Positions 1 to 64,000 of a stretch of 64,000 nt of DNA are shown piece by piece; within the stretch, counting starts at the first letter, position 1, and each line of letters begins with the position of its first letter. The position numbers and the translations under genes were made by a program. This stretch comes from a virus. The notes below the pieces were generated by a model. That model saw only the letters and a list, made by a program, of their open reading frames with translations, did no database searches and was not told the DNA's origin. The stretch is taken from IMG/VR virus record IMGVR_UViG_3300029953_000001, one strand, 5' to 3'.

Positions 1-1
1 A

Positions 2-223
2 TTATCCCCTCTTAGTGGGCAAGTGGCTGGTACCGGTAAGGTACAACTCACTGATGGGTCGGGTATAAACACCCACATAGCTGTATTTGACGCTGCGGGA
101 ACTTTGGTTGATGGCGGACCTGTACCCAGCGGTGGTGGTAGCTTAGTTAGTTATGACTGCGGAAATTCCGCCACTTCGGGGAGCAGTTATGTGATTGAAC
201 TGGATATGGGAGCCTCAGCGTAA
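2..223 (+). CDS. Gly/Ser-rich hypothetical protein, 5' partial (frame open to window edge); likely structural, upstream of tail-fibre-like gene
   Basis: ORF 23..223 has GTG at 23 but frame stays open back to position 2; stop overlaps next start (TAATG). Composition GTGKVQLTDGSG..GGG typical of fibre proteins. Confidence 0.35.
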   Translation, partial: LSPLSGQVAGTGKVQLTDGSGINTHIAVFDAAGTLVDGGPVPSGGGSLVSYDCGNSATSGSSYVIELDMGASA

Positions 224-693
224 TGTCGGTCAATGCACGTTTTCAATTCCGTCGAGATACCGCTGCCAATTGGACAGCGAACAACCCCACCCTATTTTCA
301 GGTGAGATGGGGCTTGAAACGGATACGCGATACTTCAAACTGGGGGACGGAGCCACAGCTTGGATAAATCTAGGGTATGTAGGCGTAGGTCCGACTGGGG
401 CAACCGGAGCGAGTGCGGGTAATTTCGGATCATCCACACTAAATTTTGGTACCGGTTGCGGCGGTACGGATACCACAACCGTAGTTACAGGGCAAGCCGG
501 TATTCTTTCAACTTCCAAAATACAGTTATGGGTGGCCGGAGATACAACTACAGACCACTCACCCGATGAGCACTTACTAGCGGGACTTCAGGCAGTCGCT
601 CAGAACATAGTTGTAGGGACAGGATTTACCATTCGGGCGACTTCACAATTTTTTGTAACCGGGCACTTCACCATTCGGTGGGTGTGGAACTAA
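223..693 (+). CDS. Tail-fibre-like protein: N-terminal phage tail-fibre/HylP-type conserved motif followed by collagen-like G-x-x triplets
   Basis: Motif FRRDTAANWTANNPTLFSGEMGLETDTRYFKLGDGATAWINLGY matches the widespread phage tail fibre N-terminal repeat (R-R-x-T-x-A-x-W-x-x-x-N-P-x-L-x-x-GE-x-G-x-E-x-DT-x-x-x-K-x-GDG-x-T-x-W); then GPTGATGASAG collagen-like run. Confidence 0.6.
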   Translation: MSVNARFQFRRDTAANWTANNPTLFSGEMGLETDTRYFKLGDGATAWINLGYVGVGPTGATGASAGNFGSSTLNFGTGCGGTDTTTVVTGQAGILSTSKIQLWVAGDTTTDHSPDEHLLAGLQAVAQNIVVGTGFTIRATSQFFVTGHFTIRWVWN

Positions 694-706
694 GTTAGGA
701 GAACGT

Positions 707-2167
707 ATGCCATTTTCATTGCAAGGCGCAACATCAGGTAACGGAGCCGAGGTAGATACCCTCAATCGGCTGGAGACTGTAAGCCCAAAAACACAAGATG
801 TCAACAGCAACCCCACCAACATTGGCGGGGGCGACAGAATGGTTGTGGAAATTGATGCAGGTACGGTTACTGGGTCGCCAACAATCGTCTCTATCCTCAG
901 CAACGAGTTTCGGCGATTGAAAATCGGGTTGGAGTCTCTCCTCTTTCACGAGATGTTCAACGGTACAGCCATCAACACCTCACAGTGGTCAACAACTCTG
1001 ACGACGTTTACAAACACAGTCGCAGGGGGTAAGAGCGTATTAAACGCGGGTTCATCTGTTGCCACCAGCGCGGTTGCCGCAGTAAAGAGCTATAGGACGA
1101 TGCCTCTGTACTCGGGTTTTCCTACCATATTTGAAGCTGTGGCCTCGTATCAAGCCGCTATCTCTATCGTGCCAAACAATACCACTGAAATTGGACTGGG
1201 TTACACAGCTACAAACGCAGCACCTACGGATGGTGTGTTCTTTCGTTGGAACAACGCCGGAAACTTCGTTTGTGTTGTCAACTATGGAGGCACCGAAACT
1301 ATATCGTCCCCGTTGACCCCTCCTGTTCCAAACGACTCCCATGTATTTCGCATTGTTGTGGGGAGGCTGTATTGTTCCTTCTGGGTTGATGGCATCATGC
1401 AAGCGTATATAGCAACTCCCGCAGGAGCGGGGCTTCCTGTACAGACTCAAAATCTTCCGGTGTCCCTGCGCACCTACAACTCCACGACAAGCAGCCCCGT
1501 TTCGGCTGTACAGTTGGCCGTCTACTCTGTGAGTTGTTATTTGGGCGATCAAGACGTCAGCCGTTCGTACGAACTCGCCATGGCAGGTTTGGGTGCGAAC
1601 TCAATACAGGGTCAAACAAGTGGCACCGTTGGTACTACAGCTAACCATGCAAACTCGACAGCGGCCACAGCGGCAACCTTGTCAAACACCACGGCGGGTT
1701 ACGCAAAGCTTGGGGGTAAATTCCTCTTCTCCACCGTTGCAGGGGCTGTTACAGACTACGCCTTGTTTGCCTTTCAGGTTCCAGCGGCATCGGCAAACAC
1801 CCCCGGTAAGACTCTGTACATACGTGGGGTTCATGTTTCATCCATGAACATAGGAGCCGCCGTCGCCACTACAGCTACTGTGTTGCAGTGGGGTATCGGA
1901 GTAGGTGCTACGGCTGTCTCTTTGGCTACGGCTGAAGCGGCGACAACCAAGGCTCCTCGTGTGATTGACCTTGGATTACAGACCTTCCCAATTGGTGCTG
2001 CTATTGGGGCTATGCCTCAGAACGGTGACCTTGATGTCCAGTTTCCGTACCCGCTGATGTGTGAGGCTGGAAACTATGTTCACATCATCCTCTCCCTGCC
2101 TATTGGCACCGCAACCGCTTCTCAGCAAATTCAGGGTACTGTAGTGGTAAACGGAATGTTCGAGTAA
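707..2167 (+). CDS. Putative tail fibre / receptor-binding structural protein (486 aa, Ser/Thr/Ala/Gly-rich)
   Basis: Immediately follows tail-fibre-like gene in same orientation; beta-rich low-complexity composition; RBS-like GGAGAA before ATG; ends at strong hairpin terminator. Confidence 0.5.
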   Translation: MPFSLQGATSGNGAEVDTLNRLETVSPKTQDVNSNPTNIGGGDRMVVEIDAGTVTGSPTIVSILSNEFRRLKIGLESLLFHEMFNGTAINTSQWSTTLTTFTNTVAGGKSVLNAGSSVATSAVAAVKSYRTMPLYSGFPTIFEAVASYQAAISIVPNNTTEIGLGYTATNAAPTDGVFFRWNNAGNFVCVVNYGGTETISSPLTPPVPNDSHVFRIVVGRLYCSFWVDGIMQAYIATPAGAGLPVQTQNLPVSLRTYNSTTSSPVSAVQLAVYSVSCYLGDQDVSRSYELAMAGLGANSIQGQTSGTVGTTANHANSTAATAATLSNTTAGYAKLGGKFLFSTVAGAVTDYALFAFQVPAASANTPGKTLYIRGVHVSSMNIGAAVATTATVLQWGIGVGATAVSLATAEAATTKAPRVIDLGLQTFPIGAAIGAMPQNGDLDVQFPYPLMCEAGNYVHIILSLPIGTATASQQIQGTVVVNGMFE

Positions 2168-2189
2168 CCTCACCGCATCTCGTAACAGC

Positions 2190-2216
2190 TAAAGGGGCAC
2201 CTTATAGGTGCCCCTT
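2190..2216. terminator. Bidirectional rho-independent terminator hairpin (AAGGGGCACC-TTAT-AGGTGCCCCTT) between convergent genes
   Basis: Perfect 10-bp GC-rich stem with 4-nt loop seen in sequence directly after stop of 707..2167 and after stop of 2223..2537. Confidence 0.65.
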
Positions 2217-2222
2217 CTAAGC

Positions 2223-2537
2223 TTAAATAACCAATTTCCGTATCTCCCGGTACTCCAATAGACGTTGACGCTCCCGGTCGAACTTGAGTCCATGGGCCTC
2301 ACCCGTCTTGATGTGAATCATTTCGTGAAGTAAAGTACACTTGCATATAGCCCTCCAACCCCCCACAAAGGGGTTGATCCTGATCCTCCATATACCCTCA
2401 TCTTCCAAGTAGAGGCAGTCCCCCATGGTTGCACCACCAAGAGCCTCCCACCATACCTTAGCATCAGGCAACTCACTGTTGAAATACTTGCGATTGAAAG
2501 TGTTGTAGTAAGTTTTAAGCTGACGGTCAGATGGCAT
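2223..2537 (-). CDS. SprT-like zinc metallopeptidase domain protein
   Basis: HExxH motif in context CTLLHEMIHIKTGEAHG with preceding W/G-rich region resembling SprT/Wss1-like fold (from memory of family signature). Confidence 0.5.
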   Translation of the reverse strand: MPSDRQLKTYYNTFNRKYFNSELPDAKVWWEALGGATMGDCLYLEDEGIWRIRINPFVGGWRAICKCTLLHEMIHIKTGEAHGLKFDRERQRLLEYREIRKLVI

Positions 2538-2587
2538 TGTCCCTGCTCCTCGGCGTATAAGTGTTACTACCGAAGAATTGAGTAACT

Positions 2588-3685
2588 CTATGACTGCATC
2601 GACTGGAGAGCTTTCAGATAAGCTAACCCCGAACTTTTCGCAGTCATGGTGGGATTTCCTCTGTTGATAAATACGTCGGCTGGGGATTCGTCTGGGACAA
2701 ACCGGTCGTGGCTGGGGGAGTTGATAATTCCAGTGTTGTTGGAAATTTTCCCTCTGTAGTCCTCTGCCACGCTAATAGCCTTAGCCGGGATGTCCCGCAG
2801 GTAAGCAACCTGACCCGTCAAGTGCAAACTGACCGGCCATTCGCAGTACGCCCAGCTACTGTCGTCAAAGGCGTCACCAAATATAGTTTGAAGCTGAGCC
2901 TTCTCCTCATCCGGCAATTCATCGAACATAACCGGGAAGTCTGCATCGTCAGGGCGGAGGTCAGCCTTGTTCAGAAACTTGGTTGCGATTGCCAACGTGA
3001 CCTTGCCTGATTCTCTCTCGCCAGCTTCGTAGTGGTCGGGGTAGTTTCCGGTCATGTGCTTGTCGATAGCCAAGTAGACTGCACCACCGTCCCATTCGTT
3101 ATGGGACGAGGACTTGTCTGTCATCAGACCGTTGGCGAGGATGTCTTGCACCTTGGCCCCTACTGTACCGTGATAGAGATACGCTGGCAGCGTGTACCGC
3201 TTGTCAGCCGCAGTCTTCGGTGCGGGGTTCTCACCCTCGTTTTCTACCTGATTTTTTTCAATGGCATCGAAGGCGTAGTCGAAGGGGACTTCGAAGACCT
3301 CACCTACTCGGGAATCTTCCCAGTCATCGGGGTAGTGGGCTAGGTACATCTCAAAAGCAGAGTCCATGTCAGGGAACCCTAAAAGACACTTGTACTCGTC
3401 AAATTCCCCCTCGTCATCTAGCTGCTCCACGACGTACACATGGTCGGACTCCGTGTCCGGTCCTATGTAAACGTCAAGACCCTCGCCATCCCCAGCGGCC
3501 CTAGTTTCAGGTACAAACCCGTAATCACAAAGCATGGTTCTCTTCCATCCCTTGCCGTTATTATCCTTACCGGTGCGTACACTACCTTTCGGCCACTCAA
3601 GTACGATAGGTATTCCTCGGAATTCAGATGAGTGCATCTGAGGGAGTTTCTCGGCTCTGCGGAGGAATTTGGACTTGAAATTCAT
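2588..3685 (-). CDS. Two-domain protein: N-terminal family-I inorganic pyrophosphatase-like domain fused to C-terminal Tpt1/KptA-like (ADP-ribosyltransferase fold) domain
   Basis: N-term GIPIVLEWPKGS...MLCDYGFVPETRAAGDGEGLDVYIG matches PPase signature (xIEIPkgs..; NYGFIPqT; DGDPLDVlV). C-term YLYHGTVGAKVQDILANGL...GGAVYLAIDKH resembles KptA C-lobe FLYHGTASRFLDEIKKQGL...RHYVHLSAD (H-G-T...Y of ART fold). Confidence 0.55.
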   Translation of the reverse strand: MNFKSKFLRRAEKLPQMHSSEFRGIPIVLEWPKGSVRTGKDNNGKGWKRTMLCDYGFVPETRAAGDGEGLDVYIGPDTESDHVYVVEQLDDEGEFDEYKCLLGFPDMDSAFEMYLAHYPDDWEDSRVGEVFEVPFDYAFDAIEKNQVENEGENPAPKTAADKRYTLPAYLYHGTVGAKVQDILANGLMTDKSSSHNEWDGGAVYLAIDKHMTGNYPDHYEAGERESGKVTLAIATKFLNKADLRPDDADFPVMFDELPDEEKAQLQTIFGDAFDDSSWAYCEWPVSLHLTGQVAYLRDIPAKAISVAEDYRGKISNNTGIINSPSHDRFVPDESPADVFINRGNPTMTAKSSGLAYLKALQSMQS

Positions 3686-3810
3686 AAATGCCCTTGGTTA
3701 AAACAGAGTTAGGTGTGTCTCTACATTGGATTTCAGAGTCGAGAAATTGAAAACCTTCGTATTATCAGTCAATGGGTTCAGTGTATGAGTCCAGCCACAA
3801 AGAGTGAACT

Positions 3811-5208
3811 ATGAAGTTCACTAATGACGCGCACCGCGTAGTTACTTATATGCGCCATGTACGCGCACACGATGTTTGGAGGAAGACGCGATTGGCAACT
3901 AAAAAGAAAGACTCAAAGAAGCCCACAACGCCAGCCGATGCTGAGCCTAAACTTACTCAGAACCAGAGAGCTATGCTCTCGGAGCGTGGTAAGAAGTACG
4001 ACCCTGATGCAACCAAGGAAGACTGCATCAACGACCTGCGCGGTGTCCAGAAGGCAAACCCGGATAACTTCATCAGCCGTAACTTCTATCGGGTGACCGG
4101 TCGTTATTCTGAGAAAACTTGGAACCGGTACTTTGGTACCATGGAGGAGTTTCGTTCAGAAGCTGGCCTCCAGCTAAGCCGCAGTCAGCGACACCTTGAG
4201 AAGCACATCGCGAAGCACGCCTCCTTGGATGAGGCTCGTAAGTTCTACCGGGAGGAGATTGAGCCGTGGGTCGAAAAGTTCCCCAAGGCCAATCAAGCCA
4301 AACCGGGAATGAAGAAGATGGTTATCGCTTCGGACTTCCACGACATTGATGTAGACTTGTTCGTCCTCTCGGTCTTCCTTGACACTTGTCGAGTCGAGCA
4401 GCCGGACATCATTGTTCTGAACGGTGACATCTTCGACCTGTACGAGTTCTCCCACTTCGACCGTGACCCCCGTAAAATCAACATGAAGCTCCGTATGGAC
4501 TTTGTGCGTGAGAACATTTTCGCCCCCTTACGTAAGTATTGTCCCAACGCTCAGATTGACCTTATCATCGGAAACCACGAGCTTCGCATCCTGAAGCACA
4601 TGGCCTCCCGTACGGAGAACATGGCGGCGTTGATGGACTTCATGGGTCTGGACTTGGCGGCTCTGTTCGGCTTGCCCAAGTACGAAATCAACCTTGTCTC
4701 CAAAGGAAATACGGCAGCGTATCAGACCAAGGAAATCAAGGAAGAGATGGCGAAGAACTTCAAGCTGTACTTTAACTGCTTGGTTTGCAACCATACTGGT
4801 TACGAGAGCTTTGGCGTGACTACGGTAAGCGGACACACTCACCGGGCGGAGTTGACTTCGGAAGTTCATCTCATCCAAGGTCCCATCAACAAGTTGACCA
4901 CCGGCTGCATGTGCAAGCTGGATGCCGACTATACCAGCACCAAGACCAACTGGCAGAACTCCTTCTGCATCGCCTACATTGACCCCTTCGCAGAGAAGGT
5001 TCAGTTGAATCACGCGATGTTCACGGAGCCGTTCATCAACGTCAACGGTAGGTATTACTACCGCGATTATGAGAGCACGGAGCTTCGTGACTTGCAGTCT
5101 GCTGTTGACCGTATCAAGGAGCAAGAGATTCGCGGCTTCGTTCACAAGGATGAGGGCACCGCAATCGTCGCCGGTCTGAGTAAAGCAAAACGGGCCGGGG
5201 CTATATAG
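3811..5208 (+). CDS. Calcineurin-like metallophosphoesterase (phosphoesterase/nuclease) with basic N-terminal extension
   Basis: All metallophosphoesterase motifs present in order: VIASDFHD (DxH), LNGDIFD (GDxxD), IIGNHE (GNHE), VSGHTHR (GHxH). Confidence 0.85.
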   Translation: MKFTNDAHRVVTYMRHVRAHDVWRKTRLATKKKDSKKPTTPADAEPKLTQNQRAMLSERGKKYDPDATKEDCINDLRGVQKANPDNFISRNFYRVTGRYSEKTWNRYFGTMEEFRSEAGLQLSRSQRHLEKHIAKHASLDEARKFYREEIEPWVEKFPKANQAKPGMKKMVIASDFHDIDVDLFVLSVFLDTCRVEQPDIIVLNGDIFDLYEFSHFDRDPRKINMKLRMDFVRENIFAPLRKYCPNAQIDLIIGNHELRILKHMASRTENMAALMDFMGLDLAALFGLPKYEINLVSKGNTAAYQTKEIKEEMAKNFKLYFNCLVCNHTGYESFGVTTVSGHTHRAELTSEVHLIQGPINKLTTGCMCKLDADYTSTKTNWQNSFCIAYIDPFAEKVQLNHAMFTEPFINVNGRYYYRDYESTELRDLQSAVDRIKEQEIRGFVHKDEGTAIVAGLSKAKRAGAI

Positions 5209-5657
5209 TGCAGGGTCTTACAATCACGCACGGTTACAAGCCTAGTGACATCGACAGAATGTACGAGCTTGAGAAACTGGGCTTCAGCCGAATCTTCCGC
5301 TGGTCTAAAAAGGATTTCGTCTCAGCCATCAAAGACTGCGACGTTATAGCCGGGGTGTACGAGAATGAGATTATGGGGTATGTGCTCGGTGAAGTCCATG
5401 GCGACACCGGGCACATCGTCTCTCTTGTTGTAGACCCAGCCTATCAAGGTAGAGGTTTCGGTAGGATTCTGTTGGAAGAGGTAGAGAAGTTCTACGCTAC
5501 CAAGGACCTGAAGAAAATTAGGCTGGAAGTCCACATTGACAACCCAGCCCAGATGCTCTACTTCAAAGCTGGCTACCGCGTGGCCGGGTTCAAGCCAAAG
5601 TATTACTCCAACGGCTCCCCGGCCATCGCAATGAGCAAGTCTCTCAAGAAGCCTTAG
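5208..5657 (+). CDS. GNAT family N-acetyltransferase
   Basis: Acetyl-CoA binding motif VDPAYQGRGFGRILL (Q/R-x-x-G-x-G/A) in a ~150 aa protein; start overlaps upstream stop (ATAGTG/ATG coupling). Confidence 0.8.
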   Translation: MQGLTITHGYKPSDIDRMYELEKLGFSRIFRWSKKDFVSAIKDCDVIAGVYENEIMGYVLGEVHGDTGHIVSLVVDPAYQGRGFGRILLEEVEKFYATKDLKKIRLEVHIDNPAQMLYFKAGYRVAGFKPKYYSNGSPAIAMSKSLKKP

Positions 5658-6235
5658 TCAAGCTTCATCTCCTTCAACATCCGCTTCGTATCCTTGCAGT
5701 CCCCACACACGGGTTTTCCGCACCACCGCTTTGAATGGTGTTCAGCCAGCTTGTCGTTGTAGTCCCCATACTTCTTCAGGACGTTCTTGGCGAGGCGGAT
5801 GAGACCTTCATCGAAGGTGGAGCCCCCTGTGTCGAGGTCACTGTCGTGGCAGTGGTGGAGCAGAGTGGTATCGTCCCAATCACCCATGGGCTTATTGTCC
5901 CCCGAGTAGGCGTAGCCATAGTAGATGGGGCCGAACTCAAGCCAGCACTCGATGAACTTGTTCTTGCTCTTATCATCGTCCACCCGACCTCCCCTCTCCT
6001 TGTTGACTCTGGCGTAGAAGATGTCAAGATTATGGTCGAGAGCATGACACCACAGATGACGCCAGATGCGATAGCACTTGCCCCCGGTGTCACGGGTGAT
6101 GAGGAAGCCTTCGGCCTCCATCTTGTCAGCTTCCTCAGGTGTGACCTCGGAGCGGTCCTGTACGTTCAGCTTGGGGTGTGAGTAGATAAACCACCAAGCC
6201 TCGAAGCTGTTAGTTATTTTACGTTTTGTCCTCAT
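5654..6235 (-). CDS. Hypothetical protein (193 aa; His/Cys/Trp-rich)
   Basis: Long ORF, overlapping-stop coupling with neighbours; no recognised motif. Confidence 0.5.
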   Translation of the reverse strand: MRTKRKITNSFEAWWFIYSHPKLNVQDRSEVTPEEADKMEAEGFLITRDTGGKCYRIWRHLWCHALDHNLDIFYARVNKERGGRVDDDKSKNKFIECWLEFGPIYYGYAYSGDNKPMGDWDDTTLLHHCHDSDLDTGGSTFDEGLIRLAKNVLKKYGDYNDKLAEHHSKRWCGKPVCGDCKDTKRMLKEMKLD

Positions 6236-6594
6236 GGGTGTCGTCCTTTTCGAGATAGAACAAAGTCAATGTACTGGATGCCGCGACAGTATGCTCCCTG
6301 CTGCTGCACCATATGTTTGCGGGATTTTTGAAGGATGCGAATAGTCTCATCCCGAGCCTCCCGTTTCGTTTTCACGAGCGTGTTGTTGCAAGTGTGGATG
6401 TGACCGGGCTTATCGCCTTCTTCCCTCGGAGGATAGTTAGCCACCCACCAAGGACTGAAAGCGGAGTAGCCTTGTCCTTCGTCACACTCGCCAAGAATTG
6501 TCACAAGGTCGAAGACACCGTACGTCTCGTCCACAAGATAGTAGGCGGTGTCTCCTGTCTTGAGCTTGAGGTCTTCCCGCTGATGTTGAATCAC
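6232..6594 (-). CDS. Hypothetical protein (120 aa)
   Basis: ORF with GTG start overlapping upstream small ORF stop (GTGA). Confidence 0.45.
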   Translation of the reverse strand: MIQHQREDLKLKTGDTAYYLVDETYGVFDLVTILGECDEGQGYSAFSPWWVANYPPREEGDKPGHIHTCNNTLVKTKREARDETIRILQKSRKHMVQQQGAYCRGIQYIDFVLSRKGRHP

Positions 6595-6725
6595 GATGCC
6601 TCCTGACGAGCTTCAGCGATGTCCTTCTTGTTCTTACGGCGAATTTTCTTCCAGAATTTCTTCCGGCCTTTGGGACGAAGATGCTTCGCCCAGTCCACTG
6701 CGATTCCATACTTCGGGGTAGCCAT
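6591..6725 (-). CDS. Small highly basic protein (44 aa, MATPKYGIAVDWAKHLRPKGRKKFWKKIRRKNKKDIAEARQEAS) not in ORF track (<60 aa)
   Basis: ATG preceded by GGAGGA RBS (minus-sense GGAGGACATCATGGCT); stop overlaps next gene start by GTGA; fills the gap between 6232..6594 and 6735..7412. Confidence 0.45.
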   Translation of the reverse strand: MATPKYGIAVDWAKHLRPKGRKKFWKKIRRKNKKDIAEARQEAS

Positions 6726-6734
6726 GATGTCCTC

Positions 6735-7412
6735 CTAATCCCACAACGAATGAAAATTTTTGATAAACAACTCTGCACCCTCTTCAAAAATCTTCTGGTC
6801 ACGGGCTTCGAGAACGGGGAGGGCTGCGGTGCGGTTGTTCTTTACCTTGAGCCAAGCATCAGCGGATACGCCAGAGGGACGGTCAAGCGGGTACTCGCCG
6901 AGTTCTTCCTCGTAGAGACCCTCCTGAAGACGCTTGTTAGCCTCGAACCCGGCAATCATCTTGTCCATGATGATGTTCCAGCGGGTCTCGCCAGCCTTCA
7001 TACCAGCCTCAGAGGGGTTGCCGTGCTCGTCCATGTCCTCAGGCTCAAACATACCCATGGGGACGCCGTGCTTGTCCTTCTTGAGCTTGCGGAGGGCGTC
7101 AGGAAGCCAGCTATTGAGATAGGAATCTAAGCTCCAAACATCCCGGTCTGCCCACCCCCTCCGACCACGCTGGACGAATGCCCGAATGTCGTGGTAAATG
7201 TTGCGGGGGTCGCCGTAGCCATAGTGGAAAAAACGCCAGACAGCATAGTAGGCGTCCACCAGCTTAGAGCGGCGGTTGAAGTCTTCAGAGTTGAAGAGTT
7301 GGAAGTCCCAGAATGGGATGAGTTCGCGGATGTTGGTGTAGTTATCCTTGGTATCCTTACGGATACGCAGAAAGACCAGCACCTTGTGCAGAATGGTGTT
7401 GAGCATAGACAT
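6735..7412 (-). CDS. Hypothetical protein (225 aa)
   Basis: Long ORF with GGAGGA RBS upstream of ATG (minus-sense AGGAGGATTCCAATTCATG); no recognised motif. Confidence 0.55.
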   Translation of the reverse strand: MSMLNTILHKVLVFLRIRKDTKDNYTNIRELIPFWDFQLFNSEDFNRRSKLVDAYYAVWRFFHYGYGDPRNIYHDIRAFVQRGRRGWADRDVWSLDSYLNSWLPDALRKLKKDKHGVPMGMFEPEDMDEHGNPSEAGMKAGETRWNIIMDKMIAGFEANKRLQEGLYEEELGEYPLDRPSGVSADAWLKVKNNRTAALPVLEARDQKIFEEGAELFIKNFHSLWD

Positions 7413-7475
7413 GAATTGGAATCCTCCTTATGGTTTCCTAATGCACTGTCATATGGTCAACCCTCCTTGTGCCAG

Positions 7476-7495
7476 TTGTGTGGCTGGTTTAGTAT
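7476..7495 (+). promoter_or_regulatory. Sigma-70-like promoter-like element (TTGTGTGG-N9-TAGTAT) on plus strand inside ORF-free region
   Basis: Near-identical architecture to TTGTGTGG-N9-TATAAT at 24016..24038; followed within 3 nt by start of 18-bp inverted repeat. Confidence 0.3.
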
Positions 7496-7497
7496 AC

Positions 7498-7621
7498 GGC
7501 TGCAAGAAGTGCCCGTTATCCCCCGGCCTTACTGCCAGTAATCATCCGGGTAGTCAGTTCTCCCACACGCTGTGCAGTCGCTGGGGTTACACCCTAGATA
7601 CTCCGGGCACTTCTTGCAGCC
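7498..7621 (+). ncRNA. Candidate structured non-coding RNA: 18-bp perfect inverted repeat (GGCTGCAAGAAGTGCCCG ... CGGGCACTTCTTGCAGCC) closing an ~88-nt loop; downstream end undefined
   Basis: Seen in sequence: 7498..7515 is the exact reverse complement of 7604..7621; lies in 620-bp region without ORFs >60 aa, directly downstream of promoter-like element. Confidence 0.2.
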
Positions 7622-8035
7622 GGTGGCACCCAAAGACCAACACGTTTACACCGTGCTTAGGATACCCTTATTGAGGGCGTCCGGGCTTACTCAGGACTTA
7701 CGCTCACCGTCTACCTATAATACCCGAAGTTGGAAAAGTTGTATACATCAAAAATGAGGGCGGACAGAGGGGAGGTAAGTCCCACATCCATCCGCCCCCT
7801 GTGAAGGTTTGGGCTAAAATCCTCACTGATAATTTGCAACCCAGTGAGAGCGGCTGACCCGCGTTGGAACTTAATCCTGTGGGGTACAGCACCTTCGTGT
7901 TTCAAGGCAACCCAATTGTTGCCAATCAGTGGCTGTTGTGAGTTTACTTAGTTCCTCCTCACAATTGGCTGGTTCCACCTGACCAACGGTAGCCCAACAC
8001 CACATAAGCCACGAGTTCTATTCGTCGGTTGAAAT

Positions 8036-8953
8036 TCAAACTGATGGTTGGTGATGCTTCGGGGGCTTTAGGGGTGAAGGTTCCGGCTTGTGGCGCTTCT
8101 TCCACTCATCGACCAGCTTCCGCATCATCTCCGGCTTGTTCATACAGTAGTAATACCGATAACTGAGTTTGTTGTTGATAGTGGGGTCATCCTGCCCTTC
8201 CCACCGCCTGTCCTTCCAGCTTACCTGCCGCTTCACGCCGTCACTACCAATCATGGGATGCCAGACATGCAGCACAGATGTCGGGAGCGTCTTGTGAGGC
8301 CAGTACAGCGTGTCCATAGCCCTCATAGCAGCGTGATCTTCGCCACCCCATCCTCTGAAGGACTCATCCCAACCACCTACAAGCTCAAAAGCTTCGCGAG
8401 GAACGATATGAATCATCGCTCCATAGTGGTGACCCGTGCGAGGGTTGGTATCATTGATAGTTAGGCTCAGGTCAGGGGGTTCCCCCAATGGGTACGGGTT
8501 GGCAGGGCTACTGGCAAGAAGCCGTTCGCTGGCTTCCTCATTTAGACGATAGAACTGACGGTAGGGCACAAACCACAGACGACGGTCTCGCTCACGAGCA
8601 TGACGAATCTCATTGACGCAGTGCATCACATGGTCAATGGCGATAAAACCATCGGCGTCCACGATAACAAGCACATCTCCGGTAGACCGGGACACCGCAT
8701 CATTGATAGCCACGGACTTGCTGAAGGCTCTATGCGTTTCAGGGTCGTCTCCGAGTATCACCTCTGCTCCGGGAAGTTGAACCTCCCAATATTGCTTGAG
8801 CCACAGGACATTCCGTAGCCGTTCTTTAGCCTTCTCTGATGGACGAAAGGGAATGATGATACTGACCCCTTCCCCCTTCTTCTCGCGGCGGAACAAACCT
8901 AAACCCAACATAATCAGCATCGCTCCTAGAATAGTCAATATTGTTATTGTCAT
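8036..8953 (-). CDS. Membrane-anchored family-2 glycosyltransferase (GT-A fold)
   Basis: N-terminal TM helix (TITILTILGAMLIMLGLGLF), then IIIPFRPSE...VLVIVDADGF (DxD) and conserved C-terminal GWDE..F.GWGGED motif typical of GT2. Confidence 0.75.
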   Translation of the reverse strand: MTITILTILGAMLIMLGLGLFRREKKGEGVSIIIPFRPSEKAKERLRNVLWLKQYWEVQLPGAEVILGDDPETHRAFSKSVAINDAVSRSTGDVLVIVDADGFIAIDHVMHCVNEIRHARERDRRLWFVPYRQFYRLNEEASERLLASSPANPYPLGEPPDLSLTINDTNPRTGHHYGAMIHIVPREAFELVGGWDESFRGWGGEDHAAMRAMDTLYWPHKTLPTSVLHVWHPMIGSDGVKRQVSWKDRRWEGQDDPTINNKLSYRYYYCMNKPEMMRKLVDEWKKRHKPEPSPLKPPKHHQPSV

Positions 8954-9741
8954 ACTTTCAATAGACCTCCCAGCGAACGGTAGGCGTCGTAAACGTTGTA
9001 CTTGATTTCCTCAACATTGGTGCGCGTCGGCTCCTGCATCTTGCCGATGATGAACTGTGTGTTGATACTAGCACTGTAATCCCGGAACTTGAAGTCTCCC
9101 CCATCCTTATCCATCTTAGGGGTGTACTCTACCCGGCGAGGGATACCGAACGCATCGGCCACAATCATACCGTGAAGCGATGATGTGACGATACGACGAC
9201 ATGCCCCTATATCCTTGAGGACAGTGAGGGGGTCTCCGCTTGGGTGAATAACACGGACAGTGTATTTTTCAGGTACAACGGCTTTGAACTTGGGTACGAG
9301 AATGGTGTCGCTGAAGTGGGGGATGATACCCAAGTCCCATCGCTTCACCTGAGGTCCAACCAACTCATCCGCTAGAATTCCGGGATCGCCCAGCGCGTAA
9401 CTACCCGGTATTCCCCTAGCTGTGAGGGGACCACGAAGGGACAGAATCTTAGCTGTGATGCCACTCGTCATTTGTTGAATATGTAACCGGGAGGTTTCGA
9501 GCAGCCGCCCTGAACCCAAAATCACACCGTCCCACAATGGCGGAATATGCTCCAAGATTGACCCGACTGACGCTATCTGAGCATGGGATATAGTCCCCCA
9601 CTCAACTTCCAAATCAGCAAAATGCTCTAAAAGGAGGGGTGCCAAACCATCACCGAAGTTTGGCACTTCCCTCCACCAGTATGCCATTGTCTGTTGCTTG
9701 AATCGCGTCCCCATTTTACTTCTCCCGTTTTTGGTCTTCAC
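8950..9741 (-). CDS. Polysaccharide pyruvyl transferase family protein (WcaK/CsaB-like)
   Basis: N-terminal NFGDGLAPLLL (N-x-GD motif) and C-terminal VTSSLHGMIVADAFGIPRRVEYTPK resembling pyruvyl transferase signature (R/S-LH-x-x-I-x-A-x-x-G-x-P...Y-x-x-K). Confidence 0.6.
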   Translation of the reverse strand: MKTKNGRSKMGTRFKQQTMAYWWREVPNFGDGLAPLLLEHFADLEVEWGTISHAQIASVGSILEHIPPLWDGVILGSGRLLETSRLHIQQMTSGITAKILSLRGPLTARGIPGSYALGDPGILADELVGPQVKRWDLGIIPHFSDTILVPKFKAVVPEKYTVRVIHPSGDPLTVLKDIGACRRIVTSSLHGMIVADAFGIPRRVEYTPKMDKDGGDFKFRDYSASINTQFIIGKMQEPTRTNVEEIKYNVYDAYRSLGGLLKV

Positions 9742-9790
9742 TAACGAGGGGAAAAGCTTTCCTACACGATGATTATTTGATTTAGCTTTT

Positions 9791-9937
9791 TCATAGGGTG
9801 TTACAGCAGGTTTTACAGTTAAATTGAAGACCGTCTTTACTACATCTATTCTTATGGAATTGGGACGTAGGAAAGGGTTCTTGACACTTAGCGCAAATCT
9901 TATAATCCAACGCCAGTGCTTTCCTCGGCGATGACAT
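9791..9937 (-). CDS. Small Cys-rich zinc-ribbon ORF (…YKICAKCQEPFPTSQFHKNRCSKDGLQFNCKTCCNTL) resembling the N-terminal zinc finger of phage HNH endonucleases; possible remnant
   Basis: C-x2-C ... F-H-K-N ... K-D-G-L-Q ... C-x2-C pattern; start taken at internal Met of ORF 9791..10024 which otherwise overlaps 9900..10427. Confidence 0.3.
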   Translation of the reverse strand: MSSPRKALALDYKICAKCQEPFPTSQFHKNRCSKDGLQFNCKTCCNTL

Positions 9938-10427
9938 CCACGACCTCTGCATCTTCAACGTCCGCTTCAAATACTTCATCCGCAACCGGCTCAGATAATT
10001 CCACAGTGGTAGGGTCTCCTCCATCAGCCGGAGCCACAGTAATCTGCGGCTGACGAGCGTTGACCTCCTCCTGAGTCAGAGCCTCGTAACTGAAGATGAA
10101 CTCAGTTGCCTGACTTGCATCCGTGACGCCTTCGGGGAGTTCCCACTTGATGCTGAGAACCTTGGTCTCGAATGCATCGAGAGCGGATTTGGGGAGCGTT
10201 ACTTTCCCACCCTGTGCTTCGATGATGGAAGCACACAGAACCGACAGACGCTTGTTCTGCCCAACGGCCTCACGCATCTGAGGGATGAGTTGACCGAGAG
10301 CAGTCTCGGGGTCGGTGCGAAGCTTCTCATTCTCGGCCTCAAGCATGAGGATGTAGTGCATGGCCTTCTTATGAGTCTTGTTGGCGGACGGGCGGATGTT
10401 CTTGCGTTTTGCGTTGGCTGATGACAT
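9900..10427 (-). CDS. Hypothetical acidic protein (175 aa), basic N-terminus then Glu/Asp-rich tail
   Basis: ORF with good coding periodicity; no motif. Confidence 0.5.
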   Translation of the reverse strand: MSSANAKRKNIRPSANKTHKKAMHYILMLEAENEKLRTDPETALGQLIPQMREAVGQNKRLSVLCASIIEAQGGKVTLPKSALDAFETKVLSIKWELPEGVTDASQATEFIFSYEALTQEEVNARQPQITVAPADGGDPTTVELSEPVADEVFEADVEDAEVVDVIAEESTGVGL

Positions 10428-10468
10428 ACTTCCTCTTTCCTTTGGCCGGAGCCCTATTTGCGACCTTC

Positions 10469-10984
10469 TTAGCGGTCTTCTTCACTGGTTTTTGACATTG
10501 CCTCTACCCACCGAGATGTAACTAAGAAGTCACTAACGGCTTGCACAAGAGCGGGGTACACAGTCGAGTTGCCCACCAACCCAACGAGCTTGGTGAGTTC
10601 CCCCATGGCCTTGACAGCCGCGACAGCCTCGTCGCCCATGTAGGTGTAGTCTTCAGGACCACAGTCAAACTGAGCCGAACCCCACATCTCGGCGAAGGCT
10701 TCCTCGGCGAGGTTGTCTACTTTATAGTCGGGGTTCTTCTTCATCATGCGGGTCTGGGGGTCAACGATGTATGCTTCCGTGGAAGGGTTGTCCGCCTTCG
10801 GGGCAGCATCGGAGGAGAGGATGGTGGTGTCGAAGATAGGGCTCCAACCGGACTGAAGACCAACACCACTCAGCAGGTCTTCATAGTATAGGTCGTCAAT
10901 TTTGCGGTACTCTCCACTTGTAGTCTTGAAGATAGCGTTCATGGGAATCTGAGCAAATTTAGTAGGCATTATGGTCTCCATCAA
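10469..10984 (-). CDS. Hypothetical protein (171 aa)
   Basis: ORF; no motif. Confidence 0.5.
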   Translation of the reverse strand: MMETIMPTKFAQIPMNAIFKTTSGEYRKIDDLYYEDLLSGVGLQSGWSPIFDTTILSSDAAPKADNPSTEAYIVDPQTRMMKKNPDYKVDNLAEEAFAEMWGSAQFDCGPEDYTYMGDEAVAAVKAMGELTKLVGLVGNSTVYPALVQAVSDFLVTSRWVEAMSKTSEEDR

Positions 10985-11005
10985 GCTAATACTGGTTTTA
11001 CAAAA

Positions 11006-11191
11006 TTAGTGACCTATGTATCTGTCGGTTACATCCATCTCCTCGAAACGGCGGGTGATGCGCTGGCTCTTACTCGGGACGTTGAATTGTTCTCCAACAA
11101 ATGCCATCGCCGCTATCCGAGTATCCACCACGCCAACTAACTCCTCATCTTCTGAATAACCAAAATTGTCGAACAAACAATAGACCGTCAA
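11006..11191 (-). CDS. Small hypothetical protein (61 aa)
   Basis: Short ORF packed between neighbours; stop adjacent to next start. Confidence 0.35.
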   Translation of the reverse strand: MTVYCLFDNFGYSEDEELVGVVDTRIAAMAFVGEQFNVPSKSQRITRRFEEMDVTDRYIGH

Positions 11192-12286
11192 TTATTTCTC
11201 CAAGGTAATGATGCGGTTAGTGAGATCCAGTTCCTTAATGCACTTGATGACAGCATCCTTGCTCAACTGGGAGCAGACAAGGATAGGGACATTCTTTGGT
11301 GGGAAAAACTGATCGGGAGGGTAAACTATTGCATCCTCAAAGTTGTTCCAATGGTAGACCGGGTTGGAATCAGTAGCCCACAGGATTTCCACTCCTGCCG
11401 GGATGATGCCAGCAGGAACCAGCAGCCGAGTAGTCTGCCCCATCCCCCAGATGGCGAGGGCGCTGACTCCCTTTAACTCAGCGTGAAGGTGTTCCTTCAT
11501 GGTGGCAATCTGGGTGTTCAGTTTGAGGGCGTAGGCGGAGATGGCTTCACACACGTTAGAGGCGTGAGGATGAGCCAGAACCCAGATGACCGGGTAAAGT
11601 TGATTGCCTTCAGCGGTGGACTCATAGGAACTCTTGTCGTACACTTCCATGCCGACACACGCTCTGACCAAGTGGCTCAGGTCGAAGTGGTTGATGTGTT
11701 CAGCGTTGAACCCTTGACAGATGGAGTTGAAGTAGCTCACGTACTTCAAGGCGTTGGGGACTTCGATGTAGATGGAGCCGTGGGGCTTCACCCAACGCTT
11801 CAAATTGTGGAGAAAACCCTGCACGTCGGGGACATGTTCCAGCACGTGGGAAACGGTAATGAGGTCATACGTATTCGGGAGCCATGCTTCCACACCGCAG
11901 CACCGAGCCTTCAACCCTTTGGCTGTGCAGCAATCGACTTCGGCCTGAGAGAGGCTGATACCTTCCACGTTGGTAAATCCGGCTGCGATGAACGCCTCCA
12001 TAAGCCCACCAGTCGCACACCCCACGTCCAGTACCGACGTGTTTACGGTAGCTCCGGCTCTCATAGTGTTGGCTACGATGGCACGGTAGTGAGCCTTCTG
12101 GGCATTGTAGGTGCCGGAAGCATAGATGGATTCCTTGCCATAGTCGATTACAGGGGTGTGGGTGGCGTACACCATCTGGCACTTCTCACAGCTAACAATC
12201 TGCTGGCCGGTGGGAGTGGTGTACAGCAATTCATTCAAGGAGTAATCGCAGCAGGGACAATGTCGTTCAGGCTTACTTGGGTTCAT
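11192..12286 (-). CDS. SAM-dependent methyltransferase with N-terminal zinc-ribbon and C-terminal C-methyltransferase-like domain (NDP-sugar C-methyltransferase architecture, TylC3-like)
   Basis: CPCCDYS...SCEKCQ zinc ribbon; SAM motif I VLDVGCATGG; acidic D after beta2; ~120-aa C-terminal extra domain as in sugar C-methyltransferases. Confidence 0.7.
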   Translation of the reverse strand: MNPSKPERHCPCCDYSLNELLYTTPTGQQIVSCEKCQMVYATHTPVIDYGKESIYASGTYNAQKAHYRAIVANTMRAGATVNTSVLDVGCATGGLMEAFIAAGFTNVEGISLSQAEVDCCTAKGLKARCCGVEAWLPNTYDLITVSHVLEHVPDVQGFLHNLKRWVKPHGSIYIEVPNALKYVSYFNSICQGFNAEHINHFDLSHLVRACVGMEVYDKSSYESTAEGNQLYPVIWVLAHPHASNVCEAISAYALKLNTQIATMKEHLHAELKGVSALAIWGMGQTTRLLVPAGIIPAGVEILWATDSNPVYHWNNFEDAIVYPPDQFFPPKNVPILVCSQLSKDAVIKCIKELDLTNRIITLEK

Positions 12287-12827
12287 ACTTATCCTTCAGT
12301 ACCTTCATCCGGTATGCTTCCTGAGCCAGACCTAGATGTTCGAGGATGGGCATCACGTAATCGTTCGACCGCTCAAGGCGGATGGCATGGGGCGGGAGTA
12401 CGGCTTCAATCTTGGGGGCGAAGGAGTCCGACGCTTCTCTGTCCTGCTGCACCCTGCCGGTGCCGTGGAACTTGAAGTCGTCGTTGCGGGGAAGGTAGAA
12501 GACGATGTTGTCGTACTCGTTGAAGTAGGCGTGGACTACATCCACCAGTTCAGGCTTGGGGTCGGTCGCGTAGACGATGCCGAGAAGAAGGGACGTGTCA
12601 GTGACCGCGTAGTCGATGTTCTCCAGACGGGATAGCTTGCGGTTCTGCTTTGCCAGAATGTAAAGCTGGTCGGCAAGGATGTTTCCTCTGTGCTCATACA
12701 CCATATCCTTTGCATACTCGCTGGCGTACTCCACGCTCAAACCCATACGCTTCATGTAGTACAGGAGCCCGTAGACGGTGGTGGATTTGCCGGTGTTCGA
12801 TGCTCCGATGAGATTGATGACCTTCAT
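12273..12827 (-). CDS. P-loop kinase-like protein (T4 gp1 dNMP kinase / AAA_28-like)
   Basis: Walker A at extreme N-terminus MKVINLIGASNTGKST, comparable with T4 dNMP kinase MKLIFLSGVKRSGKDT; size 184 aa. Confidence 0.6.
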   Translation of the reverse strand: MKVINLIGASNTGKSTTVYGLLYYMKRMGLSVEYASEYAKDMVYEHRGNILADQLYILAKQNRKLSRLENIDYAVTDTSLLLGIVYATDPKPELVDVVHAYFNEYDNIVFYLPRNDDFKFHGTGRVQQDREASDSFAPKIEAVLPPHAIRLERSNDYVMPILEHLGLAQEAYRMKVLKDKYEPK

Positions 12828-13084
12828 TTTTTGCCCTCGGCCACATTACCCGGCCAGAGTTTGTGTTTGTTTCCACGGGCATGGTCAGCAGGGCAAGGCA
12901 ACTCCACCCCTTCTGGTTCCCAGCCAGTGAAAGCGATACCCCAAGCAGCGCGGAGAGCTTGCCAGTCCTTCTGCTTGTCGCAGTGTTCACACTCACCGGG
13001 AGCGTGAAGGATTCTCTGGTCACAGTGGGGGAATTGCTCGATGGAGTCGAGGATATTGATTTCGGTTTTGATTTTCTTGAACAT
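12824..13084 (-). CDS. Small Cys/His-rich protein (86 aa)
   Basis: ORF with HCDQ...ECEHCDKQ metal-binding-like pairs. Confidence 0.45.
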   Translation of the reverse strand: MFKKIKTEINILDSIEQFPHCDQRILHAPGECEHCDKQKDWQALRAAWGIAFTGWEPEGVELPCPADHARGNKHKLWPGNVAEGKK

Positions 13085-13272
13085 TAGCTCTCCAGACTAC
13101 ATACAACGTAACTTACCCTTGGTTCCATCATGTCAGTAAGATGGTTGCTGCAAACTACAAACTCCTCATAGTCGCTATCATCCTCGGCCTGATTGTTGAA
13201 CCGCCACTCAGCCGCTTCATTACACGGAAGGCCCAGACAAGTGCCATCGTCTTTAACATAGTCACACTTCAT
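13084..13272 (-). CDS. Small acidic hypothetical protein (62 aa)
   Basis: Short ORF, start/stop coupling with neighbours. Confidence 0.4.
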   Translation of the reverse strand: MKCDYVKDDGTCLGLPCNEAAEWRFNNQAEDDSDYEEFVVCSNHLTDMMEPRVSYVVCSLES

Positions 13273-13502
13273 AGTGAAGCTCCGAACCCTATGACCGCAG
13301 CTTCAATCTTGCGAAGACGTTCAATCTCGTCTCGAATGGAACAACCAAGGTTCCGGCTAAAGGTAATGGCGTCTTCCTCATCGGCGTTGACCCACGAGAT
13401 GAAGGCATCAAGAAGTAACCGACCCCTCTCCCTCTCCTGTACTGCGTATGGTGCTGTCCCCGTCGTCAGTGTCGGTGGTTGTAGCTTGTATGGTGTCATC
13501 AT
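13269..13502 (-). CDS. Small hypothetical protein (77 aa); 5' end overlaps 3' end of helicase gene by ~95 nt
   Basis: ORF only; overlap makes it uncertain. Confidence 0.3.
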   Translation of the reverse strand: MMTPYKLQPPTLTTGTAPYAVQERERGRLLLDAFISWVNADEEDAITFSRNLGCSIRDEIERLRKIEAAVIGFGASL

Positions 13503-15195
13503 GCTTAGGTATCTCGATTCCGTGGTCTGTTAGGAACTTGGTTGCCATCTTTTTGATGTAGTCGTCATCCGTTTGAAGCTCTTCTACTATAGTTTGGTGA
13601 GGGTTTATAATCCCTTCTAACTGTTGTTTCTTAATACCCAACCGATCTGACATCACTGGGTCAGAACCGTGCTCTGAGAGAAGATAGTAGGCAGTCACAG
13701 GGTCGTCTTGACCGTCACGATGTACACGACCTATGAATTGCTTTAGGGCTGACGGTGACCAATCCAACTCAGCAAATACAACTAGGTGACAAATATCTTG
13801 AAGTCCATCCATTCCGGCACCTGAACGAAGGGACAGAAGCATCACCTTAGACTCTCCACTGATGAATTTCTGCTTGGAAACTTCCTTTTGAACGGAGGAC
13901 TCTGACCCCGAGAACATAACAGGGTTCAAGTCTTTCAACTCTTCCATGAGGACAGAATAAACCTCCCTATGCCATAACCCAACGAGCACAGGCTCCCCCG
14001 AGGTTTCTATCAACATTCGAATGAACTCAGCGGCGTAAGGGCTCTTCGCCACCCCTGTATACTGACGCAACTTAAGGTCAAACTGACCCGCAGCTTGCAT
14101 CTTCTGCCCCTTGAAATCCTGTCCTCCCTGTTTCAGGATTAGTTTAGCCAGTTCAACCGCTTGACCCTTCATCGAGTCAAGCACCTTTAGATCAGCTTCG
14201 ATAAAGTGGGGAACTGAGGTGACCTCAGGAAGCTCTCGCTTCACATCTTTACGAGTGCGACGTAGCATAAGACCGGTGGCGGCGGCGTAACTGCCAAACG
14301 CCGAGGGGTCTTTGATCCTTGGCTTTTGATCCTGATAGGTACACCACTCCCGTTCAAATTCGGCCCAAGTACCCAAGGCACCGGGGCTAAGGATGTCGAT
14401 GACGTTGTAGATTTCTCCGCCGAAGTTAAAAATGGGGGTTGCTGAGAGACCCAACCTATACTCTACATTTTCTGAAATGTGTCTGGCCGCTTTGTACTTC
14501 TGAGAGTCTCGATGACGTAATTCGTGGCACTCATCAACCACTAACCCTTTTAATACAGGGGCCAGCGTCTCGGCCCATCCTGCCAGTTTGTGATAGTTGG
14601 TGATGAACACATCTGGCAATTTACCGTTGGTGTACTTTAGGATGTCGTACGGAGTACCCTTCTTCAGGATGTGGGTGGTCAGGTCGGAGAACTTGTGAAT
14701 CTCAGCCTCCCATTGCTTGGGGAGATGAGATAAGGTGACTACAAGAGCCGGACGGGTGCGAGGGTCGGTGAGCCCCGCGATTGATATTAGGGTTTTTCCT
14801 AAACCAACGTCGTCAGCCAACAGCAGACCATTATTCGCTAACCAGAGCGAAGTTCCAGTCACCTGATAGGGTCTAGGTGGGAGTTTTAGAGTGAAGGTAG
14901 ACAGGAGTTCCTGACCTGAAAGTAGCCGGTCTACCAATGCTACTTTTTCCTTGTACTTACCAGCCTCCCCCAGCATCCTTACTTCAGCTTCGGGGGATAG
15001 TAGGAGTGGGTGGCGTTCGATAAACCACTGTAGGTCTAGGCAGTTTTCGGGTGTGGCTGAAAGTGACTGGGTGCCATACTGCCACGTGTCTATCTTCGCG
15101 AACACCCGCTTGAGGCGGATGGCGATGTGTGGTTCACAGGTGATATCAAACCTGTTCTTCTTCTTGTTATAAGTTACCGAACCATATATTTTCAA
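13408..15195 (-). CDS. SNF2-family (superfamily 2) helicase / DNA-dependent ATPase
   Basis: Motif I LADDVGLGKT, motif II VVDECHELR (DEXH), motif III LSATP, motif VI QFIGRVHRDGQ. Confidence 0.9.
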   Translation of the reverse strand: MKIYGSVTYNKKKNRFDITCEPHIAIRLKRVFAKIDTWQYGTQSLSATPENCLDLQWFIERHPLLLSPEAEVRMLGEAGKYKEKVALVDRLLSGQELLSTFTLKLPPRPYQVTGTSLWLANNGLLLADDVGLGKTLISIAGLTDPRTRPALVVTLSHLPKQWEAEIHKFSDLTTHILKKGTPYDILKYTNGKLPDVFITNYHKLAGWAETLAPVLKGLVVDECHELRHRDSQKYKAARHISENVEYRLGLSATPIFNFGGEIYNVIDILSPGALGTWAEFEREWCTYQDQKPRIKDPSAFGSYAAATGLMLRRTRKDVKRELPEVTSVPHFIEADLKVLDSMKGQAVELAKLILKQGGQDFKGQKMQAAGQFDLKLRQYTGVAKSPYAAEFIRMLIETSGEPVLVGLWHREVYSVLMEELKDLNPVMFSGSESSVQKEVSKQKFISGESKVMLLSLRSGAGMDGLQDICHLVVFAELDWSPSALKQFIGRVHRDGQDDPVTAYYLLSEHGSDPVMSDRLGIKKQQLEGIINPHQTIVEELQTDDDYIKKMATKFLTDHGIEIPKHDDTIQATTTDTDDGDSTIRSTGEGEGSVTS

Positions 15196-15221
15196 GTTAG
15201 CTACCTTGCTTTTCTAAGCAC

Positions 15222-15491
15222 TCACGAATTCGGTACTTTAGTGCAGGGACACATGGGGTTCACACACGGAATCTCTTCCGGCTTATCCCGCATCTTCCGG
15301 TTGTATTCTGCCTTCTCCTTCGCATGGTTGCGTAGCCTCTGGATGGGTTCGGCAAGGGCTTGAACGAAGCTACCCCACTGCGACACTGACTCCAAGCAGG
15401 GGTCGCCGTCAGTCTCCCGGATGAACTTGAGTGCCTTGGTCGCCAGTGTGTCGGCAAACTCGAATATGTCAACGTCAATCTTTAGACCCAT
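15222..15491 (-). CDS. Small hypothetical protein (89 aa)
   Basis: ORF between helicase and NADAR genes. Confidence 0.4.
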   Translation of the reverse strand: MGLKIDVDIFEFADTLATKALKFIRETDGDPCLESVSQWGSFVQALAEPIQRLRNHAKEKAEYNRKMRDKPEEIPCVNPMCPCTKVPNS

Positions 15492-16102
15492 GCTGGCAAC
15501 TCGCTCCTCGTCTTGCTACAGGTTTTGCACTTGTGGGCGTTCTGCCGACAATCGGCATCACACTGCTGTGCGTCATCATTGCCGGGAGCGATGAATTCGT
15601 GGATGTGGAAGTCCGGGCTCTTTACTTCTTCACGGACTATCATCCAAAGCTTGCCCAGCATGTTGTGGCCGTTGCCGTCCTCTCCCCAGCCCCAAAATGA
15701 ATCCCGATAGGAGTCTTCAATCAACTCACGGGTACCGGTTTCCATGAGCTTACGACGCACGTACTCATGCTGATACGCCTTAGCCCTGAGCAAGTCCTGC
15801 ATGATGCCAGTCCTTACATCTTCCCAATCGGGACGACGGTACTCTGTGTACTGAGCGGCAGTCTTGAAGGCTTCGTGAGCAGAGGGAGCCTTGATGATGC
15901 TCTGTTGAATGCCGAACACGGTCAGTCTATCCAGAGCCCCCTCGGGTCTGTAGTTGAACTTCTCCCAGTGGTACGCTGCTTCAGACGTGTCGAAGCGGAT
16001 ACCCTTCCACTGAAGGGTGAAGGACGAGAAGTTGGACAGGACGTAGAAGTCCTGCTCGTAGAAGAATACCTGCTGGTCGGTGTCGAGTTTATGGTTCGCC
16101 AT
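15482..16102 (-). CDS. NADAR (YbiA-like, DUF1768) domain protein
   Basis: FFYEQDFYVLSNFSSF...TSEAAYHWEKF and DSFWGWGEDGNGHNMLGKLWM match E. coli YbiA blocks (FYS..fSNF..., tsEHYFQAqKF, dayWGdGghGkGkNrLG.lLM) from memory. Confidence 0.85.
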   Translation of the reverse strand: MANHKLDTDQQVFFYEQDFYVLSNFSSFTLQWKGIRFDTSEAAYHWEKFNYRPEGALDRLTVFGIQQSIIKAPSAHEAFKTAAQYTEYRRPDWEDVRTGIMQDLLRAKAYQHEYVRRKLMETGTRELIEDSYRDSFWGWGEDGNGHNMLGKLWMIVREEVKSPDFHIHEFIAPGNDDAQQCDADCRQNAHKCKTCSKTRSELPAWV

Positions 16103-16108
16103 ACTAAC

Positions 16109-16546
16109 CTAATACCCCGGAACGGGGGAAGGTCGGCCCAGATAGCTAAACTTTGCCTCCCCGGAGCGTTCATCCACATGGTCTAATTCGGCTAAGAAAG
16201 CCAGCACATCCCCATGGCACAGATACTTCGGCTTACACCAGCAGCCCAAGGTCTTCCCGCGTAACTCTGGGAGACGGACAACTAAGTTGGGCATGGATAG
16301 GACGTACCTACGGTACTTCTCAAGCACGACCTTGCGGTTGCCGTCGTAGCCAAGGCGGAAGGGATTGTGCCAGTCGGACTGGGAGAACTCCAAGAACGAC
16401 CGGCCAATGTAGATGTCAAACTGAGGGCTCTTCCTTACATGCACAACTGTTGTCAATTCGTTGTCCTCTAAATGAAAAATCTTCCATGCTATCCGCCGTA
16501 CATAGGGTTCTAATACTGGTGATTTTTGATTTTTGACAGTTGGCAC
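16109..16546 (-). CDS. DUF4326 domain protein
   Basis: FDIYIGR...W.NPFRLG...YRRYV...LPELRGKTLGCWCKPKYLCHGDVLAFLAEL matches DUF4326 consensus (YIGRGS.WGNPF...LRGK.LGCWC.P..CHGDVL). Confidence 0.75.
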   Translation of the reverse strand: MPTVKNQKSPVLEPYVRRIAWKIFHLEDNELTTVVHVRKSPQFDIYIGRSFLEFSQSDWHNPFRLGYDGNRKVVLEKYRRYVLSMPNLVVRLPELRGKTLGCWCKPKYLCHGDVLAFLAELDHVDERSGEAKFSYLGRPSPVPGY

Positions 16547-16566
16547 TTTATACTATCGTATATCAA

Positions 16567-16740
16567 CTATTTACCCATTCCTCCGAGCAAAAGCACAACC
16601 ATGGTAGCCGCGATGAGACCGCTGACGATGGCTGGGTGGCAGTTAGGGCAGATGGCACACACACCGAGGTTCAGCACCGTGGCGAGGAAGAACGCGACGG
16701 CGAAGACCATGACGGTGATGGCAAACTTACGTAGGCGCAT
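16567..16740 (-). CDS. Small two-TM membrane protein (57 aa, MRLRKFAITVMVFAVAFFLATVLNLGVCAICPNCHPAIVSGLIAATMVVLLLGGMGK), not in ORF track
   Basis: Read from minus strand; hydrophobic segments flank a CxxC pair. Confidence 0.35.
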   Translation of the reverse strand: MRLRKFAITVMVFAVAFFLATVLNLGVCAICPNCHPAIVSGLIAATMVVLLLGGMGK

Positions 16741-16762
16741 AGCGGCCTCATTCTAAACTTTC

Positions 16763-17131
16763 TTAGAGGAAGCTCAGCAAGAGATGGACTATGTATAGCG
16801 GTTTGTTATTCAGTGTTTCTGGTAGATTCTTGTGCTTGCTCATGGTCGTGAGAAGGACGAGTTCCTTGACCTTATCGGACTGAGCGTACCGCATGAGTTG
16901 ACGGGTGACGGCGGCGAGGCTGGTACCCCCGCTGGAGTCGTCTGCTTTGCATTCTATACCGAGCGTCCCGGCAAGGAAGTCGATGCGGTCGCGGGGAGTC
17001 AAGCTGACCTCTGGTTCGAACTCCAATCCGAGGCCAGTGAGAACGAGGTTGACGCCCTGCTGCAAGTCCTTCTCGTTTTTGTACCGATACCGACAAGAAT
17101 AGAGAGCTTCACATATTTCCCGTGGGTTCAC
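16763..17131 (-). CDS. Hypothetical protein with PD-(D/E)xK-like motif (…PRDRIDFLAG…LGIECK…)
   Basis: D...(I/L)-E-C-K spacing compatible with restriction-endonuclease-like fold; weak. Confidence 0.4.
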   Translation of the reverse strand: MNPREICEALYSCRYRYKNEKDLQQGVNLVLTGLGLEFEPEVSLTPRDRIDFLAGTLGIECKADDSSGGTSLAAVTRQLMRYAQSDKVKELVLLTTMSKHKNLPETLNNKPLYIVHLLLSFL

Positions 17132-17430
17132 ATTAGCCCCTCTTTTTGAATATGACGAGCGGCTCGAATAATGTACGAGATAAATTCAGCATAGGGAGTA
17201 TCGTTCTTAGCGTATTGACACTCAGAACAACATGAGACCACGTTTAGTTCGGTGTAACCAAGACTGCTATCTTTCCTGTCCACTCCATTGCATGTGGTTT
17301 TTATTTCCCGGTTCCCTTTCCATGATTTCTTAACTCGTTCACGAGGAGGACGCGAGGTTGGTTTTGGTCTTGGCACGGTGGCGGCTGTGGATGAATTTCT
17401 TCGCACCAGCAACATCCCTGCGTTCTCCAC
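17128..17430 (-). CDS. HNH-like endonuclease motif protein (catalytic His position occupied by Arg)
   Basis: CNGVDRKDSSLGYTELNVVSCCSECQYAKND aligns to HNH consensus vDHIiP.s.GG.d..NLq.lC..CN..K with H->R. Confidence 0.4.
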   Translation of the reverse strand: MENAGMLLVRRNSSTAATVPRPKPTSRPPRERVKKSWKGNREIKTTCNGVDRKDSSLGYTELNVVSCCSECQYAKNDTPYAEFISYIIRAARHIQKEGLM

Positions 17431-17498
17431 GCTTCCCGTTGCAGTAGTCCTTACCGGGAGGCGGGAACTTGATGTCAGCCTTGCCGTCTGTGCGGTGG

Positions 17499-17687
17499 TT
17501 AGTCTTGCTCATGTGGCCACGCATCCTCGGACTTGAGAAGGTCGATGAGTTCTTTGGCTAACTCAATCTGTCCGTCATGGTATCCATCATCGTACACGTC
17601 CTCAATATCGGACGAGGTCTCATTGATGTTGCAGGGCGTCTTCTCAGCCCAATACTTCAGCATCGTTACCAGCTTTGCATTCGTCAT
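17499..17687 (-). CDS. Small acidic hypothetical protein (62 aa)
   Basis: ORF only. Confidence 0.35.
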   Translation of the reverse strand: MTNAKLVTMLKYWAEKTPCNINETSSDIEDVYDDGYHDGQIELAKELIDLLKSEDAWPHEQD

Positions 17688-17690
17688 AAG

Positions 17691-17987
17691 TTAGTCCGTA
17701 TCCAGATTGTGTTCGCCGCACTTGGGGCACGCTGGCCACTTGCCTCCGTTAGCCGCGATAGCTTTCTTCCAGCTTGCGTGCGTCCACCACTTCTGAGTGA
17801 ATGGAGCCGAGAGCCGCCAGTAGATGCACCTAGCCAACACGACCCAACTGAATTCCTTCTTCTCGGTTCGCACCATCTTGGGAAACCAGAGCCACTTGAT
17901 GTCGCTCATCAGGACGGTGAAGGGGTTGTAGCTGGAAGTCCAGAAATCGTCTTGTTCCCACGGGCAGCTATGACAGTGTATGTACAT
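17691..17987 (-). CDS. Zinc-ribbon protein (98 aa; CHSCPW...CPKCGEH)
   Basis: Two C-x2-C pairs at termini; preceded by degenerate copy of conserved leaderless promoter motif. Confidence 0.5.
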   Translation of the reverse strand: MYIHCHSCPWEQDDFWTSSYNPFTVLMSDIKWLWFPKMVRTEKKEFSWVVLARCIYWRLSAPFTQKWWTHASWKKAIAANGGKWPACPKCGEHNLDTD

Positions 17988-18045
17988 ACCCTATAATACG
18001 CAACCTTGGCTTATAACCGCACAACAGAATATGCTTGTGGTTACG

Positions 18046-18420
18046 TTACTTACTCCAAGTGATGCCTAGTCTAGCGAGGAAGGTACGGTCGTCCATACTG
18101 ATGCAGTGCTTCTTGACACATACTTTACACTGGCATTTGAGGTCAAGAGCGTGCCCGGTCTTCTGAGCACGCGGCGTGGCTCTTACTTGACCAACGACGC
18201 CAATAACAGGGATGGCAAACGGTACCTTCATCTTCAGCGGGAACGCACCGGACTCGACAAAACGCTTATGTGCCACTGCAAGGGGAGCCATACGCTGGGC
18301 AAACTCTGCGTTAGAAATCATCTTCTTCGAGACATCCGAGTACAACTGGTACACCGCTTTGATGTGCTCGGTCAATTGCTGTTGAGAAGGTACCTGTTCC
18401 ATATCTATCAATACCGCCAT
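18046..18420 (-). CDS. Hypothetical protein (124 aa)
   Basis: ORF only. Confidence 0.45.
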   Translation of the reverse strand: MAVLIDMEQVPSQQQLTEHIKAVYQLYSDVSKKMISNAEFAQRMAPLAVAHKRFVESGAFPLKMKVPFAIPVIGVVGQVRATPRAQKTGHALDLKCQCKVCVKKHCISMDDRTFLARLGITWSK

Positions 18421-18575
18421 ATGTTACTTGGTTGTGGTTAGACAGCCGGTGACGCCTGATGTACGAGTAGGATGCGTGGGCTACGAGACCTATCCGGCAG
18501 CGAGGTCTTTCTCGAAAGCAATGAAGTTTGCAAACATAAATATGTCCCCCTAATTAGGGGGACGATATCTACGAA

Positions 18576-19970
18576 TTATCGGGTTGTAAGCGTCACAGCT
18601 ACCTTAGGCTTTTTCTTCACAAACGCGACGGCAAGCTGCTTCAACCGGTTACGGGCCTTGTTGAATTCCTTCTGGCTCATGCCAATCTCGTGGCCTTCGT
18701 GAAGCCCCTCCCTGACATCCTTAGTGGTTGCAAGCTTCTTGCAGGTCTGGCAGAACTCCTTCACTGTATCCGTCGCACTACCCGCCACATAGACAGCTTC
18801 AAGAACAGGAAACACATCCGGGTCAGTGTCATGCACATACTCGATGAACTTATGCGCAAAGAAACTGGTCTCAGCCTTCTTTTCCTCTCGGTGGGTAGCT
18901 TCAGTTAGGTAGCTCGACTTAGAGTAAGCGTACTCGTCAGTTACTTCACCGCGACTATCCGGGTTAGTCTCAGCTACCAAGGATACGTTACCAACCAGAC
19001 AGACAGGGTTTTTTTGCCGCTTACCAAAGATGGTATTGAACTTGTTGGTGAGACAATAGTTGACATAACTCCGCCAGCGGCGTTCGCTGGCTCCGTACTG
19101 AGCGAAGGGGTCGAAGGTCTGGATGACATCCTCCTTACCTGCCAAACGGTGCTTGGAGGTCTGAGGCAGATACTTCATGTGAATAATGAGTTCCTGCACC
19201 CAGTCTTCAATGTCTTCCTCAATACCCTTACCGCCCAGCCGCCGTCGCACCCAGTTTTCAAGATAACGGGGGTAGCGTTCAAAAAACTCGCTGAAGTTCT
19301 TCGGCACAACAAACCCGTCGTCACCAATGAATTGACCGCCTTCACTGATGTAGAAGTTGTCCCCCCTGTAGCCTTCACGCGCTGCCAGAGTAGCTTCCTT
19401 GGGAGTCTCGACTTCTACTACGACTGGATTGTTGGGCTGGCTTTGACTATCAGCCTCCGTAGCGGTCGAAGACTCGCAGGGAGTAGACTGGGTGATACCC
19501 TTCTTAGCTGACCATCGGGTCTTTTGTGCTTTCGAAATGCGCTCCTTGACCTCAGGACTCAGGTTACGAGTACGAGTCAACCAACGAGCCTTCTGAGAGT
19601 CGGAAATGCGCTTCCGAGCCTCAGGGCTAAGCTGACGCTTCTGTACCTTAGGCTCCGACGAAACTAAAGTAGAAGGTACAGCCCCGATACGAGCCAGTAC
19701 CTGACTGGTGATGGGCTCCAAAAGCTGAGCAGTGATAGTCTCAGCGAGGTAATTGAGGACGACCTTAAAAGCCGTATCAACTGATTCATTAGGAACAATA
19801 TTTGGTGTCTCTTTGGAGCCGACTGTCGAAGTTTCGACTTTGATTTCCGGCAACAGGTCAGGTACGCTATTCGAAACTGTAGACTGATGCATCCTGCCTC
19901 CACGGCAAAACAAAACCCACGGGTTGGTGGGACTAAGGGTTTCAACACTTCCACTACAATACCGCCGCAA
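18576..19970 (-). CDS. Hypothetical protein with two NUMOD3-like DNA-binding repeats and C-terminal alpha-helical domain (probable start at internal Met, ~19895)
   Basis: Repeats LSPEARKRISDSQKARW and LSPEVKERISKAQKTRW match NUMOD3 consensus (s.E.r.KIS.a.kg); no nuclease motif seen. Confidence 0.5.
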   Translation of the reverse strand: MRRYCSGSVETLSPTNPWVLFCRGGRMHQSTVSNSVPDLLPEIKVETSTVGSKETPNIVPNESVDTAFKVVLNYLAETITAQLLEPITSQVLARIGAVPSTLVSSEPKVQKRQLSPEARKRISDSQKARWLTRTRNLSPEVKERISKAQKTRWSAKKGITQSTPCESSTATEADSQSQPNNPVVVEVETPKEATLAAREGYRGDNFYISEGGQFIGDDGFVVPKNFSEFFERYPRYLENWVRRRLGGKGIEEDIEDWVQELIIHMKYLPQTSKHRLAGKEDVIQTFDPFAQYGASERRWRSYVNYCLTNKFNTIFGKRQKNPVCLVGNVSLVAETNPDSRGEVTDEYAYSKSSYLTEATHREEKKAETSFFAHKFIEYVHDTDPDVFPVLEAVYVAGSATDTVKEFCQTCKKLATTKDVREGLHEGHEIGMSQKEFNKARNRLKQLAVAFVKKKPKVAVTLTTR

Positions 19971-20209
19971 TCGTCATTGGACAAACAAAAAACGGTTTAC
20001 CGAAGCTTAAATTAGAGCTTCAGTAACCGTTTTAGACCGCACTCAGTTGTTGACTCAACCAATACTTCACCCTCTACCCAAGACGATTACAACGTAGACT
20101 GAAATTCTTCCCGGCTGAAAGGGGGAGCATCATCCACGTGTAGATTGGTTGTACTCTTATCTAAGACTGAAGTCAAGGGGGAGGTGGAAAGAAAAATTAG
20201 GGGTGAAAC

Positions 20210-20398
20210 TCAGTCGTCTTCGCAGCCATTAATGTTGACTTGTACATCGGCTAGACCCCGCTTCAGGCGGGACCTGAAAACTTCGGGAGGGAGTCTGGAT
20301 ACCTGCTGATCGAAACGAGCGAGTGTGTCCTCAAGTGTAACACGACTCGTGAGGATAGCGAGAATCGGGGTGTTTCCTGAGAACTTATCTACTGCCAT
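20210..20398 (-). CDS. Small hypothetical protein (62 aa)
   Basis: ORF only. Confidence 0.35.
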   Translation of the reverse strand: MAVDKFSGNTPILAILTSRVTLEDTLARFDQQVSRLPPEVFRSRLKRGLADVQVNINGCEDD

Positions 20399-20438
20399 AG
20401 ATTTTCATCCTTTAATAAGGGCATTCATATTGGAATTT

Positions 20439-20840
20439 TTATTCACGTAGAGCCCCGATCAACTGTTCCACGACACGTTGGAACCCATTCATAATAGTCA
20501 ACTGGTTGGCTGAAAGCACCCTCTGCTCCACCGCCATCTCCCGAATTAGGTTAAACTGTTCATGATGAACGTCTGCTTGTGTCTTGACGCTTTCCGCCAG
20601 TTGATGAACTGACTCCACGAGTTTATCCTGAGCAGCAGATTGTGCCTGTATGAGCCTTTTTAGGTCTTGGTTGCTCTCTGCGATGACCTTGGTGTTAGCA
20701 TCGACCGTCGTTTTGAAAGTCATAATTTGTACTTGTGACCAAATGAAAAGTCCCACACAAATGAAGGCCGAACCAGTTGCGGCACCGTATTGCCAGATGG
20801 GCGTAAGAGGATTTGTGGCTTGAAGCAGCATCATAAGCAT
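20439..20840 (-). CDS. N-terminal TM helix + coiled-coil protein (i-spanin-like topology, speculative)
   Basis: Hydrophobic stretch AFICVGLFIWSQVQI followed by heptad-rich region. Confidence 0.45.
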   Translation of the reverse strand: MLMMLLQATNPLTPIWQYGAATGSAFICVGLFIWSQVQIMTFKTTVDANTKVIAESNQDLKRLIQAQSAAQDKLVESVHQLAESVKTQADVHHEQFNLIREMAVEQRVLSANQLTIMNGFQRVVEQLIGALRE

Positions 20841-20902
20841 GTGACATTGACCCTCGGAAGAAATACACGACTACACTTATGAGTTGGGTATTGAGTATTT
20901 TC

Positions 20903-23900
20903 CTAACGGCCTCTCCTATGGAAGGGGTTTCGGACTACATCACCCATAGAACTTTCCGTAATTCTTTGAATTTTTCGCATCCGCTCAAGAATCTGGAGGT
21001 CCCGCAAGATAACACCGTCCATATTAATGATAGCCCCTGAAGGGAGGTTCATTTGCTGTGCGATGAGTAGTGACTGACCGGAGGGGTCAATTTTCAAACC
21101 ACCTTCTTCCATGAGCCACTTTTGAGCCTTCCATGCACAGAGTTGAGCCGCGTCCACCATGTCATCATGGCTACCCTTTTCAAGCGGAGCCGCGACCCGA
21201 ATCTGGTACTTGTTAACGTACTCAGCTTCGACCAACCGCAGTTCCTTGAGGAACTTTGGAACGTAGGGGAACCGGCAGCGGGTATCGCGGACATAACCTT
21301 GGAGCACGAAAGCCATCTGTGAGTTCAATGTCGCCGTGAGGTTCACGAGTTCAATGTTGTGAATCTTGTTGAGTTCGAGCAACTGCACAAGCTGCTGTCC
21401 CCCGTGTTGGTCGGTTGCACCACGCCAGCAGGGCATCAGTACATTCAGAGCCTTGAGCCACGCTAGGATGTCTTCCAGCGGGAGAGCCTTGAATCCGACG
21501 TACTTCTCCAATCCCTGTATGTGTCCCACACCGGGGCCTTCAAACTTCTCCCCGACCATCATACGGTCGATGTAGTCATAGACCAAGTGAATCGGCTGTG
21601 AACCCCCGACATACTCCAAGTGGCCGATTGCGACCGCCGTAGCGTCATGACTCATACCCAAGTCGATTGCCCAGAAATACTGGCGACCGATGTCCTTGGG
21701 ATGGAAGTGAGACAGGTTGAACCGAGCAGAAGTTTCGTCGGGCTCTTCAAAACCACCATTCGTCTTGACATACTTCACATCAGTGCAAGCCTGAATTTGT
21801 GCTTCAGTCAAGTACGATTCAGAAGACTCAAGGAAGTTACCCCCGTATTCAGCCTTGAACGTGAGTGGGTTCTTGGTATACTCCGAACGCAGGGTTTCGG
21901 ACAGGATGGTAGGGTTCATCTCCGCTGTGGATAGCCGGATGGTGAATACCTTAGTCTCCTTCGCACCACGCTCCATGGCGTCCTTGTGAATGTCGAACAT
22001 CTTACCGACCTTCGTCCAAGGGCTGGAGATGGAAAGCACAAGAGAGTCTTGGAAGGATTTGTATTCCTCCGGCTTCATAGTGGCCGCAGCGACGAGTTGG
22101 TCTACCCAGCCGCCCTTGAGGTCTTCCGCGTGCTTGAAGTTGACTGTAGACGGCGTGGCGGCTCCGTAGACCTCATCTGAGGATGAGCCCTTGGAGGAAC
22201 GGAAGTGAGCGAACTCGTCCAGAGCGAGGAAGATATTCGAAGGGCCACGGACGGCATTGGTTGTGCTGGCGTAGCTTTTGACGTTAATGGACGGAGTAAC
22301 GTCACGCTTGTGACGGTCAGCTTCAGACACGAAGCCCATCCATGATGAACTGGAAGCCTTCAGATACGGGTTGAAGAAAGGAGCCCGGTTGATGTCTTCG
22401 CGGAGCTTGTCGTAGAGACGGTTGGCACCCTCTTCGTCCTGAGCCATGAATGTGAAGTCGATGTGCGACCCGGCGATGAGGCCGAAGTATTCCTGAGGCG
22501 ACCGGATGTTTAGCAGTTTGTAGAGCTTGTAGGCACCGATGGCGGACACTACCTGAGAGTTGTGGGTGACATTGAAGTTCTTGCCGAACAAATACAGACT
22601 GGTAGGGTTGGTAGTGGTAATACACCGCATGGGCATCCTACCGACAGGTTGAATGTCAGTGATGAACCTCCATTTTTGAGTGGAGTTTACTGTACTAGGG
22701 AGTTCTGCCAATTTCCTTGGAAGACGGAAGACCGGTAGGGTGCCTGTCCATGTTACCCTGTATTTCTCGCCGCAATCCCGGTCATTTAGGATAGCTCTGC
22801 CCTCCCCCCAATAGGGTTTCAGTCCGAGTGAAGCAGCGAGGTGGTATACCCCCTCCGCCAAACTACGATTTGTGTTTGTGAAGTCACATCGGCTGCGGCT
22901 GCAACTCCCATCTGTGTCCATCAGCCCCTGCAACAGAGATAACCTTTGCGGCTCGGACGCCCATAGATATTGATGAGGGATGTGCTTGTTCTTCAAGACT
23001 CCAAGTTGACGCAAGGGAGAGAACAACCCCAGTACGTGCCACCGAGTGGGTGCTTTCTCGTTTTGGTAGAAAGTCATACCCGCCGATTCAAAGTAGGGTA
23101 GTATCTTGTCTGCATCTTCTGGGGCAGCGGTGATAATCCCGCAATCGCTATTTCCATCCCCCAGCCATACCCCCAAACAGTAAGGGTCGAGAAGCAGGTC
23201 AATGTCAGGACAGGTTACTGCCTTTGCAAGTGGGATGCAGTGGTTTGTTTCCTGTTTCTTACCCACCCTTAGAGTAGCTAGGAGTTCTTCGGTAGTGCGC
23301 GTAGTGCCCCCAATGGCGTGCTTAGAACACTTGGCGGCTTTCCGGTCAACCTTGGTTAGGGTGTTCCACAGGTGACCGCCATGGGCGAATACGTGTGTAC
23401 CATCATCAAAGGAGACCTTGAACGCCTCTAACTCTTCAACTGGATGAGCGTACTTTACTTTGTAAACCTGTCCATCCTCACCGAATACGGCGTCTCCTTC
23501 TTCTAAATCGCCGTTTCGCTTACATCCATCTGGTGTTGGGATAGGCTCATCAACGTGAAGCATCTTCCCGCCACGCCGACCCGCAAAAATCGCCGCCTCT
23601 GTGAAGCCCCTCTCCGGCATGTCCCGCCAGTCATTGACGTTGCAACGTCCTTCTTCATGAAGGATATGCAGGCACTCTTCCTCGCTGCACTCGCGAACAG
23701 GGTTCTCGCGGAACACATCCCACATCTGTACCTTAATAGGAGCGAAGTCAATTGGAACTGCGAAGATACACTTCACAATCAACCGCTGAAGCGGGTACAG
23801 TTTAATGTTCAGACCTTGTGGTGACTCGATAAATTCAATGGCATTGAGAAGTTTACTCGCATCTTCTATGGCTCCATCTATGACTTTTCCAAAAACACTA

Positions 23901-23938
23901 CTGTCTGTCGGTTTTGTAAAACGTTGCCCACGGGCCAT
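20903..23938 (-). CDS. terL: Terminase large subunit (ATPase + nuclease) interrupted by an intein
   Basis: Extein Walker A reconstituted as AGRRGGK|S across intein; Walker B-like LALDEFAHF; terminase-size C-extein (~550 aa); intein with Hint blocks and two LAGLIDADG motifs. Confidence 0.85.
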   Translation of the reverse strand: MARGQRFTKPTDSSVFGKVIDGAIEDASKLLNAIEFIESPQGLNIKLYPLQRLIVKCIFAVPIDFAPIKVQMWDVFRENPVRECSEEECLHILHEEGRCNVNDWRDMPERGFTEAAIFAGRRGGKMLHVDEPIPTPDGCKRNGDLEEGDAVFGEDGQVYKVKYAHPVEELEAFKVSFDDGTHVFAHGGHLWNTLTKVDRKAAKCSKHAIGGTTRTTEELLATLRVGKKQETNHCIPLAKAVTCPDIDLLLDPYCLGVWLGDGNSDCGIITAAPEDADKILPYFESAGMTFYQNEKAPTRWHVLGLFSPLRQLGVLKNKHIPHQYLWASEPQRLSLLQGLMDTDGSCSRSRCDFTNTNRSLAEGVYHLAASLGLKPYWGEGRAILNDRDCGEKYRVTWTGTLPVFRLPRKLAELPSTVNSTQKWRFITDIQPVGRMPMRCITTTNPTSLYLFGKNFNVTHNSQVVSAIGAYKLYKLLNIRSPQEYFGLIAGSHIDFTFMAQDEEGANRLYDKLREDINRAPFFNPYLKASSSSWMGFVSEADRHKRDVTPSINVKSYASTTNAVRGPSNIFLALDEFAHFRSSKGSSSDEVYGAATPSTVNFKHAEDLKGGWVDQLVAAATMKPEEYKSFQDSLVLSISSPWTKVGKMFDIHKDAMERGAKETKVFTIRLSTAEMNPTILSETLRSEYTKNPLTFKAEYGGNFLESSESYLTEAQIQACTDVKYVKTNGGFEEPDETSARFNLSHFHPKDIGRQYFWAIDLGMSHDATAVAIGHLEYVGGSQPIHLVYDYIDRMMVGEKFEGPGVGHIQGLEKYVGFKALPLEDILAWLKALNVLMPCWRGATDQHGGQQLVQLLELNKIHNIELVNLTATLNSQMAFVLQGYVRDTRCRFPYVPKFLKELRLVEAEYVNKYQIRVAAPLEKGSHDDMVDAAQLCAWKAQKWLMEEGGLKIDPSGQSLLIAQQMNLPSGAIINMDGVILRDLQILERMRKIQRITESSMGDVVRNPFHRRGR
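22559..23563 (-). mobile_element. Intein (~335 aa) with double LAGLIDADG homing-endonuclease domain inserted in TerL P-loop
   Basis: Begins immediately after GK of Walker A; LGVWLGDGNS and LLQGLMDTDGS (LAGLIDADG x2); C-terminal block G ...FNVTHN followed by +1 Ser; block F has Cys (MRCITT) at canonical Asp position; Trp in block B region. Confidence 0.75.
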
Positions 23939-24007
23939 TCAACATTCCTCTACTAGAAGAGGACAATATTGGCGAAATTACTGGAAATTTTTTAGGAAGA
24001 AAATCCC

Positions 24008-24038
24008 GTTGCAATTTGTGTGGAGTCTCTGGTATAAT
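24008..24038 (+). promoter_or_regulatory. Sigma-70-like promoter TTGCAA-N19-TATAAT (contains TTGTGTGG-N9-TATAAT) upstream of lone plus-strand gene
   Basis: Seen in sequence in divergent intergenic region between terL start and 24148 ORF. Confidence 0.4.
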
Positions 24039-24147
24039 TGGAGGATGCGGCTCGACTAGAATTTGCCAAAAAGAAGTAAGGCCACTAACCGCTCATGGCG
24101 GGGTCTGAACGGGAGCCTCAATTCTATGTCGGGCACTTGAGGGAGGG

Positions 24148-24390
24148 GTGATGGGTGGTATTGCCCCTCCCACTCACCTTTTTGGAGGAACTATGGCGAA
24201 GAGAGTATGGCAATGCGATTCATGCAAGAAGGCGAATGAACAGGAACCATGGGAGTGCCCCGGATGTGGGAACGAAACGTGTGACTCCTGCTTCGACCGT
24301 TATGCTCATTGCAGAGCGTGCTCTATGAACAAGCGTGATGAGGACTTACGGCTGGCAGCTAACGCTGCTGGGTACGACTTCGAAGCCTAA
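24148..24390 (+). CDS. Cys-rich zinc-ribbon protein (likely start MAKRVWQCDSCKK at ~24193)
   Basis: Four C-x2-C pairs (CDSC, CPGC, CDSC, CRAC); only plus-strand gene in a long minus-strand block. Confidence 0.5.
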   Translation: MMGGIAPPTHLFGGTMAKRVWQCDSCKKANEQEPWECPGCGNETCDSCFDRYAHCRACSMNKRDEDLRLAANAAGYDFEA

Positions 24391-24773
24391 CGACCGAGTT
24401 TCGCCAGAACATCACGGGCGTGAGCTTGAGCGTTCTTGAACTCAGAATCCCAGTTGGTTGCTGCTGCCTTTTTGGCAGGGATAGACCCGCCCCGCTGGAA
24501 GACACCAGAGGTTGTAGGAACACGACGTAGGGACGCGGAGACTGGTAAGGCACGGTGGGAGGTCTCGTCCACATCTTCGCCAGCTTCGATGGCCATCTCT
24601 TTGAGGGCTGATTGCACGGCAGCACGCTCTTCAGGAGAAGCGGTAGGTTCTACCGCCTCCAGAAGGTCATCAAAGCCGTCATCGGCATCAGCTTCAACGT
24701 CGATGAGGCTCAGGTGTTCCTGCCATGAGACCGAAGCTGTATCCGTTTTTACCCCACGACGTAGGTTAGCCAT
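24387..24773 (-). CDS. Hypothetical protein (128 aa); candidate terminase small subunit by position only
   Basis: Located immediately upstream of terL in transcription direction; no motif. Confidence 0.4.
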   Translation of the reverse strand: MANLRRGVKTDTASVSWQEHLSLIDVEADADDGFDDLLEAVEPTASPEERAAVQSALKEMAIEAGEDVDETSHRALPVSASLRRVPTTSGVFQRGGSIPAKKAAATNWDSEFKNAQAHARDVLAKLGR

Positions 24774-24785
24774 TCAGTGGAATCC

Positions 24786-25154
24786 TCAACTCAGCGGTAC
24801 TACTTCAATAGCTCCGTTAACAATCTGCAACTCATAGTTCGTTCCAGTAGTCGCATCTGTTATTGGTATGCTGGTATTACCCGTAGATGTCCCTGAGAAC
24901 AAGTTCTCCATGTCTGCCATAAACGCCTGAGCCACCGCATCATAAAGTATGTGAGGTTGAGAATTGGTGTTACCCGTGGTGGCGGCGTAGTATATCCAAA
25001 CCTGATTATGATTCAACAGAGTTTCTATTCTCTGTATAGCATTAATCTCAAGCATCATTTCCAAACCTTGGGGCGAAATGTCCGGGTCTGGTTTGTACCA
25101 CCAAAGAGAGGTGGTGAATGTAGGATTAAGTTGAAACCCAGATTGATTCGCCAT
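24786..25154 (-). CDS. Hypothetical protein (122 aa)
   Basis: ORF; no motif. Confidence 0.45.
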   Translation of the reverse strand: MANQSGFQLNPTFTTSLWWYKPDPDISPQGLEMMLEINAIQRIETLLNHNQVWIYYAATTGNTNSQPHILYDAVAQAFMADMENLFSGTSTGNTSIPITDATTGTNYELQIVNGAIEVVPLS

Positions 25155-25242
25155 TTACTCCGCCTTCTCCTTGCGCTTTCCAACTGAATTGAATTGATTT
25201 GATCTGATTTACCCTTGTTACAACGAGTTGTCTGAAAGGGCG

Positions 25243-28149
25243 TTAGTCGGAGTCCTTGGTTCCAGTCACAAATTTGTATTTTAGGAGCATAGATTCGGTG
25301 TCAATGGTCTCAGCACGGACAAAAACCTCATACACAAATCCGCCGTCTTTTGCTTCATGCCATACGGCTGCTTGTGCAAAAGCGTCATTAACACAATCCT
25401 GCACCTGACTATCCGTGAGCTTGTCCATGAGGTACTTGACACGAGAGCCGGTGTTGATGAGATTGTAGGCCGGGTTCATGGTGCTCGGCTGTTCAATCTG
25501 TGCCAACTGAATCTCACCGAGTCCCGGAATCTTGTTCATGGGCATACGAGTGGTGGCCTTGAAGGCACCGATGAAGGCAGCGGCAACTTCGCCCATGACC
25601 TTCTTGAGGAAGAGGCCAAACTGATTCTTCTCGTCACCAGCGGCAACCTTGGCCGTGAGCGATGCGAACGCTGAACCCGGAACCATGTCGGTGCCAGCGT
25701 AGAACTCTTCGGTGAACATCGGCCCCCGGATATCGTTCTCCTTGCGGAGGGGGGCACCTTCAAGAACCTGTGACTTACCGTCGCGACCGATACCCATACC
25801 ACCAGCCGGTGATGTGGAAACGTAGCCGATGCGAGTCATGCCTTCGAAGGCATCCTCAATGGCACCGGGCAGCATCTCTTCGCCGTTCTCATCGCCGGGA
25901 ACCGTGTGAGCGTCACCGGACATCTCTGCTGGCATAGGAGCGTTGCTGGCGTTCGGGTAGGAGATAAGCTCGTGCTGGAGTTGAGGGTAGAACTGCTCAA
26001 TCACCTGTCCACCAATCTGCTGGGGGGCAAAGCTGAATCCTGCTGACTTCATAGAACCTTCCTTCTTGGGTGAATCGCCTACATACTCTAAAAACCATGG
26101 TGGAACACTCGCGGAGCCCCAGTTGCCCTCCACCATTTTGTCTGTTCTGATATCAACAGACTGAATGGTGCTGTCTGGCTGGGCTTCTGCTTCCCGCTTA
26201 TGCGTGTAGCCAACGACGGTTGCAAGTTCGCCCGGTTTCATCAACCAACCATCAGTTTGACTGACCCGGACAAGTCGTACACGGTCGCCGGGTTCCAAAC
26301 GGGTAGAGCGGGAGCCGTCTCCATGCTCTTTAACGATACGGAAAGCTGTCTTTGCAGGAATAACACGAACTGGATTACCTCCCGACATTGTGCTCACCTT
26401 GATTTCCGCTGCGATTTCCTTGGCATCCTCGGTACCAAATTCACCGTCGAAGCGGGTTGCCTTCTCTTCTTCAGGGACGATACGGTAGGTTTGGTCAGGT
26501 GCAACCATCACGTACTGGTCACCAACCATGATGATGTACACACGCGAGGAAGGCTGAGTTTGACCTTGATATGGTTCCCGAAAGTCAAGGAACTTCGGGC
26601 CGGGGCCGTCGATGTCGGACATGCCGGAGGTGACAGGTTGGTCTTCCCCACCGATAGCTGGCGCGGCAGACTTGGGTAGATTGACAAATTTAAACGGCCA
26701 TTGCTTTCCACAATCATCACATTTGTTTATGTCCCATAGGGGCTGACCCTTCTGCCACGGGTCATAGCGACGACCGTCCTTGTAGTATGCTGTGTTGTCC
26801 AACGAGCCGCAGTCAGGGCACTGGTCAGGACGAACCACCTTGAATTTATCCCCAAACTTAGCTGATGCGCCTTTGATGAAGGCATTAGCCGTCGCCACGT
26901 TGGAGAACATTAGGGTCTTCTTTTTACCCGCGATGTTGATGATAAGTTGCGTCCCGCTACTCTTGTCCACGGTGATTTCCTTAACCTCGTTTTTAACTTC
27001 AGCTTGGGTCTGTTCAATCGGTTTGCCCACTTCCATCTCAACTTGGGTCTCAATGACTTCACGCATCGCGTTTACATTAGGACGTTCGGTGTGATGTACT
27101 GCTCCATCCAACACTTCCACTCCACCCTTGGTCGAAGCCGGAGAAGAGTTGATGCCGATATCATCCTTAGCCCCCCCTGTACCGGTAGGAGCAGGGGACA
27201 TCGTTTCGAGTTGTGCATCGCTGGTAATCATACCCTGCTTCTCTTGCTGGGCCTTGTACTTGTTGTACTTCGGATTCGTGCAGACAGCCAACGGGTCTCC
27301 ATCATTGAGCCTGTAGTGGTAGTACGTGCCACCGTTGCCCTTCACCGGGGCTTGCTCGGCGTAGGGCATCTTACCCGCACAGTATTCACATCCTTCAGCC
27401 GCTCCCTGCTTGAACGGGGCACGACGTGCCGCCTCATCCTGTGCTGACTCTTCCCTCTTTTTAGCCATAAGGGCTGAAGTGTCAGCCTTACGCTTATCAA
27501 GTTCACACTGAGAGTGGGTGGTGAAAATGTTGGTGTAGTCAGATGGGCTTCCTCCGTGGCGCTCAGCACGTTCCTTCGCCGATGGCGACAGGGTGATTGG
27601 CTTGTGGCAGATGGTGCAAAGCTTTGCTCCGGTCTTGGCAGCAAAGATTTCCGGGTGCCGTGCTCTGTCTTCAGGGGAGGGAACCGTACCACCAGTGCCG
27701 TGACAGATGTTACAAGTCTGCGGGATGCTGGAGTTGGGCTCCGTTGAACGGAACTTACCCTGTCCGTTGCAGTGCTTGCAAGCTCCGCTCGGATACATCG
27801 TTTGAGGGTTCCATGCACCAGTCTTGGTGCGGGGCGGCGGGAACTGTTTGCCGTTCTTGTCGTAGATAATGTACTCGTCTCCGTGTGCAGCCTCAGTCAA
27901 CTCCGCGATGTCCTGAGGAGTGAGGTAGGGCTCATCGGTGGGGTCGGCTTCTACAGTGTTGTACAACAGTTCATGGGAGGCACACCACGGGTCTTGGCTG
28001 AGACTGCTCATGTGGTTACCGCAAGAGTGGCCGTTAGCATTCTTGGCCTCGCACTCCGGCTGCTCTTCACCAAATGACCCAGCCCAATCCTCGTACTGCT
28101 GTGAGGTTGCACCGGGCATGTTGTAGTCGGATTTCTTATCGGTAGCCAT
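25243..28149 (-). CDS. Large hypothetical protein (968 aa) with N-terminal DnaJ-like C-x2-C-x-G-x-G zinc-finger repeats; probable virion-associated protein
   Basis: CKHCNGQGKF, CNICHGTGG, CEYCAGKMPY motifs; start coupled to upstream stop (ATG overlaps TAA at 28149). Confidence 0.6.
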   Translation of the reverse strand: MATDKKSDYNMPGATSQQYEDWAGSFGEEQPECEAKNANGHSCGNHMSSLSQDPWCASHELLYNTVEADPTDEPYLTPQDIAELTEAAHGDEYIIYDKNGKQFPPPRTKTGAWNPQTMYPSGACKHCNGQGKFRSTEPNSSIPQTCNICHGTGGTVPSPEDRARHPEIFAAKTGAKLCTICHKPITLSPSAKERAERHGGSPSDYTNIFTTHSQCELDKRKADTSALMAKKREESAQDEAARRAPFKQGAAEGCEYCAGKMPYAEQAPVKGNGGTYYHYRLNDGDPLAVCTNPKYNKYKAQQEKQGMITSDAQLETMSPAPTGTGGAKDDIGINSSPASTKGGVEVLDGAVHHTERPNVNAMREVIETQVEMEVGKPIEQTQAEVKNEVKEITVDKSSGTQLIINIAGKKKTLMFSNVATANAFIKGASAKFGDKFKVVRPDQCPDCGSLDNTAYYKDGRRYDPWQKGQPLWDINKCDDCGKQWPFKFVNLPKSAAPAIGGEDQPVTSGMSDIDGPGPKFLDFREPYQGQTQPSSRVYIIMVGDQYVMVAPDQTYRIVPEEEKATRFDGEFGTEDAKEIAAEIKVSTMSGGNPVRVIPAKTAFRIVKEHGDGSRSTRLEPGDRVRLVRVSQTDGWLMKPGELATVVGYTHKREAEAQPDSTIQSVDIRTDKMVEGNWGSASVPPWFLEYVGDSPKKEGSMKSAGFSFAPQQIGGQVIEQFYPQLQHELISYPNASNAPMPAEMSGDAHTVPGDENGEEMLPGAIEDAFEGMTRIGYVSTSPAGGMGIGRDGKSQVLEGAPLRKENDIRGPMFTEEFYAGTDMVPGSAFASLTAKVAAGDEKNQFGLFLKKVMGEVAAAFIGAFKATTRMPMNKIPGLGEIQLAQIEQPSTMNPAYNLINTGSRVKYLMDKLTDSQVQDCVNDAFAQAAVWHEAKDGGFVYEVFVRAETIDTESMLLKYKFVTGTKDSD

Positions 28150-31100
28150 TATTTCACCCCTACAACAATTCCGTCCTTAACCATAACTTCCGCGTACCAG
28201 CGATGGGGCTCTGGGTACCAAGGGCCTTCGACTGTTGCCCGACCATTCATTGGGGGTTCACCCATGCCGGGGTTATAGAGAGAAATCTGCTTGCCAGACA
28301 GAACAGCTTCCCTGAAGTCCTTCTTACTCTTGAAATTCTTGCTGGCGTAAGAGCCCGTCTTTGCACCAGCGGTAATCTGTGTCGGAAGATTGTCGGCGAG
28401 GTCGGCCAGTTCGCCAAAGGTGTCGCTCATCTCTACTGCCTCATCGTGCTCGTCACCAGCGGCGGCGAAGTGCTCTGGGTTCACGGTCTTGGTTGCTTCA
28501 GGGCTGTCGGCTAGTTCAGCCTTGGCACCAGCATCCAGTTCAGACTTCGCATCAGCAATGTCACCAGAAATAGCATCCGCCCTCTTACGAGCGATGGCAG
28601 CAAGTACCTTCACCTTTGCGGCTTCCTCAACCGACTTCACCGGCTGCTTGATGTCAGCATCGACCGATGCAGGGGACTCCACTTCGGCCTTAGCCTCAGA
28701 GATGTCCCCACTTATATCAGCAGCGGACTTGGACGCCTGTGCCTCTTCCTGCTTCTTCAACTGCTCCTGCTGCTTCACACGCTGCATCTCACGGTACTTG
28801 TCGTCTCCCGTGGAGTCCGTTTTAGCAACCTTATCGTCACGCAGACCGTCGTCGCAACCACCAACCTTAGCCGCTTCTTCAACGGTCTTGACCGGCTGCT
28901 TGATGTCGGCGTCAACTGTGGTCGGAGATACAACCTCAGCCTTGGCTTCGGAGATGTCTGCGCTCACGTCGTTGCCCGTCTTCGAGGGAGGGCAGTCACA
29001 CTGAGTGCTAATCTTGTTGCAACCACTGCACGAGTAGTAGTTGTCTTCCTCGCCTTCTCCGCCAATCAGCTTACGTCCGCACTTGCAAGGGAATAGGGCA
29101 GTCGCCTTCTTCGCCGCAGCCACCTTCTTCGAACTGATGACCAATGACGGCATGACCATACCAGCTTTGAGACCGCGACGGGTCATGAACGCCTTGATAG
29201 GTGCCATCGCCTTCTTGACATCTTCAACGGTGACGGGCACCTGACCCGGCATACTGTTGCGGCTGTTGTCCTTAGCCTTCTGTACCAGACCCATCAGCGA
29301 TGACGCAGCGTGAGCCGGAAGCGGCCACGAGTGCCAACCATCGGAGTTGCTGTTGACTTCATCAGCGAACGCGGCGAGGAAGTTGCACACCGGCCCGATG
29401 ATTGGGTCTTGAGCGAACCGACGCTGGGCGTCCTGAATCTCGTAGTCGTTCATCCAAGTAGCCATCTTAGCCGAGGCTGACTTGTCAGGGCGGTGTTCGT
29501 CGCAGTACATGCGTCCGTCAATCTTGACCGTCTCAGGCTTCATGCAGACCTGACCCGGACCTTTTGCCCGACCCTGAGTGTCTGTCTCGCCGACGTAAGT
29601 ACGGCAACCGTGTTCACCGGGATACTGGTCAAACGCAGCTTCCTTCGGAGTTTCCTTCTTCTCTTCCTTCGGCTCTTCAGCCTTGGGCTCCGCTGGCTTC
29701 TCGGCCTTGTCCTTGTTGAACATCTTGGACTTGAACCCGTCCTTCTTGGGAGCATCGGTCTTAGGTTCAGATTCGGAAACGCCGCTGTCGCCAGTCTCAT
29801 CGCCGCCCTTGGGAGCGGAGCCTTCACCCGGAAGTTCAACCTGCGGAGCCTCACCGAAGTCTTCGGTGATAGCATCCCAGATGCTATCTTCAGTCAGATT
29901 CACGTTGGCCTTCTTGCGACGGATGGCGTACTTGTTCAGGTGGTTCTCGTTCTTCACACGTGCGGCCTTGGCGTTGGTCGAGAGTGCGTCGGTGTCATCG
30001 GTCAAGTCCAAGTCGATGGCGTCAACCACCGCAGCCACGATGTCGAAGCTGGTCTTCTTCGCTGACTTTGCTGACTCCAATGGTCGTTCCCGCAACACGT
30101 GAGCCGGGAGACCCTCAAGCTTCTCCATCATGATGCCGCCCTTGGCTTCCCAGTAGCGGTTGGCATCCTCATAAGAAGTGCAGACTCGTCCATTCACGGT
30201 GTACTGTGGATATGACGCAGCAACCTTACGCTCTTCCTCAGCACGACGCGGCACACCGGTCTCGTCAATTGCGATACCGATAGGTGCGTCACCCTTGGTC
30301 GAGATGGTGTCAACTGCTACAGCGATAGCCTTGTTCGCATTGTCGTGAGCGGAGGTTCCCGGCCCGACGTTGGTGAACGGGGTCTCGAAAGGAGCCTCTG
30401 AGCCCATCTTCATGGCGTCTTCGTTCATCTCCTGCGTGTAGGAACCCTTCTCGCCGTAGTCAGGGCGATGACGCAGTTCTGTTCCGTCATCAAGAGCCGA
30501 AACCTTTGACAGACTATCTGCGGCCCTCTGGAGCACAGTCTTCTTTGTATTCTCATCAAAGCCCATAAATTCTTTGATGGACATACCCGCTTCTGCCAAT
30601 AACGAAGACATAGGGTACCGATTAGGGTTTGCCGCAGCAGTCTTCGGCTCATCCTCTTCCTTGGTGTTTTGGATGGAGTCCTTGATGTCGGCAATTTCTG
30701 GAATCTCAGCGTTGCCGTGGTTGGAACCGTCAGGCCCCTTGTAGTCGGCCACATCTTCCATCGCATCAACCGGAGGCATGGTGACTTCATTGAGAACCGC
30801 GTCGAGTTCATCGAACACGCTCAACTCCTGAGGCTCAAGCACTTCCTGAGTGATGGCGTCCGCCGTCTTGGCGGTGAGGAAAATCTTGGTCTTCGTCCAA
30901 CCACCCTGCTTCGAGAACTCAGGGTACGCAGTGAGCGGATTCTGAGTGAGGAAGGGGTAGGTCAGCTTCGGGGTGATGTCGGTAACGTCCAGCTTGTTGG
31001 TGTCCACCGTGGTCATCAATGCGTCGAACGCGGAGGAGACAGCCGGGTTGAAGTACGCCGAGAACACAAGGTGGCGGAGCAGGTTAGAGAGCTTATCGTC

Positions 31101-31565
31101 TTCGTCCGTGAACTTGAAGCCGATGTACTCGCGGATGTTCGACCAGTGAGGAGCGAAGATAACCAGCGAGGTTAAGTCGCCCTCCTCGTTCGTGAAGAAC
31201 TTGTCCTTGATAGCGGCGTAGTCAGCTTGGCTGTATTCATCAAATTCGGTGTCGCCCATTTTGTTGGTGATGAGGTCTGCGGTCTCTTCGCCGAGATTCA
31301 GTTCCTTGACCACAGTGCCGTAGAGCAGGGCAATGGGGAAGTTGTTACGAACGTCGCAGACCTTCGCCGGGACGATGAAGATGCGCCCGATGGAGATGTT
31401 CTGACGGAAACCTGAATAAAAAATCTCAAAAGATTTTACATCGCCAGACGTGCGTGCGTCTTTCTCACCAGCCTTGACGGCCTCTACGACCTTGGCGAGG
31501 AGCCCTTCGTTGACAACGAAGGACTGGAAAGATTTAATTGCGACTGAGTTCCCACTAGCGGCCAT
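28149..31565 (-). CDS. Large hypothetical protein (1138 aa) with internal 37-aa tandem-like repeats, Lys/Glu-rich linker and Cys clusters; probable virion/internal protein
   Basis: Repeated ADISEAKAEV(V/E)SP..VDADIKQPVK(T/S)VEEAAKV units; strong RBS AGGAG 8 nt before ATG. Confidence 0.65.
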   Translation of the reverse strand: MAASGNSVAIKSFQSFVVNEGLLAKVVEAVKAGEKDARTSGDVKSFEIFYSGFRQNISIGRIFIVPAKVCDVRNNFPIALLYGTVVKELNLGEETADLITNKMGDTEFDEYSQADYAAIKDKFFTNEEGDLTSLVIFAPHWSNIREYIGFKFTDEDDKLSNLLRHLVFSAYFNPAVSSAFDALMTTVDTNKLDVTDITPKLTYPFLTQNPLTAYPEFSKQGGWTKTKIFLTAKTADAITQEVLEPQELSVFDELDAVLNEVTMPPVDAMEDVADYKGPDGSNHGNAEIPEIADIKDSIQNTKEEDEPKTAAANPNRYPMSSLLAEAGMSIKEFMGFDENTKKTVLQRAADSLSKVSALDDGTELRHRPDYGEKGSYTQEMNEDAMKMGSEAPFETPFTNVGPGTSAHDNANKAIAVAVDTISTKGDAPIGIAIDETGVPRRAEEERKVAASYPQYTVNGRVCTSYEDANRYWEAKGGIMMEKLEGLPAHVLRERPLESAKSAKKTSFDIVAAVVDAIDLDLTDDTDALSTNAKAARVKNENHLNKYAIRRKKANVNLTEDSIWDAITEDFGEAPQVELPGEGSAPKGGDETGDSGVSESEPKTDAPKKDGFKSKMFNKDKAEKPAEPKAEEPKEEKKETPKEAAFDQYPGEHGCRTYVGETDTQGRAKGPGQVCMKPETVKIDGRMYCDEHRPDKSASAKMATWMNDYEIQDAQRRFAQDPIIGPVCNFLAAFADEVNSNSDGWHSWPLPAHAASSLMGLVQKAKDNSRNSMPGQVPVTVEDVKKAMAPIKAFMTRRGLKAGMVMPSLVISSKKVAAAKKATALFPCKCGRKLIGGEGEEDNYYSCSGCNKISTQCDCPPSKTGNDVSADISEAKAEVVSPTTVDADIKQPVKTVEEAAKVGGCDDGLRDDKVAKTDSTGDDKYREMQRVKQQEQLKKQEEAQASKSAADISGDISEAKAEVESPASVDADIKQPVKSVEEAAKVKVLAAIARKRADAISGDIADAKSELDAGAKAELADSPEATKTVNPEHFAAAGDEHDEAVEMSDTFGELADLADNLPTQITAGAKTGSYASKNFKSKKDFREAVLSGKQISLYNPGMGEPPMNGRATVEGPWYPEPHRWYAEVMVKDGIVVGVK
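28616..28960. repeat. Two ~110-bp imperfect direct repeats (~235 bp apart) inside the 1138-aa gene, encoding the 37-aa repeat
   Basis: cttcaccggctgcttgatgtcagcatcgaccgatgc...cagagatgtcccc vs cttgaccggctgcttgatgtcggcgtcaactgtggt...cggagatgtctgc seen in sequence. Confidence 0.6.
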
Positions 31566-31724
31566 TTTATGCTCCTACTTTCATACACTTCATATTATGA
31601 AGGTGGTTGTAAACTTGTGTTACATGCGCTTCGAACGCCTCAGTAGATAGGGCACTCTTCCAGCTATTGCAGCTACCGATTACGGTCAAGAGACCAAACC
31701 TGCGATTTGTCAAATCTATGAGTT

Positions 31725-32237
31725 TCATTTCTTACCTATAGCCATAGTTTCCTTACGAATTTTCGCCTCATTTATTTGCATTTCATCACGGTAGTGCCGC
31801 ATAATACTTGTTCGCAGGTCTTCTCCCACCCCAGCCTCTTTCAACGCTTTGACAAAGCTATCAACAATAACCCCCAATACATAGGTGAATTTTGCCCCGT
31901 CAAAGTTGAGAACGTCCTTCTTGCTCAAGTAGTCTGCGTCACCCAACTGCTTGCCGAGTTCACGCAACGCTCTCAGTTGCTGCTCGTAGACTTTCAACCG
32001 GGTGGTGTCCATTGGCCCATCGCCAAGGCAGTCGCTCAAGTCTTCGGCTACTCTGGCAATCTCTACGGCAATCATACGGCTGGCTTCAGCGGGGTCGTAG
32101 TTCGGGTTAGTAATGCTCTCCCGAATGTTCTCCACACGTTCCCTGCGGATACGGCGGTCTTTCTCCCGTTCCGATTCAAGCACCGTGATGCTGCCGTCTT
32201 CATTCACTTCTACACCGCTGGTATTCCTACCGCTCAT
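31725..32237 (-). CDS. Hypothetical protein (170 aa)
   Basis: ORF coupled to upstream HEG stop (ATGA). Confidence 0.5.
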   Translation of the reverse strand: MSGRNTSGVEVNEDGSITVLESEREKDRRIRRERVENIRESITNPNYDPAEASRMIAVEIARVAEDLSDCLGDGPMDTTRLKVYEQQLRALRELGKQLGDADYLSKKDVLNFDGAKFTYVLGVIVDSFVKALKEAGVGEDLRTSIMRHYRDEMQINEAKIRKETMAIGKK

Positions 32238-32791
32238 ACCTTCACCCTTCGCTTTTTATGAGATTCGGATATTTTTCTCCGCGTTTCATCAGACACCTTG
32301 TGCCCTAAAAGCTTACTTGAAATTCTTGCTCTCACTTCTTCCGTAACAACTTGCCCCACTAACTTACTTCGGTGGGAGGCACTCAGTTTACGCCCGGTTA
32401 GCTTCTGCGAGATTCTTGCTCTCAGTTGCTCATCCCTTACACCACCCTTATTTGCTATCCCAATCTTCCTTTTCGTTTCTTCTGAATGGCTCCAACCTGT
32501 GATGCCTTCTCCGCCAAGAGTAAGATTGTAGCCATACTCAGACTTTGAAGATTCAAACTGTTTAATAAACTGTTGCTCTAAAATAGACAACTGTTCATTT
32601 GAATCCGCTGATGCTAACTCTTCAACTACAAAAACCTCAGCACCGTACTTTCTTATGGCCTTATGGATGTACGTCCTACTACCGTGTTTTGCGGCGGACA
32701 CATGCTTAACCCATCGCGACCCGGTACTCTCAACGGTCTTACCTACATACACTTTGCCGTTGATAGTATTTCTTACGAGGTACACCTTCAT
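32234..32791 (-). CDS. GIY-YIG homing endonuclease with NUMOD3-like repeats
   Basis: KVYLVRNTINGKVYVGKT...EYGYNLTLGG (GIY-YIG + YGYN) then SEETKRKIG, SASHRSKL, SDETRRKISESHK repeats. Confidence 0.85.
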   Translation of the reverse strand: MKVYLVRNTINGKVYVGKTVESTGSRWVKHVSAAKHGSRTYIHKAIRKYGAEVFVVEELASADSNEQLSILEQQFIKQFESSKSEYGYNLTLGGEGITGWSHSEETKRKIGIANKGGVRDEQLRARISQKLTGRKLSASHRSKLVGQVVTEEVRARISSKLLGHKVSDETRRKISESHKKRRVKV

Positions 32792-34989
32792 AAGTCCCCT
32801 GCGTCCATCACGTTGTTCATCTGAATGTCCGCACGAGACGGAGCACTCATGTCAATGTCGCCCTGTGGCTTGCTACCCATCAAGTCGAACTCCTTCAATA
32901 TAGAACGTCCGTCTTCCGGGGCACCCGCTGCGACCTTGTGATTCGAGGCCGTCTGGTTCATGCCGGGAAAGTGGATGAGCGTACCACCTGTCATTCCGCA
33001 ATGCATACCATTGCGGAATGAGCAGGAGCCACACTTCTCTGCCCCAACGATGGCGTTCTGGCTACCCAGTTTGACGCCCATCTTGTTCAATACTGTGCAA
33101 TCAATCTGGCTGAGAGCAATCTTTGTGTTGGTGTTCTTAAGGTTGTGTGCCCAGTCGCGGATTGCCTTGGATGCCTGTGCCGAACCGAACTTGGCAGATG
33201 CAGCCTTGAGAATCTTCGGAATGCTGTGACCCGCCTTGTGGTACTTGTCCACGGAGGCAGAGTCAAAGTGAGTGGCAGCAGTGTGACGGGTTCCACGAAC
33301 CGAACCCATAGTTGTTTCCACGAACGGGTTAGTTGCACGGGTCACGCCTTCGACCGAAGCAGCCTTGTGAGTTTCCTTGCCGGTGTGAGCCTTGCAGGAA
33401 GCACACTTGGCAGCACCAACGATAGCCTCGTTGTGGATACCCACCTTCTTCAGGTAGTCCGCATCGGCCTTCGCCATGATAATCTTGCCCCGTTCCTTCT
33501 GGAGGCTGGCGACGAACTCACGGATACCGCGTGAAGCTTCGAGCGTGCCGTACTTCTTCTCGGCAGCGGCAGTTATCTGCTTCAGCGTGAAGCCCTTGAC
33601 GTGAGCCTTGTGTACAAGGTTGCCGCTGAAATGCTGGCCTTCCTTGAAGCCGTAGTTGCGTTCCTTAGTGAAGGACGACTGATGGACAATTGGAGCCTTA
33701 TCGGAAGCAGCCTTGGGGGTGACTTGCTGAGGGAGACGGTTGGCAATCTGCACCAACGCAGCCTTCTTGAGGTCGGAGGGAACGCCAGCGGTTAACTTAT
33801 TGACCACTGAGGTCAATTCTGAGGCCGAAGAGACAACAGGTAGTCCATAGAGACCGCAGGACTTGGTGGAGCCGTTCTTCTTGAAGTAGGAGCAGTCAGC
33901 GCAAGCGGTAATCTGCTTGACCGACTTGGCACGTGGGGTGATACCAGCGGACTTCCACGCCTTGTTCTGACGTACGCAGTCGTTGCTCGATGACTTCTTC
34001 GGAGCCTTCTTGACCTTGACGATATTCTCTGCATCCGCCATGCCCGGTGTACCGTGGGCTCCGCCCATGTTGAGAACCCAAGCGTGATGGTCGGCATTGA
34101 ACATAACCGCACGTCCCTTACGCTCCTGACCCTGAGGGGTGAGGATGGTAACGGTGTCGCCGGGTTCAATCTGACCTACGATGTTGCCCTCTTCCCTAAG
34201 CTGCTGCAAGACCTGCAACTCACGGTTGGAGTTGAAGAATGCGGTCTTGTCTTCAGAAGCGGTGCGACCGTACTGCGGGTTGTTGCCGTCCATGAATGTG
34301 TTCGGTTCGAGAATCTGCATCCCTGTTCCCCCGGCGTCGGAGTTGTTCAGGAACGAGTTGCTCATGTTGTTGCCCTTGTTGTAGAGTTCAATCTCGGCGG
34401 TCTTGTGGTTCGGCTCCAGATAAGCAACGCCAAGGATACCGGCGTTCTTGTGGAGGTACGTCGCAGCAGCCGTCACGTCAAACTTTTCAATCTTCGCCAG
34501 CTTCTTCAACTGTGCTGCAACCTTTGAGGGAGTAACCCCCTGATTCAAAAGCTGATGAACGTAACGCTGAATCTCTCCATCGGAACGGTTCTTCTTCTCT
34601 ACCTTGCCGCCCTTGGCAGCTTCTTCGAGAGTCTGAGTGACTTCCGCCATGAGAGAGTCGTCATCGCCCACGGCAGACTTGTAGTCGTCAGAGTTAGCAG
34701 CCTGACGCAGGTTTCCACCACGAGCACCAACGAGACGAGGAGCCGCAGTCTCTTTGTCCAGCAGACGGTTCTGAAGAGTGGCCCCCTTACTTGTCGGAGG
34801 CATGGCGGTATGCTTGCTCGACCCCTCGGCGATGGCATCCATGAAGTCGGTGTCGGCTTCGCCTCGTGTGCGTTCGAGCCAGTCGTCGCCGGAGTCCTTG
34901 GCGTCCTTCATCCCAAGGTCTTTCCAGTTAGGCTCACGGGAGTCTAAAAAGCTGTCGATAATACTAGAATACTTTGGTGTATCTGCCAT
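32788..34989 (-). CDS. Large hypothetical protein (733 aa) with internal repeated helical modules and Cys pairs; probable virion protein
   Basis: Repeated K-x-L-x-x-A-x-x-KFG/YG-x-x-A-x-x-IR-x-x modules; no enzymatic motif. Confidence 0.6.
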   Translation of the reverse strand: MADTPKYSSIIDSFLDSREPNWKDLGMKDAKDSGDDWLERTRGEADTDFMDAIAEGSSKHTAMPPTSKGATLQNRLLDKETAAPRLVGARGGNLRQAANSDDYKSAVGDDDSLMAEVTQTLEEAAKGGKVEKKNRSDGEIQRYVHQLLNQGVTPSKVAAQLKKLAKIEKFDVTAAATYLHKNAGILGVAYLEPNHKTAEIELYNKGNNMSNSFLNNSDAGGTGMQILEPNTFMDGNNPQYGRTASEDKTAFFNSNRELQVLQQLREEGNIVGQIEPGDTVTILTPQGQERKGRAVMFNADHHAWVLNMGGAHGTPGMADAENIVKVKKAPKKSSSNDCVRQNKAWKSAGITPRAKSVKQITACADCSYFKKNGSTKSCGLYGLPVVSSASELTSVVNKLTAGVPSDLKKAALVQIANRLPQQVTPKAASDKAPIVHQSSFTKERNYGFKEGQHFSGNLVHKAHVKGFTLKQITAAAEKKYGTLEASRGIREFVASLQKERGKIIMAKADADYLKKVGIHNEAIVGAAKCASCKAHTGKETHKAASVEGVTRATNPFVETTMGSVRGTRHTAATHFDSASVDKYHKAGHSIPKILKAASAKFGSAQASKAIRDWAHNLKNTNTKIALSQIDCTVLNKMGVKLGSQNAIVGAEKCGSCSFRNGMHCGMTGGTLIHFPGMNQTASNHKVAAGAPEDGRSILKEFDLMGSKPQGDIDMSAPSRADIQMNNVMDAGDL

Positions 34990-34994
34990 AGGGG

Positions 34995-35291
34995 TTATAC
35001 CACAGCCGAGGCTGCTTTCTCCTTCTTCAAGAGGGTTGTGAAACTCTTTACCTTATTAGCACAAGCGCGGCTACAATGCTTGCGATTGTATAGTTTGGTT
35101 ACCCACCGCTTGCTCTGTTGAGTAGATAATAACTGCACAGGGTTGCAGCAGACCTCGCAACGTGTCGGGTTCTGCCTGTACTCAGCTAGTGCTTGTTCAA
35201 ACTCTGTTTTAGTACTGGAACTACCCACATAGGACTTCCCTGTGACAGTATTCAGCCAACGATAGACACCGAGATTGAAGGGGTTAGCCAT
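34995..35291 (-). CDS. Small GIY-YIG domain protein with C-terminal zinc finger (98 aa)
   Basis: LGVYRWLNTVTGKSYVGSS (GIY-YIG-like) and CEVCCN...HCSRAC. Confidence 0.5.
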   Translation of the reverse strand: MANPFNLGVYRWLNTVTGKSYVGSSSTKTEFEQALAEYRQNPTRCEVCCNPVQLLSTQQSKRWVTKLYNRKHCSRACANKVKSFTTLLKKEKAASAVV

Positions 35292-35293
35292 CG

Positions 35294-35629
35294 TCAGAAC
35301 GAAAGGTCGTCCAGTATCGCAGCTAGGAAACTCGCAGGATTATCCACAGGAGCAGCTTTCAAGCTTTCTCCATTATCTACCTCGTCCCCTGAAAGTCTCA
35401 TGACCTTGTTTCCTTGTACTACCCAGAAATCACGTGAAGACTCACAGATAAATTGGTTCCCTGCGACCCTTGTTAAACCAAGCGAGGCAATCTTTTGGCG
35501 AACCTCCGGCGACAGCGTAGTCTCCGAAGAAAAGTGGTTTTTGGAAAAGACGGACTCTGTGGTTTTACTCCCACCTAGTCCGAAAGATGCAGTAGCACGA
35601 AGCTTAGCCATTTTTAGTACCCTCACCAA
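35294..35629 (-). CDS. Hypothetical protein (111 aa)
   Basis: ORF only. Confidence 0.45.
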   Translation of the reverse strand: MVRVLKMAKLRATASFGLGGSKTTESVFSKNHFSSETTLSPEVRQKIASLGLTRVAGNQFICESSRDFWVVQGNKVMRLSGDEVDNGESLKAAPVDNPASFLAAILDDLSF

Positions 35630-35689
35630 TAGAGGTTCATAGTTCTAAAACTTTTCCCAAGAAAAACCCCGAATTATGATTTACAAACT

Positions 35690-36481
35690 ATGACCCTCTA
35701 TATCAGAGGGATTCTCATGCAAACGGCGAATAATACAATCTTCAGTTCCCAAGCCGCGCTTTCTGGTGCGTGGCGGAACATCAACAACTGGTTCAATTTC
35801 TCCCTACACATCACCGGGCTCGAAGGAAACGTGTGGGTGGAAGCCTCGAATGACCCCACCGTCATGACGGACGGTCCTACCATCAGTGCTCCGGGAACTC
35901 CTGTGTTGACCCAGTACACCCCAACAGCAGACAGCCACAAGCAGGGCATCGCTACCACGACCACCTTCTACGTGAAGAACACCTTCGTGACCGTGAACGG
36001 TGAGACTGTTGCCAGTGCAGAGGCCAACCTGTCCGTGTTAGCGGGTAACCTTCTCGTAGTTGCATCACCGGTTAAAGACGCTGGCGGATACGCCACCTCG
36101 TGGAATACCTATATCAGCACGACCAGCGGTGCTGAAGTCCTCCAGAATCTAGAAGACGGTGCTGTCATCGCACCCCTTGCCTTTGGTAAGACCTTCATTC
36201 TCTTGAACGGGGTTCAAAACAGTGGCATTACGGTACCGGGCTCCAACACTTCAGGCTCCCCCAACTCGGGTGTCAGCATCACCGGCAACTTGGCCGCTGT
36301 CAGCTATACTCCTCCGGCCCCGGCTGCGGAGTTCAACCAGCTTCAGGTCATCATTGACGCCACGAACCACCAAGCCATGATTAACCCATCGGGTATTATC
36401 TGGAATTACATCCGGGTGTGCAAAGACAGCACCGCCAACACGCGGGTGACTACAGGGAATTTGTTTGGTCAGATTGGATGA
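35690..36481 (+). CDS. Ser/Thr/Gly-rich structural-like protein (probable start MQTANN at 35717)
   Basis: Beta-rich low-complexity composition similar to 39122..39886 and 707..2167; palindrome CCCTCTATATCAGAGGG directly upstream doubles as RBS. Confidence 0.55.
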   Translation: MTLYIRGILMQTANNTIFSSQAALSGAWRNINNWFNFSLHITGLEGNVWVEASNDPTVMTDGPTISAPGTPVLTQYTPTADSHKQGIATTTTFYVKNTFVTVNGETVASAEANLSVLAGNLLVVASPVKDAGGYATSWNTYISTTSGAEVLQNLEDGAVIAPLAFGKTFILLNGVQNSGITVPGSNTSGSPNSGVSITGNLAAVSYTPPAPAAEFNQLQVIIDATNHQAMINPSGIIWNYIRVCKDSTANTRVTTGNLFGQIG

Positions 36482-36676
36482 TTAAACAAAAGCTTTTCTG
36501 ACTTCTCAGTATTATAGAACTACCAAATAAAACCAGTATTATAGCTATGCCGGTTAGCCGGTTAAAGACCATGATGGCTGAGTTGAAAGCAGGCACGTAC
36601 AAGCATTGGGTTTCTGATCCTGATGCTGTGGGTAGCCTACAAAAAGAAAAGAAGTAGCTAGGCAAATTTCTAACAC

Positions 36677-36707
36677 AAGGGCAGCAACTTCGGTTGCTGC
36701 CCTTTTT
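36677..36707 (+). terminator. Rho-independent terminator (AAGGGCAGCAAC-TTCG-GTTGCTGCCCTT + TTTTT)
   Basis: 12-bp perfect stem, tetraloop, T-run on plus strand; between convergent genes. Confidence 0.7.
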
Positions 36708-38307
36708 ACCTATCCACAATAAATATGATGCGGCTACCCTCTGGTGTCTCCACTACCTCTTCCATGTGCTCAGGGTAAATCTTGCACAGGGATTTGTAAT
36801 GCGAAGAGCCCGGAACCGTAGCTACCACATATCGGAACTTTTGGAAAAGAACTTTTACTTTAGATTCCAAGAACGTGGACTTCCATTGAGTGGGGGGCTC
36901 GTGGTACATCGGGGCATGGGTCTGTGGTGAATTGACGACGGTCGGAGATAGAGGCAGAGCGTTGTTCAACGCTACCGACCCTCCAAACTCAAACCCTTCC
37001 TCAATCATAGGCATTGTCACGTTAGGGTGGCAGATGCAAGCCGTAACCGCAGTGTTCCATTCCGGCTGATGGTAGATGATGAGGGAGTAACGCAGGTCGT
37101 TATGTACATTAATTCCCTGCTTGTGCAAAGCATGAGAGCACCAGCGGTCCTCCGCCGTGTCCGATGTCAGTGGTGCAGCGGCGACGATCTGCATAGCACG
37201 CTTGCTCAACCAGTAAGCCGCACCTGAAGCCCACGAGGGATTCCCCCCACGGTTCTCCCTACCTGTATAGTCATGCTGCTGCCAGCCAGCTTGAACCAGA
37301 CGCGGGACTTCTACATAAGTATCGTCGTCCACCTTGCACACATACTCATAGCCGTTGTCGAGCACCCACTGATAGATAGCCTTCATTTTTGCCGGGAGAC
37401 CAAGGTACCCGTCGTCCACATCGAGGAACACTTCATCCTCCAGCGGTTCACGAGTTGCACCGTTGCCGTAGAATATTTTGTAGTCCACCTTGTACATCGA
37501 CTTAAGCCACGTCTTGCGAATCTCATCTACCCGATGCTGGTACTTATGGCACGCGACCACCGCCACGATGAACTTAGGGAGAGGTAGGGGAGCCGGAGGC
37601 GTGGACTCAGAGCCGAAGAACTCAGAGACCCCGCGCTTACGCAAGAAAATGCGATGACCCAGAGCTTTGGCACGTCCACGGAACGAAGCGTAGCGAGGGT
37701 CTTCCTTATCCCGGTTGTAGGGCAGGGTGGTGATATTCACATCGGAGACGGCGACTACCTTCAACTCATGGTCTTTCAGGGTGAGGAACCAGTCACCATG
37801 TTCCCCCCCAATTTTCATCCGCTCGTCCCATGGGTATGGACGGATAGATTCTGTACGGGCGAGGAAATAGTTCACTACGAGGTCACATTGGGTGATGTTC
37901 CTCGTAATGTTGAGTTTAGTCTGGGCGATATACTGGCCGGGTGCGACAATCAGGTCACCCTCGTACACGTTTCCATCCACGTGTCCGCCAGCCACGTCGA
38001 TGCTCGGGTCAGCGTCAAGTACCGAGAGCAGGCGTTCGATGCCTCGACGTGCCTCGTCGGTAGAGAAGTCGAAGTCGTCGGAGCCCATCAAAAGGTATTT
38101 TGTACGTGTAGCAGCTACCCCGTGGTTTCGTTTCACCGACAGTCCCGAGTCAAACTTTAGGGATATGGTAGCTCCGGCTATGCCGCTGTCGTCTACAACC
38201 ACCACCTGACATTCAGGAAGGTTCTTTTTGATACCTGCCAAGCAGTCCGCCAAATATCCCGGACGCAGAAAAGATGTAATGAGAATTGTTACATTAGATA
38301 GACTCAA
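36706..38307 (-). CDS. Two-domain glycosyltransferase (N-terminal GT2-like; C-terminal GT with DDD motif, Fringe/GT31-like)
   Basis: VTILITSFLRPGYL...QVVVVDDSG; second half KIFYGNG...KVDDDTYV. Confidence 0.7.
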   Translation of the reverse strand: MSLSNVTILITSFLRPGYLADCLAGIKKNLPECQVVVVDDSGIAGATISLKFDSGLSVKRNHGVAATRTKYLLMGSDDFDFSTDEARRGIERLLSVLDADPSIDVAGGHVDGNVYEGDLIVAPGQYIAQTKLNITRNITQCDLVVNYFLARTESIRPYPWDERMKIGGEHGDWFLTLKDHELKVVAVSDVNITTLPYNRDKEDPRYASFRGRAKALGHRIFLRKRGVSEFFGSESTPPAPLPLPKFIVAVVACHKYQHRVDEIRKTWLKSMYKVDYKIFYGNGATREPLEDEVFLDVDDGYLGLPAKMKAIYQWVLDNGYEYVCKVDDDTYVEVPRLVQAGWQQHDYTGRENRGGNPSWASGAAYWLSKRAMQIVAAAPLTSDTAEDRWCSHALHKQGINVHNDLRYSLIIYHQPEWNTAVTACICHPNVTMPMIEEGFEFGGSVALNNALPLSPTVVNSPQTHAPMYHEPPTQWKSTFLESKVKVLFQKFRYVVATVPGSSHYKSLCKIYPEHMEEVVETPEGSRIIFIVDR

Positions 38308-38972
38308 ATCAACAACCCCTTAGTGACCTTCTCTATATCTTCCCACTCAGTCTCAATATAGGACATGCTAGGCAAATATTTCTTTGACGCATTTTCAGGG
38401 TGGATTGTAGCCACCATCAAATCCAATGTGTTAAGGTCTTTCCAGTGCTCTTGCGGGATGCTGCGAAGGAACTTGCAGTCAGCACCGGAGGGTATGTCTT
38501 CGAACGGTTGCTTCTCCCACACGCTCCTTCGAGTAGCGAAGGCACCTATCCATGGCTGAGAAGTCCAATTCTGGTAGCGGTAGGCCGTCTCCGTCCCATG
38601 GATGTAGTAATACAGGCGGCTGGTTCCGGTTACCCACACATTGGGGTCAGCGAACGGTGCCACTTGTCTAGACACCCTGTCACAACGATAGATGTCATCG
38701 TCGTCTACCACAATCAGGAACTCACCTTTGGCAAGCGCACAGCCCTCATTCATCAACTGACCGTGGTTCAATTTCACATTCGGCATCGAAACATACCGGA
38801 TGCGAGGGTCCTCAGGTAGGAGGTCTTTAATTTGGTCTGTCCCATTATCAACAATTACCCACTCAAGATTTGGGTAGTCCTGTGACAAAAAATACCCCAC
38901 ACAGCGCGGCCAGAACTCGCGGCGGTTGTAGGTGGGGGTGATACACGAGACGAGGGGTTTAGTACCTTCCAC
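38304..38972 (-). CDS. Family-2 glycosyltransferase
   Basis: VSCITPTYNRREF ... LIVVDDDDIY (DxD) classic GT2 N-terminal half. Confidence 0.75.
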   Translation of the reverse strand: MEGTKPLVSCITPTYNRREFWPRCVGYFLSQDYPNLEWVIVDNGTDQIKDLLPEDPRIRYVSMPNVKLNHGQLMNEGCALAKGEFLIVVDDDDIYRCDRVSRQVAPFADPNVWVTGTSRLYYYIHGTETAYRYQNWTSQPWIGAFATRRSVWEKQPFEDIPSGADCKFLRSIPQEHWKDLNTLDLMVATIHPENASKKYLPSMSYIETEWEDIEKVTKGLLI

Positions 38973-39121
38973 CTAACCCCTCCATATAAGCCGCAATAGC
39001 CCTACGGTACTCTGCTTGGTACCTATCTGTTTTTTCTTCGTGTGACATATGCAGTAAATACCCAAAATTCTAACTACCAAATACTAGGTAGAAACGAAAC
39101 TCTCTTTAGGAGACCCCTCAG

Positions 39122-39886
39122 ATGGCAATTTCAGTTGTTCAGAAAGCAAAGAATTTTTCAGCGTATCAGGTAAAGCCGCTGACGGTGACCCTCCCAGCAG
39201 GGACAACCGCAGGTTCGTACCTCGCTGTTGTTGTTGAAGCATCGAAGAGCGGGGCTCCCTTCAACCTTGGCTCCTTTGGTGCCCACATCCCCAACCCTAT
39301 CGTCACCGACGACAAGAGCAACGTCTACACGACTGTTGACAGCATCGTAGGCGTGTCGCAGGAAGCGAACGGTATCAACAACCCTGATGCGTCGGGCTTC
39401 TTCCCTTCGGCCTACATCTATGTCGTTGCCGCCGCGACTGGTACTCAGAACATCTCCATTGGTGCCTTCTACCCGGACGAATACATCTCGCCTATTCAGC
39501 CGGGTGGCAACCTCGCTTCGCCGCCTAACGTCAACGGTCGCCCGGTGTTCGACGGTGGTCTGCACGCTCAGGTGTTCGAGGTAGCTGGTCTTGCGACCGG
39601 TGTTGACGTTCACGGGCATGGTACCACGTATGGCTCAACTCCGCTTGGTGCTGGGTTATTCACTACTTCTGCCGTCGCTGGTATCATCATCGAAGCTGGT
39701 ATCCTGATTGACTCGGCGACCATCTCCCCAGACACCAACGTCAACTCCGTATTGCAGTATTCGCAGCGGCTCAACGCTTCAACCTTCATGGTTCAGACCC
39801 GCATCACGGGTGGAGCCGTGACAAATGCTGGCTTCGGCAACGCGCTGAAGTATGGCGGAGCGGTCGTGGGCGTGGCTCTGAAATAG
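39122..39886 (+). CDS. Ser/Thr/Gly/Ala-rich structural-like hypothetical protein (254 aa)
   Basis: Composition and strong terminator immediately downstream; RBS GGAGA before ATG. Confidence 0.55.
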   Translation: MAISVVQKAKNFSAYQVKPLTVTLPAGTTAGSYLAVVVEASKSGAPFNLGSFGAHIPNPIVTDDKSNVYTTVDSIVGVSQEANGINNPDASGFFPSAYIYVVAAATGTQNISIGAFYPDEYISPIQPGGNLASPPNVNGRPVFDGGLHAQVFEVAGLATGVDVHGHGTTYGSTPLGAGLFTTSAVAGIIIEAGILIDSATISPDTNVNSVLQYSQRLNASTFMVQTRITGGAVTNAGFGNALKYGGAVVGVALK

Positions 39887-39908
39887 CCTGTTATAAGTTC
39901 TCACAAAA

Positions 39909-39945
39909 TAGCCCCCTATAATAAGGGGGCTATTTTTTCATGTAC
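39909..39945 (+). terminator. Rho-independent terminator (ATAGCCCCCTATAATAAGGGGGCTAT + TTTTT)
   Basis: Perfect GC-rich hairpin followed by T-run, seen in sequence. Confidence 0.75.
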
Positions 39946-40032
39946 ATACAAGCTAAAAGTACAGTATTTAGGTAGTGTAGGTGATTACAGGCACACTTCG
40001 ACTTATTACTAATCTACCTGTAATTTTTAGAT

Positions 40033-40794
40033 TTGTCAATAACAAAGGAAAAAATGGCGGGAGTGGCGGGGGTTTACATATGGTTGAACTTGGTGAACGG
40101 TAAAGTATACGTCGGGTCAGCCAAATTTATACCCAGAAGAAAGTCCGCTCACCTTAGAGCCCTGAAGTTGGGGAAGCATCATAGCCCTCATTTTCAAGCG
40201 GCGTGGGATAAGTATGGTGAAGCTGCGTTCCAATTTGGAATCGTGGAAGAAGTCCTTGATGAGCTTTGGCTCCGGGCGAGAGAGACGGTTTGGATTAAAC
40301 AGCTACGGTCAGCCGAGTCTGTCTATGGGTACAACATCGCTCGTGACGGCTGGACTGCGGCTCAGCTTGAGCCCACAGAACGTCGCCGGGAAGCATGGAA
40401 GAAGAATGGTGAGCGTAAGAGGGGTGTTCAGGACCCACCTGAGGTTAGAGCTAGAAAGAAAGCGGCAAGTCAGGGTAGAACGCCCCCAAGTCACCTGAAC
40501 CATAAACACAGCGAAGAAACCAGAGCTAAAATGCGTGCTGCATGGGCGCGAAAGAAAGCTCGTGGGTATACGTCACCTGTAACTTTTACAACAGCCGGGA
40601 GACCCTCTTGGAATAAAGGAATACCCCCTTCCAAGGAATCCCGTCAGAAACTATCCATTTCACTAAGACTAAGCTGGACTCCTGAACGCCGCGCTGCACA
40701 AGCAGAACGGGCACGCAAACAAGGCTTAGCAAATTCAAAAAACCAACACAAAATCGGAGCTACGGAGCCGCGTTGTGTTGTGGAGGTGTCGTGA
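40033..40794 (+). CDS. GIY-YIG homing endonuclease with NUMOD3-like repeats (likely start MAGVAGVYIW ~40054)
   Basis: GVYIWLNLVNGKVYVGSA ... YGYN; HSEETRAKMRAAW and SKESRQKLSISL repeats. Confidence 0.8.
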   Translation: MSITKEKMAGVAGVYIWLNLVNGKVYVGSAKFIPRRKSAHLRALKLGKHHSPHFQAAWDKYGEAAFQFGIVEEVLDELWLRARETVWIKQLRSAESVYGYNIARDGWTAAQLEPTERRREAWKKNGERKRGVQDPPEVRARKKAASQGRTPPSHLNHKHSEETRAKMRAAWARKKARGYTSPVTFTTAGRPSWNKGIPPSKESRQKLSISLRLSWTPERRAAQAERARKQGLANSKNQHKIGATEPRCVVEVS

Positions 40795-40797
40795 TGA

Positions 40798-41559
40798 GTG
40801 AAAATACTCCTTACTTTCGATAGCGTGACCAGTGCCAGAGCTATGCTTCTGAGCGAGGATGAGCAACTAGAAGGCGCGACCACCATTAGCTTGGAGACGC
40901 AAGCCGACCTAGCTGAGGAAGACATCCTCAGTTTCATTAGCGAGAACTTTGAACGATTCCTGCGGACGCTCCGCTTCCTGAAGAAAGAAGACCAAGAACT
41001 TCTCCTCAGCTACTATCTGCTGTCGAAGACTCAGTCCACCCTCGCCCTCATCCACAAGTCAACGCAGACCGTTTGCAGCTTCCGTATCCGCATGGCGGTG
41101 AAAACGCTGGGCACATTCATGATGGTGGGGGAGCCCACCGAAGAACTACTACATGAGGTCTTGGAAAAGGCTGGGCTGGAGAACTCACTGGAGCCGCTAG
41201 GCATCGAATCCCCGTCGCCGAAACCCCGACTCTCCACGGTTGTGATGGAGTATGTCAGGACTCGCAACTTCCAACAGGTAGCAAATCACTTCGGGCTACA
41301 CCGACCAGATGTACGTCGGGCTATGAGCAGGGCATCCAAGGCTCTCATGGACTCCAAGGACGGCAAGGAAGCTGCTGTGGCAGCGTGGCTACACTCACTC
41401 ATCGACAAGGTATCACCGGTTGGAACCGGGTTCTCTAAACGCAAGGCACAGAAGATGGGGCACATATACATGAAATCTAGTGCAGTTCTCGGTCAGTTTA
41501 GGGTGAATATCGAGGACCCTGACTTTTCACAATGGTTCGTTTCGAGAGCCAGCAGGTAG
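40798..41559 (+). CDS. Sigma-70 region-4-like HTH protein (candidate phage sigma factor / transcription regulator)
   Basis: LKKEDQELLLSYYLLSKTQSTLALIHKSTQTVCSFRIRMAVKTL resembles sigma r4.2 (L..rEr.vl.l.y.l..t...iA...g.s...V......A..kL); second HTH-like TRNFQQVANHFGLHRPDVRRAMSRASKAL. Confidence 0.45.
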   Translation: MKILLTFDSVTSARAMLLSEDEQLEGATTISLETQADLAEEDILSFISENFERFLRTLRFLKKEDQELLLSYYLLSKTQSTLALIHKSTQTVCSFRIRMAVKTLGTFMMVGEPTEELLHEVLEKAGLENSLEPLGIESPSPKPRLSTVVMEYVRTRNFQQVANHFGLHRPDVRRAMSRASKALMDSKDGKEAAVAAWLHSLIDKVSPVGTGFSKRKAQKMGHIYMKSSAVLGQFRVNIEDPDFSQWFVSRASR

Positions 41560-41610
41560 ACATATTTCCGACTGACCTCGCTCGAACTCCGAGTCGAGTG
41601 TCGGGTTTGG

Positions 41611-41640
41611 TGGACTGGGGCGGAGTCGAACCGCCATCGG
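41611..41640 (-). other. tRNA 3'-end-like fragment (T-arm GGCGG-TTCGACT-CCGCC + 7-nt acceptor strand + A + CCA); no complete tRNA
   Basis: Minus-strand reads GGCGGTTCGACTCCGCCCCAGTCCACCA; no complementary 5' acceptor strand (GGACTGG) within 120 nt upstream. Confidence 0.25.
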
Positions 41641-41668
41641 GTCCCTGTCATCCCCATAGACAAGCCAT

Positions 41669-41932
41669 CTAGCCGTTCACTTTCCGTTTCTTCTTGTCGA
41701 TTCCCGGCCCTGCTTCGGCGGACGGGTTGATCTTCTCTGCCTTGGCTATCTCTTCCACCGCGAAGTATGCTCCGGCCATCGAACCTTCATAGCAGTTGAT
41801 GCCGATGGGATTCCGTCTCTTCATCTCCGTCCAGAGGGCTCGGATGCAGCACGCCAGTTCGAACCATGTCATGTCTTGGCACTGGGTGAGGAAGGCATCG
41901 ACCTTCTCACCTACTACGATTTCGCTAGGCAT
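41669..41932 (-). CDS. Hypothetical protein (87 aa)
   Basis: ORF preceded by conserved 21-nt RBS-containing motif. Confidence 0.45.
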   Translation of the reverse strand: MPSEIVVGEKVDAFLTQCQDMTWFELACCIRALWTEMKRRNPIGINCYEGSMAGAYFAVEEIAKAEKINPSAEAGPGIDKKKRKVNG

Positions 41933-41944
41933 GGTGTGCGCCTC

Positions 41945-42355
41945 CTAAAGACGCGGGAAATCGAATATGTTGTTGTTCGTGCGCGACCATCCACAATCGC
42001 AGATAGAGTCGTGGAAAGCGATGAGTTTTTCGTCGCGCTGCTTCAACTTCAACAGGTCGTTGCGCTGCTTCCACAGGTCGTTGCGCTGCTTCCACAGGTC
42101 GTTGCGCTGCTTCAACAGGTCGTCGCGCTGCTTCAACAGGTCGTCGCTCTGCTTCCACAGGTCGGCCAACCAAGTTGGCATATCGGCAGGAAGAATTTCA
42201 CGAAACAGTTTCTTCCGCAGTTCGATCTGCCAAGGCTCTTCTACTCTCGCCTTTGTTGTGTTGATGGTTTCGAGCCGTGAAGCATAGGACTCACCTAAAA
42301 GCTCGATAGGGAGACTCGCTTCGTGATGCGCGTGCAATGCTACGCAGGTTGCCAT
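41945..42355 (-). CDS. Heptad-repeat (coiled-coil) protein; start taken at MATCVALH with AGGAGG RBS
   Basis: DDLLKQR/NDLWKQR x6 encoded by 21-bp tandem repeats; RBS AGGAGG 9 nt upstream of ATG at 42355. Confidence 0.5.
   Translation of the reverse strand: MATCVALHAHHEASLPIELLGESYASRLETINTTKARVEEPWQIELRKKLFREILPADMPTWLADLWKQSDDLLKQRDDLLKQRNDLWKQRNDLWKQRNDLLKLKQRDEKLIAFHDSICDCGWSRTNNNIFDFPRL
42031..42165. repeat. 21-bp tandem repeat x~6 (CAGGTCGTTGCGCTGCTTCCA and variants)
   Basis: Seen in sequence 42053..42157 as five contiguous near-identical 21-mers plus degenerate flanks. Confidence 0.85.
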
Positions 42356-42393
42356 TGGTTTGCGCCTCCTAAAGACGCGGGGGTGGTGCGGGG

Positions 42394-42795
42394 CTAGGCG
42401 GCGATATTGGAGTAAGTGATGTGGTTGGCCAGGTCGGAGATTTCCTTCTGCCACCCTTCGTCAGCGATGAGTCGGGCCACCAAGAGAAGAATGCGGATCA
42501 CAAGTTTTTGGCGGGATGTCATTCTGTAACGCCTCCTAGCGTTGGGGTGATGCTGTTGCTTTTGTATTCCTAGCGGGATTCGAGCCTTCGCTGCAAATTG
42601 TTCTTTACTCAGTCTGAGTTTGAGTCGTGCAAGCTCAACAAAACGTGCAAACGAAACCCGTGCAGCCAGAGCATCCGTCCCGACCAAACTTGTGTTCTCG
42701 ATGGCCGGGATGCCCATATGTCCTGCGGCGATGAATGCTCCATCTTCCTCTGCCGCCATCTGGATGATCCATGCATCCTCCTCATCCCTCCTCAT
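42394..42795 (-). CDS. Putative HTH (XRE-like) DNA-binding protein
   Basis: LSKEQFAAKARIPLG helix-turn-helix-like segment; weak. Confidence 0.4.
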   Translation of the reverse strand: MRRDEEDAWIIQMAAEEDGAFIAAGHMGIPAIENTSLVGTDALAARVSFARFVELARLKLRLSKEQFAAKARIPLGIQKQQHHPNARRRYRMTSRQKLVIRILLLVARLIADEGWQKEISDLANHITYSNIAA

Positions 42796-42966
42796 GACGT
42801 TCCTCCCTTCGTCAAAAACTCGGTTGCTTTCTCTGGGGTCAGCTCGAAATACAGCAATCCTTCACCGTCGCGCTCTGCTTCTATCGGCTGCATCTTGCAG
42901 GTATTTCCATAAAACCATTCCGGCTCACCCTTGTTCTGCCCCTTCGGGATCGAATGTGTGCATCAA

Positions 42967-43320
42967 TCAATCCCACCTCGCGGTTTCGGTATCTAGCAGG
43001 TGGATGTGCATATCCTTGAGATCGCCAGCCAAAAGCAGTAAGCCGTTCTTGACCGCTTCGATGCGCTCGCGCTCCTTCTTGGTTCTCGCTGTGGCCAGTG
43101 CGGAGTTACGTAATTCGGCTTGAAACTCAATGTAGCGGATCACCTCCGCTTTTATGGCTGTTCCCTTGATGAAAATCATTGCGTCTCCATTCGGTTGGGT
43201 GCGTTCTTGATTGTTGGTTGACTCGGTGCTGCGGTGTCGCCTGTCCAGCCCCATGCACGAGCCATAGCTACAAGCTTGGGGAAGGAGGGTGCTGTTACTC
43301 GCTTGGTTGTCGGGTTCCAC
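42967..43320 (-). CDS. Hypothetical protein (likely shorter, from MIFIKG)
   Basis: ORF; 5' part overlaps next gene. Confidence 0.3.
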   Translation of the reverse strand: MEPDNQASNSTLLPQACSYGSCMGLDRRHRSTESTNNQERTQPNGDAMIFIKGTAIKAEVIRYIEFQAELRNSALATARTKKERERIEAVKNGLLLLAGDLKDMHIHLLDTETARWD

Positions 43321-43523
43321 TTGTGCAGCTTCGCCAGTGGGAGAGCCCTATAGTCCACGAAGACTGTCTCGTTCAGAACTGCATTGTATCCGACCCAGCC
43401 TGTCAGCAGCCAGAAGCACTGGTTGGCACATACTCCGAATCCGATGGTACGCTTCGAGCCGCAGAGCACGCAATGTGATACTTCGATGTTCCTGCGACCG
43501 ACCGGGCGTACTGTAATCCTCAT
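43176..43523 (-). CDS. Hypothetical protein (115 aa)
   Basis: ORF only. Confidence 0.45.
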   Translation of the reverse strand: MRITVRPVGRRNIEVSHCVLCGSKRTIGFGVCANQCFWLLTGWVGYNAVLNETVFVDYRALPLAKLHKWNPTTKRVTAPSFPKLVAMARAWGWTGDTAAPSQPTIKNAPNRMETQ

Positions 43524-43645
43524 AAAAGCATCTCCTACTTCTCAGTATACCAAGCACATCGCTCTTTTGGTTAGTTTTTTTTGAAAACTATTTTCTCGGT
43601 CGTACCGTTAACCTTTCTGACTATTGACCTCTTTAGTAGAGGTTC

Positions 43646-44296
43646 ATGATGACAATGCGCTATACAGTGTACCGAACACAGAACATCGCTAATGGCAGGT
43701 ACTACTTTGGGGTTCACAAAACGAGAGCCCCCTATGATGGATACTTAGGGTCAGGTACGATATTGATGGGTGCAGTGAAGAAGTATGGCAAACAGGCGTT
43801 CATCAAGAACGTGTGCTTCGTCTTTGACAACGCAGAGGAAGCTTTTGCAAAAGAGTTCGAACTGATTGAGACGTACAGGGAAGACCCGCTCTGCTACAAC
43901 CTGAGACAGGGAGGAAGTGGAGGTTTCGACTACATTAACACCCATGAGTTGAGACAAGGCACCCCTTATCTCGGGAAAACTCACTCTAAGGAAAGCAAGA
44001 AACTCATGAGCGATACTAAGAAAGGAAAACCCAGTCCATTTATCAATAGGTATCATACGGAGGGGGCTAGAGCAAAGAACCGTAAAGCGCATACGATTAA
44101 TCTACAGGGGCAACATTTTGGCGATGTCACCGCTATTTCCATTGTTAGCTACTCATCTACTAGAGCTAATTGGAGGGTTAAATGTGGGGTATGCGGGGAA
44201 GAAGGGATTGTGCGGAGTAGCCGGGTGCTAAATGGAGACTCCAGCTTTATGAAGCAACACAATACTTGCGAAGACCCTCCACTTCAGATGCGATAG
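43646..44296 (+). CDS. GIY-YIG homing endonuclease with NUMOD3-like motif
   Basis: YTVYRTQNIANGRYYFGVH ... CYNLRQGG; HSKESKKLMSDTKKG. Confidence 0.8.
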   Translation: MMTMRYTVYRTQNIANGRYYFGVHKTRAPYDGYLGSGTILMGAVKKYGKQAFIKNVCFVFDNAEEAFAKEFELIETYREDPLCYNLRQGGSGGFDYINTHELRQGTPYLGKTHSKESKKLMSDTKKGKPSPFINRYHTEGARAKNRKAHTINLQGQHFGDVTAISIVSYSSTRANWRVKCGVCGEEGIVRSSRVLNGDSSFMKQHNTCEDPPLQMR

Positions 44297-44583
44297 CCGT
44301 AGGCGTCGTAACGCTCACCGGGGGTGTGGTAGTTGGCGTAGCCATAGTTGGCGATGTGTCCCTCGTGGCCGGGGACAACCTTCCATACGGTGGCGGTCTC
44401 GGGCTTGCCCTTCTCATCCAGCTTGCCGGTCGGGGCGTACCCGGCGTGGTACTCATGGCGGTCACAGGCGAGGCAGTGACGCTCGTCGCGGTAATCCCAC
44501 CCGCGCTCTTTGTTGTAGAGACCATTGTTACTTGCACAGGTGCGTTGACCGGGTAGGTTCACTGCGTCACGACCACACGCCAT
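44284..44583 (-). CDS. Hypothetical protein (99 aa; His/Tyr/Gly-rich)
   Basis: ORF only. Confidence 0.4.
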   Translation of the reverse strand: MACGRDAVNLPGQRTCASNNGLYNKERGWDYRDERHCLACDRHEYHAGYAPTGKLDEKGKPETATVWKVVPGHEGHIANYGYANYHTPGERYDAYGYRI

Positions 44584-45190
44584 GGCCTTCGAGGACGATG
44601 CGGGTGTTGGTCACGCGAACGACCTTCTTCACCTTATCGCGGGGCGTGTAGCGGTTGCCCACCCAAATGTCGTCGCCCTCTTTGATTTTGATGATGCGGG
44701 TTGCGTCCATAACAGCCATGACAGGTCTCCTAGAAACGAAAGTTCACAGATTGTGAAGCATTACATCTTGATGTCTTCGATGCTGTCGAACAGGTGGACA
44801 CCGGGCTCCAGCTTGTTGATGTCAGCGGTGGGCTCTGGCTTGACTCGGTGGTCAATGACCTCAGGGCCTCCCGTGATGACTACTAGGAACTCGTTGTCGT
44901 CTTCAAGTGCAGTTGCTTTGATTACGATTGGGTCTTGCATGGTTTTACCTCACTTCATGGATACAACCGGAAAAGACCACCCGGTCGCCGGATTTTCATT
45001 CCAACCTACAGCCTTGCCGTTCTCAAGTTCCCACCAGCAGTGGACGTTCATCTGAGGGCCGGGGAACTCTTTCCAGCCGTCTTCCTCGCGAACCCGGCTG
45101 TATTCTTTCACCACCGGGACATCCCACGTACTAGCTCGACGTTGCTGATGAGCTTCTTGATGCCGTCGTTGATAGTCTTCAGGCTCATGG

Positions 45191-45451
45191 TTAGCTCACG
45201 TAGGCGGTGATTTCATAGTCGCCCGATACTTCCATTTTGTACCACGACAGGCAGAGCCAAGTGTTGACACCGACCTGCTCGTTTACCCGGCCTTCACGAC
45301 CGCAGTAGATTCCCTCTTCCATGCCCTTGAGACCAGCCTGATTCAGGATGGCGTCGATGTCGGCGATGGGGATGAAGCGGTGGTAGGTCGCCATCGCGGC
45401 GAGAAGCTTGTTCGCAATCTTACGGGCTCGGGTTTCGTTCACGTTTGCCAT
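45191..45451 (-). CDS. Hypothetical protein (86 aa)
   Basis: ATG 6 nt downstream of conserved TATACT element. Confidence 0.5.
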   Translation of the reverse strand: MANVNETRARKIANKLLAAMATYHRFIPIADIDAILNQAGLKGMEEGIYCGREGRVNEQVGVNTWLCLSWYKMEVSGDYEITAYVS

Positions 45452-45510
45452 GTCTGTAGTATACGGGACTAACCACGGTTATGAACAACTATTTTGGAAA
45501 TTTTTACTGT
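45452..45510 (-). promoter_or_regulatory. Conserved promoter motif copy A (AT-rich UP – TTGTTC – 19 nt – TATACT – 6 nt – ATG)
   Basis: Minus-sense GTAAAAATTTCCAAAATAGTTGTTCATAACCGTGGTTAGTCCCGTATACTACAGACATG. Confidence 0.55.
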
Positions 45511-45766
45511 CCGCCGTTCTTGGCGACCATGATGGGTGGGACTCGCAAAGGACATCAATCTCTTCGAGGCCGTTGCTGCCGTCCAGATATGCCCAAACCT
45601 GCTCAGCGTCATCGTCGGACAGGCCGGTGAGGAACTTGCGGAGGACATCCGGCATGGTGGAGGTCTCAGCGGCTGCGTCGGCGAGGTCGGCATCCTTGGC
45701 GTCTTTCGCCCACTGCGGGGCTGGTGTCCATCCAAACGGGGCGGGGACTGCGACGGGCTGTTTCAT
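45479..45766 (-). CDS. Hypothetical protein (start MKQPVAV)
   Basis: ORF 45479..45835 trimmed to first ATG. Confidence 0.4.
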   Translation of the reverse strand: MKQPVAVPAPFGWTPAPQWAKDAKDADLADAAAETSTMPDVLRKFLTGLSDDDAEQVWAYLDGSNGLEEIDVLCESHPSWSPRTADSKNFQNSCS

Positions 45767-45910
45767 GGTGGCTCCTAGCGGGTGTGGCGGGGCTTCAGGC
45801 GGCTGAGGCGGGTTGGGTGGAGGGCTCGGTAGCAAACATCCTCTACAGAGCCCCTACGGGCGACCAGAACGGCGGTAATCGTGAGATAAAGACCAAGTAT
45901 GTGCATGGGA

Positions 45911-46387
45911 TTAGGCGTGCATAATCTGGCTGTTGAGGCTGGCCTTGCGGTCAGCGTTCATGGAAGGGTAGTAGGTGGCCCGGATGCCCTCGATGGGGTT
46001 GAAGGTCAGCTTGTAATCCGGGTGGAGACGGCTAGTGTCGGTGACCGCAGGGCAGGTCGTGATACTCAGAACTTCCGCACGGGCAGCAGCCTCAACCTCA
46101 GGCGTCACGTCGTATTTGAAGGACTGGAGCGTGTCCGACTTGACCGGGCTGGCATTGAGCAACGCGGCCCAATCCTCAGGCTTGATGTGAGCCGACCCGT
46201 TGTAGCTGTACAGGGCCTTGACCCAAATGTAGCCAGTCATGGCGGTAATGGTGAGAAGCTGAGATTTCCGGCAACCCGGCAGGATGCCCCATACCCGGTG
46301 GCTGGCGTAGTAACCAGTCTTGGAGTGGCTGTTGGCCGAGACTTCAATCTTGGAGGCGGTAATTTGGAGTGCGGTAGACTTCTTCAT
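45911..46387 (-). CDS. Hypothetical protein (158 aa, start MKKSTAL)
   Basis: ATG 6 nt downstream of conserved TATACT element. Confidence 0.5.
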   Translation of the reverse strand: MKKSTALQITASKIEVSANSHSKTGYYASHRVWGILPGCRKSQLLTITAMTGYIWVKALYSYNGSAHIKPEDWAALLNASPVKSDTLQSFKYDVTPEVEAAARAEVLSITTCPAVTDTSRLHPDYKLTFNPIEGIRATYYPSMNADRKASLNSQIMHA

Positions 46388-46447
46388 ACCCACAGTATAC
46401 CGGGGCGACAGGTCTTTCGAACAACTATTTTAGGAATTTTTTACCTG
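46388..46447 (-). promoter_or_regulatory. Conserved promoter motif copy B
   Basis: Minus-sense GGTAAAAAATTCCTAAAATAGTTGTTCGAAAGACCTGTCGCCCCGGTATACTGTGGGTATG. Confidence 0.55.
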
Positions 46448-46656
46448 TCCATCGCTTCCATGGCACGGTCTTGGGCGGCTTCCCGGCGACGGGCGAGGTA
46501 ACGGGGGTCGTACTCCCAGTACCGGCCATCGAGGATGCCGAACTCAATACCGGAGTCGATGTAGTTGGCGGTCAGGATGTCCCGGCCATACCCCATGAGG
46601 AACATAGGGCGGCAGTCACCATGGACGGCTAGGGAGCGTGAGGTCTTGAGGGACAT
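46441..46656 (-). CDS. Hypothetical protein (71 aa)
   Basis: ORF only. Confidence 0.35.
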   Translation of the reverse strand: MSLKTSRSLAVHGDCRPMFLMGYGRDILTANYIDSGIEFGILDGRYWEYDPRYLARRREAAQDRAMEAMDR

Positions 46657-46939
46657 GGTTAGCCCACCAGCAGGAAGGCGATGCTGCCAAGGATGGCACC
46701 CAAGGCTATGCCGTCCGCGATGACGCGAGACATCGAGGGTGTTTCTTTGTAGAAGAGTTTCATGGTGGTCTCCTATTTCGGGAATTGAAGTACGGTGAGG
46801 TACAGGGCGTCGAAGAACACGAAGATGTGTGCGGCGAGTAGCACCATGCTACCAGCGAAAGACTTCAGGCGGAACCGGCTGACCATCAGGTGGTAGTCGG
46901 CGTAGAAGAATGCGGCCCACAGGGCGATGGTGAACCGGA

Positions 46940-47806
46940 TTAGCATTTGGTGTTCTCCAGAACGTCGTGAGCCATGGCTTCCACGAGGGCTTCCTCGTAC
47001 AGCTTGCGTGCCTTGGCGATGTGCTCTTCGGTCTGAGGTACACCGCCAACGTTGACCGAGAGGAACAGCCAGAGAACGTCCGACCGCTTGACCCGGCTGG
47101 CTTGCAGCTTGGCGTACTGCACACCCAAGTCCGTGAACGAGTGCTTGTCGCCCCGGCTGAACTGGAACCACGTCTTGCCCTTGAACGTGAAGCGGCCCTC
47201 CATGAACTCGATGATGGCGTTCATACGCTGCTTGCCGTCGATGACTTCCAGACGGTAGTCCTCGTCACGTTCGAGGAACACAAACTTGCCGATGTCCGTC
47301 CTGTCCATGATGGAGTGGATGAGACGCTGCTTGTCTTCGAGCGACCACACGTAGTCACGCTGGTAGTCCGGCGATGTGATGAAGCCCCGGTGATACGCCA
47401 TGTGAACCAGTGAGTCCAGCGAGGTAGAGAGGTAGGAGGTCTGAAGGGACTCCCGGCCAAAGTTGGTGTCTTCTTCGGTGACGAGAGGCTCGACATCGTG
47501 CCACCAGCGATAGAGCGGGAGACGGCGGTTGTTGTCGAACGGCTTGCCATACTCCTGACCCACGTCTGAGCGGCTGATGTGAATCACCTTGCCGTCCATG
47601 AGAACCTCTTCGACCGTGCAGTCCACGAGGTTGCCGATGCGAACCTTCTCACCAACCTTGAAGTCGTAGTTGGGGGGGTTGACCTGAGCAAGTTGGTCGC
47701 GGATGTCACGCTGGAATGAACCCCACTCGTGGACGCGGAAATCCTCGTAGGTCTCAGGTGCCTTGGGTGCCTTGGGTGCCTTCGGCTTACGTGTCTTTGT
47801 AGTCAT
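46940..47806 (-). CDS. DUF262 / ParB-like nuclease domain protein with N-terminal KAPKAPKAP repeat
   Basis: YQRDYVWS...QRLIHSI...IGKFVF...EVIDGKQRMNAI matches DUF262 (QR..VW, DGQQR) as in GmrSD N-domain. Confidence 0.65.
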   Translation of the reverse strand: MTTKTRKPKAPKAPKAPETYEDFRVHEWGSFQRDIRDQLAQVNPPNYDFKVGEKVRIGNLVDCTVEEVLMDGKVIHISRSDVGQEYGKPFDNNRRLPLYRWWHDVEPLVTEEDTNFGRESLQTSYLSTSLDSLVHMAYHRGFITSPDYQRDYVWSLEDKQRLIHSIMDRTDIGKFVFLERDEDYRLEVIDGKQRMNAIIEFMEGRFTFKGKTWFQFSRGDKHSFTDLGVQYAKLQASRVKRSDVLWLFLSVNVGGVPQTEEHIAKARKLYEEALVEAMAHDVLENTKC

Positions 47807-47809
47807 GAC

Positions 47810-48406
47810 CTAACTCCGGTAGTAATGGTTCTGGCTGATGTAGGCGAAGGCTTCCTTCATGTTCTTGTACGTGCGCGAACTACCGAAGCGGGTGGAGATG
47901 ACCCAATACTCCCCCGTGAAGTAGAACTGCTCCACTTCGGTACACTCATCACACGTAAAGACGCCGAAGTGCTTGTGCCCAAAGTCATTCTTGGTGACAT
48001 AGAGTAGCAGGGTCTTTATCGCCTGACGCTGCCGCTCGTTGTGCTTGAGACCCTCAGGGCTACGTTGCAAGTCAATCGTAATGACCCGTTGTTGGGTATC
48101 CTTCCAGACGTTGCCACAGAATACCGCCGTCAGACCTAAGTCCGTGAGGGTCTTGACGAAAGCTGTGTACTTAGCGTCCGAGGTAGGGTACGCTGCCAGC
48201 AGGAACTTCCAGTCGAGCTTCTTCTTGGCAAGGGTGAGGCGATGGGCATGTTCGATGAGGTCGTTCATGTTTGCCTGAGTCACAGCAATCTGTGCCTCAA
48301 GGGGCTTGGTCATACGCTTGATTTCCTTGTCGAGAGCCTCGACCTGCTTCTGCTCAGCCATCGCCAGAGCCATCAGGGACTTCGCGGTATGTGTCTTGAT
48401 TGCCAT
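47810..48406 (-). CDS. Hypothetical protein (198 aa, start MAIKTHT)
   Basis: ATG 6 nt downstream of conserved TATACT element. Confidence 0.5.
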   Translation of the reverse strand: MAIKTHTAKSLMALAMAEQKQVEALDKEIKRMTKPLEAQIAVTQANMNDLIEHAHRLTLAKKKLDWKFLLAAYPTSDAKYTAFVKTLTDLGLTAVFCGNVWKDTQQRVITIDLQRSPEGLKHNERQRQAIKTLLLYVTKNDFGHKHFGVFTCDECTEVEQFYFTGEYWVISTRFGSSRTYKNMKEAFAYISQNHYYRS

Positions 48407-48472
48407 GGGTACAGTATACCTGACGTGACACGAAGTTGAACAAGAATTTCGGTAATTTTTTACGATGTCGGG
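48407..48472 (-). promoter_or_regulatory. Conserved promoter motif copy C
   Basis: Minus-sense CGTAAAAAATTACCGAAATTCTTGTTCAACTTCGTGTCACGTCAGGTATACTGTACCCATG. Confidence 0.55.
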
Positions 48473-48477
48473 AAAGC

Positions 48478-48540
48478 GACACAATGTTACCGGTTAAGAG
48501 CTTTTTAGCGGATAAGCGGCACAACGTTACCGGTTAGAGG
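48478..48540. promoter_or_regulatory. Two 21–25-bp direct repeats (GCGACACAATGTTACCGGTTAAGAG / GCGGCACAACGTTACCGGTTAGAGG), candidate operator/iteron in divergent promoter region
   Basis: Seen in sequence, 40-bp periodicity, each contains palindromic cores AACGTT and ACCGGT. Confidence 0.45.
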
Positions 48541-48655
48541 GTTCTATCCCTATATGCTTTTGGGGGATTGTGAGCGCACACTAAAGTGAAATAGTTGAAC
48601 TTTTTGGTAACAATGTGGGGTTCTCGGCTCCTATAGGGTTAAGGAGGCAATTAAT

Positions 48656-48820
48656 ATGGAGAAGTTTTTGGTTGGATTTGAAGACACCGCAGCACTGGCC
48701 GTTCCCCCTGAGATTTACGAGGTCCGGAAGCAGCGGATGAAGAGGCTCATTGAACTGGGAGCCCCTATGGTAGTCATTCGGAACGAGGCGGTCATTCTCT
48801 TGACTTGCTTCAAAACGTAA
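48656..48820 (+). CDS. Small protein (54 aa, MEKFLVGFEDTAALAVPPEIYEVRKQRMKRLIELGAPMVVIRNEAVILLTCFKT) with very strong RBS; not in ORF track
   Basis: TTAAGGAGGCAATTAATATG; followed by terminator hairpin. Confidence 0.45.
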   Translation: MEKFLVGFEDTAALAVPPEIYEVRKQRMKRLIELGAPMVVIRNEAVILLTCFKT

Positions 48821-48822
48821 GG

Positions 48823-48855
48823 AGGGGAGCCTTTACTGGCTCCCCTTCTCTAACT
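48823..48855. terminator. Bidirectional terminator hairpin (GGGGAGCC-TTTACT-GGCTCCCC + T-rich)
   Basis: 8-bp GC stem seen between convergent genes 48656..48820(+) and 48905..49717(-). Confidence 0.6.
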
Positions 48856-48904
48856 CATGAGGGCACACGCCCCCATTATTCACTCGACCACAGTTGCAGT
48901 GTGA

Positions 48905-49717
48905 TTATAGCTCGATGCCGTACCGCTTGGCAATACGGTTGCGGGTACGCTCACGAACGGATGCGGCCTTGTTCTCTTCAGAGCTTCCCTGTGCTTCGGG
49001 AATCTCCAGCTTGGCTGGTGCCTCAGGCTTGGCGTTGTTGTCGCGGTCAGTGATGAACGGGACGGAGCCATCGGCCTTTTTTTCCTTCTTAGTATGAATC
49101 GGGTCTTTCTCTTTCTTATGGCACTCTTCGCAGAAATCTGTGCTGTGACCTGCCGCAAACGGGGTCATTTTGTAAGCGTGAGGTTTAGTTTTAATCTTGG
49201 CTTCCTTGTCGAAAGCTTCCTCAGCCGGTTTGGCTTCAGAAGACTCAAGTTCCTTTTCGCCTTCCTCGAACTTCTCCTCGTCAACGGTAATCTTCTCTTC
49301 AGGATGTTCCTTCTCGCCTTCGACAACTTCCTTCTCACCCTCTTCGGCGAAAGCATCTTCGACCGGGGTCAGGTCGAGGTCAATACCCATGTTCTCGGCG
49401 AGAGCTTCAATCGCACCGGCAACATCATCGAGTGAGTGATAAACCTCGCTGATAGCGTCGGCCACAACTTCAGGGGCCTCTTCAGCGATACGCTTGAACG
49501 CGGTCGCGTACTTCTTGGTGGTAGCAAGACGGACTTGGATGGAGGCAGTCTTCGGAGCCTCGATGAGGTCGAGATTGTCACGCAGGTTCGACAAGGCGTC
49601 GGCCATAGTGCCAAGAGCGTCGGCTACTTCCGCGAGAGCCACATCAGCTTCTTTCGGCTCCTCGCCAGCTACCTGACGGAGACGAGCCCACTTCGATTGT
49701 TCATTCTTACTAGCCAT
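48905..49717 (-). CDS. Acidic Glu/Lys/Ala-rich protein (270 aa); scaffold-like composition, function unknown
   Basis: Low-complexity helical composition; no motif. Confidence 0.5.
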   Translation of the reverse strand: MASKNEQSKWARLRQVAGEEPKEADVALAEVADALGTMADALSNLRDNLDLIEAPKTASIQVRLATTKKYATAFKRIAEEAPEVVADAISEVYHSLDDVAGAIEALAENMGIDLDLTPVEDAFAEEGEKEVVEGEKEHPEEKITVDEEKFEEGEKELESSEAKPAEEAFDKEAKIKTKPHAYKMTPFAAGHSTDFCEECHKKEKDPIHTKKEKKADGSVPFITDRDNNAKPEAPAKLEIPEAQGSSEENKAASVRERTRNRIAKRYGIEL

Positions 49718-49761
49718 GATTCCTCCACTGCACTTTTTGCAGTCTACAGATGGTTTCTAAA

Positions 49762-50232
49762 TTACTTTTTCTTCAACAACGGATTCTTGTAAGAGGCCGC
49801 TATAGCTACTGGTGGAGTATAAGTCGGCTGGGTGGGTTCTTCCACTTCTTCCACAGGAGTTACAGGTTCAGTAGTAACTCCCTCCCTGATTTCCTTAGCC
49901 TTCTTCTTAGCCCCACGCATCGTTCGCTCTTCGTAGGACTCACCCGTCTCCAAATCCTTCAACATGAAAGTCTTGATGCGACGGGTAGGGTCAATCTGAG
50001 TGATGGTGAAACGCTTGTCGTCGCTTTGCACTGTGTTCATCGAGACGCGGTTCCAGCCACCCCAGCCAGCCATGTGGAACAAGGCATTGGGGAGTTCTGG
50101 GACGACTGTGTGCTTCTCCTGCTCTGGCTCCTCATTGACCGCCATGGATTCCCCCATAGGGGTAGGGGCACCCGGTGCAGGAGGTACAGTCGGGGTAGTT
50201 TGCTGACGAACTGGCATGAAAGGTACGGACAT
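49762..50232 (-). CDS. Hypothetical protein (156 aa)
   Basis: ORF only. Confidence 0.45.
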   Translation of the reverse strand: MSVPFMPVRQQTTPTVPPAPGAPTPMGESMAVNEEPEQEKHTVVPELPNALFHMAGWGGWNRVSMNTVQSDDKRFTITQIDPTRRIKTFMLKDLETGESYEERTMRGAKKKAKEIREGVTTEPVTPVEEVEEPTQPTYTPPVAIAASYKNPLLKKK

Positions 50233-50234
50233 TG

Positions 50235-51665
50235 TTAGTTCCCCACTCGATCATGAGAGGGATTATTAGCATGATGGTTAAGAACGCAATCGCCGCAGAA
50301 GAGACCCTTACATGCGGGGCACTCCGTGGGGTTGTTGCCCTTGCCACAACCCTTGCAGGTCGGGCTCTCCCACATCTTCGCGGTGTGAGCAGAAGCAGCC
50401 AACGCCATACCACCAAGTTCTGCAAGTGTGTCGCCCCCGATAGCACCTATAGCCCCTTCACCTTCGCCACTGATAGGAGCTTGCATGTTGAAGCTCTTAC
50501 CCTTATCATCCTGTGAGCCGCTGTCGGGAGGGGGGTTGAGGAAGTCTGCTACCGGACCCGCTACCTTCTTGTCAGGGGTACGATGGCAGCTACAGCAGTT
50601 GGAGTTACACTTGTGACCCTTATTTGATGTACGGGTCTCGCCGCACAGAGCACACTTGTCTTCAGCCGTCTTAGCCGAAGCTGCTACTGCCATGGCTTTC
50701 TGCTTTTTGCCAATCTGCCGCATGATTTCGAGGAAGGGGTTCGGACGGTAGCCCTTGCCCTGACGCTTGATGGCGATGTCAATCAGCTTGGGGAAGTCAC
50801 GCCAGACCTTCTTGAAGACAACTGGGTCTGCACCAATCTCAGCGTTCCATTCTTCGAAAAGGGTGGACTGCTTGACCGACTCCGATGCCTTGAATGCATC
50901 GTAAATCAAATCGAACAGCACCACGTAACGAGTAGCCTGAGATTCGCCGATGTTGGTGTTAAGCCAGTTGACGAAGAAGCTGCGGAAGTGGTTGATGTCG
51001 ATGTCGGTTTCGACAGCTTCATACTCACCCTCACTCGCGTGCTCTTCCGTGTCCAACACATTAACTTCCTTGCTGTCGTCATTACCCGGCGACCACATGG
51101 AGTCCGTGTTCTCTTGACGCATGACCTTCTTGATGTAGTTGTTGGCTTCTTCCACACGCCACATAAAAGTCTGAATCAGGAACAACGTGACCTGACGTTC
51201 TAGAGTTTCGGATTGTGTCTTCTCGGGGAAGGAGTGGATGCGTTCTTCGAACCGGCTAAGCACCTTGCGCTTTGCCAGCGCGTTAATGATGATATGGTGG
51301 ATGGCCTCGTCCTGCTCTTCCTCATCGCGAGACATAAGTTTGGGAGCGATTACTGCCGCGAACCACTTAGCCCAGTTCATGGTTTCGTCAACCGGCAGAC
51401 CGGACTCACGTATGTATTCCTTTACATACTGATCGAAGTCTTTGTTGAAAGCAACAATGTAACGCATCCAAGCAGCGTGACGTGCAAGGGCGGCAGTGAC
51501 TGGAAAAAAATCAGTTGGTGGTTGGACAGGCTTGCCCTGCAAGTCGGCGAAACAGTAACGTACCGTTCCTTCGGATGCCAATTTAGACGTGCAGCGAAAG
51601 ACACTCCCGTCAGCAGAATGGACGATAGCACCAGCACGGATGAGAGGGGAGAATTTGGCGTTCAT
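50235..51665 (-). CDS. Hypothetical protein (476 aa) with C-terminal multi-Cys zinc-finger cluster
   Basis: CALCGETRTSNKGHKCNSNCCSCH and CKGCGKGNNPTECPACKGLFCGDC; RBS AGGTGA before ATG. Confidence 0.55.
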   Translation of the reverse strand: MNAKFSPLIRAGAIVHSADGSVFRCTSKLASEGTVRYCFADLQGKPVQPPTDFFPVTAALARHAAWMRYIVAFNKDFDQYVKEYIRESGLPVDETMNWAKWFAAVIAPKLMSRDEEEQDEAIHHIIINALAKRKVLSRFEERIHSFPEKTQSETLERQVTLFLIQTFMWRVEEANNYIKKVMRQENTDSMWSPGNDDSKEVNVLDTEEHASEGEYEAVETDIDINHFRSFFVNWLNTNIGESQATRYVVLFDLIYDAFKASESVKQSTLFEEWNAEIGADPVVFKKVWRDFPKLIDIAIKRQGKGYRPNPFLEIMRQIGKKQKAMAVAASAKTAEDKCALCGETRTSNKGHKCNSNCCSCHRTPDKKVAGPVADFLNPPPDSGSQDDKGKSFNMQAPISGEGEGAIGAIGGDTLAELGGMALAASAHTAKMWESPTCKGCGKGNNPTECPACKGLFCGDCVLNHHANNPSHDRVGN

Positions 51666-51736
51666 GCTTTTTCACCTACTGTAGGTTTAGAAAATATTTA
51701 CCCGTGACATGGTTGACAATCAAATAAATGAACATA

Positions 51737-51767
51737 CGAATAACCCTCTAGTATAGAGGGTTATTCG
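51737..51767. promoter_or_regulatory. 31-nt perfect palindrome CGAATAACCCTCTA-GTA-TAGAGGGTTATTCG (recurring CCTCTA..TAGAGG motif)
   Basis: Seen in sequence in intergenic region. Confidence 0.5.
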
Positions 51768-51786
51768 TAGTTGACATTTCGACTGG

Positions 51787-52008
51787 TCAATCCGTGAGAG
51801 GATCGTTAGGTGCTCCGTCAGTCTTCTTATCTTCTGACATCACTGCCTTCAAAGTTTCGAGGTACTCGCTGTGATCCTCGAATGCTTGTGGGTCGTGGGG
51901 AGCACCCTTGTCGTCGGAAGCAGCGTACTTGACGCCCATGCGGTTCAATTCCGAACCGTAAAGTGAGTTCATCGCGTCTGCGTCGGACTTTGCGATTTTC
52001 TTAGCCAT
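51787..52008 (-). CDS. Hypothetical protein (73 aa from MAKKIAKSD; ORF track 51787..52035 uses upstream TTG)
   Basis: AGGAGA RBS 9 nt before ATG at 52008. Confidence 0.45.
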   Translation of the reverse strand: MAKKIAKSDADAMNSLYGSELNRMGVKYAASDDKGAPHDPQAFEDHSEYLETLKAVMSEDKKTDGAPNDPLTD

Positions 52009-52043
52009 GGTAACTTTTCTCCTGTTTGAGGTCAAAATGAAAT

Positions 52044-52060
52044 CCTCTATATAATAGAGG
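52044..52060. promoter_or_regulatory. Palindrome CCTCTATATAATAGAGG (third copy of motif family; contains TATAAT)
   Basis: Seen in sequence ~36 nt upstream of ATG at 52008. Confidence 0.45.
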
Positions 52061-52087
52061 CTTTCATAGTTGAAAATTAGAGGTTAT

Positions 52088-52495
52088 TCACTTCTTTGGC
52101 GTTGCTGGTGGTGCTGGTGTTGCCGCGGGTGGTGCTGGTGGTGCAGCCGTTTTGTACCACGCATCCTTGCTCTGGTCATACACATAACTGGTATCCCAGC
52201 CATTGTCCTTGCGAACACGTTCGACCCATGCGGCCTCCTGCCCTTCAAGGACAGCGTACTGAGCCTTCATTTCGGACATTTTCTCCTTGTACTCTCCGCT
52301 CATGGCAGCGGCGGAGAGAGTCAAAGTCGTTTCCTTCTCGATAGCGAGAAGAACCTGAGCATGGGCAAGGGGGTCAAGCACTTTGGCCGTCACTTCAGTA
52401 GGAGTGACTGTCGGGGTCGGGGTTGGCGGTGGGGTTGACTGAGCAAGGATGCTGGTGGACACCATTGCTAAAGTAAGTAGACCGATTAGCTTCAC
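52088..52495 (-). CDS. Secreted Pro/Thr-rich protein with N-terminal signal peptide
   Basis: MKLIGLLTLAMVSTSILAQS signal-like N-terminus; PPPTPTPT and APPAPPAATPAPPATP tracts. Confidence 0.5.
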   Translation of the reverse strand: MKLIGLLTLAMVSTSILAQSTPPPTPTPTVTPTEVTAKVLDPLAHAQVLLAIEKETTLTLSAAAMSGEYKEKMSEMKAQYAVLEGQEAAWVERVRKDNGWDTSYVYDQSKDAWYKTAAPPAPPAATPAPPATPKK

Positions 52496-52836
52496 TGTGG
52501 GGGTTCTCCTTGGGGGGGTACTGTAGTTGTAGGTACTGTGCTCTGCTGGTTATTCTCTGCCCAGCTAGACACTTTGTTAATACCGTACAAAGCCCCACAA
52601 GTAGTGACAATAAACGTTGCTCCAGAAGTAAGAAATGCATCGAACTGTTCGATGGTAACGTACTTGTGATGAACTGAAACAGCGAAGGAGATACCGACGC
52701 CGAGAATAAAGGCAATAAGACCAGCCATGTGAACTCGGGTTGAAGAGCCGGAACCATCCGACTCGCTATAGACAGACCTCAGCCAGCTAAACAAGGAAGA
52801 AAGAAACTTAAGTATGTAGGTAAATGCAGTGTTCAT
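52492..52836 (-). CDS. Membrane protein with two predicted TM helices (holin-like topology, speculative)
   Basis: Hydrophobic segments MAGLIAFILGVGISFAVSV and ATFIVTTCGALYG. Confidence 0.45.
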   Translation of the reverse strand: MNTAFTYILKFLSSLFSWLRSVYSESDGSGSSTRVHMAGLIAFILGVGISFAVSVHHKYVTIEQFDAFLTSGATFIVTTCGALYGINKVSSWAENNQQSTVPTTTVPPQGEPPQ

Positions 52837-52872
52837 GGAAGCTCTCCTTACTATGGAGTTTAAAGTCCAACT

Positions 52873-55800
52873 TTATTGAATGTAGCCTTTCAGAGTTCCC
52901 CCGTTAAGGGAGCTTCCCTTATGTGCAGTTACCCCCGATGATTCCACCCCGCCTATCGATGGCGGATTTGGCCGTGTGGTGCCATAGTAATCGGTCGTCA
53001 GCCCAGTGTAGATTCCGGTGTATATTGCTGGGCTTATCCCACTGAGGTAGAAACTATTGCCAGAGCCTGCGAACGGGTTGTATACATCAAACGCTGCTTC
53101 TGAAACCCAAGTTTGCGACGGCTCACTCAACATGAGCGGGTCGGCACAGAGGATGTGGTTCGTCCCGCAGGTATCCCCGCTTTGAACGCCGTACTCGATG
53201 TTGTACGAGGACACCATATCAACCGGATTCGTATCATCGAAGTAGTACATATCGGGCGGGTTGCCGGGGTTGAACGGAGACGCCGTGTATGGCGAGGTGT
53301 AGCCGAGAACGATGTTGTTTGTGAAGTTGTACGGCGTCGTCGTGCAGGCTCCGACCGTGTTGCATCCCGGCTCAAAGAAAATAGGCTGATAGCTAACGAA
53401 CGTGTTGTTTGTGAAGTTGACCGTGGCCCCCGCGTCCGCAAAGTAGTCGAACAGCGGACCACCGGCGCGGCAGTAGGTTGAGAGATATGAGCCGGGAAGC
53501 CCAGTCGTGATGTTGAAGTTCTGCGCCGCCCCGGTGAGCTGGACGGACAGCCTCATGCAGTTGCCCATCATCAGGTTGTTGTCGAAGACGAGCGTAGAGT
53601 TTGCGTCCTGCCCCCACTTCCCACTCTGTCCCATGTTGCCAATCCAAACGGAGTCTGTCAGGTTCAGATTGTGGATGAGCGTGTGTGGGCCCATGGCGCC
53701 GTCCTTCACGTTGTAGCCGATGTAGCAATGGTCGCAGGTAAAGGTATTGAGCAGAGAACCTTGCCCAGACCACGCATCGCCAAACCCGCCACTTCCTTGG
53801 TCCCAGCACGACTTCGCCGGATACGCGGTGTTGACGATTGGATACTGCTCCAGGCATCCGTTTCCGACCATGGTCACGTAGTGCTGCGTCAGTGTTGAAC
53901 CAGAAGCGTCTGGAGTCGCGTACCTTTGATAGGTTCCGCTGGTTGTAGCGGAGTCGTTTGCGTGAGTGAGTGGTCCGGTGATGGTTGTTGATGTCGCGCC
54001 CGTGATGATAATGGTCTGAGCGTTGAGGTAGGTGTACGGCGCGGAGAATCCTTCCAGTTGAATGAGGTTTCCTGCAACCAAGGTATTGCTCGCTGTCAGA
54101 GTGATGACGTTACTGGTGATGGAAAATGCAGTGACTGGTTCAGCCCCTCCACCTCCGTCATCGAAGTTCCAGCCAGCGAAGGCATTGAAGTCTACGGAGA
54201 CTCTGTTCAGGGTCGTAGGACCACCCAAGGGTCCACCGATCCCAAGGTTTGTGAAGCCGTGGATGTATAAATCCTGTAGTAGGATATTTGACGTAGCTTG
54301 GTTGATGATGACACCCCAGTTGGCGTAGTCACTTGCTGGTGAGCCGGAGCTACAAGTCGATGGATACTGCTGACCTCCTCCACCAATCGTCGTACACGCA
54401 CCATTGTGTGAGGTAATCTCCAGACCTTCTACATCAACGTATGAGCTACCACTCAAGTACAAGACTGCTCCTACTCCGAATCCTCCGAATAGCTGAGTTT
54501 CGTTACCGGAGAAAGGGTATCCAATCACAGGAGTGCAGTCCCCATCATAGGCACACCCTCCGAAGATTCTAGTAGGTTGCCCCGACGTTCCATTTTTGGG
54601 TGGAGGAATAGAGCACCCGTAGGAGGTTGTAACTCCATGACACAGGCCGTAGGTATTATTTGGATCGACTTGACCGATTCGGCAGGCCGGTGACGCCGGG
54701 TTGACTTCATTCGGCTGGTTAGCGCAGCTACGGATGACGTACGTGTCACCGCCGTTTCCAACCCACGCTTGATTGCCATACCCGCCTGTCGTGTATAGAT
54801 AGGGGGCTTCATTGAATGCACAGTGCTGATTCGGGGTTGAGCCTATAGGCGCTGTGTCCGCCGTACCATCGCAGGTACCGGTGGGGTTGTCCGTAGCATC
54901 ATAGCGAGGTCCACCATTTGATCGTACGAACCATGTCTGGGCTCCGACAAGGGTGTAAACCGCACTCACTACTGAAGAGTTCGTAAGCCCAGATTTAGTA
55001 CCTATAGCCTTCACAGTCTGTGTGGAAGAGACTGTGATCGGAGCAGAGTATGTAGACCCGCTTGAGCAGGTTCCGGGAGTTAATGCTGCGGGGGTTGAAC
55101 CATCAGTCGTGTAGCAGATCGTCGCGCCACTGGTAGAATCGCTGATCGTTACTGTCTGAGTGGATGTGTATGTGCCTGTCCCCGGCGAAAAGGTTGGGTT
55201 GGCGACCGGGGTTCCTACGTCGTCGGCCACATAAGGCGACCCAATTGAGTCGCTTGGATAGATAAACATAGCAGGCATAAGCCCAGAGACGGCGTTGTTT
55301 GACCCCGAGGTGCCCGAGCAGATGGTTGTGCTGGTGGTCACATCGGTGACTATATAACTATTTGGGGATGACCCTACCGTACCCGGCGTGAATTGAAATT
55401 TAATCGTGTGGCCTGACGCCGGTGCGGTCGAGCACCCGCCTAAATCTGCTCTAGAACCGCTACCCGCGACGATGTAGAAGACAGACCCGATATTGGGAAT
55501 GTAAAAATACCCATCGCCGGTTGTGTCGGCTACGCCTAGTCCAGAATATCCGCCCCCAGACCAATTCAAAACTGCCTGACTATAGTAGGGGTTGGTGAAC
55601 GTCAGACTATTGAGTGAAACCATGCAATAGCTGCCGCCCGATGTTACAGCGGTGCCAGAAGATGCTATGCAGGTTGACGGAGCAGTGCTGTCCTGAGTCC
55701 AATGGGAGCCAAGTGTTGAGCCTGTAAAGTTGTCCGTGTAAATCGGACCAGTAGCCCATGTGTACGTGGTCATCGAGAACGGGGGGAGCGTGTCGCCGGA

Positions 55801-58257
55801 CGGATTGCTCAACGTCGTAGGCGTAGGCTGGACGATGGGGGGCGTTCCGCTGCTGATTACAGTGCTCTCATTGTTGTCCGTGATGTTCGTGCTGGTAAAT
55901 ACGGTCTTCGTGACTGTCCCGGTTGGAGCCGCCGCGCCTGCAAAGGTCACCGCCTCGCTGCTGGTCAGGTTCAAGTTGTAGACGATGAGCGAGTAGTTCC
56001 CCGCCCCATCCCCGAATCCAAATGCCTGCACATACGGAACAGCGGGGTTAGCCACGATTTGATACGTGAGCGTCGTCCAGCCGGGATTGGGCTGCGCCGC
56101 TGGTGAACTGTAGGTCGGGGTTCCCGTCTGCGTGACGGCAAGCAGATTCGGCAGCATGGCGGCGTTGACCATATTCAGCGCGATTCCAGACGGCCTGTCC
56201 ACCACGCTTGCATTCGTCGGCCCCGGCATGATGCGATTAAAACCCCACAAGGGAGACTTGAGCGCACTGGAGGTACCGCAGGCTCCCGCCGTGTCGCTGG
56301 TCGCTGTATAAAAGGCGTTGGCGTCTTCCGGCAACGCAAAGGCGTTCTGTACCAGTACACCAGCATCGCGCACGCCGAGCAACATATTGAGCGTTGCATC
56401 CAAGCCTGAACCAATACCAGCTACCACGCCGTTGATGGTGCCTTGGGTGACTCCAGCCAGTCCGCATTGGGTGCCGAGGTTGGTCTCGTAGATCGCTCCC
56501 TGCACGCCGAAGTTTGATTGCGAATAGTGCTGGAGGAAGTAGGTATAGCCTGTGCCGGGAATATTAGACGACACCGAATTATAGTTTGAAAGCTCGGCGA
56601 ACATCGGTCCAAAAATGTTGGCATTGGAACTGGTGTCGGTCATGATGTTGAAGACATATGGAGCGCCGTCAATGTAATCGGGGGCAGAGCCCGAACTGGC
56701 GGCTTGCGTCAAGACGTTCTGGTTCCAGCCGCCGTTATCGTTCGACTCCAACACGAAGCCGGAACCAACCATCTTCATCTTTGAGTTGTAAAAGGACGAA
56801 TCCCTGAAAATCGCCGTATTCTCGCCGAGAAGGGTGCCGTAGACTAAGCCCTGATTCGCATACAGGTTCTGCCCGTTCGGGCCATTCCAAATCTCATTAC
56901 CCATCTCCAGATAGATGTGGTTAAAAACCGAAGTCCATGGGGTAATCTGCCCCGAGTTGCAACGGATAGTAGTGTAAGCATTGCCATTGCCGCACGTGCC
57001 TGACAGATATGCCTCAAGACTCTGCACGTCATAAGGGGTTGCGTAGGCGGAGAATGTTATCCACGGGTCAGCACCAATTGCAGACGCCAGTTGTAGTTGC
57101 TCTGGCCATCCAATGTCGATGATCCCGCCGTACTGACCAAAAGTACTCGCTGCGCACATCGCACGCGACTCGTAGGGAAGCATGACATTCTCGACTGTGC
57201 ATCCCCAGATGCCTCCCGTCATCAGACGTAGAATCCCCGGCTTCAACGCTAGAAGCCGCTGGTAGACGGCGTTGCGGAACGGTGTTGTGTTGCCACCGGT
57301 GGGTGCTTCGGTGAGCGCCACGTCCTGCACAATGACTGTGCCGCTGGCGACCGTGAGTTGGACGTTGATTCCTTCGGTTACTTGAGAGCCTGTCTCAGAC
57401 GCTGTGAAGGTCTCGGTGTAGTTCGTCCACCCGGCTCCGGCAGTTGCATTAACTGTGGGAGTCACTGTCCCAGTGGTGAAATATGTACCGCCAATTCGGT
57501 TTACCTGATACGAAATCGTCGGGGTTCCTGTGGTGCCCTTGGCACGGAAGCTCAGCGTATACGACCCATTCAGGTTGATCCACACGTTACCAAGGGCAGG
57601 CTGATCGGCCTGCATGGTCAGCGTATTTGGCGCGACCATATGGAGAGCCTGCGGGGCGGTAGAAGATGGCGACAGGTCTGTGGTCTCGAAAGAGCCGTTG
57701 GCTGTGCTGCTCAAGCCAAAGTAACCCGCTGAACTCGCCGCCGTCGATGTATACCCACCGGCGCAGGTGCTGAGAGCCGACGTACACCGCACGATCATCA
57801 AATCGCCGTTCGAGCATCCTGTTCCCCATGTGCCATGGAGAGTCTGCCCGTTGGACCCGGAGGCTGCGTCGCTTGACGTGATCGTTCCTGTCTCACCCGT
57901 GTCTGCGCCGTAAACAACCTGAAAAGTAGCTCCCTGCCAGAAGTTCGCAGGCTGTGGGGAGTACTGGTTCTGGTCAACCCATGTCGATGTGGTTCCCGAA
58001 AGGCAGGTTGTTGCCATGTTCCACATCTGCGGGTTAAAAGAACCACCCGCAGCGGCCAGCAGATTTGCCGACATCTGACCGTTGAGATAGAGCGCGCCAT
58101 CGTCAAGATTGACGCCAAAGACGTGCCCATTTGGACCTGTTGGCAGGACGGATTGGATACCGCCGCCCGACGCCACGGGAATCGTGATCGTCGTCTGGGC
58201 AAAAAGAGCCCCTGAAAACAATAAAACCAAAAATAGAACTAGGTTTTTACTTAGCAT
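52873..58257 (-). CDS. Giant (1794 aa) signal-peptide-bearing Ser/Thr/Gly/Asn-rich protein with predicted right-handed beta-helix (pectate-lyase-like) repeats; candidate tailspike/depolymerase or adhesin
   Basis: N-terminus MLSKNLVLFLVLLFSGALFAQTT; repetitive G/N/T/S beta-helix-like segments (e.g. NNLMMGNCMRLS, HNLNLTDSVWIGNMG). Confidence 0.65.
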   Translation of the reverse strand: MLSKNLVLFLVLLFSGALFAQTTITIPVASGGGIQSVLPTGPNGHVFGVNLDDGALYLNGQMSANLLAAAGGSFNPQMWNMATTCLSGTTSTWVDQNQYSPQPANFWQGATFQVVYGADTGETGTITSSDAASGSNGQTLHGTWGTGCSNGDLMIVRCTSALSTCAGGYTSTAASSAGYFGLSSTANGSFETTDLSPSSTAPQALHMVAPNTLTMQADQPALGNVWINLNGSYTLSFRAKGTTGTPTISYQVNRIGGTYFTTGTVTPTVNATAGAGWTNYTETFTASETGSQVTEGINVQLTVASGTVIVQDVALTEAPTGGNTTPFRNAVYQRLLALKPGILRLMTGGIWGCTVENVMLPYESRAMCAASTFGQYGGIIDIGWPEQLQLASAIGADPWITFSAYATPYDVQSLEAYLSGTCGNGNAYTTIRCNSGQITPWTSVFNHIYLEMGNEIWNGPNGQNLYANQGLVYGTLLGENTAIFRDSSFYNSKMKMVGSGFVLESNDNGGWNQNVLTQAASSGSAPDYIDGAPYVFNIMTDTSSNANIFGPMFAELSNYNSVSSNIPGTGYTYFLQHYSQSNFGVQGAIYETNLGTQCGLAGVTQGTINGVVAGIGSGLDATLNMLLGVRDAGVLVQNAFALPEDANAFYTATSDTAGACGTSSALKSPLWGFNRIMPGPTNASVVDRPSGIALNMVNAAMLPNLLAVTQTGTPTYSSPAAQPNPGWTTLTYQIVANPAVPYVQAFGFGDGAGNYSLIVYNLNLTSSEAVTFAGAAAPTGTVTKTVFTSTNITDNNESTVISSGTPPIVQPTPTTLSNPSGDTLPPFSMTTYTWATGPIYTDNFTGSTLGSHWTQDSTAPSTCIASSGTAVTSGGSYCMVSLNSLTFTNPYYSQAVLNWSGGGYSGLGVADTTGDGYFYIPNIGSVFYIVAGSGSRADLGGCSTAPASGHTIKFQFTPGTVGSSPNSYIVTDVTTSTTICSGTSGSNNAVSGLMPAMFIYPSDSIGSPYVADDVGTPVANPTFSPGTGTYTSTQTVTISDSTSGATICYTTDGSTPAALTPGTCSSGSTYSAPITVSSTQTVKAIGTKSGLTNSSVVSAVYTLVGAQTWFVRSNGGPRYDATDNPTGTCDGTADTAPIGSTPNQHCAFNEAPYLYTTGGYGNQAWVGNGGDTYVIRSCANQPNEVNPASPACRIGQVDPNNTYGLCHGVTTSYGCSIPPPKNGTSGQPTRIFGGCAYDGDCTPVIGYPFSGNETQLFGGFGVGAVLYLSGSSYVDVEGLEITSHNGACTTIGGGGQQYPSTCSSGSPASDYANWGVIINQATSNILLQDLYIHGFTNLGIGGPLGGPTTLNRVSVDFNAFAGWNFDDGGGGAEPVTAFSITSNVITLTASNTLVAGNLIQLEGFSAPYTYLNAQTIIITGATSTTITGPLTHANDSATTSGTYQRYATPDASGSTLTQHYVTMVGNGCLEQYPIVNTAYPAKSCWDQGSGGFGDAWSGQGSLLNTFTCDHCYIGYNVKDGAMGPHTLIHNLNLTDSVWIGNMGQSGKWGQDANSTLVFDNNLMMGNCMRLSVQLTGAAQNFNITTGLPGSYLSTYCRAGGPLFDYFADAGATVNFTNNTFVSYQPIFFEPGCNTVGACTTTPYNFTNNIVLGYTSPYTASPFNPGNPPDMYYFDDTNPVDMVSSYNIEYGVQSGDTCGTNHILCADPLMLSEPSQTWVSEAAFDVYNPFAGSGNSFYLSGISPAIYTGIYTGLTTDYYGTTRPNPPSIGGVESSGVTAHKGSSLNGGTLKGYIQ

Positions 58258-58591
58258 TGGTTACCCGAACTCCTGAAAGACCGTGTTGAACGGCGGGGAT
58301 TATTATGGTTTTACCGTCCACTTTTACTCTCTGTTCATTACCAGTTTGCCTAATTTGCACGTAGGTTCCCGTTCCCGTAGCACAGGTTGAAGGCGACCCT
58401 GTGAGCGTTACCGAGTCAGCACAGGTACCAATTTTATGATGTGCCCCGTGTGGTAGAACTATCTTATTCAGCTTCGTGTCCCCTACTATAACGTAGAGGG
58501 GGGTGAATACGATGGTCTGAGCCATCGCGGGGAGGCAGAATAGGAACAGTAGTAATCGAATATTCTTCACTGGTCGTGCTCCTTCTTCCAA
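58247..58591 (-). CDS. Small secreted protein with signal peptide (114 aa)
   Basis: LLLFLFCLPAMAQT signal-like N-terminus. Confidence 0.4.
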   Translation of the reverse strand: MEEGARPVKNIRLLLFLFCLPAMAQTIVFTPLYVIVGDTKLNKIVLPHGAHHKIGTCADSVTLTGSPSTCATGTGTYVQIRQTGNEQRVKVDGKTIIIPAVQHGLSGVRVTNAK

Positions 58592-58773
58592 TTAATACCC
58601 GCGTCCCAGAATAAGACTGCGAAAGCACGCATCTTTTCTTCCCCTGCAATTACCGGGAGCGAATCGGCGACAGGAGAAATGTGTCGCGACTTCCACCGCT
58701 CCCACTGCTTGTTGAAATGTAACCTGCTGTTGAACTGCAATCTGCTCTGCTGTTCATCCATGCCATACCCCTC

Positions 58774-61700
58774 TTAGTTAGCCTGTGTAAGAGTACAGTC
58801 CACCGTGTACCCACCGACAGTACCCGATGTTGATACAGCATAGGTGAAGTTATTAGTCGCGAACGTTGCTACGGTGGATACCTGAATCGGTGATCCGTTG
58901 AGGTTCGGGTGCCCTGTCGTCGTGTTTAGCGCCGGGTAGGAGTAGGACTGCGCATTTCCGGCTGGGTCTGTATACCCAAGGGTAACTGTCGCTGTACCAG
59001 CCCAAGCTGTGGTAACCCAAAGAGAACAACCGTAATACCATGGCCCACTCTGGTTCTGCGAATCGTTGAACAAGGTAGTTGTGCCTATTGGACCTGTAGC
59101 AGCTATCTGACCTGTGTCGGCACGGTCTGCTGATGTCCCGACGCCAACCGTTGGGAATCCTTCCAGATTGTTGATTGCGCCCGGTATACCCAAGTGTCCA
59201 TATAGGTCGAAGTGGAAGGAATACCCGTTAGGCAGCTTAATGTCGAGAGGGTCACCCAACTGTCCGGGACCAGAAAGAATTCGTACGGCGGTGTTCCCAG
59301 TTCCAGACGTTGTATCCTGTATGTCCAAAGTATCTGTTGGCACAAATGTAGTTGGACCAATTCCAAGGGAGCCTGCGTTAGTGTATAGGTTGCTTACACT
59401 ACCGCCTGCCGCAGCGCAAGCCCCGTCGCCGCGTAGGAAGGTTGACGATGAGCAGGAACCAGACCACAACCCGTACACGTCAGCCGCTACCGCATCCGAG
59501 ATTGCTCCGGTCGTAGTCGTGTTCTTGACGATACCTGTAGCCAGAGTAGCCCAATTCTGGTTGCTCGTTCCGAGTGTGAGAGTTGCTGTGTTAGCTACCC
59601 CCGAGCCGCCCTGAGCAGGACTCCATATGCTTGTCTCACCCGCCGCACCCACATCCCACGTTACCTTTCCGGTTGAAATTGGAACATACATATAGAACTG
59701 ACCCACCGTCGGAGTACCTGACCCCGTAGCCTCGTTCAGCCCTAAACACCCGCCCGTGATTGTAGAGCATCCCGTAGGAGGAGAGACCCCTGATGAGAGG
59801 GAACCGGTGGCCGTGAGAGCTACAAACGTTGCGTCGCCACTGGCATCGATCTGCGCCGGGCATGTCCCAACTACAGTGGTGCTCGACCCGGAGCATCCGA
59901 ATCCTGCGATGCCATGCACTGACAGTGGGTACGGAACGGCATTTCCAGCCGTCCAGTTCAGCCCTACGTTGCCAACGTGGGCAGGCCACAGGCTGTAAGG
60001 GTTGTAACTATCAATCCAGACCATTCCGGTATTGGGTCCGTTCTCGCCTCTTAGCGCGACGCCACCGGCAAAGGAATTTACCGAAGGGTAGCCAAAACCG
60101 CTTGCGTACAAGTCGATTCGGTCTGAAGTTGAACCAATGCTGGCGAAAGACTCTCCGCTCATAAGCAGATGTCCGGCTGTGCTGCTATTGCCGAAAACAC
60201 CATCCAGCGGCGCAAATGGAGCGTTCGCTGAAATCACACCACCTTGCGTCACTCCATAATCGAGATAGCTACTGTTACAAAATGTTCCACCTGAGAAGCA
60301 AGCCGAGTTACCGTTAAACAACCACTGGCCACTTGTGTTGCTGCTGATTGTATTTCCAGCAGGGTCTTTGAACTCCGTCATACTGGTTTGTCCGGTAGCC
60401 CAGTTGTTCCACTGAAAGGCAATACCATATGGAGATAAATTACTGATGAAGTCGGACCCAAACAGTCCAGATGTCGATCCTCCAAATCCCTCAGTTCCAG
60501 CACTCATAAAGGTTGGAGGAGCGGCTCCTTTTAGCGAACCGTCAGCGTTTAGGTAAAAACTCTCATCGTTTGCATTTTCGATATCAATAGCACCACCGTT
60601 ACTAGCAGTCGCTCCGAGACCAGATTCCTGAAAAAAGAACCCTTGGCATCCGGCTTCACCAGCAGTAAGGCACCGATTTGTCCCTTGTATGAATGCGGTG
60701 CCTTGTTCATCGAAGTTAGTGTCAGAGACTACCTCTGCTGACCACGTCCCACCGTTAGGTCCTAGCTGAAAAGTAGACGGAGGAGTTCCTGACCCAGACT
60801 TCACAATTCTTGCGGCAGGATAAAGGGTGACGTTCGATGGCGTTGTTCCCCGGTTGGCAAAGGTACAGGTTCCCCACGTTGTGTGTCCATTCAGAGAGCT
60901 ATTCCAAGCTGGGAAAGTGCTGCCAGAGGTGCAAGATGAGGTAGTAATATTTTGCTGATCGTTCACACCATCAAACACGTAGGTGTTTGTGTAGTTGTAC
61001 ACAAATGACGTAGTAGCAGGTAGAGACACTTGCATTTGTTCAGAGTATTGTTGCGGAAGTTGAAATGGGTTGACCGACGAAGTACCTTCAGTCATATAGA
61101 TAAGGTTTGTCCCATCAAGAGAATCTGTCGCCCAGTACCCCGTACGCAAGTTGTAAGGCGAGGCAAGGTCGGCTGCTGATGTTAGGTTGTGAAGATGGCT
61201 TTTCAGGACGACGACACTGACGTTCGGACGAGTAATTGGCAACGTGATTGTCTGAGTCGGAGCCGAGCCGGATACACCTGTGATTTTGGACTCTTCAAGA
61301 AACTGATTACCAATTACTGCAACGGAGTCTCCTATGCTAAAAGTACCTGACCCTCCTTGCATGGCGATGGATGTGGACACAGGAGCATCTGGCGTTGTGT
61401 TAGGCTCCAGATTCACGTTAATTGCGCATCCACCAACTGAAGTGGTGGGAAGACCACCAGAAGTCGCCATCTGGTACATCCAATAAAGGGCTGCTGTATT
61501 GCATGGTGCAGACCACGCAGTGAATCCCGTCGAATATCCTCGCAACTGAGTAGTAACAATTGGTGCAGTAGTTTCCACAAGCTGTGATCCCGCCGAAGGC
61601 CAGCACTGCTGAGGAATACCGGGTCCACCACAATTATGTGCCGAGAAGGTTATGTTCGGTGCTGAGTAGGTTCCAACGGTAGGTGAGTCGGGGACTGCTT

Positions 61701-62553
61701 CACCACCCAATTCGTGAAATGCGACATTGCCTTCGTCACTGGAATAAGCCCTTCCAGCTTGCGATGCATTGTAGAGATATATCCCTCCGGTATCACCTAC
61801 ACTAGGGGCAAAGTGCCAGATAGTCAAAGCCTGCTTTGTCGAAGCCGCCGACATATTGTCATAAATTTGAACCGTGGTGGCAGACGTTCCTTCTGCGGCT
61901 AATAGCCCATTCGATAAAGAGTAAGGTCCATACGAGGTCATATTAAATGTATGACCTGATGTCCCATTTGTGAGTGGAGGTTGCAAGGTGTAGTTTTCCT
62001 CAAAAGCGGACAGACCTCCGTAGATCGCCCCCGGTTGAGTGAAGAATGACGCATTGGGTGCTGTGAGATTCTGAGTCGAGGTGCCCAGCGTCTGTGTAAC
62101 CTGCGTAATACCCGCCGTGCTTTCGTTGATGTGTGAGGGACCACCAATAGTGTTAGCATTAGTTGCCAGACCTACATAATTGGGGGTTTGACCTACGACC
62201 GAGCCACTGCCCCCACTCCCGCTACAGGAGAGCACTCCCGCTGAAACCGTGCAGGAAGTTCCGTCTGGCTTCATAAGTCCAAGGGTTGAGTTAGTTGCGA
62301 CTGGAGCATTGGAGGACAGTGCATCCCAATAGGAGGATAGAGATGCCGGAGTGTGCCCCGAGTTATTGGCGACCTTGGAGATGTAAGTCAACCCACCATA
62401 GGTAACCATGTCGTTGACGTTATAGGATATTGAGCCACTCCACGCCCCCAGATATACTACCAGCGTACGTGTAATTTGGGCGGAAAGGGGGGTGGGGGCG
62501 GCTACACCCAGTCCAACAGCCATCGCCAATATTACCAACAAAAGTCGCTTCAT
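58774..62553 (-). CDS. Giant (1259 aa) signal-peptide protein with N-terminal CBM5/12-like carbohydrate-binding module and Ser/Thr/Gly-rich beta-rich body; candidate fibre/adhesin
   Basis: MKRLLLVILAMAVGLGVAAPTPLSAQ; W..G..YNVNDMVTYGGLTYISKVANNSGHTP....YWDAL resembles CBM5/12 (W..G..Y..GD.V.Y.G..Y.......G..P....W). Confidence 0.65.
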   Translation of the reverse strand: MKRLLLVILAMAVGLGVAAPTPLSAQITRTLVVYLGAWSGSISYNVNDMVTYGGLTYISKVANNSGHTPASLSSYWDALSSNAPVATNSTLGLMKPDGTSCTVSAGVLSCSGSGGSGSVVGQTPNYVGLATNANTIGGPSHINESTAGITQVTQTLGTSTQNLTAPNASFFTQPGAIYGGLSAFEENYTLQPPLTNGTSGHTFNMTSYGPYSLSNGLLAAEGTSATTVQIYDNMSAASTKQALTIWHFAPSVGDTGGIYLYNASQAGRAYSSDEGNVAFHELGGEAVPDSPTVGTYSAPNITFSAHNCGGPGIPQQCWPSAGSQLVETTAPIVTTQLRGYSTGFTAWSAPCNTAALYWMYQMATSGGLPTTSVGGCAINVNLEPNTTPDAPVSTSIAMQGGSGTFSIGDSVAVIGNQFLEESKITGVSGSAPTQTITLPITRPNVSVVVLKSHLHNLTSAADLASPYNLRTGYWATDSLDGTNLIYMTEGTSSVNPFQLPQQYSEQMQVSLPATTSFVYNYTNTYVFDGVNDQQNITTSSCTSGSTFPAWNSSLNGHTTWGTCTFANRGTTPSNVTLYPAARIVKSGSGTPPSTFQLGPNGGTWSAEVVSDTNFDEQGTAFIQGTNRCLTAGEAGCQGFFFQESGLGATASNGGAIDIENANDESFYLNADGSLKGAAPPTFMSAGTEGFGGSTSGLFGSDFISNLSPYGIAFQWNNWATGQTSMTEFKDPAGNTISSNTSGQWLFNGNSACFSGGTFCNSSYLDYGVTQGGVISANAPFAPLDGVFGNSSTAGHLLMSGESFASIGSTSDRIDLYASGFGYPSVNSFAGGVALRGENGPNTGMVWIDSYNPYSLWPAHVGNVGLNWTAGNAVPYPLSVHGIAGFGCSGSSTTVVGTCPAQIDASGDATFVALTATGSLSSGVSPPTGCSTITGGCLGLNEATGSGTPTVGQFYMYVPISTGKVTWDVGAAGETSIWSPAQGGSGVANTATLTLGTSNQNWATLATGIVKNTTTTGAISDAVAADVYGLWSGSCSSSTFLRGDGACAAAGGSVSNLYTNAGSLGIGPTTFVPTDTLDIQDTTSGTGNTAVRILSGPGQLGDPLDIKLPNGYSFHFDLYGHLGIPGAINNLEGFPTVGVGTSADRADTGQIAATGPIGTTTLFNDSQNQSGPWYYGCSLWVTTAWAGTATVTLGYTDPAGNAQSYSYPALNTTTGHPNLNGSPIQVSTVATFATNNFTYAVSTSGTVGGYTVDCTLTQAN

Positions 62554-62603
62554 TTGTCCTCCATCTTGTATATAAGAATCTCGTAGTCTGTTTTTATCTT
62601 TGA

Positions 62604-63500
62604 CTACAAAGAGATGAGGTCAAAGGCACCATTGGTGATATAAAGCTTATAGGGGAGATTGGTTTCAATGTCAGTAAACGGCAGGTAGGGAACCCCCACT
62701 CCACTCAGCACTGGGATAAACTCCAATGCACCACTCGTGACTTGAAGCTGGTACAAGCTGCTCGTAACCGAGTCAATCAGTATCACCTCACTCACGCCTG
62801 CTGCCACTACAACAGGGATGACAGTCACTGCTCCATCTGCAACTACAACGTTATAGGCACCCTCTGTAACGGTATCCACAAATGTGAATACAAGCACCGT
62901 AACTTGAGCCGTTGTAGTAAGTGCGAGGTGCCCCACCACGTCATAGGCGTCCAACGTAAAGAGAGTTGTTGTAGACACTCCTTCTGGAAAGAACACACTC
63001 CCAACGCCCCCTGTATCGATGAGCCCAGAGTCATACCCCGTCGCCGTTATTCTAATTTGAACAATACCCGTGGTCTCCCAGATAAGGGTGAGGGGGACGT
63101 AAAGGGCTGTGACCGAGTTAGGGATAGCTCTAAGGATTGCAGTTGGGGTGGGGTTTGTTCCTACGTCTCCTGCGCTACTGTACCCTGCTATCAAAGCGAA
63201 GCTGGGTAACCCCCTCACCCCTGAGTCTATAAAGAAGGGTCTGGGCATGTGGTGTATGGCTTGAATCACTCCCTGTAGGTTGATTGAAGTGTCCATATAG
63301 AGCAGGTACCTATTATTTTCGACATCGAACGCGAATGTACGTACCGGGGTGAGGTACCCATCCACATACACTTCAAGGTCGCGGCGAGGGTCGAACTCCC
63401 CTAGAGGTCCTTCCTGCACAAATGGACCGAGGTAGTCATTCAGAATCCACTGGATGCGGTCAGGGTAGGGGGTATTGGTTTCAAAACTAAACATCGTCAT
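62604..63500 (-). CDS. Hypothetical beta-rich protein (298 aa), probably part of fibre module
   Basis: ORF; Val/Thr/Gly-rich composition. Confidence 0.5.
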   Translation of the reverse strand: MTMFSFETNTPYPDRIQWILNDYLGPFVQEGPLGEFDPRRDLEVYVDGYLTPVRTFAFDVENNRYLLYMDTSINLQGVIQAIHHMPRPFFIDSGVRGLPSFALIAGYSSAGDVGTNPTPTAILRAIPNSVTALYVPLTLIWETTGIVQIRITATGYDSGLIDTGGVGSVFFPEGVSTTTLFTLDAYDVVGHLALTTTAQVTVLVFTFVDTVTEGAYNVVVADGAVTVIPVVVAAGVSEVILIDSVTSSLYQLQVTSGALEFIPVLSGVGVPYLPFTDIETNLPYKLYITNGAFDLISL

Positions 63501-63978
63501 CCCCCACCAACATAGACAGCAGTTTCATCTCTAGTGAAGTCTGCTTGCGTTTCTTCATCTTCTGTTCAACCTGTTCTTTGGTTTTACGCATGGTGCTCAA
63601 CAGGTCGTCGTCCGTTGGAACGTTGTGTCCATGCTCTGCCTTCTCAGCCTCAGTCTCATAGGGGAGCCCCTTATGCAAGTGGGGTTCCTTCTTTATCTTG
63701 TCGTGCTCCTGTTGCTCAAGCTTATGTTCTTCGTTCTCCACCATAGCGTTGAGGTCGTCTTCCCCCTCCGGCTCTTCCTTGGACACATCCTCAGTCTTCG
63801 GCGTGTCCACAACCAAGGGTTCTGTCGCGTTCTCATTACGTTCGACAACACCGGGGACTTCTTCCTCTTCGGGAGCCTTCTTACCTTCTTCCTGTTCACG
63901 CAGGGCATCGATGAGCTTTTGTTGGATGCTCTTGTTTTTCTTCTCGCGGAGCTTCTTTATCTCCTGACGCTTCTTCAT
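63487..63978 (-). CDS. Glu/Lys-rich hypothetical protein; may extend beyond window end
   Basis: ORF reaches within 22 nt of window edge. Confidence 0.4.
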   Translation of the reverse strand: MKKRQEIKKLREKKNKSIQQKLIDALREQEEGKKAPEEEEVPGVVERNENATEPLVVDTPKTEDVSKEEPEGEDDLNAMVENEEHKLEQQEHDKIKKEPHLHKGLPYETEAEKAEHGHNVPTDDDLLSTMRKTKEQVEQKMKKRKQTSLEMKLLSMLVGDDDV

Positions 63979-64000
63979 CGCGTCCTGTTCCTTCTTCAGT

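Follow-up and report, generated by a model that had tools for sequence, protein, structure and literature searches.

Giant proteins with predicted secretion signals, one of them a chimeric double CAZyme-type protein, in the late structural region of a Tunturi_5-related jumbo phage

Gene content of the locus and its secretion signals

The window, a 64,000-nucleotide stretch of viral DNA (IMG/VR record IMGVR_UViG_3300029953_000001), carries two giant open reading frames, here called p1 and p2, whose positions and lengths are exactly those given in an earlier, sequence-only reading. The window is phage DNA, encoding an intein-bearing large terminase and a SNF2 helicase, and its source contigs measure 317-432 kb. 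The major head protein, encoded on the same strand about 8 kb upstream, is 72.6% identical to that of Tunturiibacter phage Tunturi_5 (terminase, 45%), and the two giants lie among the late structural genes of a jumbo phage. They belong to a cassette that has a tail protein to one side, homologues of other virion genes to the other and no adjoining endolysin (a slash marks the predicted cleavage site).

51735..51769, minus strand: strong terminator-like hairpin (16-bp stem and T-rich tail) that closes the transcription unit
51787..52035, minus strand: conserved flanking gene, 82 aa, homologue of Tunturi_5 gp344 (BLASTP 43% identity, E 5e-15); downstream cassette edge
52088..52495, minus strand: small signal-peptide protein, 135 aa, MKLIGLLTLAMVSTSILA/QS, with a Pro/Thr-rich linker and helical core
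52492..52836, minus strand: membrane protein, 114 aa, with a strong TM segment at aa 37-55 and a weaker second at about 70-88
52873..58257, minus strand: p1, 1794-aa chimeric double CAZyme-type protein with N-terminal signal peptide
58198..58257, minus strand: p1 signal peptide, aa 1-20, MLSKNLVLFLVLLFSGALFA/QTT (rule-based call; modelled as an N-terminal helix)
58247..58570, minus strand: small signal-peptide protein, 107 aa, MKNIRLLLFLFCLPAMA/QT (called on four contigs; signal-peptide score 4.83)
58567..58761, minus strand: 64-aa ORF between p2 and the preceding small protein (gene call on independent contigs)
58774..62553, minus strand: p2, 1259-aa fibre-type protein with N-terminal signal peptide
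62476..62553, minus strand: p2 signal peptide, aa 1-26, MKRLLLVILAMAVGLGVAAPTPLSA/QIT (rule-based call, score 5.27)
62604..63500, minus strand: conserved flanking gene, 298 aa, homologue of Tunturi_5 gp343 (BLASTP 32% identity, E 1e-20); upstream cassette edge

The exact p1 protein was recovered on three contigs and the exact p2 protein on seven, the longest of 431,749 bp. The gene order is identical across independent JGI, ENA and Logan assemblies, and the genes that border the cassette at either end are Tunturi_5 homologues, lie on its strand and join it through tight or overlapping junctions. Both observations argue against an assembly artefact in which a bacterial fragment was joined to a phage contig, so that the giants would not be phage genes. 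Such a join would fit the GC content of the N-terminal part of p1 (56.3%, against 52.4% for the window) and the 79% DNA identity of p1 to a bacterial gene, but p2 resembles the phage in GC content (51.9%) and fused homologues of p1 are found on other viral contigs; we regard it as extremely improbable. The cargo of the cassette is hypervariable between related phages, and we propose that the block 52,088-62,553 (minus strand) is a hypervariable, swappable host-envelope cassette of a Tunturi_5-like jumbo myovirus, with peat-bog Acidobacteriaceae as the proposed host.

Signal peptides were called with a crude rule devised for this analysis and applied to 78 greedy gene calls in the window; only p1, p2, 52088..52495 and 58247..58591 gave strong calls. 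The N-termini of p1 and p2 have a positively charged n-region followed by a hydrophobic core free of charges, and the residues at -3/-1 are small; neither protein has a further hydrophobic segment along its length. The start codons are also well placed, with GGAGG 4 nt ahead of the p2 ATG and a p1 ATG that overlaps the stop of the preceding gene. A signal ending in A-Q-T/S is kept in nearly all bacterial and phage homologues. The secretion signals noted earlier on both giants are thus borne out at the level of this rule, and appear to be genuine, canonical Sec-type signals for signal peptidase I. The observation that both proteins are rich in Ser, Thr, Gly and Asn also held (S+T+G+N 42-44%, with K+R+D+E at only 7.5-7.8%).

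The same reading had noticed two small signal-peptide proteins and a 2-TM protein interleaved with the giants. Both small proteins gave strong calls, with one change: the likelier start of the second is GTG 58570, preceded by AAGGAG (107 aa), and not 58591. Only one TM segment of the membrane protein is strong, and a family search gave no match for it. Neither a signal peptide nor a TM segment was found in the 64-aa ORF, and no similarity was detectable between the 135-aa protein and Tunturi_5 gp340, which is of the same size.

Domain architecture and origin of the two giants

The domains of p1 were assigned from profile searches and from structure models, as follows.

57298..58188, minus strand: N-terminal beta-sandwich region with CBM4-like module, aa 24-320 (structure model)
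56098..57273, minus strand: GH51-like (beta/alpha)8 barrel, aa 329-720 (profile and fold matches)
56893..56895, minus strand: E455, in the GH51-like barrel
56485..56487, minus strand: E591, in the GH51-like barrel
55753..56049, minus strand: beta-sandwich after the barrel, aa 737-835 (model; aligns with the C-terminal sandwich of GH51 structures)
55216..55746, minus strand: low-confidence segment, aa 838-1014 (pLDDT ~25; some bacterial homologues have the segment)
54955..55185, minus strand: CHB_HEX_C_1 / Fn3_assoc module, aa 1025-1101 (Pfam E 5.5e-15, above the gathering cut-off; confidently modelled)
52933..54948, minus strand: right-handed beta-helix, probably disulfide-rich, spanning aa 1104-1775 and interrupted by an inserted domain (aa ~1369-1446)

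The N-terminal region (aa 24-320) matches CBM4 of laminarinase 16A (1gui) in the A1 profile search (E 3e-6), and its viral fold matches are CBM-CenC proteins. The barrel that follows, which the sequence-only reading lacked, matches GH51 arabinofuranosidases by A1 profile with the GNE motif aligned (E 1.4e-7), and a Foldseek search of the PDB returned GH51 first (E 1.7e-23, TM up to 0.73 when normalised to the target) and then GH79. No GH model of Pfam reaches threshold for p1, and aa 838-1014 are likewise without a Pfam match. Across 41 sequences E455 and Y590-E591 are invariant, and we propose that the module is a retaining glycosidase with E455 as the predicted acid/base and E591 as the predicted nucleophile.

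The C-terminal beta-helix was modelled with a pLDDT of 88.6 and a pTM of 0.88, and its best PDB fold matches are GH136, PL9 and PL6 enzymes together with phage tailspikes. An earlier description of the giants as beta-helical is therefore confirmed only for aa ~1104-1775 of p1, its C-terminal third, which is also the one part that the term pectate-lyase-like suits. Most of the 378 homologues of this domain are stand-alone Acidobacteriota proteins of about 600 aa with signal peptides. The domain begins at VGAQ/TWFVR, equivalent to the mature N-terminus of the stand-alone homologues, so that p1 is fused at the point where the stand-alone enzyme would lose its signal peptide. Of the 20 cysteines in the domain, 19 show a conservation of 93% or more in a set of 69 sequences, and they fall in sequence-local pairs, a pattern typical of disulfide-bonded extracytoplasmic proteins. 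Along its whole length p1 is collinear with bacterial secreted modules, and no recognisable virion-anchor domain was found in it. Sequence and models together identify p1 as a predicted chimeric double enzyme, in which a CBM4-like module and a GH51-like glycosidase are followed by a beta-sandwich, then by the CHB_HEX module and last by a beta-helix of CAZyme type.

The closest relatives of both enzyme modules lie in Acidobacteriaceae exopolysaccharide (EPS) loci, the closest named genomes being Acidobacteriaceae MAGs. The glycosidase part is 84% identical in amino acids and 78.8% in nucleotides to a bacterial protein, P0001, whose gene neighbours encode GT4, Wzy_C and acyltransferase proteins; the loci of three further homologues (P0009, P0043 and P0179) contain rml, GT2/GT4, Wzx/Wzy and deacetylase genes. 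By these relationships p1 is evidently built from two secreted enzymes that Acidobacteriaceae encode within EPS biosynthesis loci, and its N-terminal 840 residues are a TIM-barrel glycosidase recently exchanged with such host loci. DNA homology to the bacterial gene begins only at nt 58, past the signal, yet p1 has a signal of its own, diverged from the bacterial one and still canonical, which suggests selection to keep one. Since members of the GH51-like family are located in EPS loci, the substrate is probably acidobacterial EPS and not arabinan, an assignment drawn entirely from the genomic neighbourhood of the bacterial homologues.

This setting bears on whether p1 is auxiliary metabolic or lysogenic-conversion cargo, which would feed the host (for instance on plant arabinan or hemicellulose) or remodel the EPS of a lysogen, apart from the mechanics of infection. 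GH51 enzymes are typically arabinofuranosidases, p1 is host-derived, and soil viruses do carry CAZyme genes, about 5% of prophage CAZymes having signal peptides (PMC13507307). However, the bacterial homologues lie in EPS biosynthesis loci and not in plant-polymer utilisation loci, the closest isolated relative of the phage is a jumbo myovirus, and the genes belong to a late structural operon rather than to a moron-like island with its own regulation. The enzyme is moreover fused to a tailspike-like beta-helix beside a fibre-type protein, and the signal-peptide trait spans whole sets of fibre-like proteins. We therefore consider metabolic cargo quite unlikely.

Two features were assigned in p2.

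62326..62445, minus strand: CBM5/12-like module, aa 37-76 (Pfam CBM_5_12, borderline)
59374..59646, minus strand: conserved fibre linker module, aa ~970-1060, ...GGSGVANTATLTLGTSNQNWATL...FLRGDGAC... (from relatives)

The CBM5/12 module with which p2 had been said to open is indeed near the N-terminus, as a borderline match: the gathering cut-off is 26.2 bits, and p2 scores 20.3 bits when searched whole and 26.0 bits (E 9e-6) when the segment is searched alone. An exhaustive HMMER search found 255 distant relatives of p2; of the 149 best, 105 begin with a hydrophobic stretch. The linker module is common to 119 of these 149, which differ widely in length, at up to 86% identity, and is often repeated inside one protein. 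The relatives are located in phage tail modules, in the usual position of receptor-binding proteins after the tail genes. Among them Peptidase_S74 is matched at 26.7 bits (cut-off 22), and the K1-lyase_C match, at 22.7 bits, falls short of its cut-off of 27. The modules found in the two giants support glycans as the predicted target of both.

Phage relatives and the predicted fate of the cassette proteins

At the syntenic locus of Tunturi_5 (gp337-gp342) there are six consecutive signal-peptide proteins annotated as tail fibres, and Tunturi_2 and Tunturi_4 also have proteins with such signals. In the examined tail region of Tunturi_2, a podovirus, these are gp13, gp14 and gp17, annotated as tail fibre or spike-like; the beta-helix module of p1 is itself present in Tunturi_2 gp17 and Tunturi_4 gp114. 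On viral contigs of IMG/VR a signal was called in 26 of 33 homologues and in 33 of 274 genes taken as background (p = 2e-15); 51% of the other proteins of at least 500 aa that adjoin the module are also positive, indicating that whole fibre sets have the signal. Recurrence in isolated Tunturi phages and on dozens of viral contigs marks the trait as belonging to the lineage at large and not to a single phage. The literature searched contained no account of this pattern of giant signal-peptide proteins; the paper describing the Tunturi phages is silent on signal peptides and includes no virion proteomics (PMC11924767). Sec signals are, as had been remarked, unusual on phage fibres, to the extent that their lack has been taken as evidence for phage origin (PMC6199706).

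One explanation is that the giants are ordinary cytoplasmic fibres or spikes, whose hydrophobic N-termini do not serve export and are relics of host genes or have another role. This is the default biology of tailed phages and suits the position in a structural operon, and the host genes from which p1 took its modules encoded signal peptides to begin with. Against it, the signals are retained across many divergent phage lineages, including on fibre-type proteins without bacterial counterparts, and that of p1 has diverged and remained canonical. The ten conserved cysteine pairs would not oxidise in the cytoplasm, and a functional Sec signal would divert a structural protein to the membrane and should be counter-selected. 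We consider this explanation unlikely; as judged from their sequences, the most likely course for p1 and p2 is export followed by maturation outside the cytoplasm.

What export would serve is less clear-cut, and we tentatively favour a model in which host-derived p1 acts as a soluble, non-virion EPS depolymerase with p2 as its exported glycan-binding partner. The cassette proteins would be made with functional Sec signals and moved to the periplasm late in infection, where the signal would be cleaved and about ten disulfides would form, at least in the beta-helix module of p1. There p1 could cut the EPS of the infected cell itself and, after lysis, that of the surrounding matrix, which would let progeny escape instead of being trapped or wasted on debris; p2, with its chitin-binding-type module, would be exported alongside. 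Tunturi_5 (gp28/gp29) and Tunturi_4 (gp111) have tail fibres without signal peptides, so their virions need not depend on the signal-bearing set. Before lysis, an enzyme in the periplasm would also have to find a way through the outer membrane if it is to act on external EPS. Several observations speak against a free depolymerase: the cassette lies deep inside the structural operon with no endolysin adjoining, relatives of p2 have Peptidase_S74 and K1-lyase_C, hallmark domains of trimeric fibres, and the signal-bearing Tunturi_2 gp13, gp14 and gp17 are annotated as fibre or spike-like. In addition, a fibre N-terminal motif starts directly past the predicted cleavage site in Tunturi_5 gp337 and gp341 and Tunturi_2 gp13, the same motif that begins at residue 2 of Tunturi_4 gp112, which has no signal.

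Much of this would instead fit p2, and possibly p1, as virion receptor-binding proteins: after export by Sec and loss of the signal they would fold and form disulfides in the periplasm, joining cytoplasmic particles that are otherwise complete only once the holin has breached the inner membrane or the cell has lysed. In T4, fibre attachment is an established last, separable step of assembly. The cassette, close to head and tail genes, is syntenic with Tunturi_5 gp337-gp342; the S74 match in p2 relatives is to an intramolecular chaperone, and these relatives end tail modules. Signals on half of the large neighbours and hypervariable cargo, as expected for receptor-binding proteins, also fit. 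On the other side, periplasmic maturation of tailed-phage fibres is without precedent in the literature searched, p1 lacks a recognisable anchor, Tunturi_4 and Tunturi_5 have signal-less fibres, and the Tunturi records owe their labels 'tail fiber' and 'virion structural protein' to automatic annotation, not proteomics. We give this possibility appreciable credence while holding it rather doubtful. The sequence-only reading had offered depolymerase or adhesin fibres, or secreted effectors; the glycan-targeting modules and genuine-looking signals agree with it, while the glycosidase had been overlooked, and the precedent it cited, Bacteroidota phages whose fibres exploit secretion, was not found in the literature searched.

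Comparison with known systems

The C-terminal domain of p1 shares its fold class with beta-helix tailspikes and depolymerases (HK620, P22, LKA1 gp49, phi297 gp61, the Klebsiella K1 lyase and other Klebsiella phage depolymerases), and resembles them in its late structural location and in cargo that varies between related phages. Those proteins bind the particle through an N-terminal domain and have no signal, whereas p1 carries a Sec signal without a recognisable anchor; its helix finds its best fold matches in the bacterial CAZymes GH136 and PL9 and not in tailspikes, has some ten conserved cysteine pairs and is fused to a TIM-barrel glycosidase. The barrel and C-terminal beta-sandwich resemble GH51 and clan GH-A enzymes (2vrk, 6zps, 1pz3, and the GH79 beta-glucuronidase of Acidobacterium capsulatum), with the GNE acid/base motif aligned and an invariant Glu at the nucleophile position, but p1 is only 11-16% identical to the GH51 structures.

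Periplasmic glycoside hydrolases and lyases are found within bacterial EPS operons (PslG, BcsZ, PelA and AlgL). The bacterial relatives of p1 resemble these in setting, being signal-peptide enzymes amid GT, Wzx/Wzy, rml and acyltransferase genes; they differ in being multi-modular and much larger, at 1300-2900 aa, and in that the p1 gene is carried by a lytic-type jumbo phage. Late phage proteins that use Sec include the secreted endolysin Lys44 of phage fOg44, SAR endolysins, the T4 antiholin RI and spanins (PMC6116005). Like these, p1 and p2 are phage-encoded with an N-terminal signal and are predicted to be exported before lysis, but the known cases are small lysis proteins, whereas here the signal is on fibre- or depolymerase-type giants of 1200-1800 aa. 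CAZyme 'AMGs' of soil viruses and prophages, of which about 5% have signal peptides (PMC13507307) and a viral chitosanase is an example (PMC9485262), share with p1 a host-derived glycoside hydrolase, here with a signal peptide, on a soil virus; they are mostly single-domain metabolic cargo, whereas p1 sits in a conserved structural-operon cassette with signal-bearing fibre-type proteins. The closest parallel in arrangement is with the 'tail fiber' and 'virion structural' proteins of Tunturi_2, Tunturi_4 and Tunturi_5, which show the same pattern of signal peptide and cysteine richness, in a syntenic cassette of the phage related through its head protein, although the contents are non-homologous to p1 and p2 apart from the beta-helix/CHB_HEX module. 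Export signals that are absent from the tail fibres of well-studied phages are common to related isolated phages.

Two giant proteins of the late region and their signal peptides

The two giant open reading frames have exactly the coordinates and sizes assigned to them by the sequence-only reading. With the small signal-bearing proteins and the end of their transcription unit, they are arranged as follows.

58774..62553, minus strand: p2, 1259-aa open reading frame
58247..58570, minus strand: gene for a 107-aa protein
52873..58257, minus strand: p1, 1794-aa open reading frame
52088..52495, minus strand: gene for a 135-aa protein
51735..51769: terminator-like hairpin with a 16-bp stem, closing the transcription unit

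The window is phage DNA, encoding a SNF2 helicase and a large terminase (20903..23938, minus strand) split by a LAGLIDADG intein. Identity to Tunturiibacter phage Tunturi_5 is 45% for the terminase and 72.6% for the major head protein; Tunturi_5 is a jumbo myovirus of 309 kb whose isolation host belongs to the Acidobacteriota (PMC11924767). The exact p2 sequence occurs on 7 contigs, drawn from JGI, ENA and Logan assemblies; the two longest measure 317,300 and 431,749 bp. That the arrangement is an assembly chimera can practically be dismissed, since independent assemblies have the same gene order and phage genes lie on both flanks. The start codons have good support: the p2 ATG has GGAGG 4 nt upstream, the 107-aa gene has AAGGAG before its GTG start, and the p1 ATG is overlapped by the stop of the preceding gene. 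A promoter-like scan of the window gave no excess over chance, and no tRNAs were found in it. PHROGs provided no match to p1 or p2, to the small proteins or to most of the neighbours on related contigs.

Signal peptides were scored with our own crude, von Heijne-style rule-based script, using as Sec/signal peptidase I criteria a basic n-region, an uncharged hydrophobic h-region of 8-15 residues, a c-region whose -3 and -1 residues are small, and the absence of a lipobox Cys. By this rule both giants carry the classical signal peptides that had been claimed for them. The p1 signal consists of MLSK, NLVLFLVLLFSGALF and LFA/Q (the slash marks the cleavage site; N-terminus MLSKNLVLFLVLLFSGALFA/QTT) and that of p2 of MKR, LLLVILAMAVGLGVAA and LSA/Q (MKRLLLVILAMAVGLGVAAPTPLSA/QIT), each with a basic n-region, a hydrophobic core devoid of charge and small -3/-1 residues. 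Strong calls were made for 4 of the 78 greedy gene calls in the window, namely p1, p2, the 107-aa and the 135-aa proteins, and homologues show the same signal-peptide pattern. Neither giant contains a hydrophobic segment besides the signal peptide. The description of both as Ser/Thr/Gly/Asn-rich is also correct: these residues make up 42-44% of the sequences and charged residues 7.5-7.8%.

A C-terminal sorting signal of the PEP-CTERM type was rejected, as a C-terminal hydrophobic segment is absent. Signal-less isoforms from downstream alternative starts were rejected at the sequence level, there being no in-frame, SD-preceded start after either signal peptide. A lysis cassette was likewise rejected: the block contains a membrane protein and a signal-peptide/helical protein, yet no endolysin was detected adjoining it or anywhere else in the window.

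Domain structure and origin of p1 and p2

The sole Pfam match in p1 is a CHB_HEX_C_1/Fn3_assoc module (aa 1025-1101), and direct PDB sequence searches with p1 and p2 gave nothing useful. Homology searching placed p1 aa 1-1103 in a large family of 1300-2900-aa proteins, many of which bear PF22848 (ASD1_dom, arabinofuranosidase-type) and CHB_HEX repeats. In a 41-member alignment the motif G-N-E455-x-W-N and the pair Y590-E591 are invariant; in p1, E455 sits in EMGNEIWN and aligns with the GH51 GNE acid/base motif. Searched against the PDB, the profile of this N-terminal family matched GH51 arabinofuranosidases (E 1.4e-7) and a CBM4 module (E 3e-6). The AlphaFold model (AF2) of this region divides as follows.

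aa 24-320: beta-sandwiches
aa 329-720: (beta/alpha)8 barrel
aa 737-835: beta-sandwich C-terminal to the barrel
aa 838-1014: segment without resolved structure
aa 1020-1103: CHB_HEX module

Foldseek against the PDB ranked GH51 at the top (E 1.7e-23, TM 0.67-0.73, target-normalised), followed by GH79. The model has the barrel and C-terminal beta-sandwich of the clan GH-A/GH51 fold. In this clan the acid/base Glu belongs to an N-E motif after strand 4 and the nucleophile Glu follows strand 7; in p1, modelled strands 448-452 and 586-593 have E455 and E591 at their ends. This suggests that both are catalytic, E455 in the acid/base and E591 in the nucleophile position. No Pfam GH family model matches p1 at its curated threshold, and for this reason we term the barrel 'GH51-like' and not a GH51 member. 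Among predicted viral structures, matches were obtained to the accessory sandwiches of p1 only and none to the barrel.

The C-terminal 695 residues of p1 belong to a second family with 378 detected members, most of them stand-alone Acidobacteriota proteins of ~600 aa in which the signal peptide is followed directly by TWFVRxDGGTRY. The segment aa 1104-1775 was modelled as a right-handed parallel beta-helix (pLDDT 88.6, pTM 0.88), for which GH136 lacto-N-biosidases (LnbX/TnX, E 1e-7), PL9 (Pel9A) and PL6 lyases rank best and, after these CAZymes, phage tailspikes and capsule depolymerases. The Pfam Beta_helix, Pectate_lyase_3 and PL/GH models matched 0 of 69 family members at E up to 1, and the family profile matched no PDB sequence. 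Of the pectate-lyase-like beta-helices proposed for both giants, that in this segment of p1 is borne out by model and fold matches, and that in p2 is putative. Across the 69 sequences, 19 of the 20 cysteines of the module are conserved at 93% or more and form ten sequence-local pairs, a pattern that we take, from Cys conservation and spacing and not from geometry, as the probable signature of a disulfide-bonded extracytoplasmic protein. The module starts at VGAQ/TWFVR (~aa 1100-1106, window 54940..54960), the same position as the mature N-terminus (A/TTWFVR) of the stand-alone bacterial homologues, which places the domain fusion exactly where a signal peptide was formerly cleaved off. The beta-helix also contains an insertion of ~80 aa (aa 1369-1446, window 53920..54153), modelled with lower pLDDT (60-75), that is common to p1 and the phage homologue P0111; most bacterial family members are without it.

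Both p1 modules have bacterial counterparts within exopolysaccharide (EPS)-type loci. The closest relative, P0001, is 84% identical over p1 aa 6-836. It is flanked by genes for GT4, Wzy_C and two acyltransferases, and its bacterial contig comes from an ENA study series (ERZ2724-2725xxxx) that also includes p2-bearing contigs. The neighbours of homologue P0043 (1.24-Mb contig) are rmlACD, GT2, GT4 and Wzy, those of P0009 (60% identical) GT2, GT4, Wzx and WecG, and those of P0179 (3.95-Mb chromosome) GT2, GT4 and a polysaccharide deacetylase. The genes of p1 and P0001 share 78.8% identity over 2456 nt of DNA, beginning at nt 58, directly past the signal peptide, and the GC content of this part of p1 (56.3%) lies between that of the phage (52.4%) and that of the P0001 contig (59.3%). 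We infer that this part was captured fairly recently from the host lineage and that a signal peptide was retained after capture, though its sequence differs from the bacterial one. Among named genomes, MAGs of Acidobacteriaceae are nearest, including one obtained from the SPRUCE peat bog; capture from a host EPS locus (79% nucleotide identity) points to peat-bog Acidobacteriaceae as the likely host. Raised GC (0.556-0.571 versus ~0.52), like that of the p1 region, is also seen at window 44001..48000 and 28001..30000, which are possible further recent acquisitions.

The CBM5/12-like module said to open p2 is a putative one. It directly follows the signal peptide, and the aromatics W38, Y43, Y51, Y56 and W74 are evident on inspection, but the match to PF02839 is borderline (20.3 bits for the whole protein and 26.0 for the segment on its own, the gathering cut-off being 26.2). 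Word-indexed homology searching with p2 found p2 itself only, and tblastn against 50,697 phage genomes found nothing; exhaustive HMMER searching, alone in recovering relatives, yielded 255. Among the best 149 of these, 119 share a ~90-aa module (p2 aa ~970-1060) at up to 86% identity and 105 have signal-peptide-like N-termini, and relatives of 1000-1200 aa align with p2 aa ~80-800 at 25-36% identity. Those with readable context are positioned at the end of phage tail modules. One relative (P0231) has Peptidase_S74 above the cut-off and another (P0249) a K1-lyase_C match below threshold. The p2 family profile matched neither PDB nor Pfam, and hhalign of this profile against that of the p1 beta-helix family was negative. 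A short motif at p2 aa 81-123 (window 62185..62313; GLMKPDGTSCTVSAGVLS...) recurs in relatives, with up to 8 tandem copies in P0320 and 2-3 in P0244, and so behaves like a short repeat of fibre-type proteins.

A probable cassette in the late locus and its counterparts in related phages

In Tunturi_5 the late genes run gp333, head protein gp334, gp335, tail protein gp336, gp337-gp342, gp343, gp344 and gp345. Each of the six proteins gp337-gp342 (1381, 602, 120, 135, 1293 and 1186 aa) begins with a signal-peptide-like sequence; 6-19 Cys are present in the large ones, and the genes flanking the block are without signal peptides. The window phage has homologues of gp333, gp334, gp335, gp336 (intein-interrupted), gp343 (298 aa), gp344 (82 aa) and gp345 (split), and between those of gp343 and gp344 it carries p2, proteins of 64 and 107 aa, p1, and proteins of 114 and 135 aa. 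The block sits in the structural module: the head gene is encoded on the same strand ~8 kb upstream of p2, the tail-protein homologue is adjacent, and the locus is syntenic with gp336-gp345. Its cargo is not homologous to that of Tunturi_5, and pairwise comparison of the small proteins with the same-sized gp339 and gp340 revealed no similarity, but position, size pattern and signal peptides are in common; we read this, from gene order and sequence, as a late locus that is itself conserved and holds a hypervariable cassette.

Selfish elements are dense among the structural genes of the window phage: in addition to the terminase intein, the gp336 homologue (L002:6596-9067) is interrupted by a Hint/intein element (823 aa versus 344 aa), an HNH homing endonuclease lies directly past the major head gene (L002:2926-4344), and all three are absent from the corresponding Tunturi_5 sites. 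The gp345 'virion structural protein' is represented by a 476-aa protein (50235..51665, minus strand; 14 Cys, including five CxxC motifs) and a 270-aa protein (48905..49717, minus strand), corresponding to its N- and C-terminal parts and separated by a 156-aa ORF, as in a split or rearranged gene. Elsewhere in the window, all on the minus strand, are a 365-aa protein (2588..3685) with an inorganic pyrophosphatase-like InPase domain (E 1.7e-34) and a weak PARP-like match, whose PHROG neighbours include minor head and DarB-like antirestriction proteins; a protein with a GmrSD_N domain, the N-terminal domain of a restriction-type nuclease (46940..47806); and a two-domain GT2 and Fringe/galactosyl-T-like glycosyltransferase (36706..38307), which may be relevant to host-glycan or DNA modification.

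Runs of large proteins with signal-peptide-like N-termini occur in isolated Tunturiibacter phages of three morphotypes, where they are labelled 'tail fiber' or 'virion structural' (the 'tail fiber' labels are automatic annotations). The runs, and the sites of an N-terminal fibre motif, are as follows.

L026, Tunturi_5 284114-298448: signal-peptide run of the jumbo myovirus; motif at L026:12115-12300 and 18997-19180
L010, Tunturi_2 13371-22744: signal-bearing gp13 'tail fiber', gp14 'pectin lyase', gp16 and gp17 of the podovirus; motif at L010:2279-2450
L025, Tunturi_4 83651-87324: signal-bearing gp113 and gp114 of the siphovirus, gp114 being a member of the p1 beta-helix family; motif at L025:6139-6250

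The motif, [ST]PN(Y/L)xL(T/S)xPxxGxxxWGPxxxx(D/N)(F/L)xx(I/L)D, lies directly past the predicted cleavage site in gp337, gp341 and Tunturi_2 gp13, and at residue 2 of Tunturi_4 gp112, which has no signal; in the first three the signal looks as though it had been appended to a standard fibre N-terminus. Fibres without a signal are also found in these phages (Tunturi_5 gp28 and gp29, Tunturi_4 gp111 and gp112). The metagenomic phage contigs L007, L013, L015 and L016 contain two to four consecutive large signal-bearing proteins, and in L013 and L015 the block stops just before a lysis-type gene. The genes that follow encode two TM proteins with Phage_lysozyme between them and then a lipoprotein whose lipobox is LLAGC in one (L013:12180-13470), and a lipoprotein and an SLT_3 transglycosylase in the other (L015:14156-16560). 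On IMG/VR viral contigs, signal peptides were called in 26 of 33 p1-module homologues. Other proteins of 500 aa or more on the same strand had them in 18 of 35 cases, and the genes left over as background in 33 of 274 (p = 2e-15 and 3e-7, respectively, by Fisher test against this background).

Export, particle attachment and known systems

Proteins of the p1/p2 type are, in our judgement, likely to be genuinely exported through Sec rather than to bear inert relic signals, because the signals are conserved across divergent phage lineages, the p1 signal is independent yet canonical, Cys pairs are conserved, and the p1 fusion lies at the cleavage site of a stand-alone enzyme. The same evidence makes it improbable that they are ordinary cytoplasmic fibres with unused signals. 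For p1 we lean, tentatively, towards a soluble EPS depolymerase, the substrate being suggested by gene neighbourhoods, because the protein derives from EPS-locus enzymes, is collinear throughout with bacterial secreted enzymes and lacks a particle-binding domain, and because signal-less fibres occur in related phages. An N-terminal particle-attachment domain was recognised in neither giant: p1 aligns with bacterial secreted enzymes from residue ~6 to ~1791, and in p2 the CBM5/12-like module comes straight after the signal peptide.

The main rival, possible though we would not count on it, is that these are true receptor-binding proteins whose maturation takes place in the periplasm and which join particles only once the holin opens the membrane or after lysis. 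Consistent with this are the structural-operon position, the fibre hallmarks in p2 relatives, the fibre motif right after the cleavage site, and the signals borne by all fibre- or spike-like proteins in the Tunturi_2 tail region examined. In its general form, which we regard as rather unlikely, Acidobacteriota tailed phages would send receptor-binding proteins and depolymerases through Sec to be cleaved, disulfide-bonded and folded in the periplasm, and then joined to cytoplasm-assembled particles at holin opening or after lysis. If true, Sec-routed fibres would constitute an extracytoplasmic step of virion assembly conserved over podo-, sipho- and jumbo myoviruses of Acidobacteriota. Metabolic or conversion cargo is a very improbable reading: although the host origin of p1 is shown, the structural-operon location and fibre-type neighbours make it doubtful that such an AMG would be independent of infection mechanics.

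The main result going past the sequence-only reading is the wider pattern, in which a jumbo phage, three cultured Tunturiibacter phages with all three tail morphologies and dozens of viral contigs encode whole sets of giant fibre- or depolymerase-type proteins with canonical Sec signals. If host-derived EPS-degrading enzymes are secreted before lysis, this would be a Sec-dependent exit or receptor-destroying strategy; if receptor-binding proteins mature outside the cytoplasm, periplasmic fibre maturation would be categorically new. Either would be new biology for the Acidobacteriota, a dominant and poorly studied soil phylum. As both the Tunturi phages and their hosts are cultured, the question can be put to the test at once. 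Moreover, p1 is a clear case of phage capture of enzymes from a host EPS locus, and nominates candidates for enzymes that act on the EPS of Acidobacteria, which is a major carbon and aggregate-forming polymer in soil.

Tailed-phage assembly is cytoplasmic in textbooks, and beta-helix depolymerases on phage tails are well known. Absence of a signal peptide serves as a criterion for phage structural proteins (PMC6199706), Sec use by phage proteins is known from small lysis proteins (PMC6116005), and host-derived CAZymes of soil viruses are known, ~5% with signal peptides in prophages (PMC13507307). The paper describing the Tunturi phages, the only one on related isolates, makes no mention of the signal-peptide trait and contains no virion proteomics (PMC11924767). 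In the literature on signal peptides of phage fibres and depolymerases we found no report of Sec signals on such proteins, and the suggested precedent of secretion-exploiting fibres in Bacteroidota phages found no backing in the literature searched.
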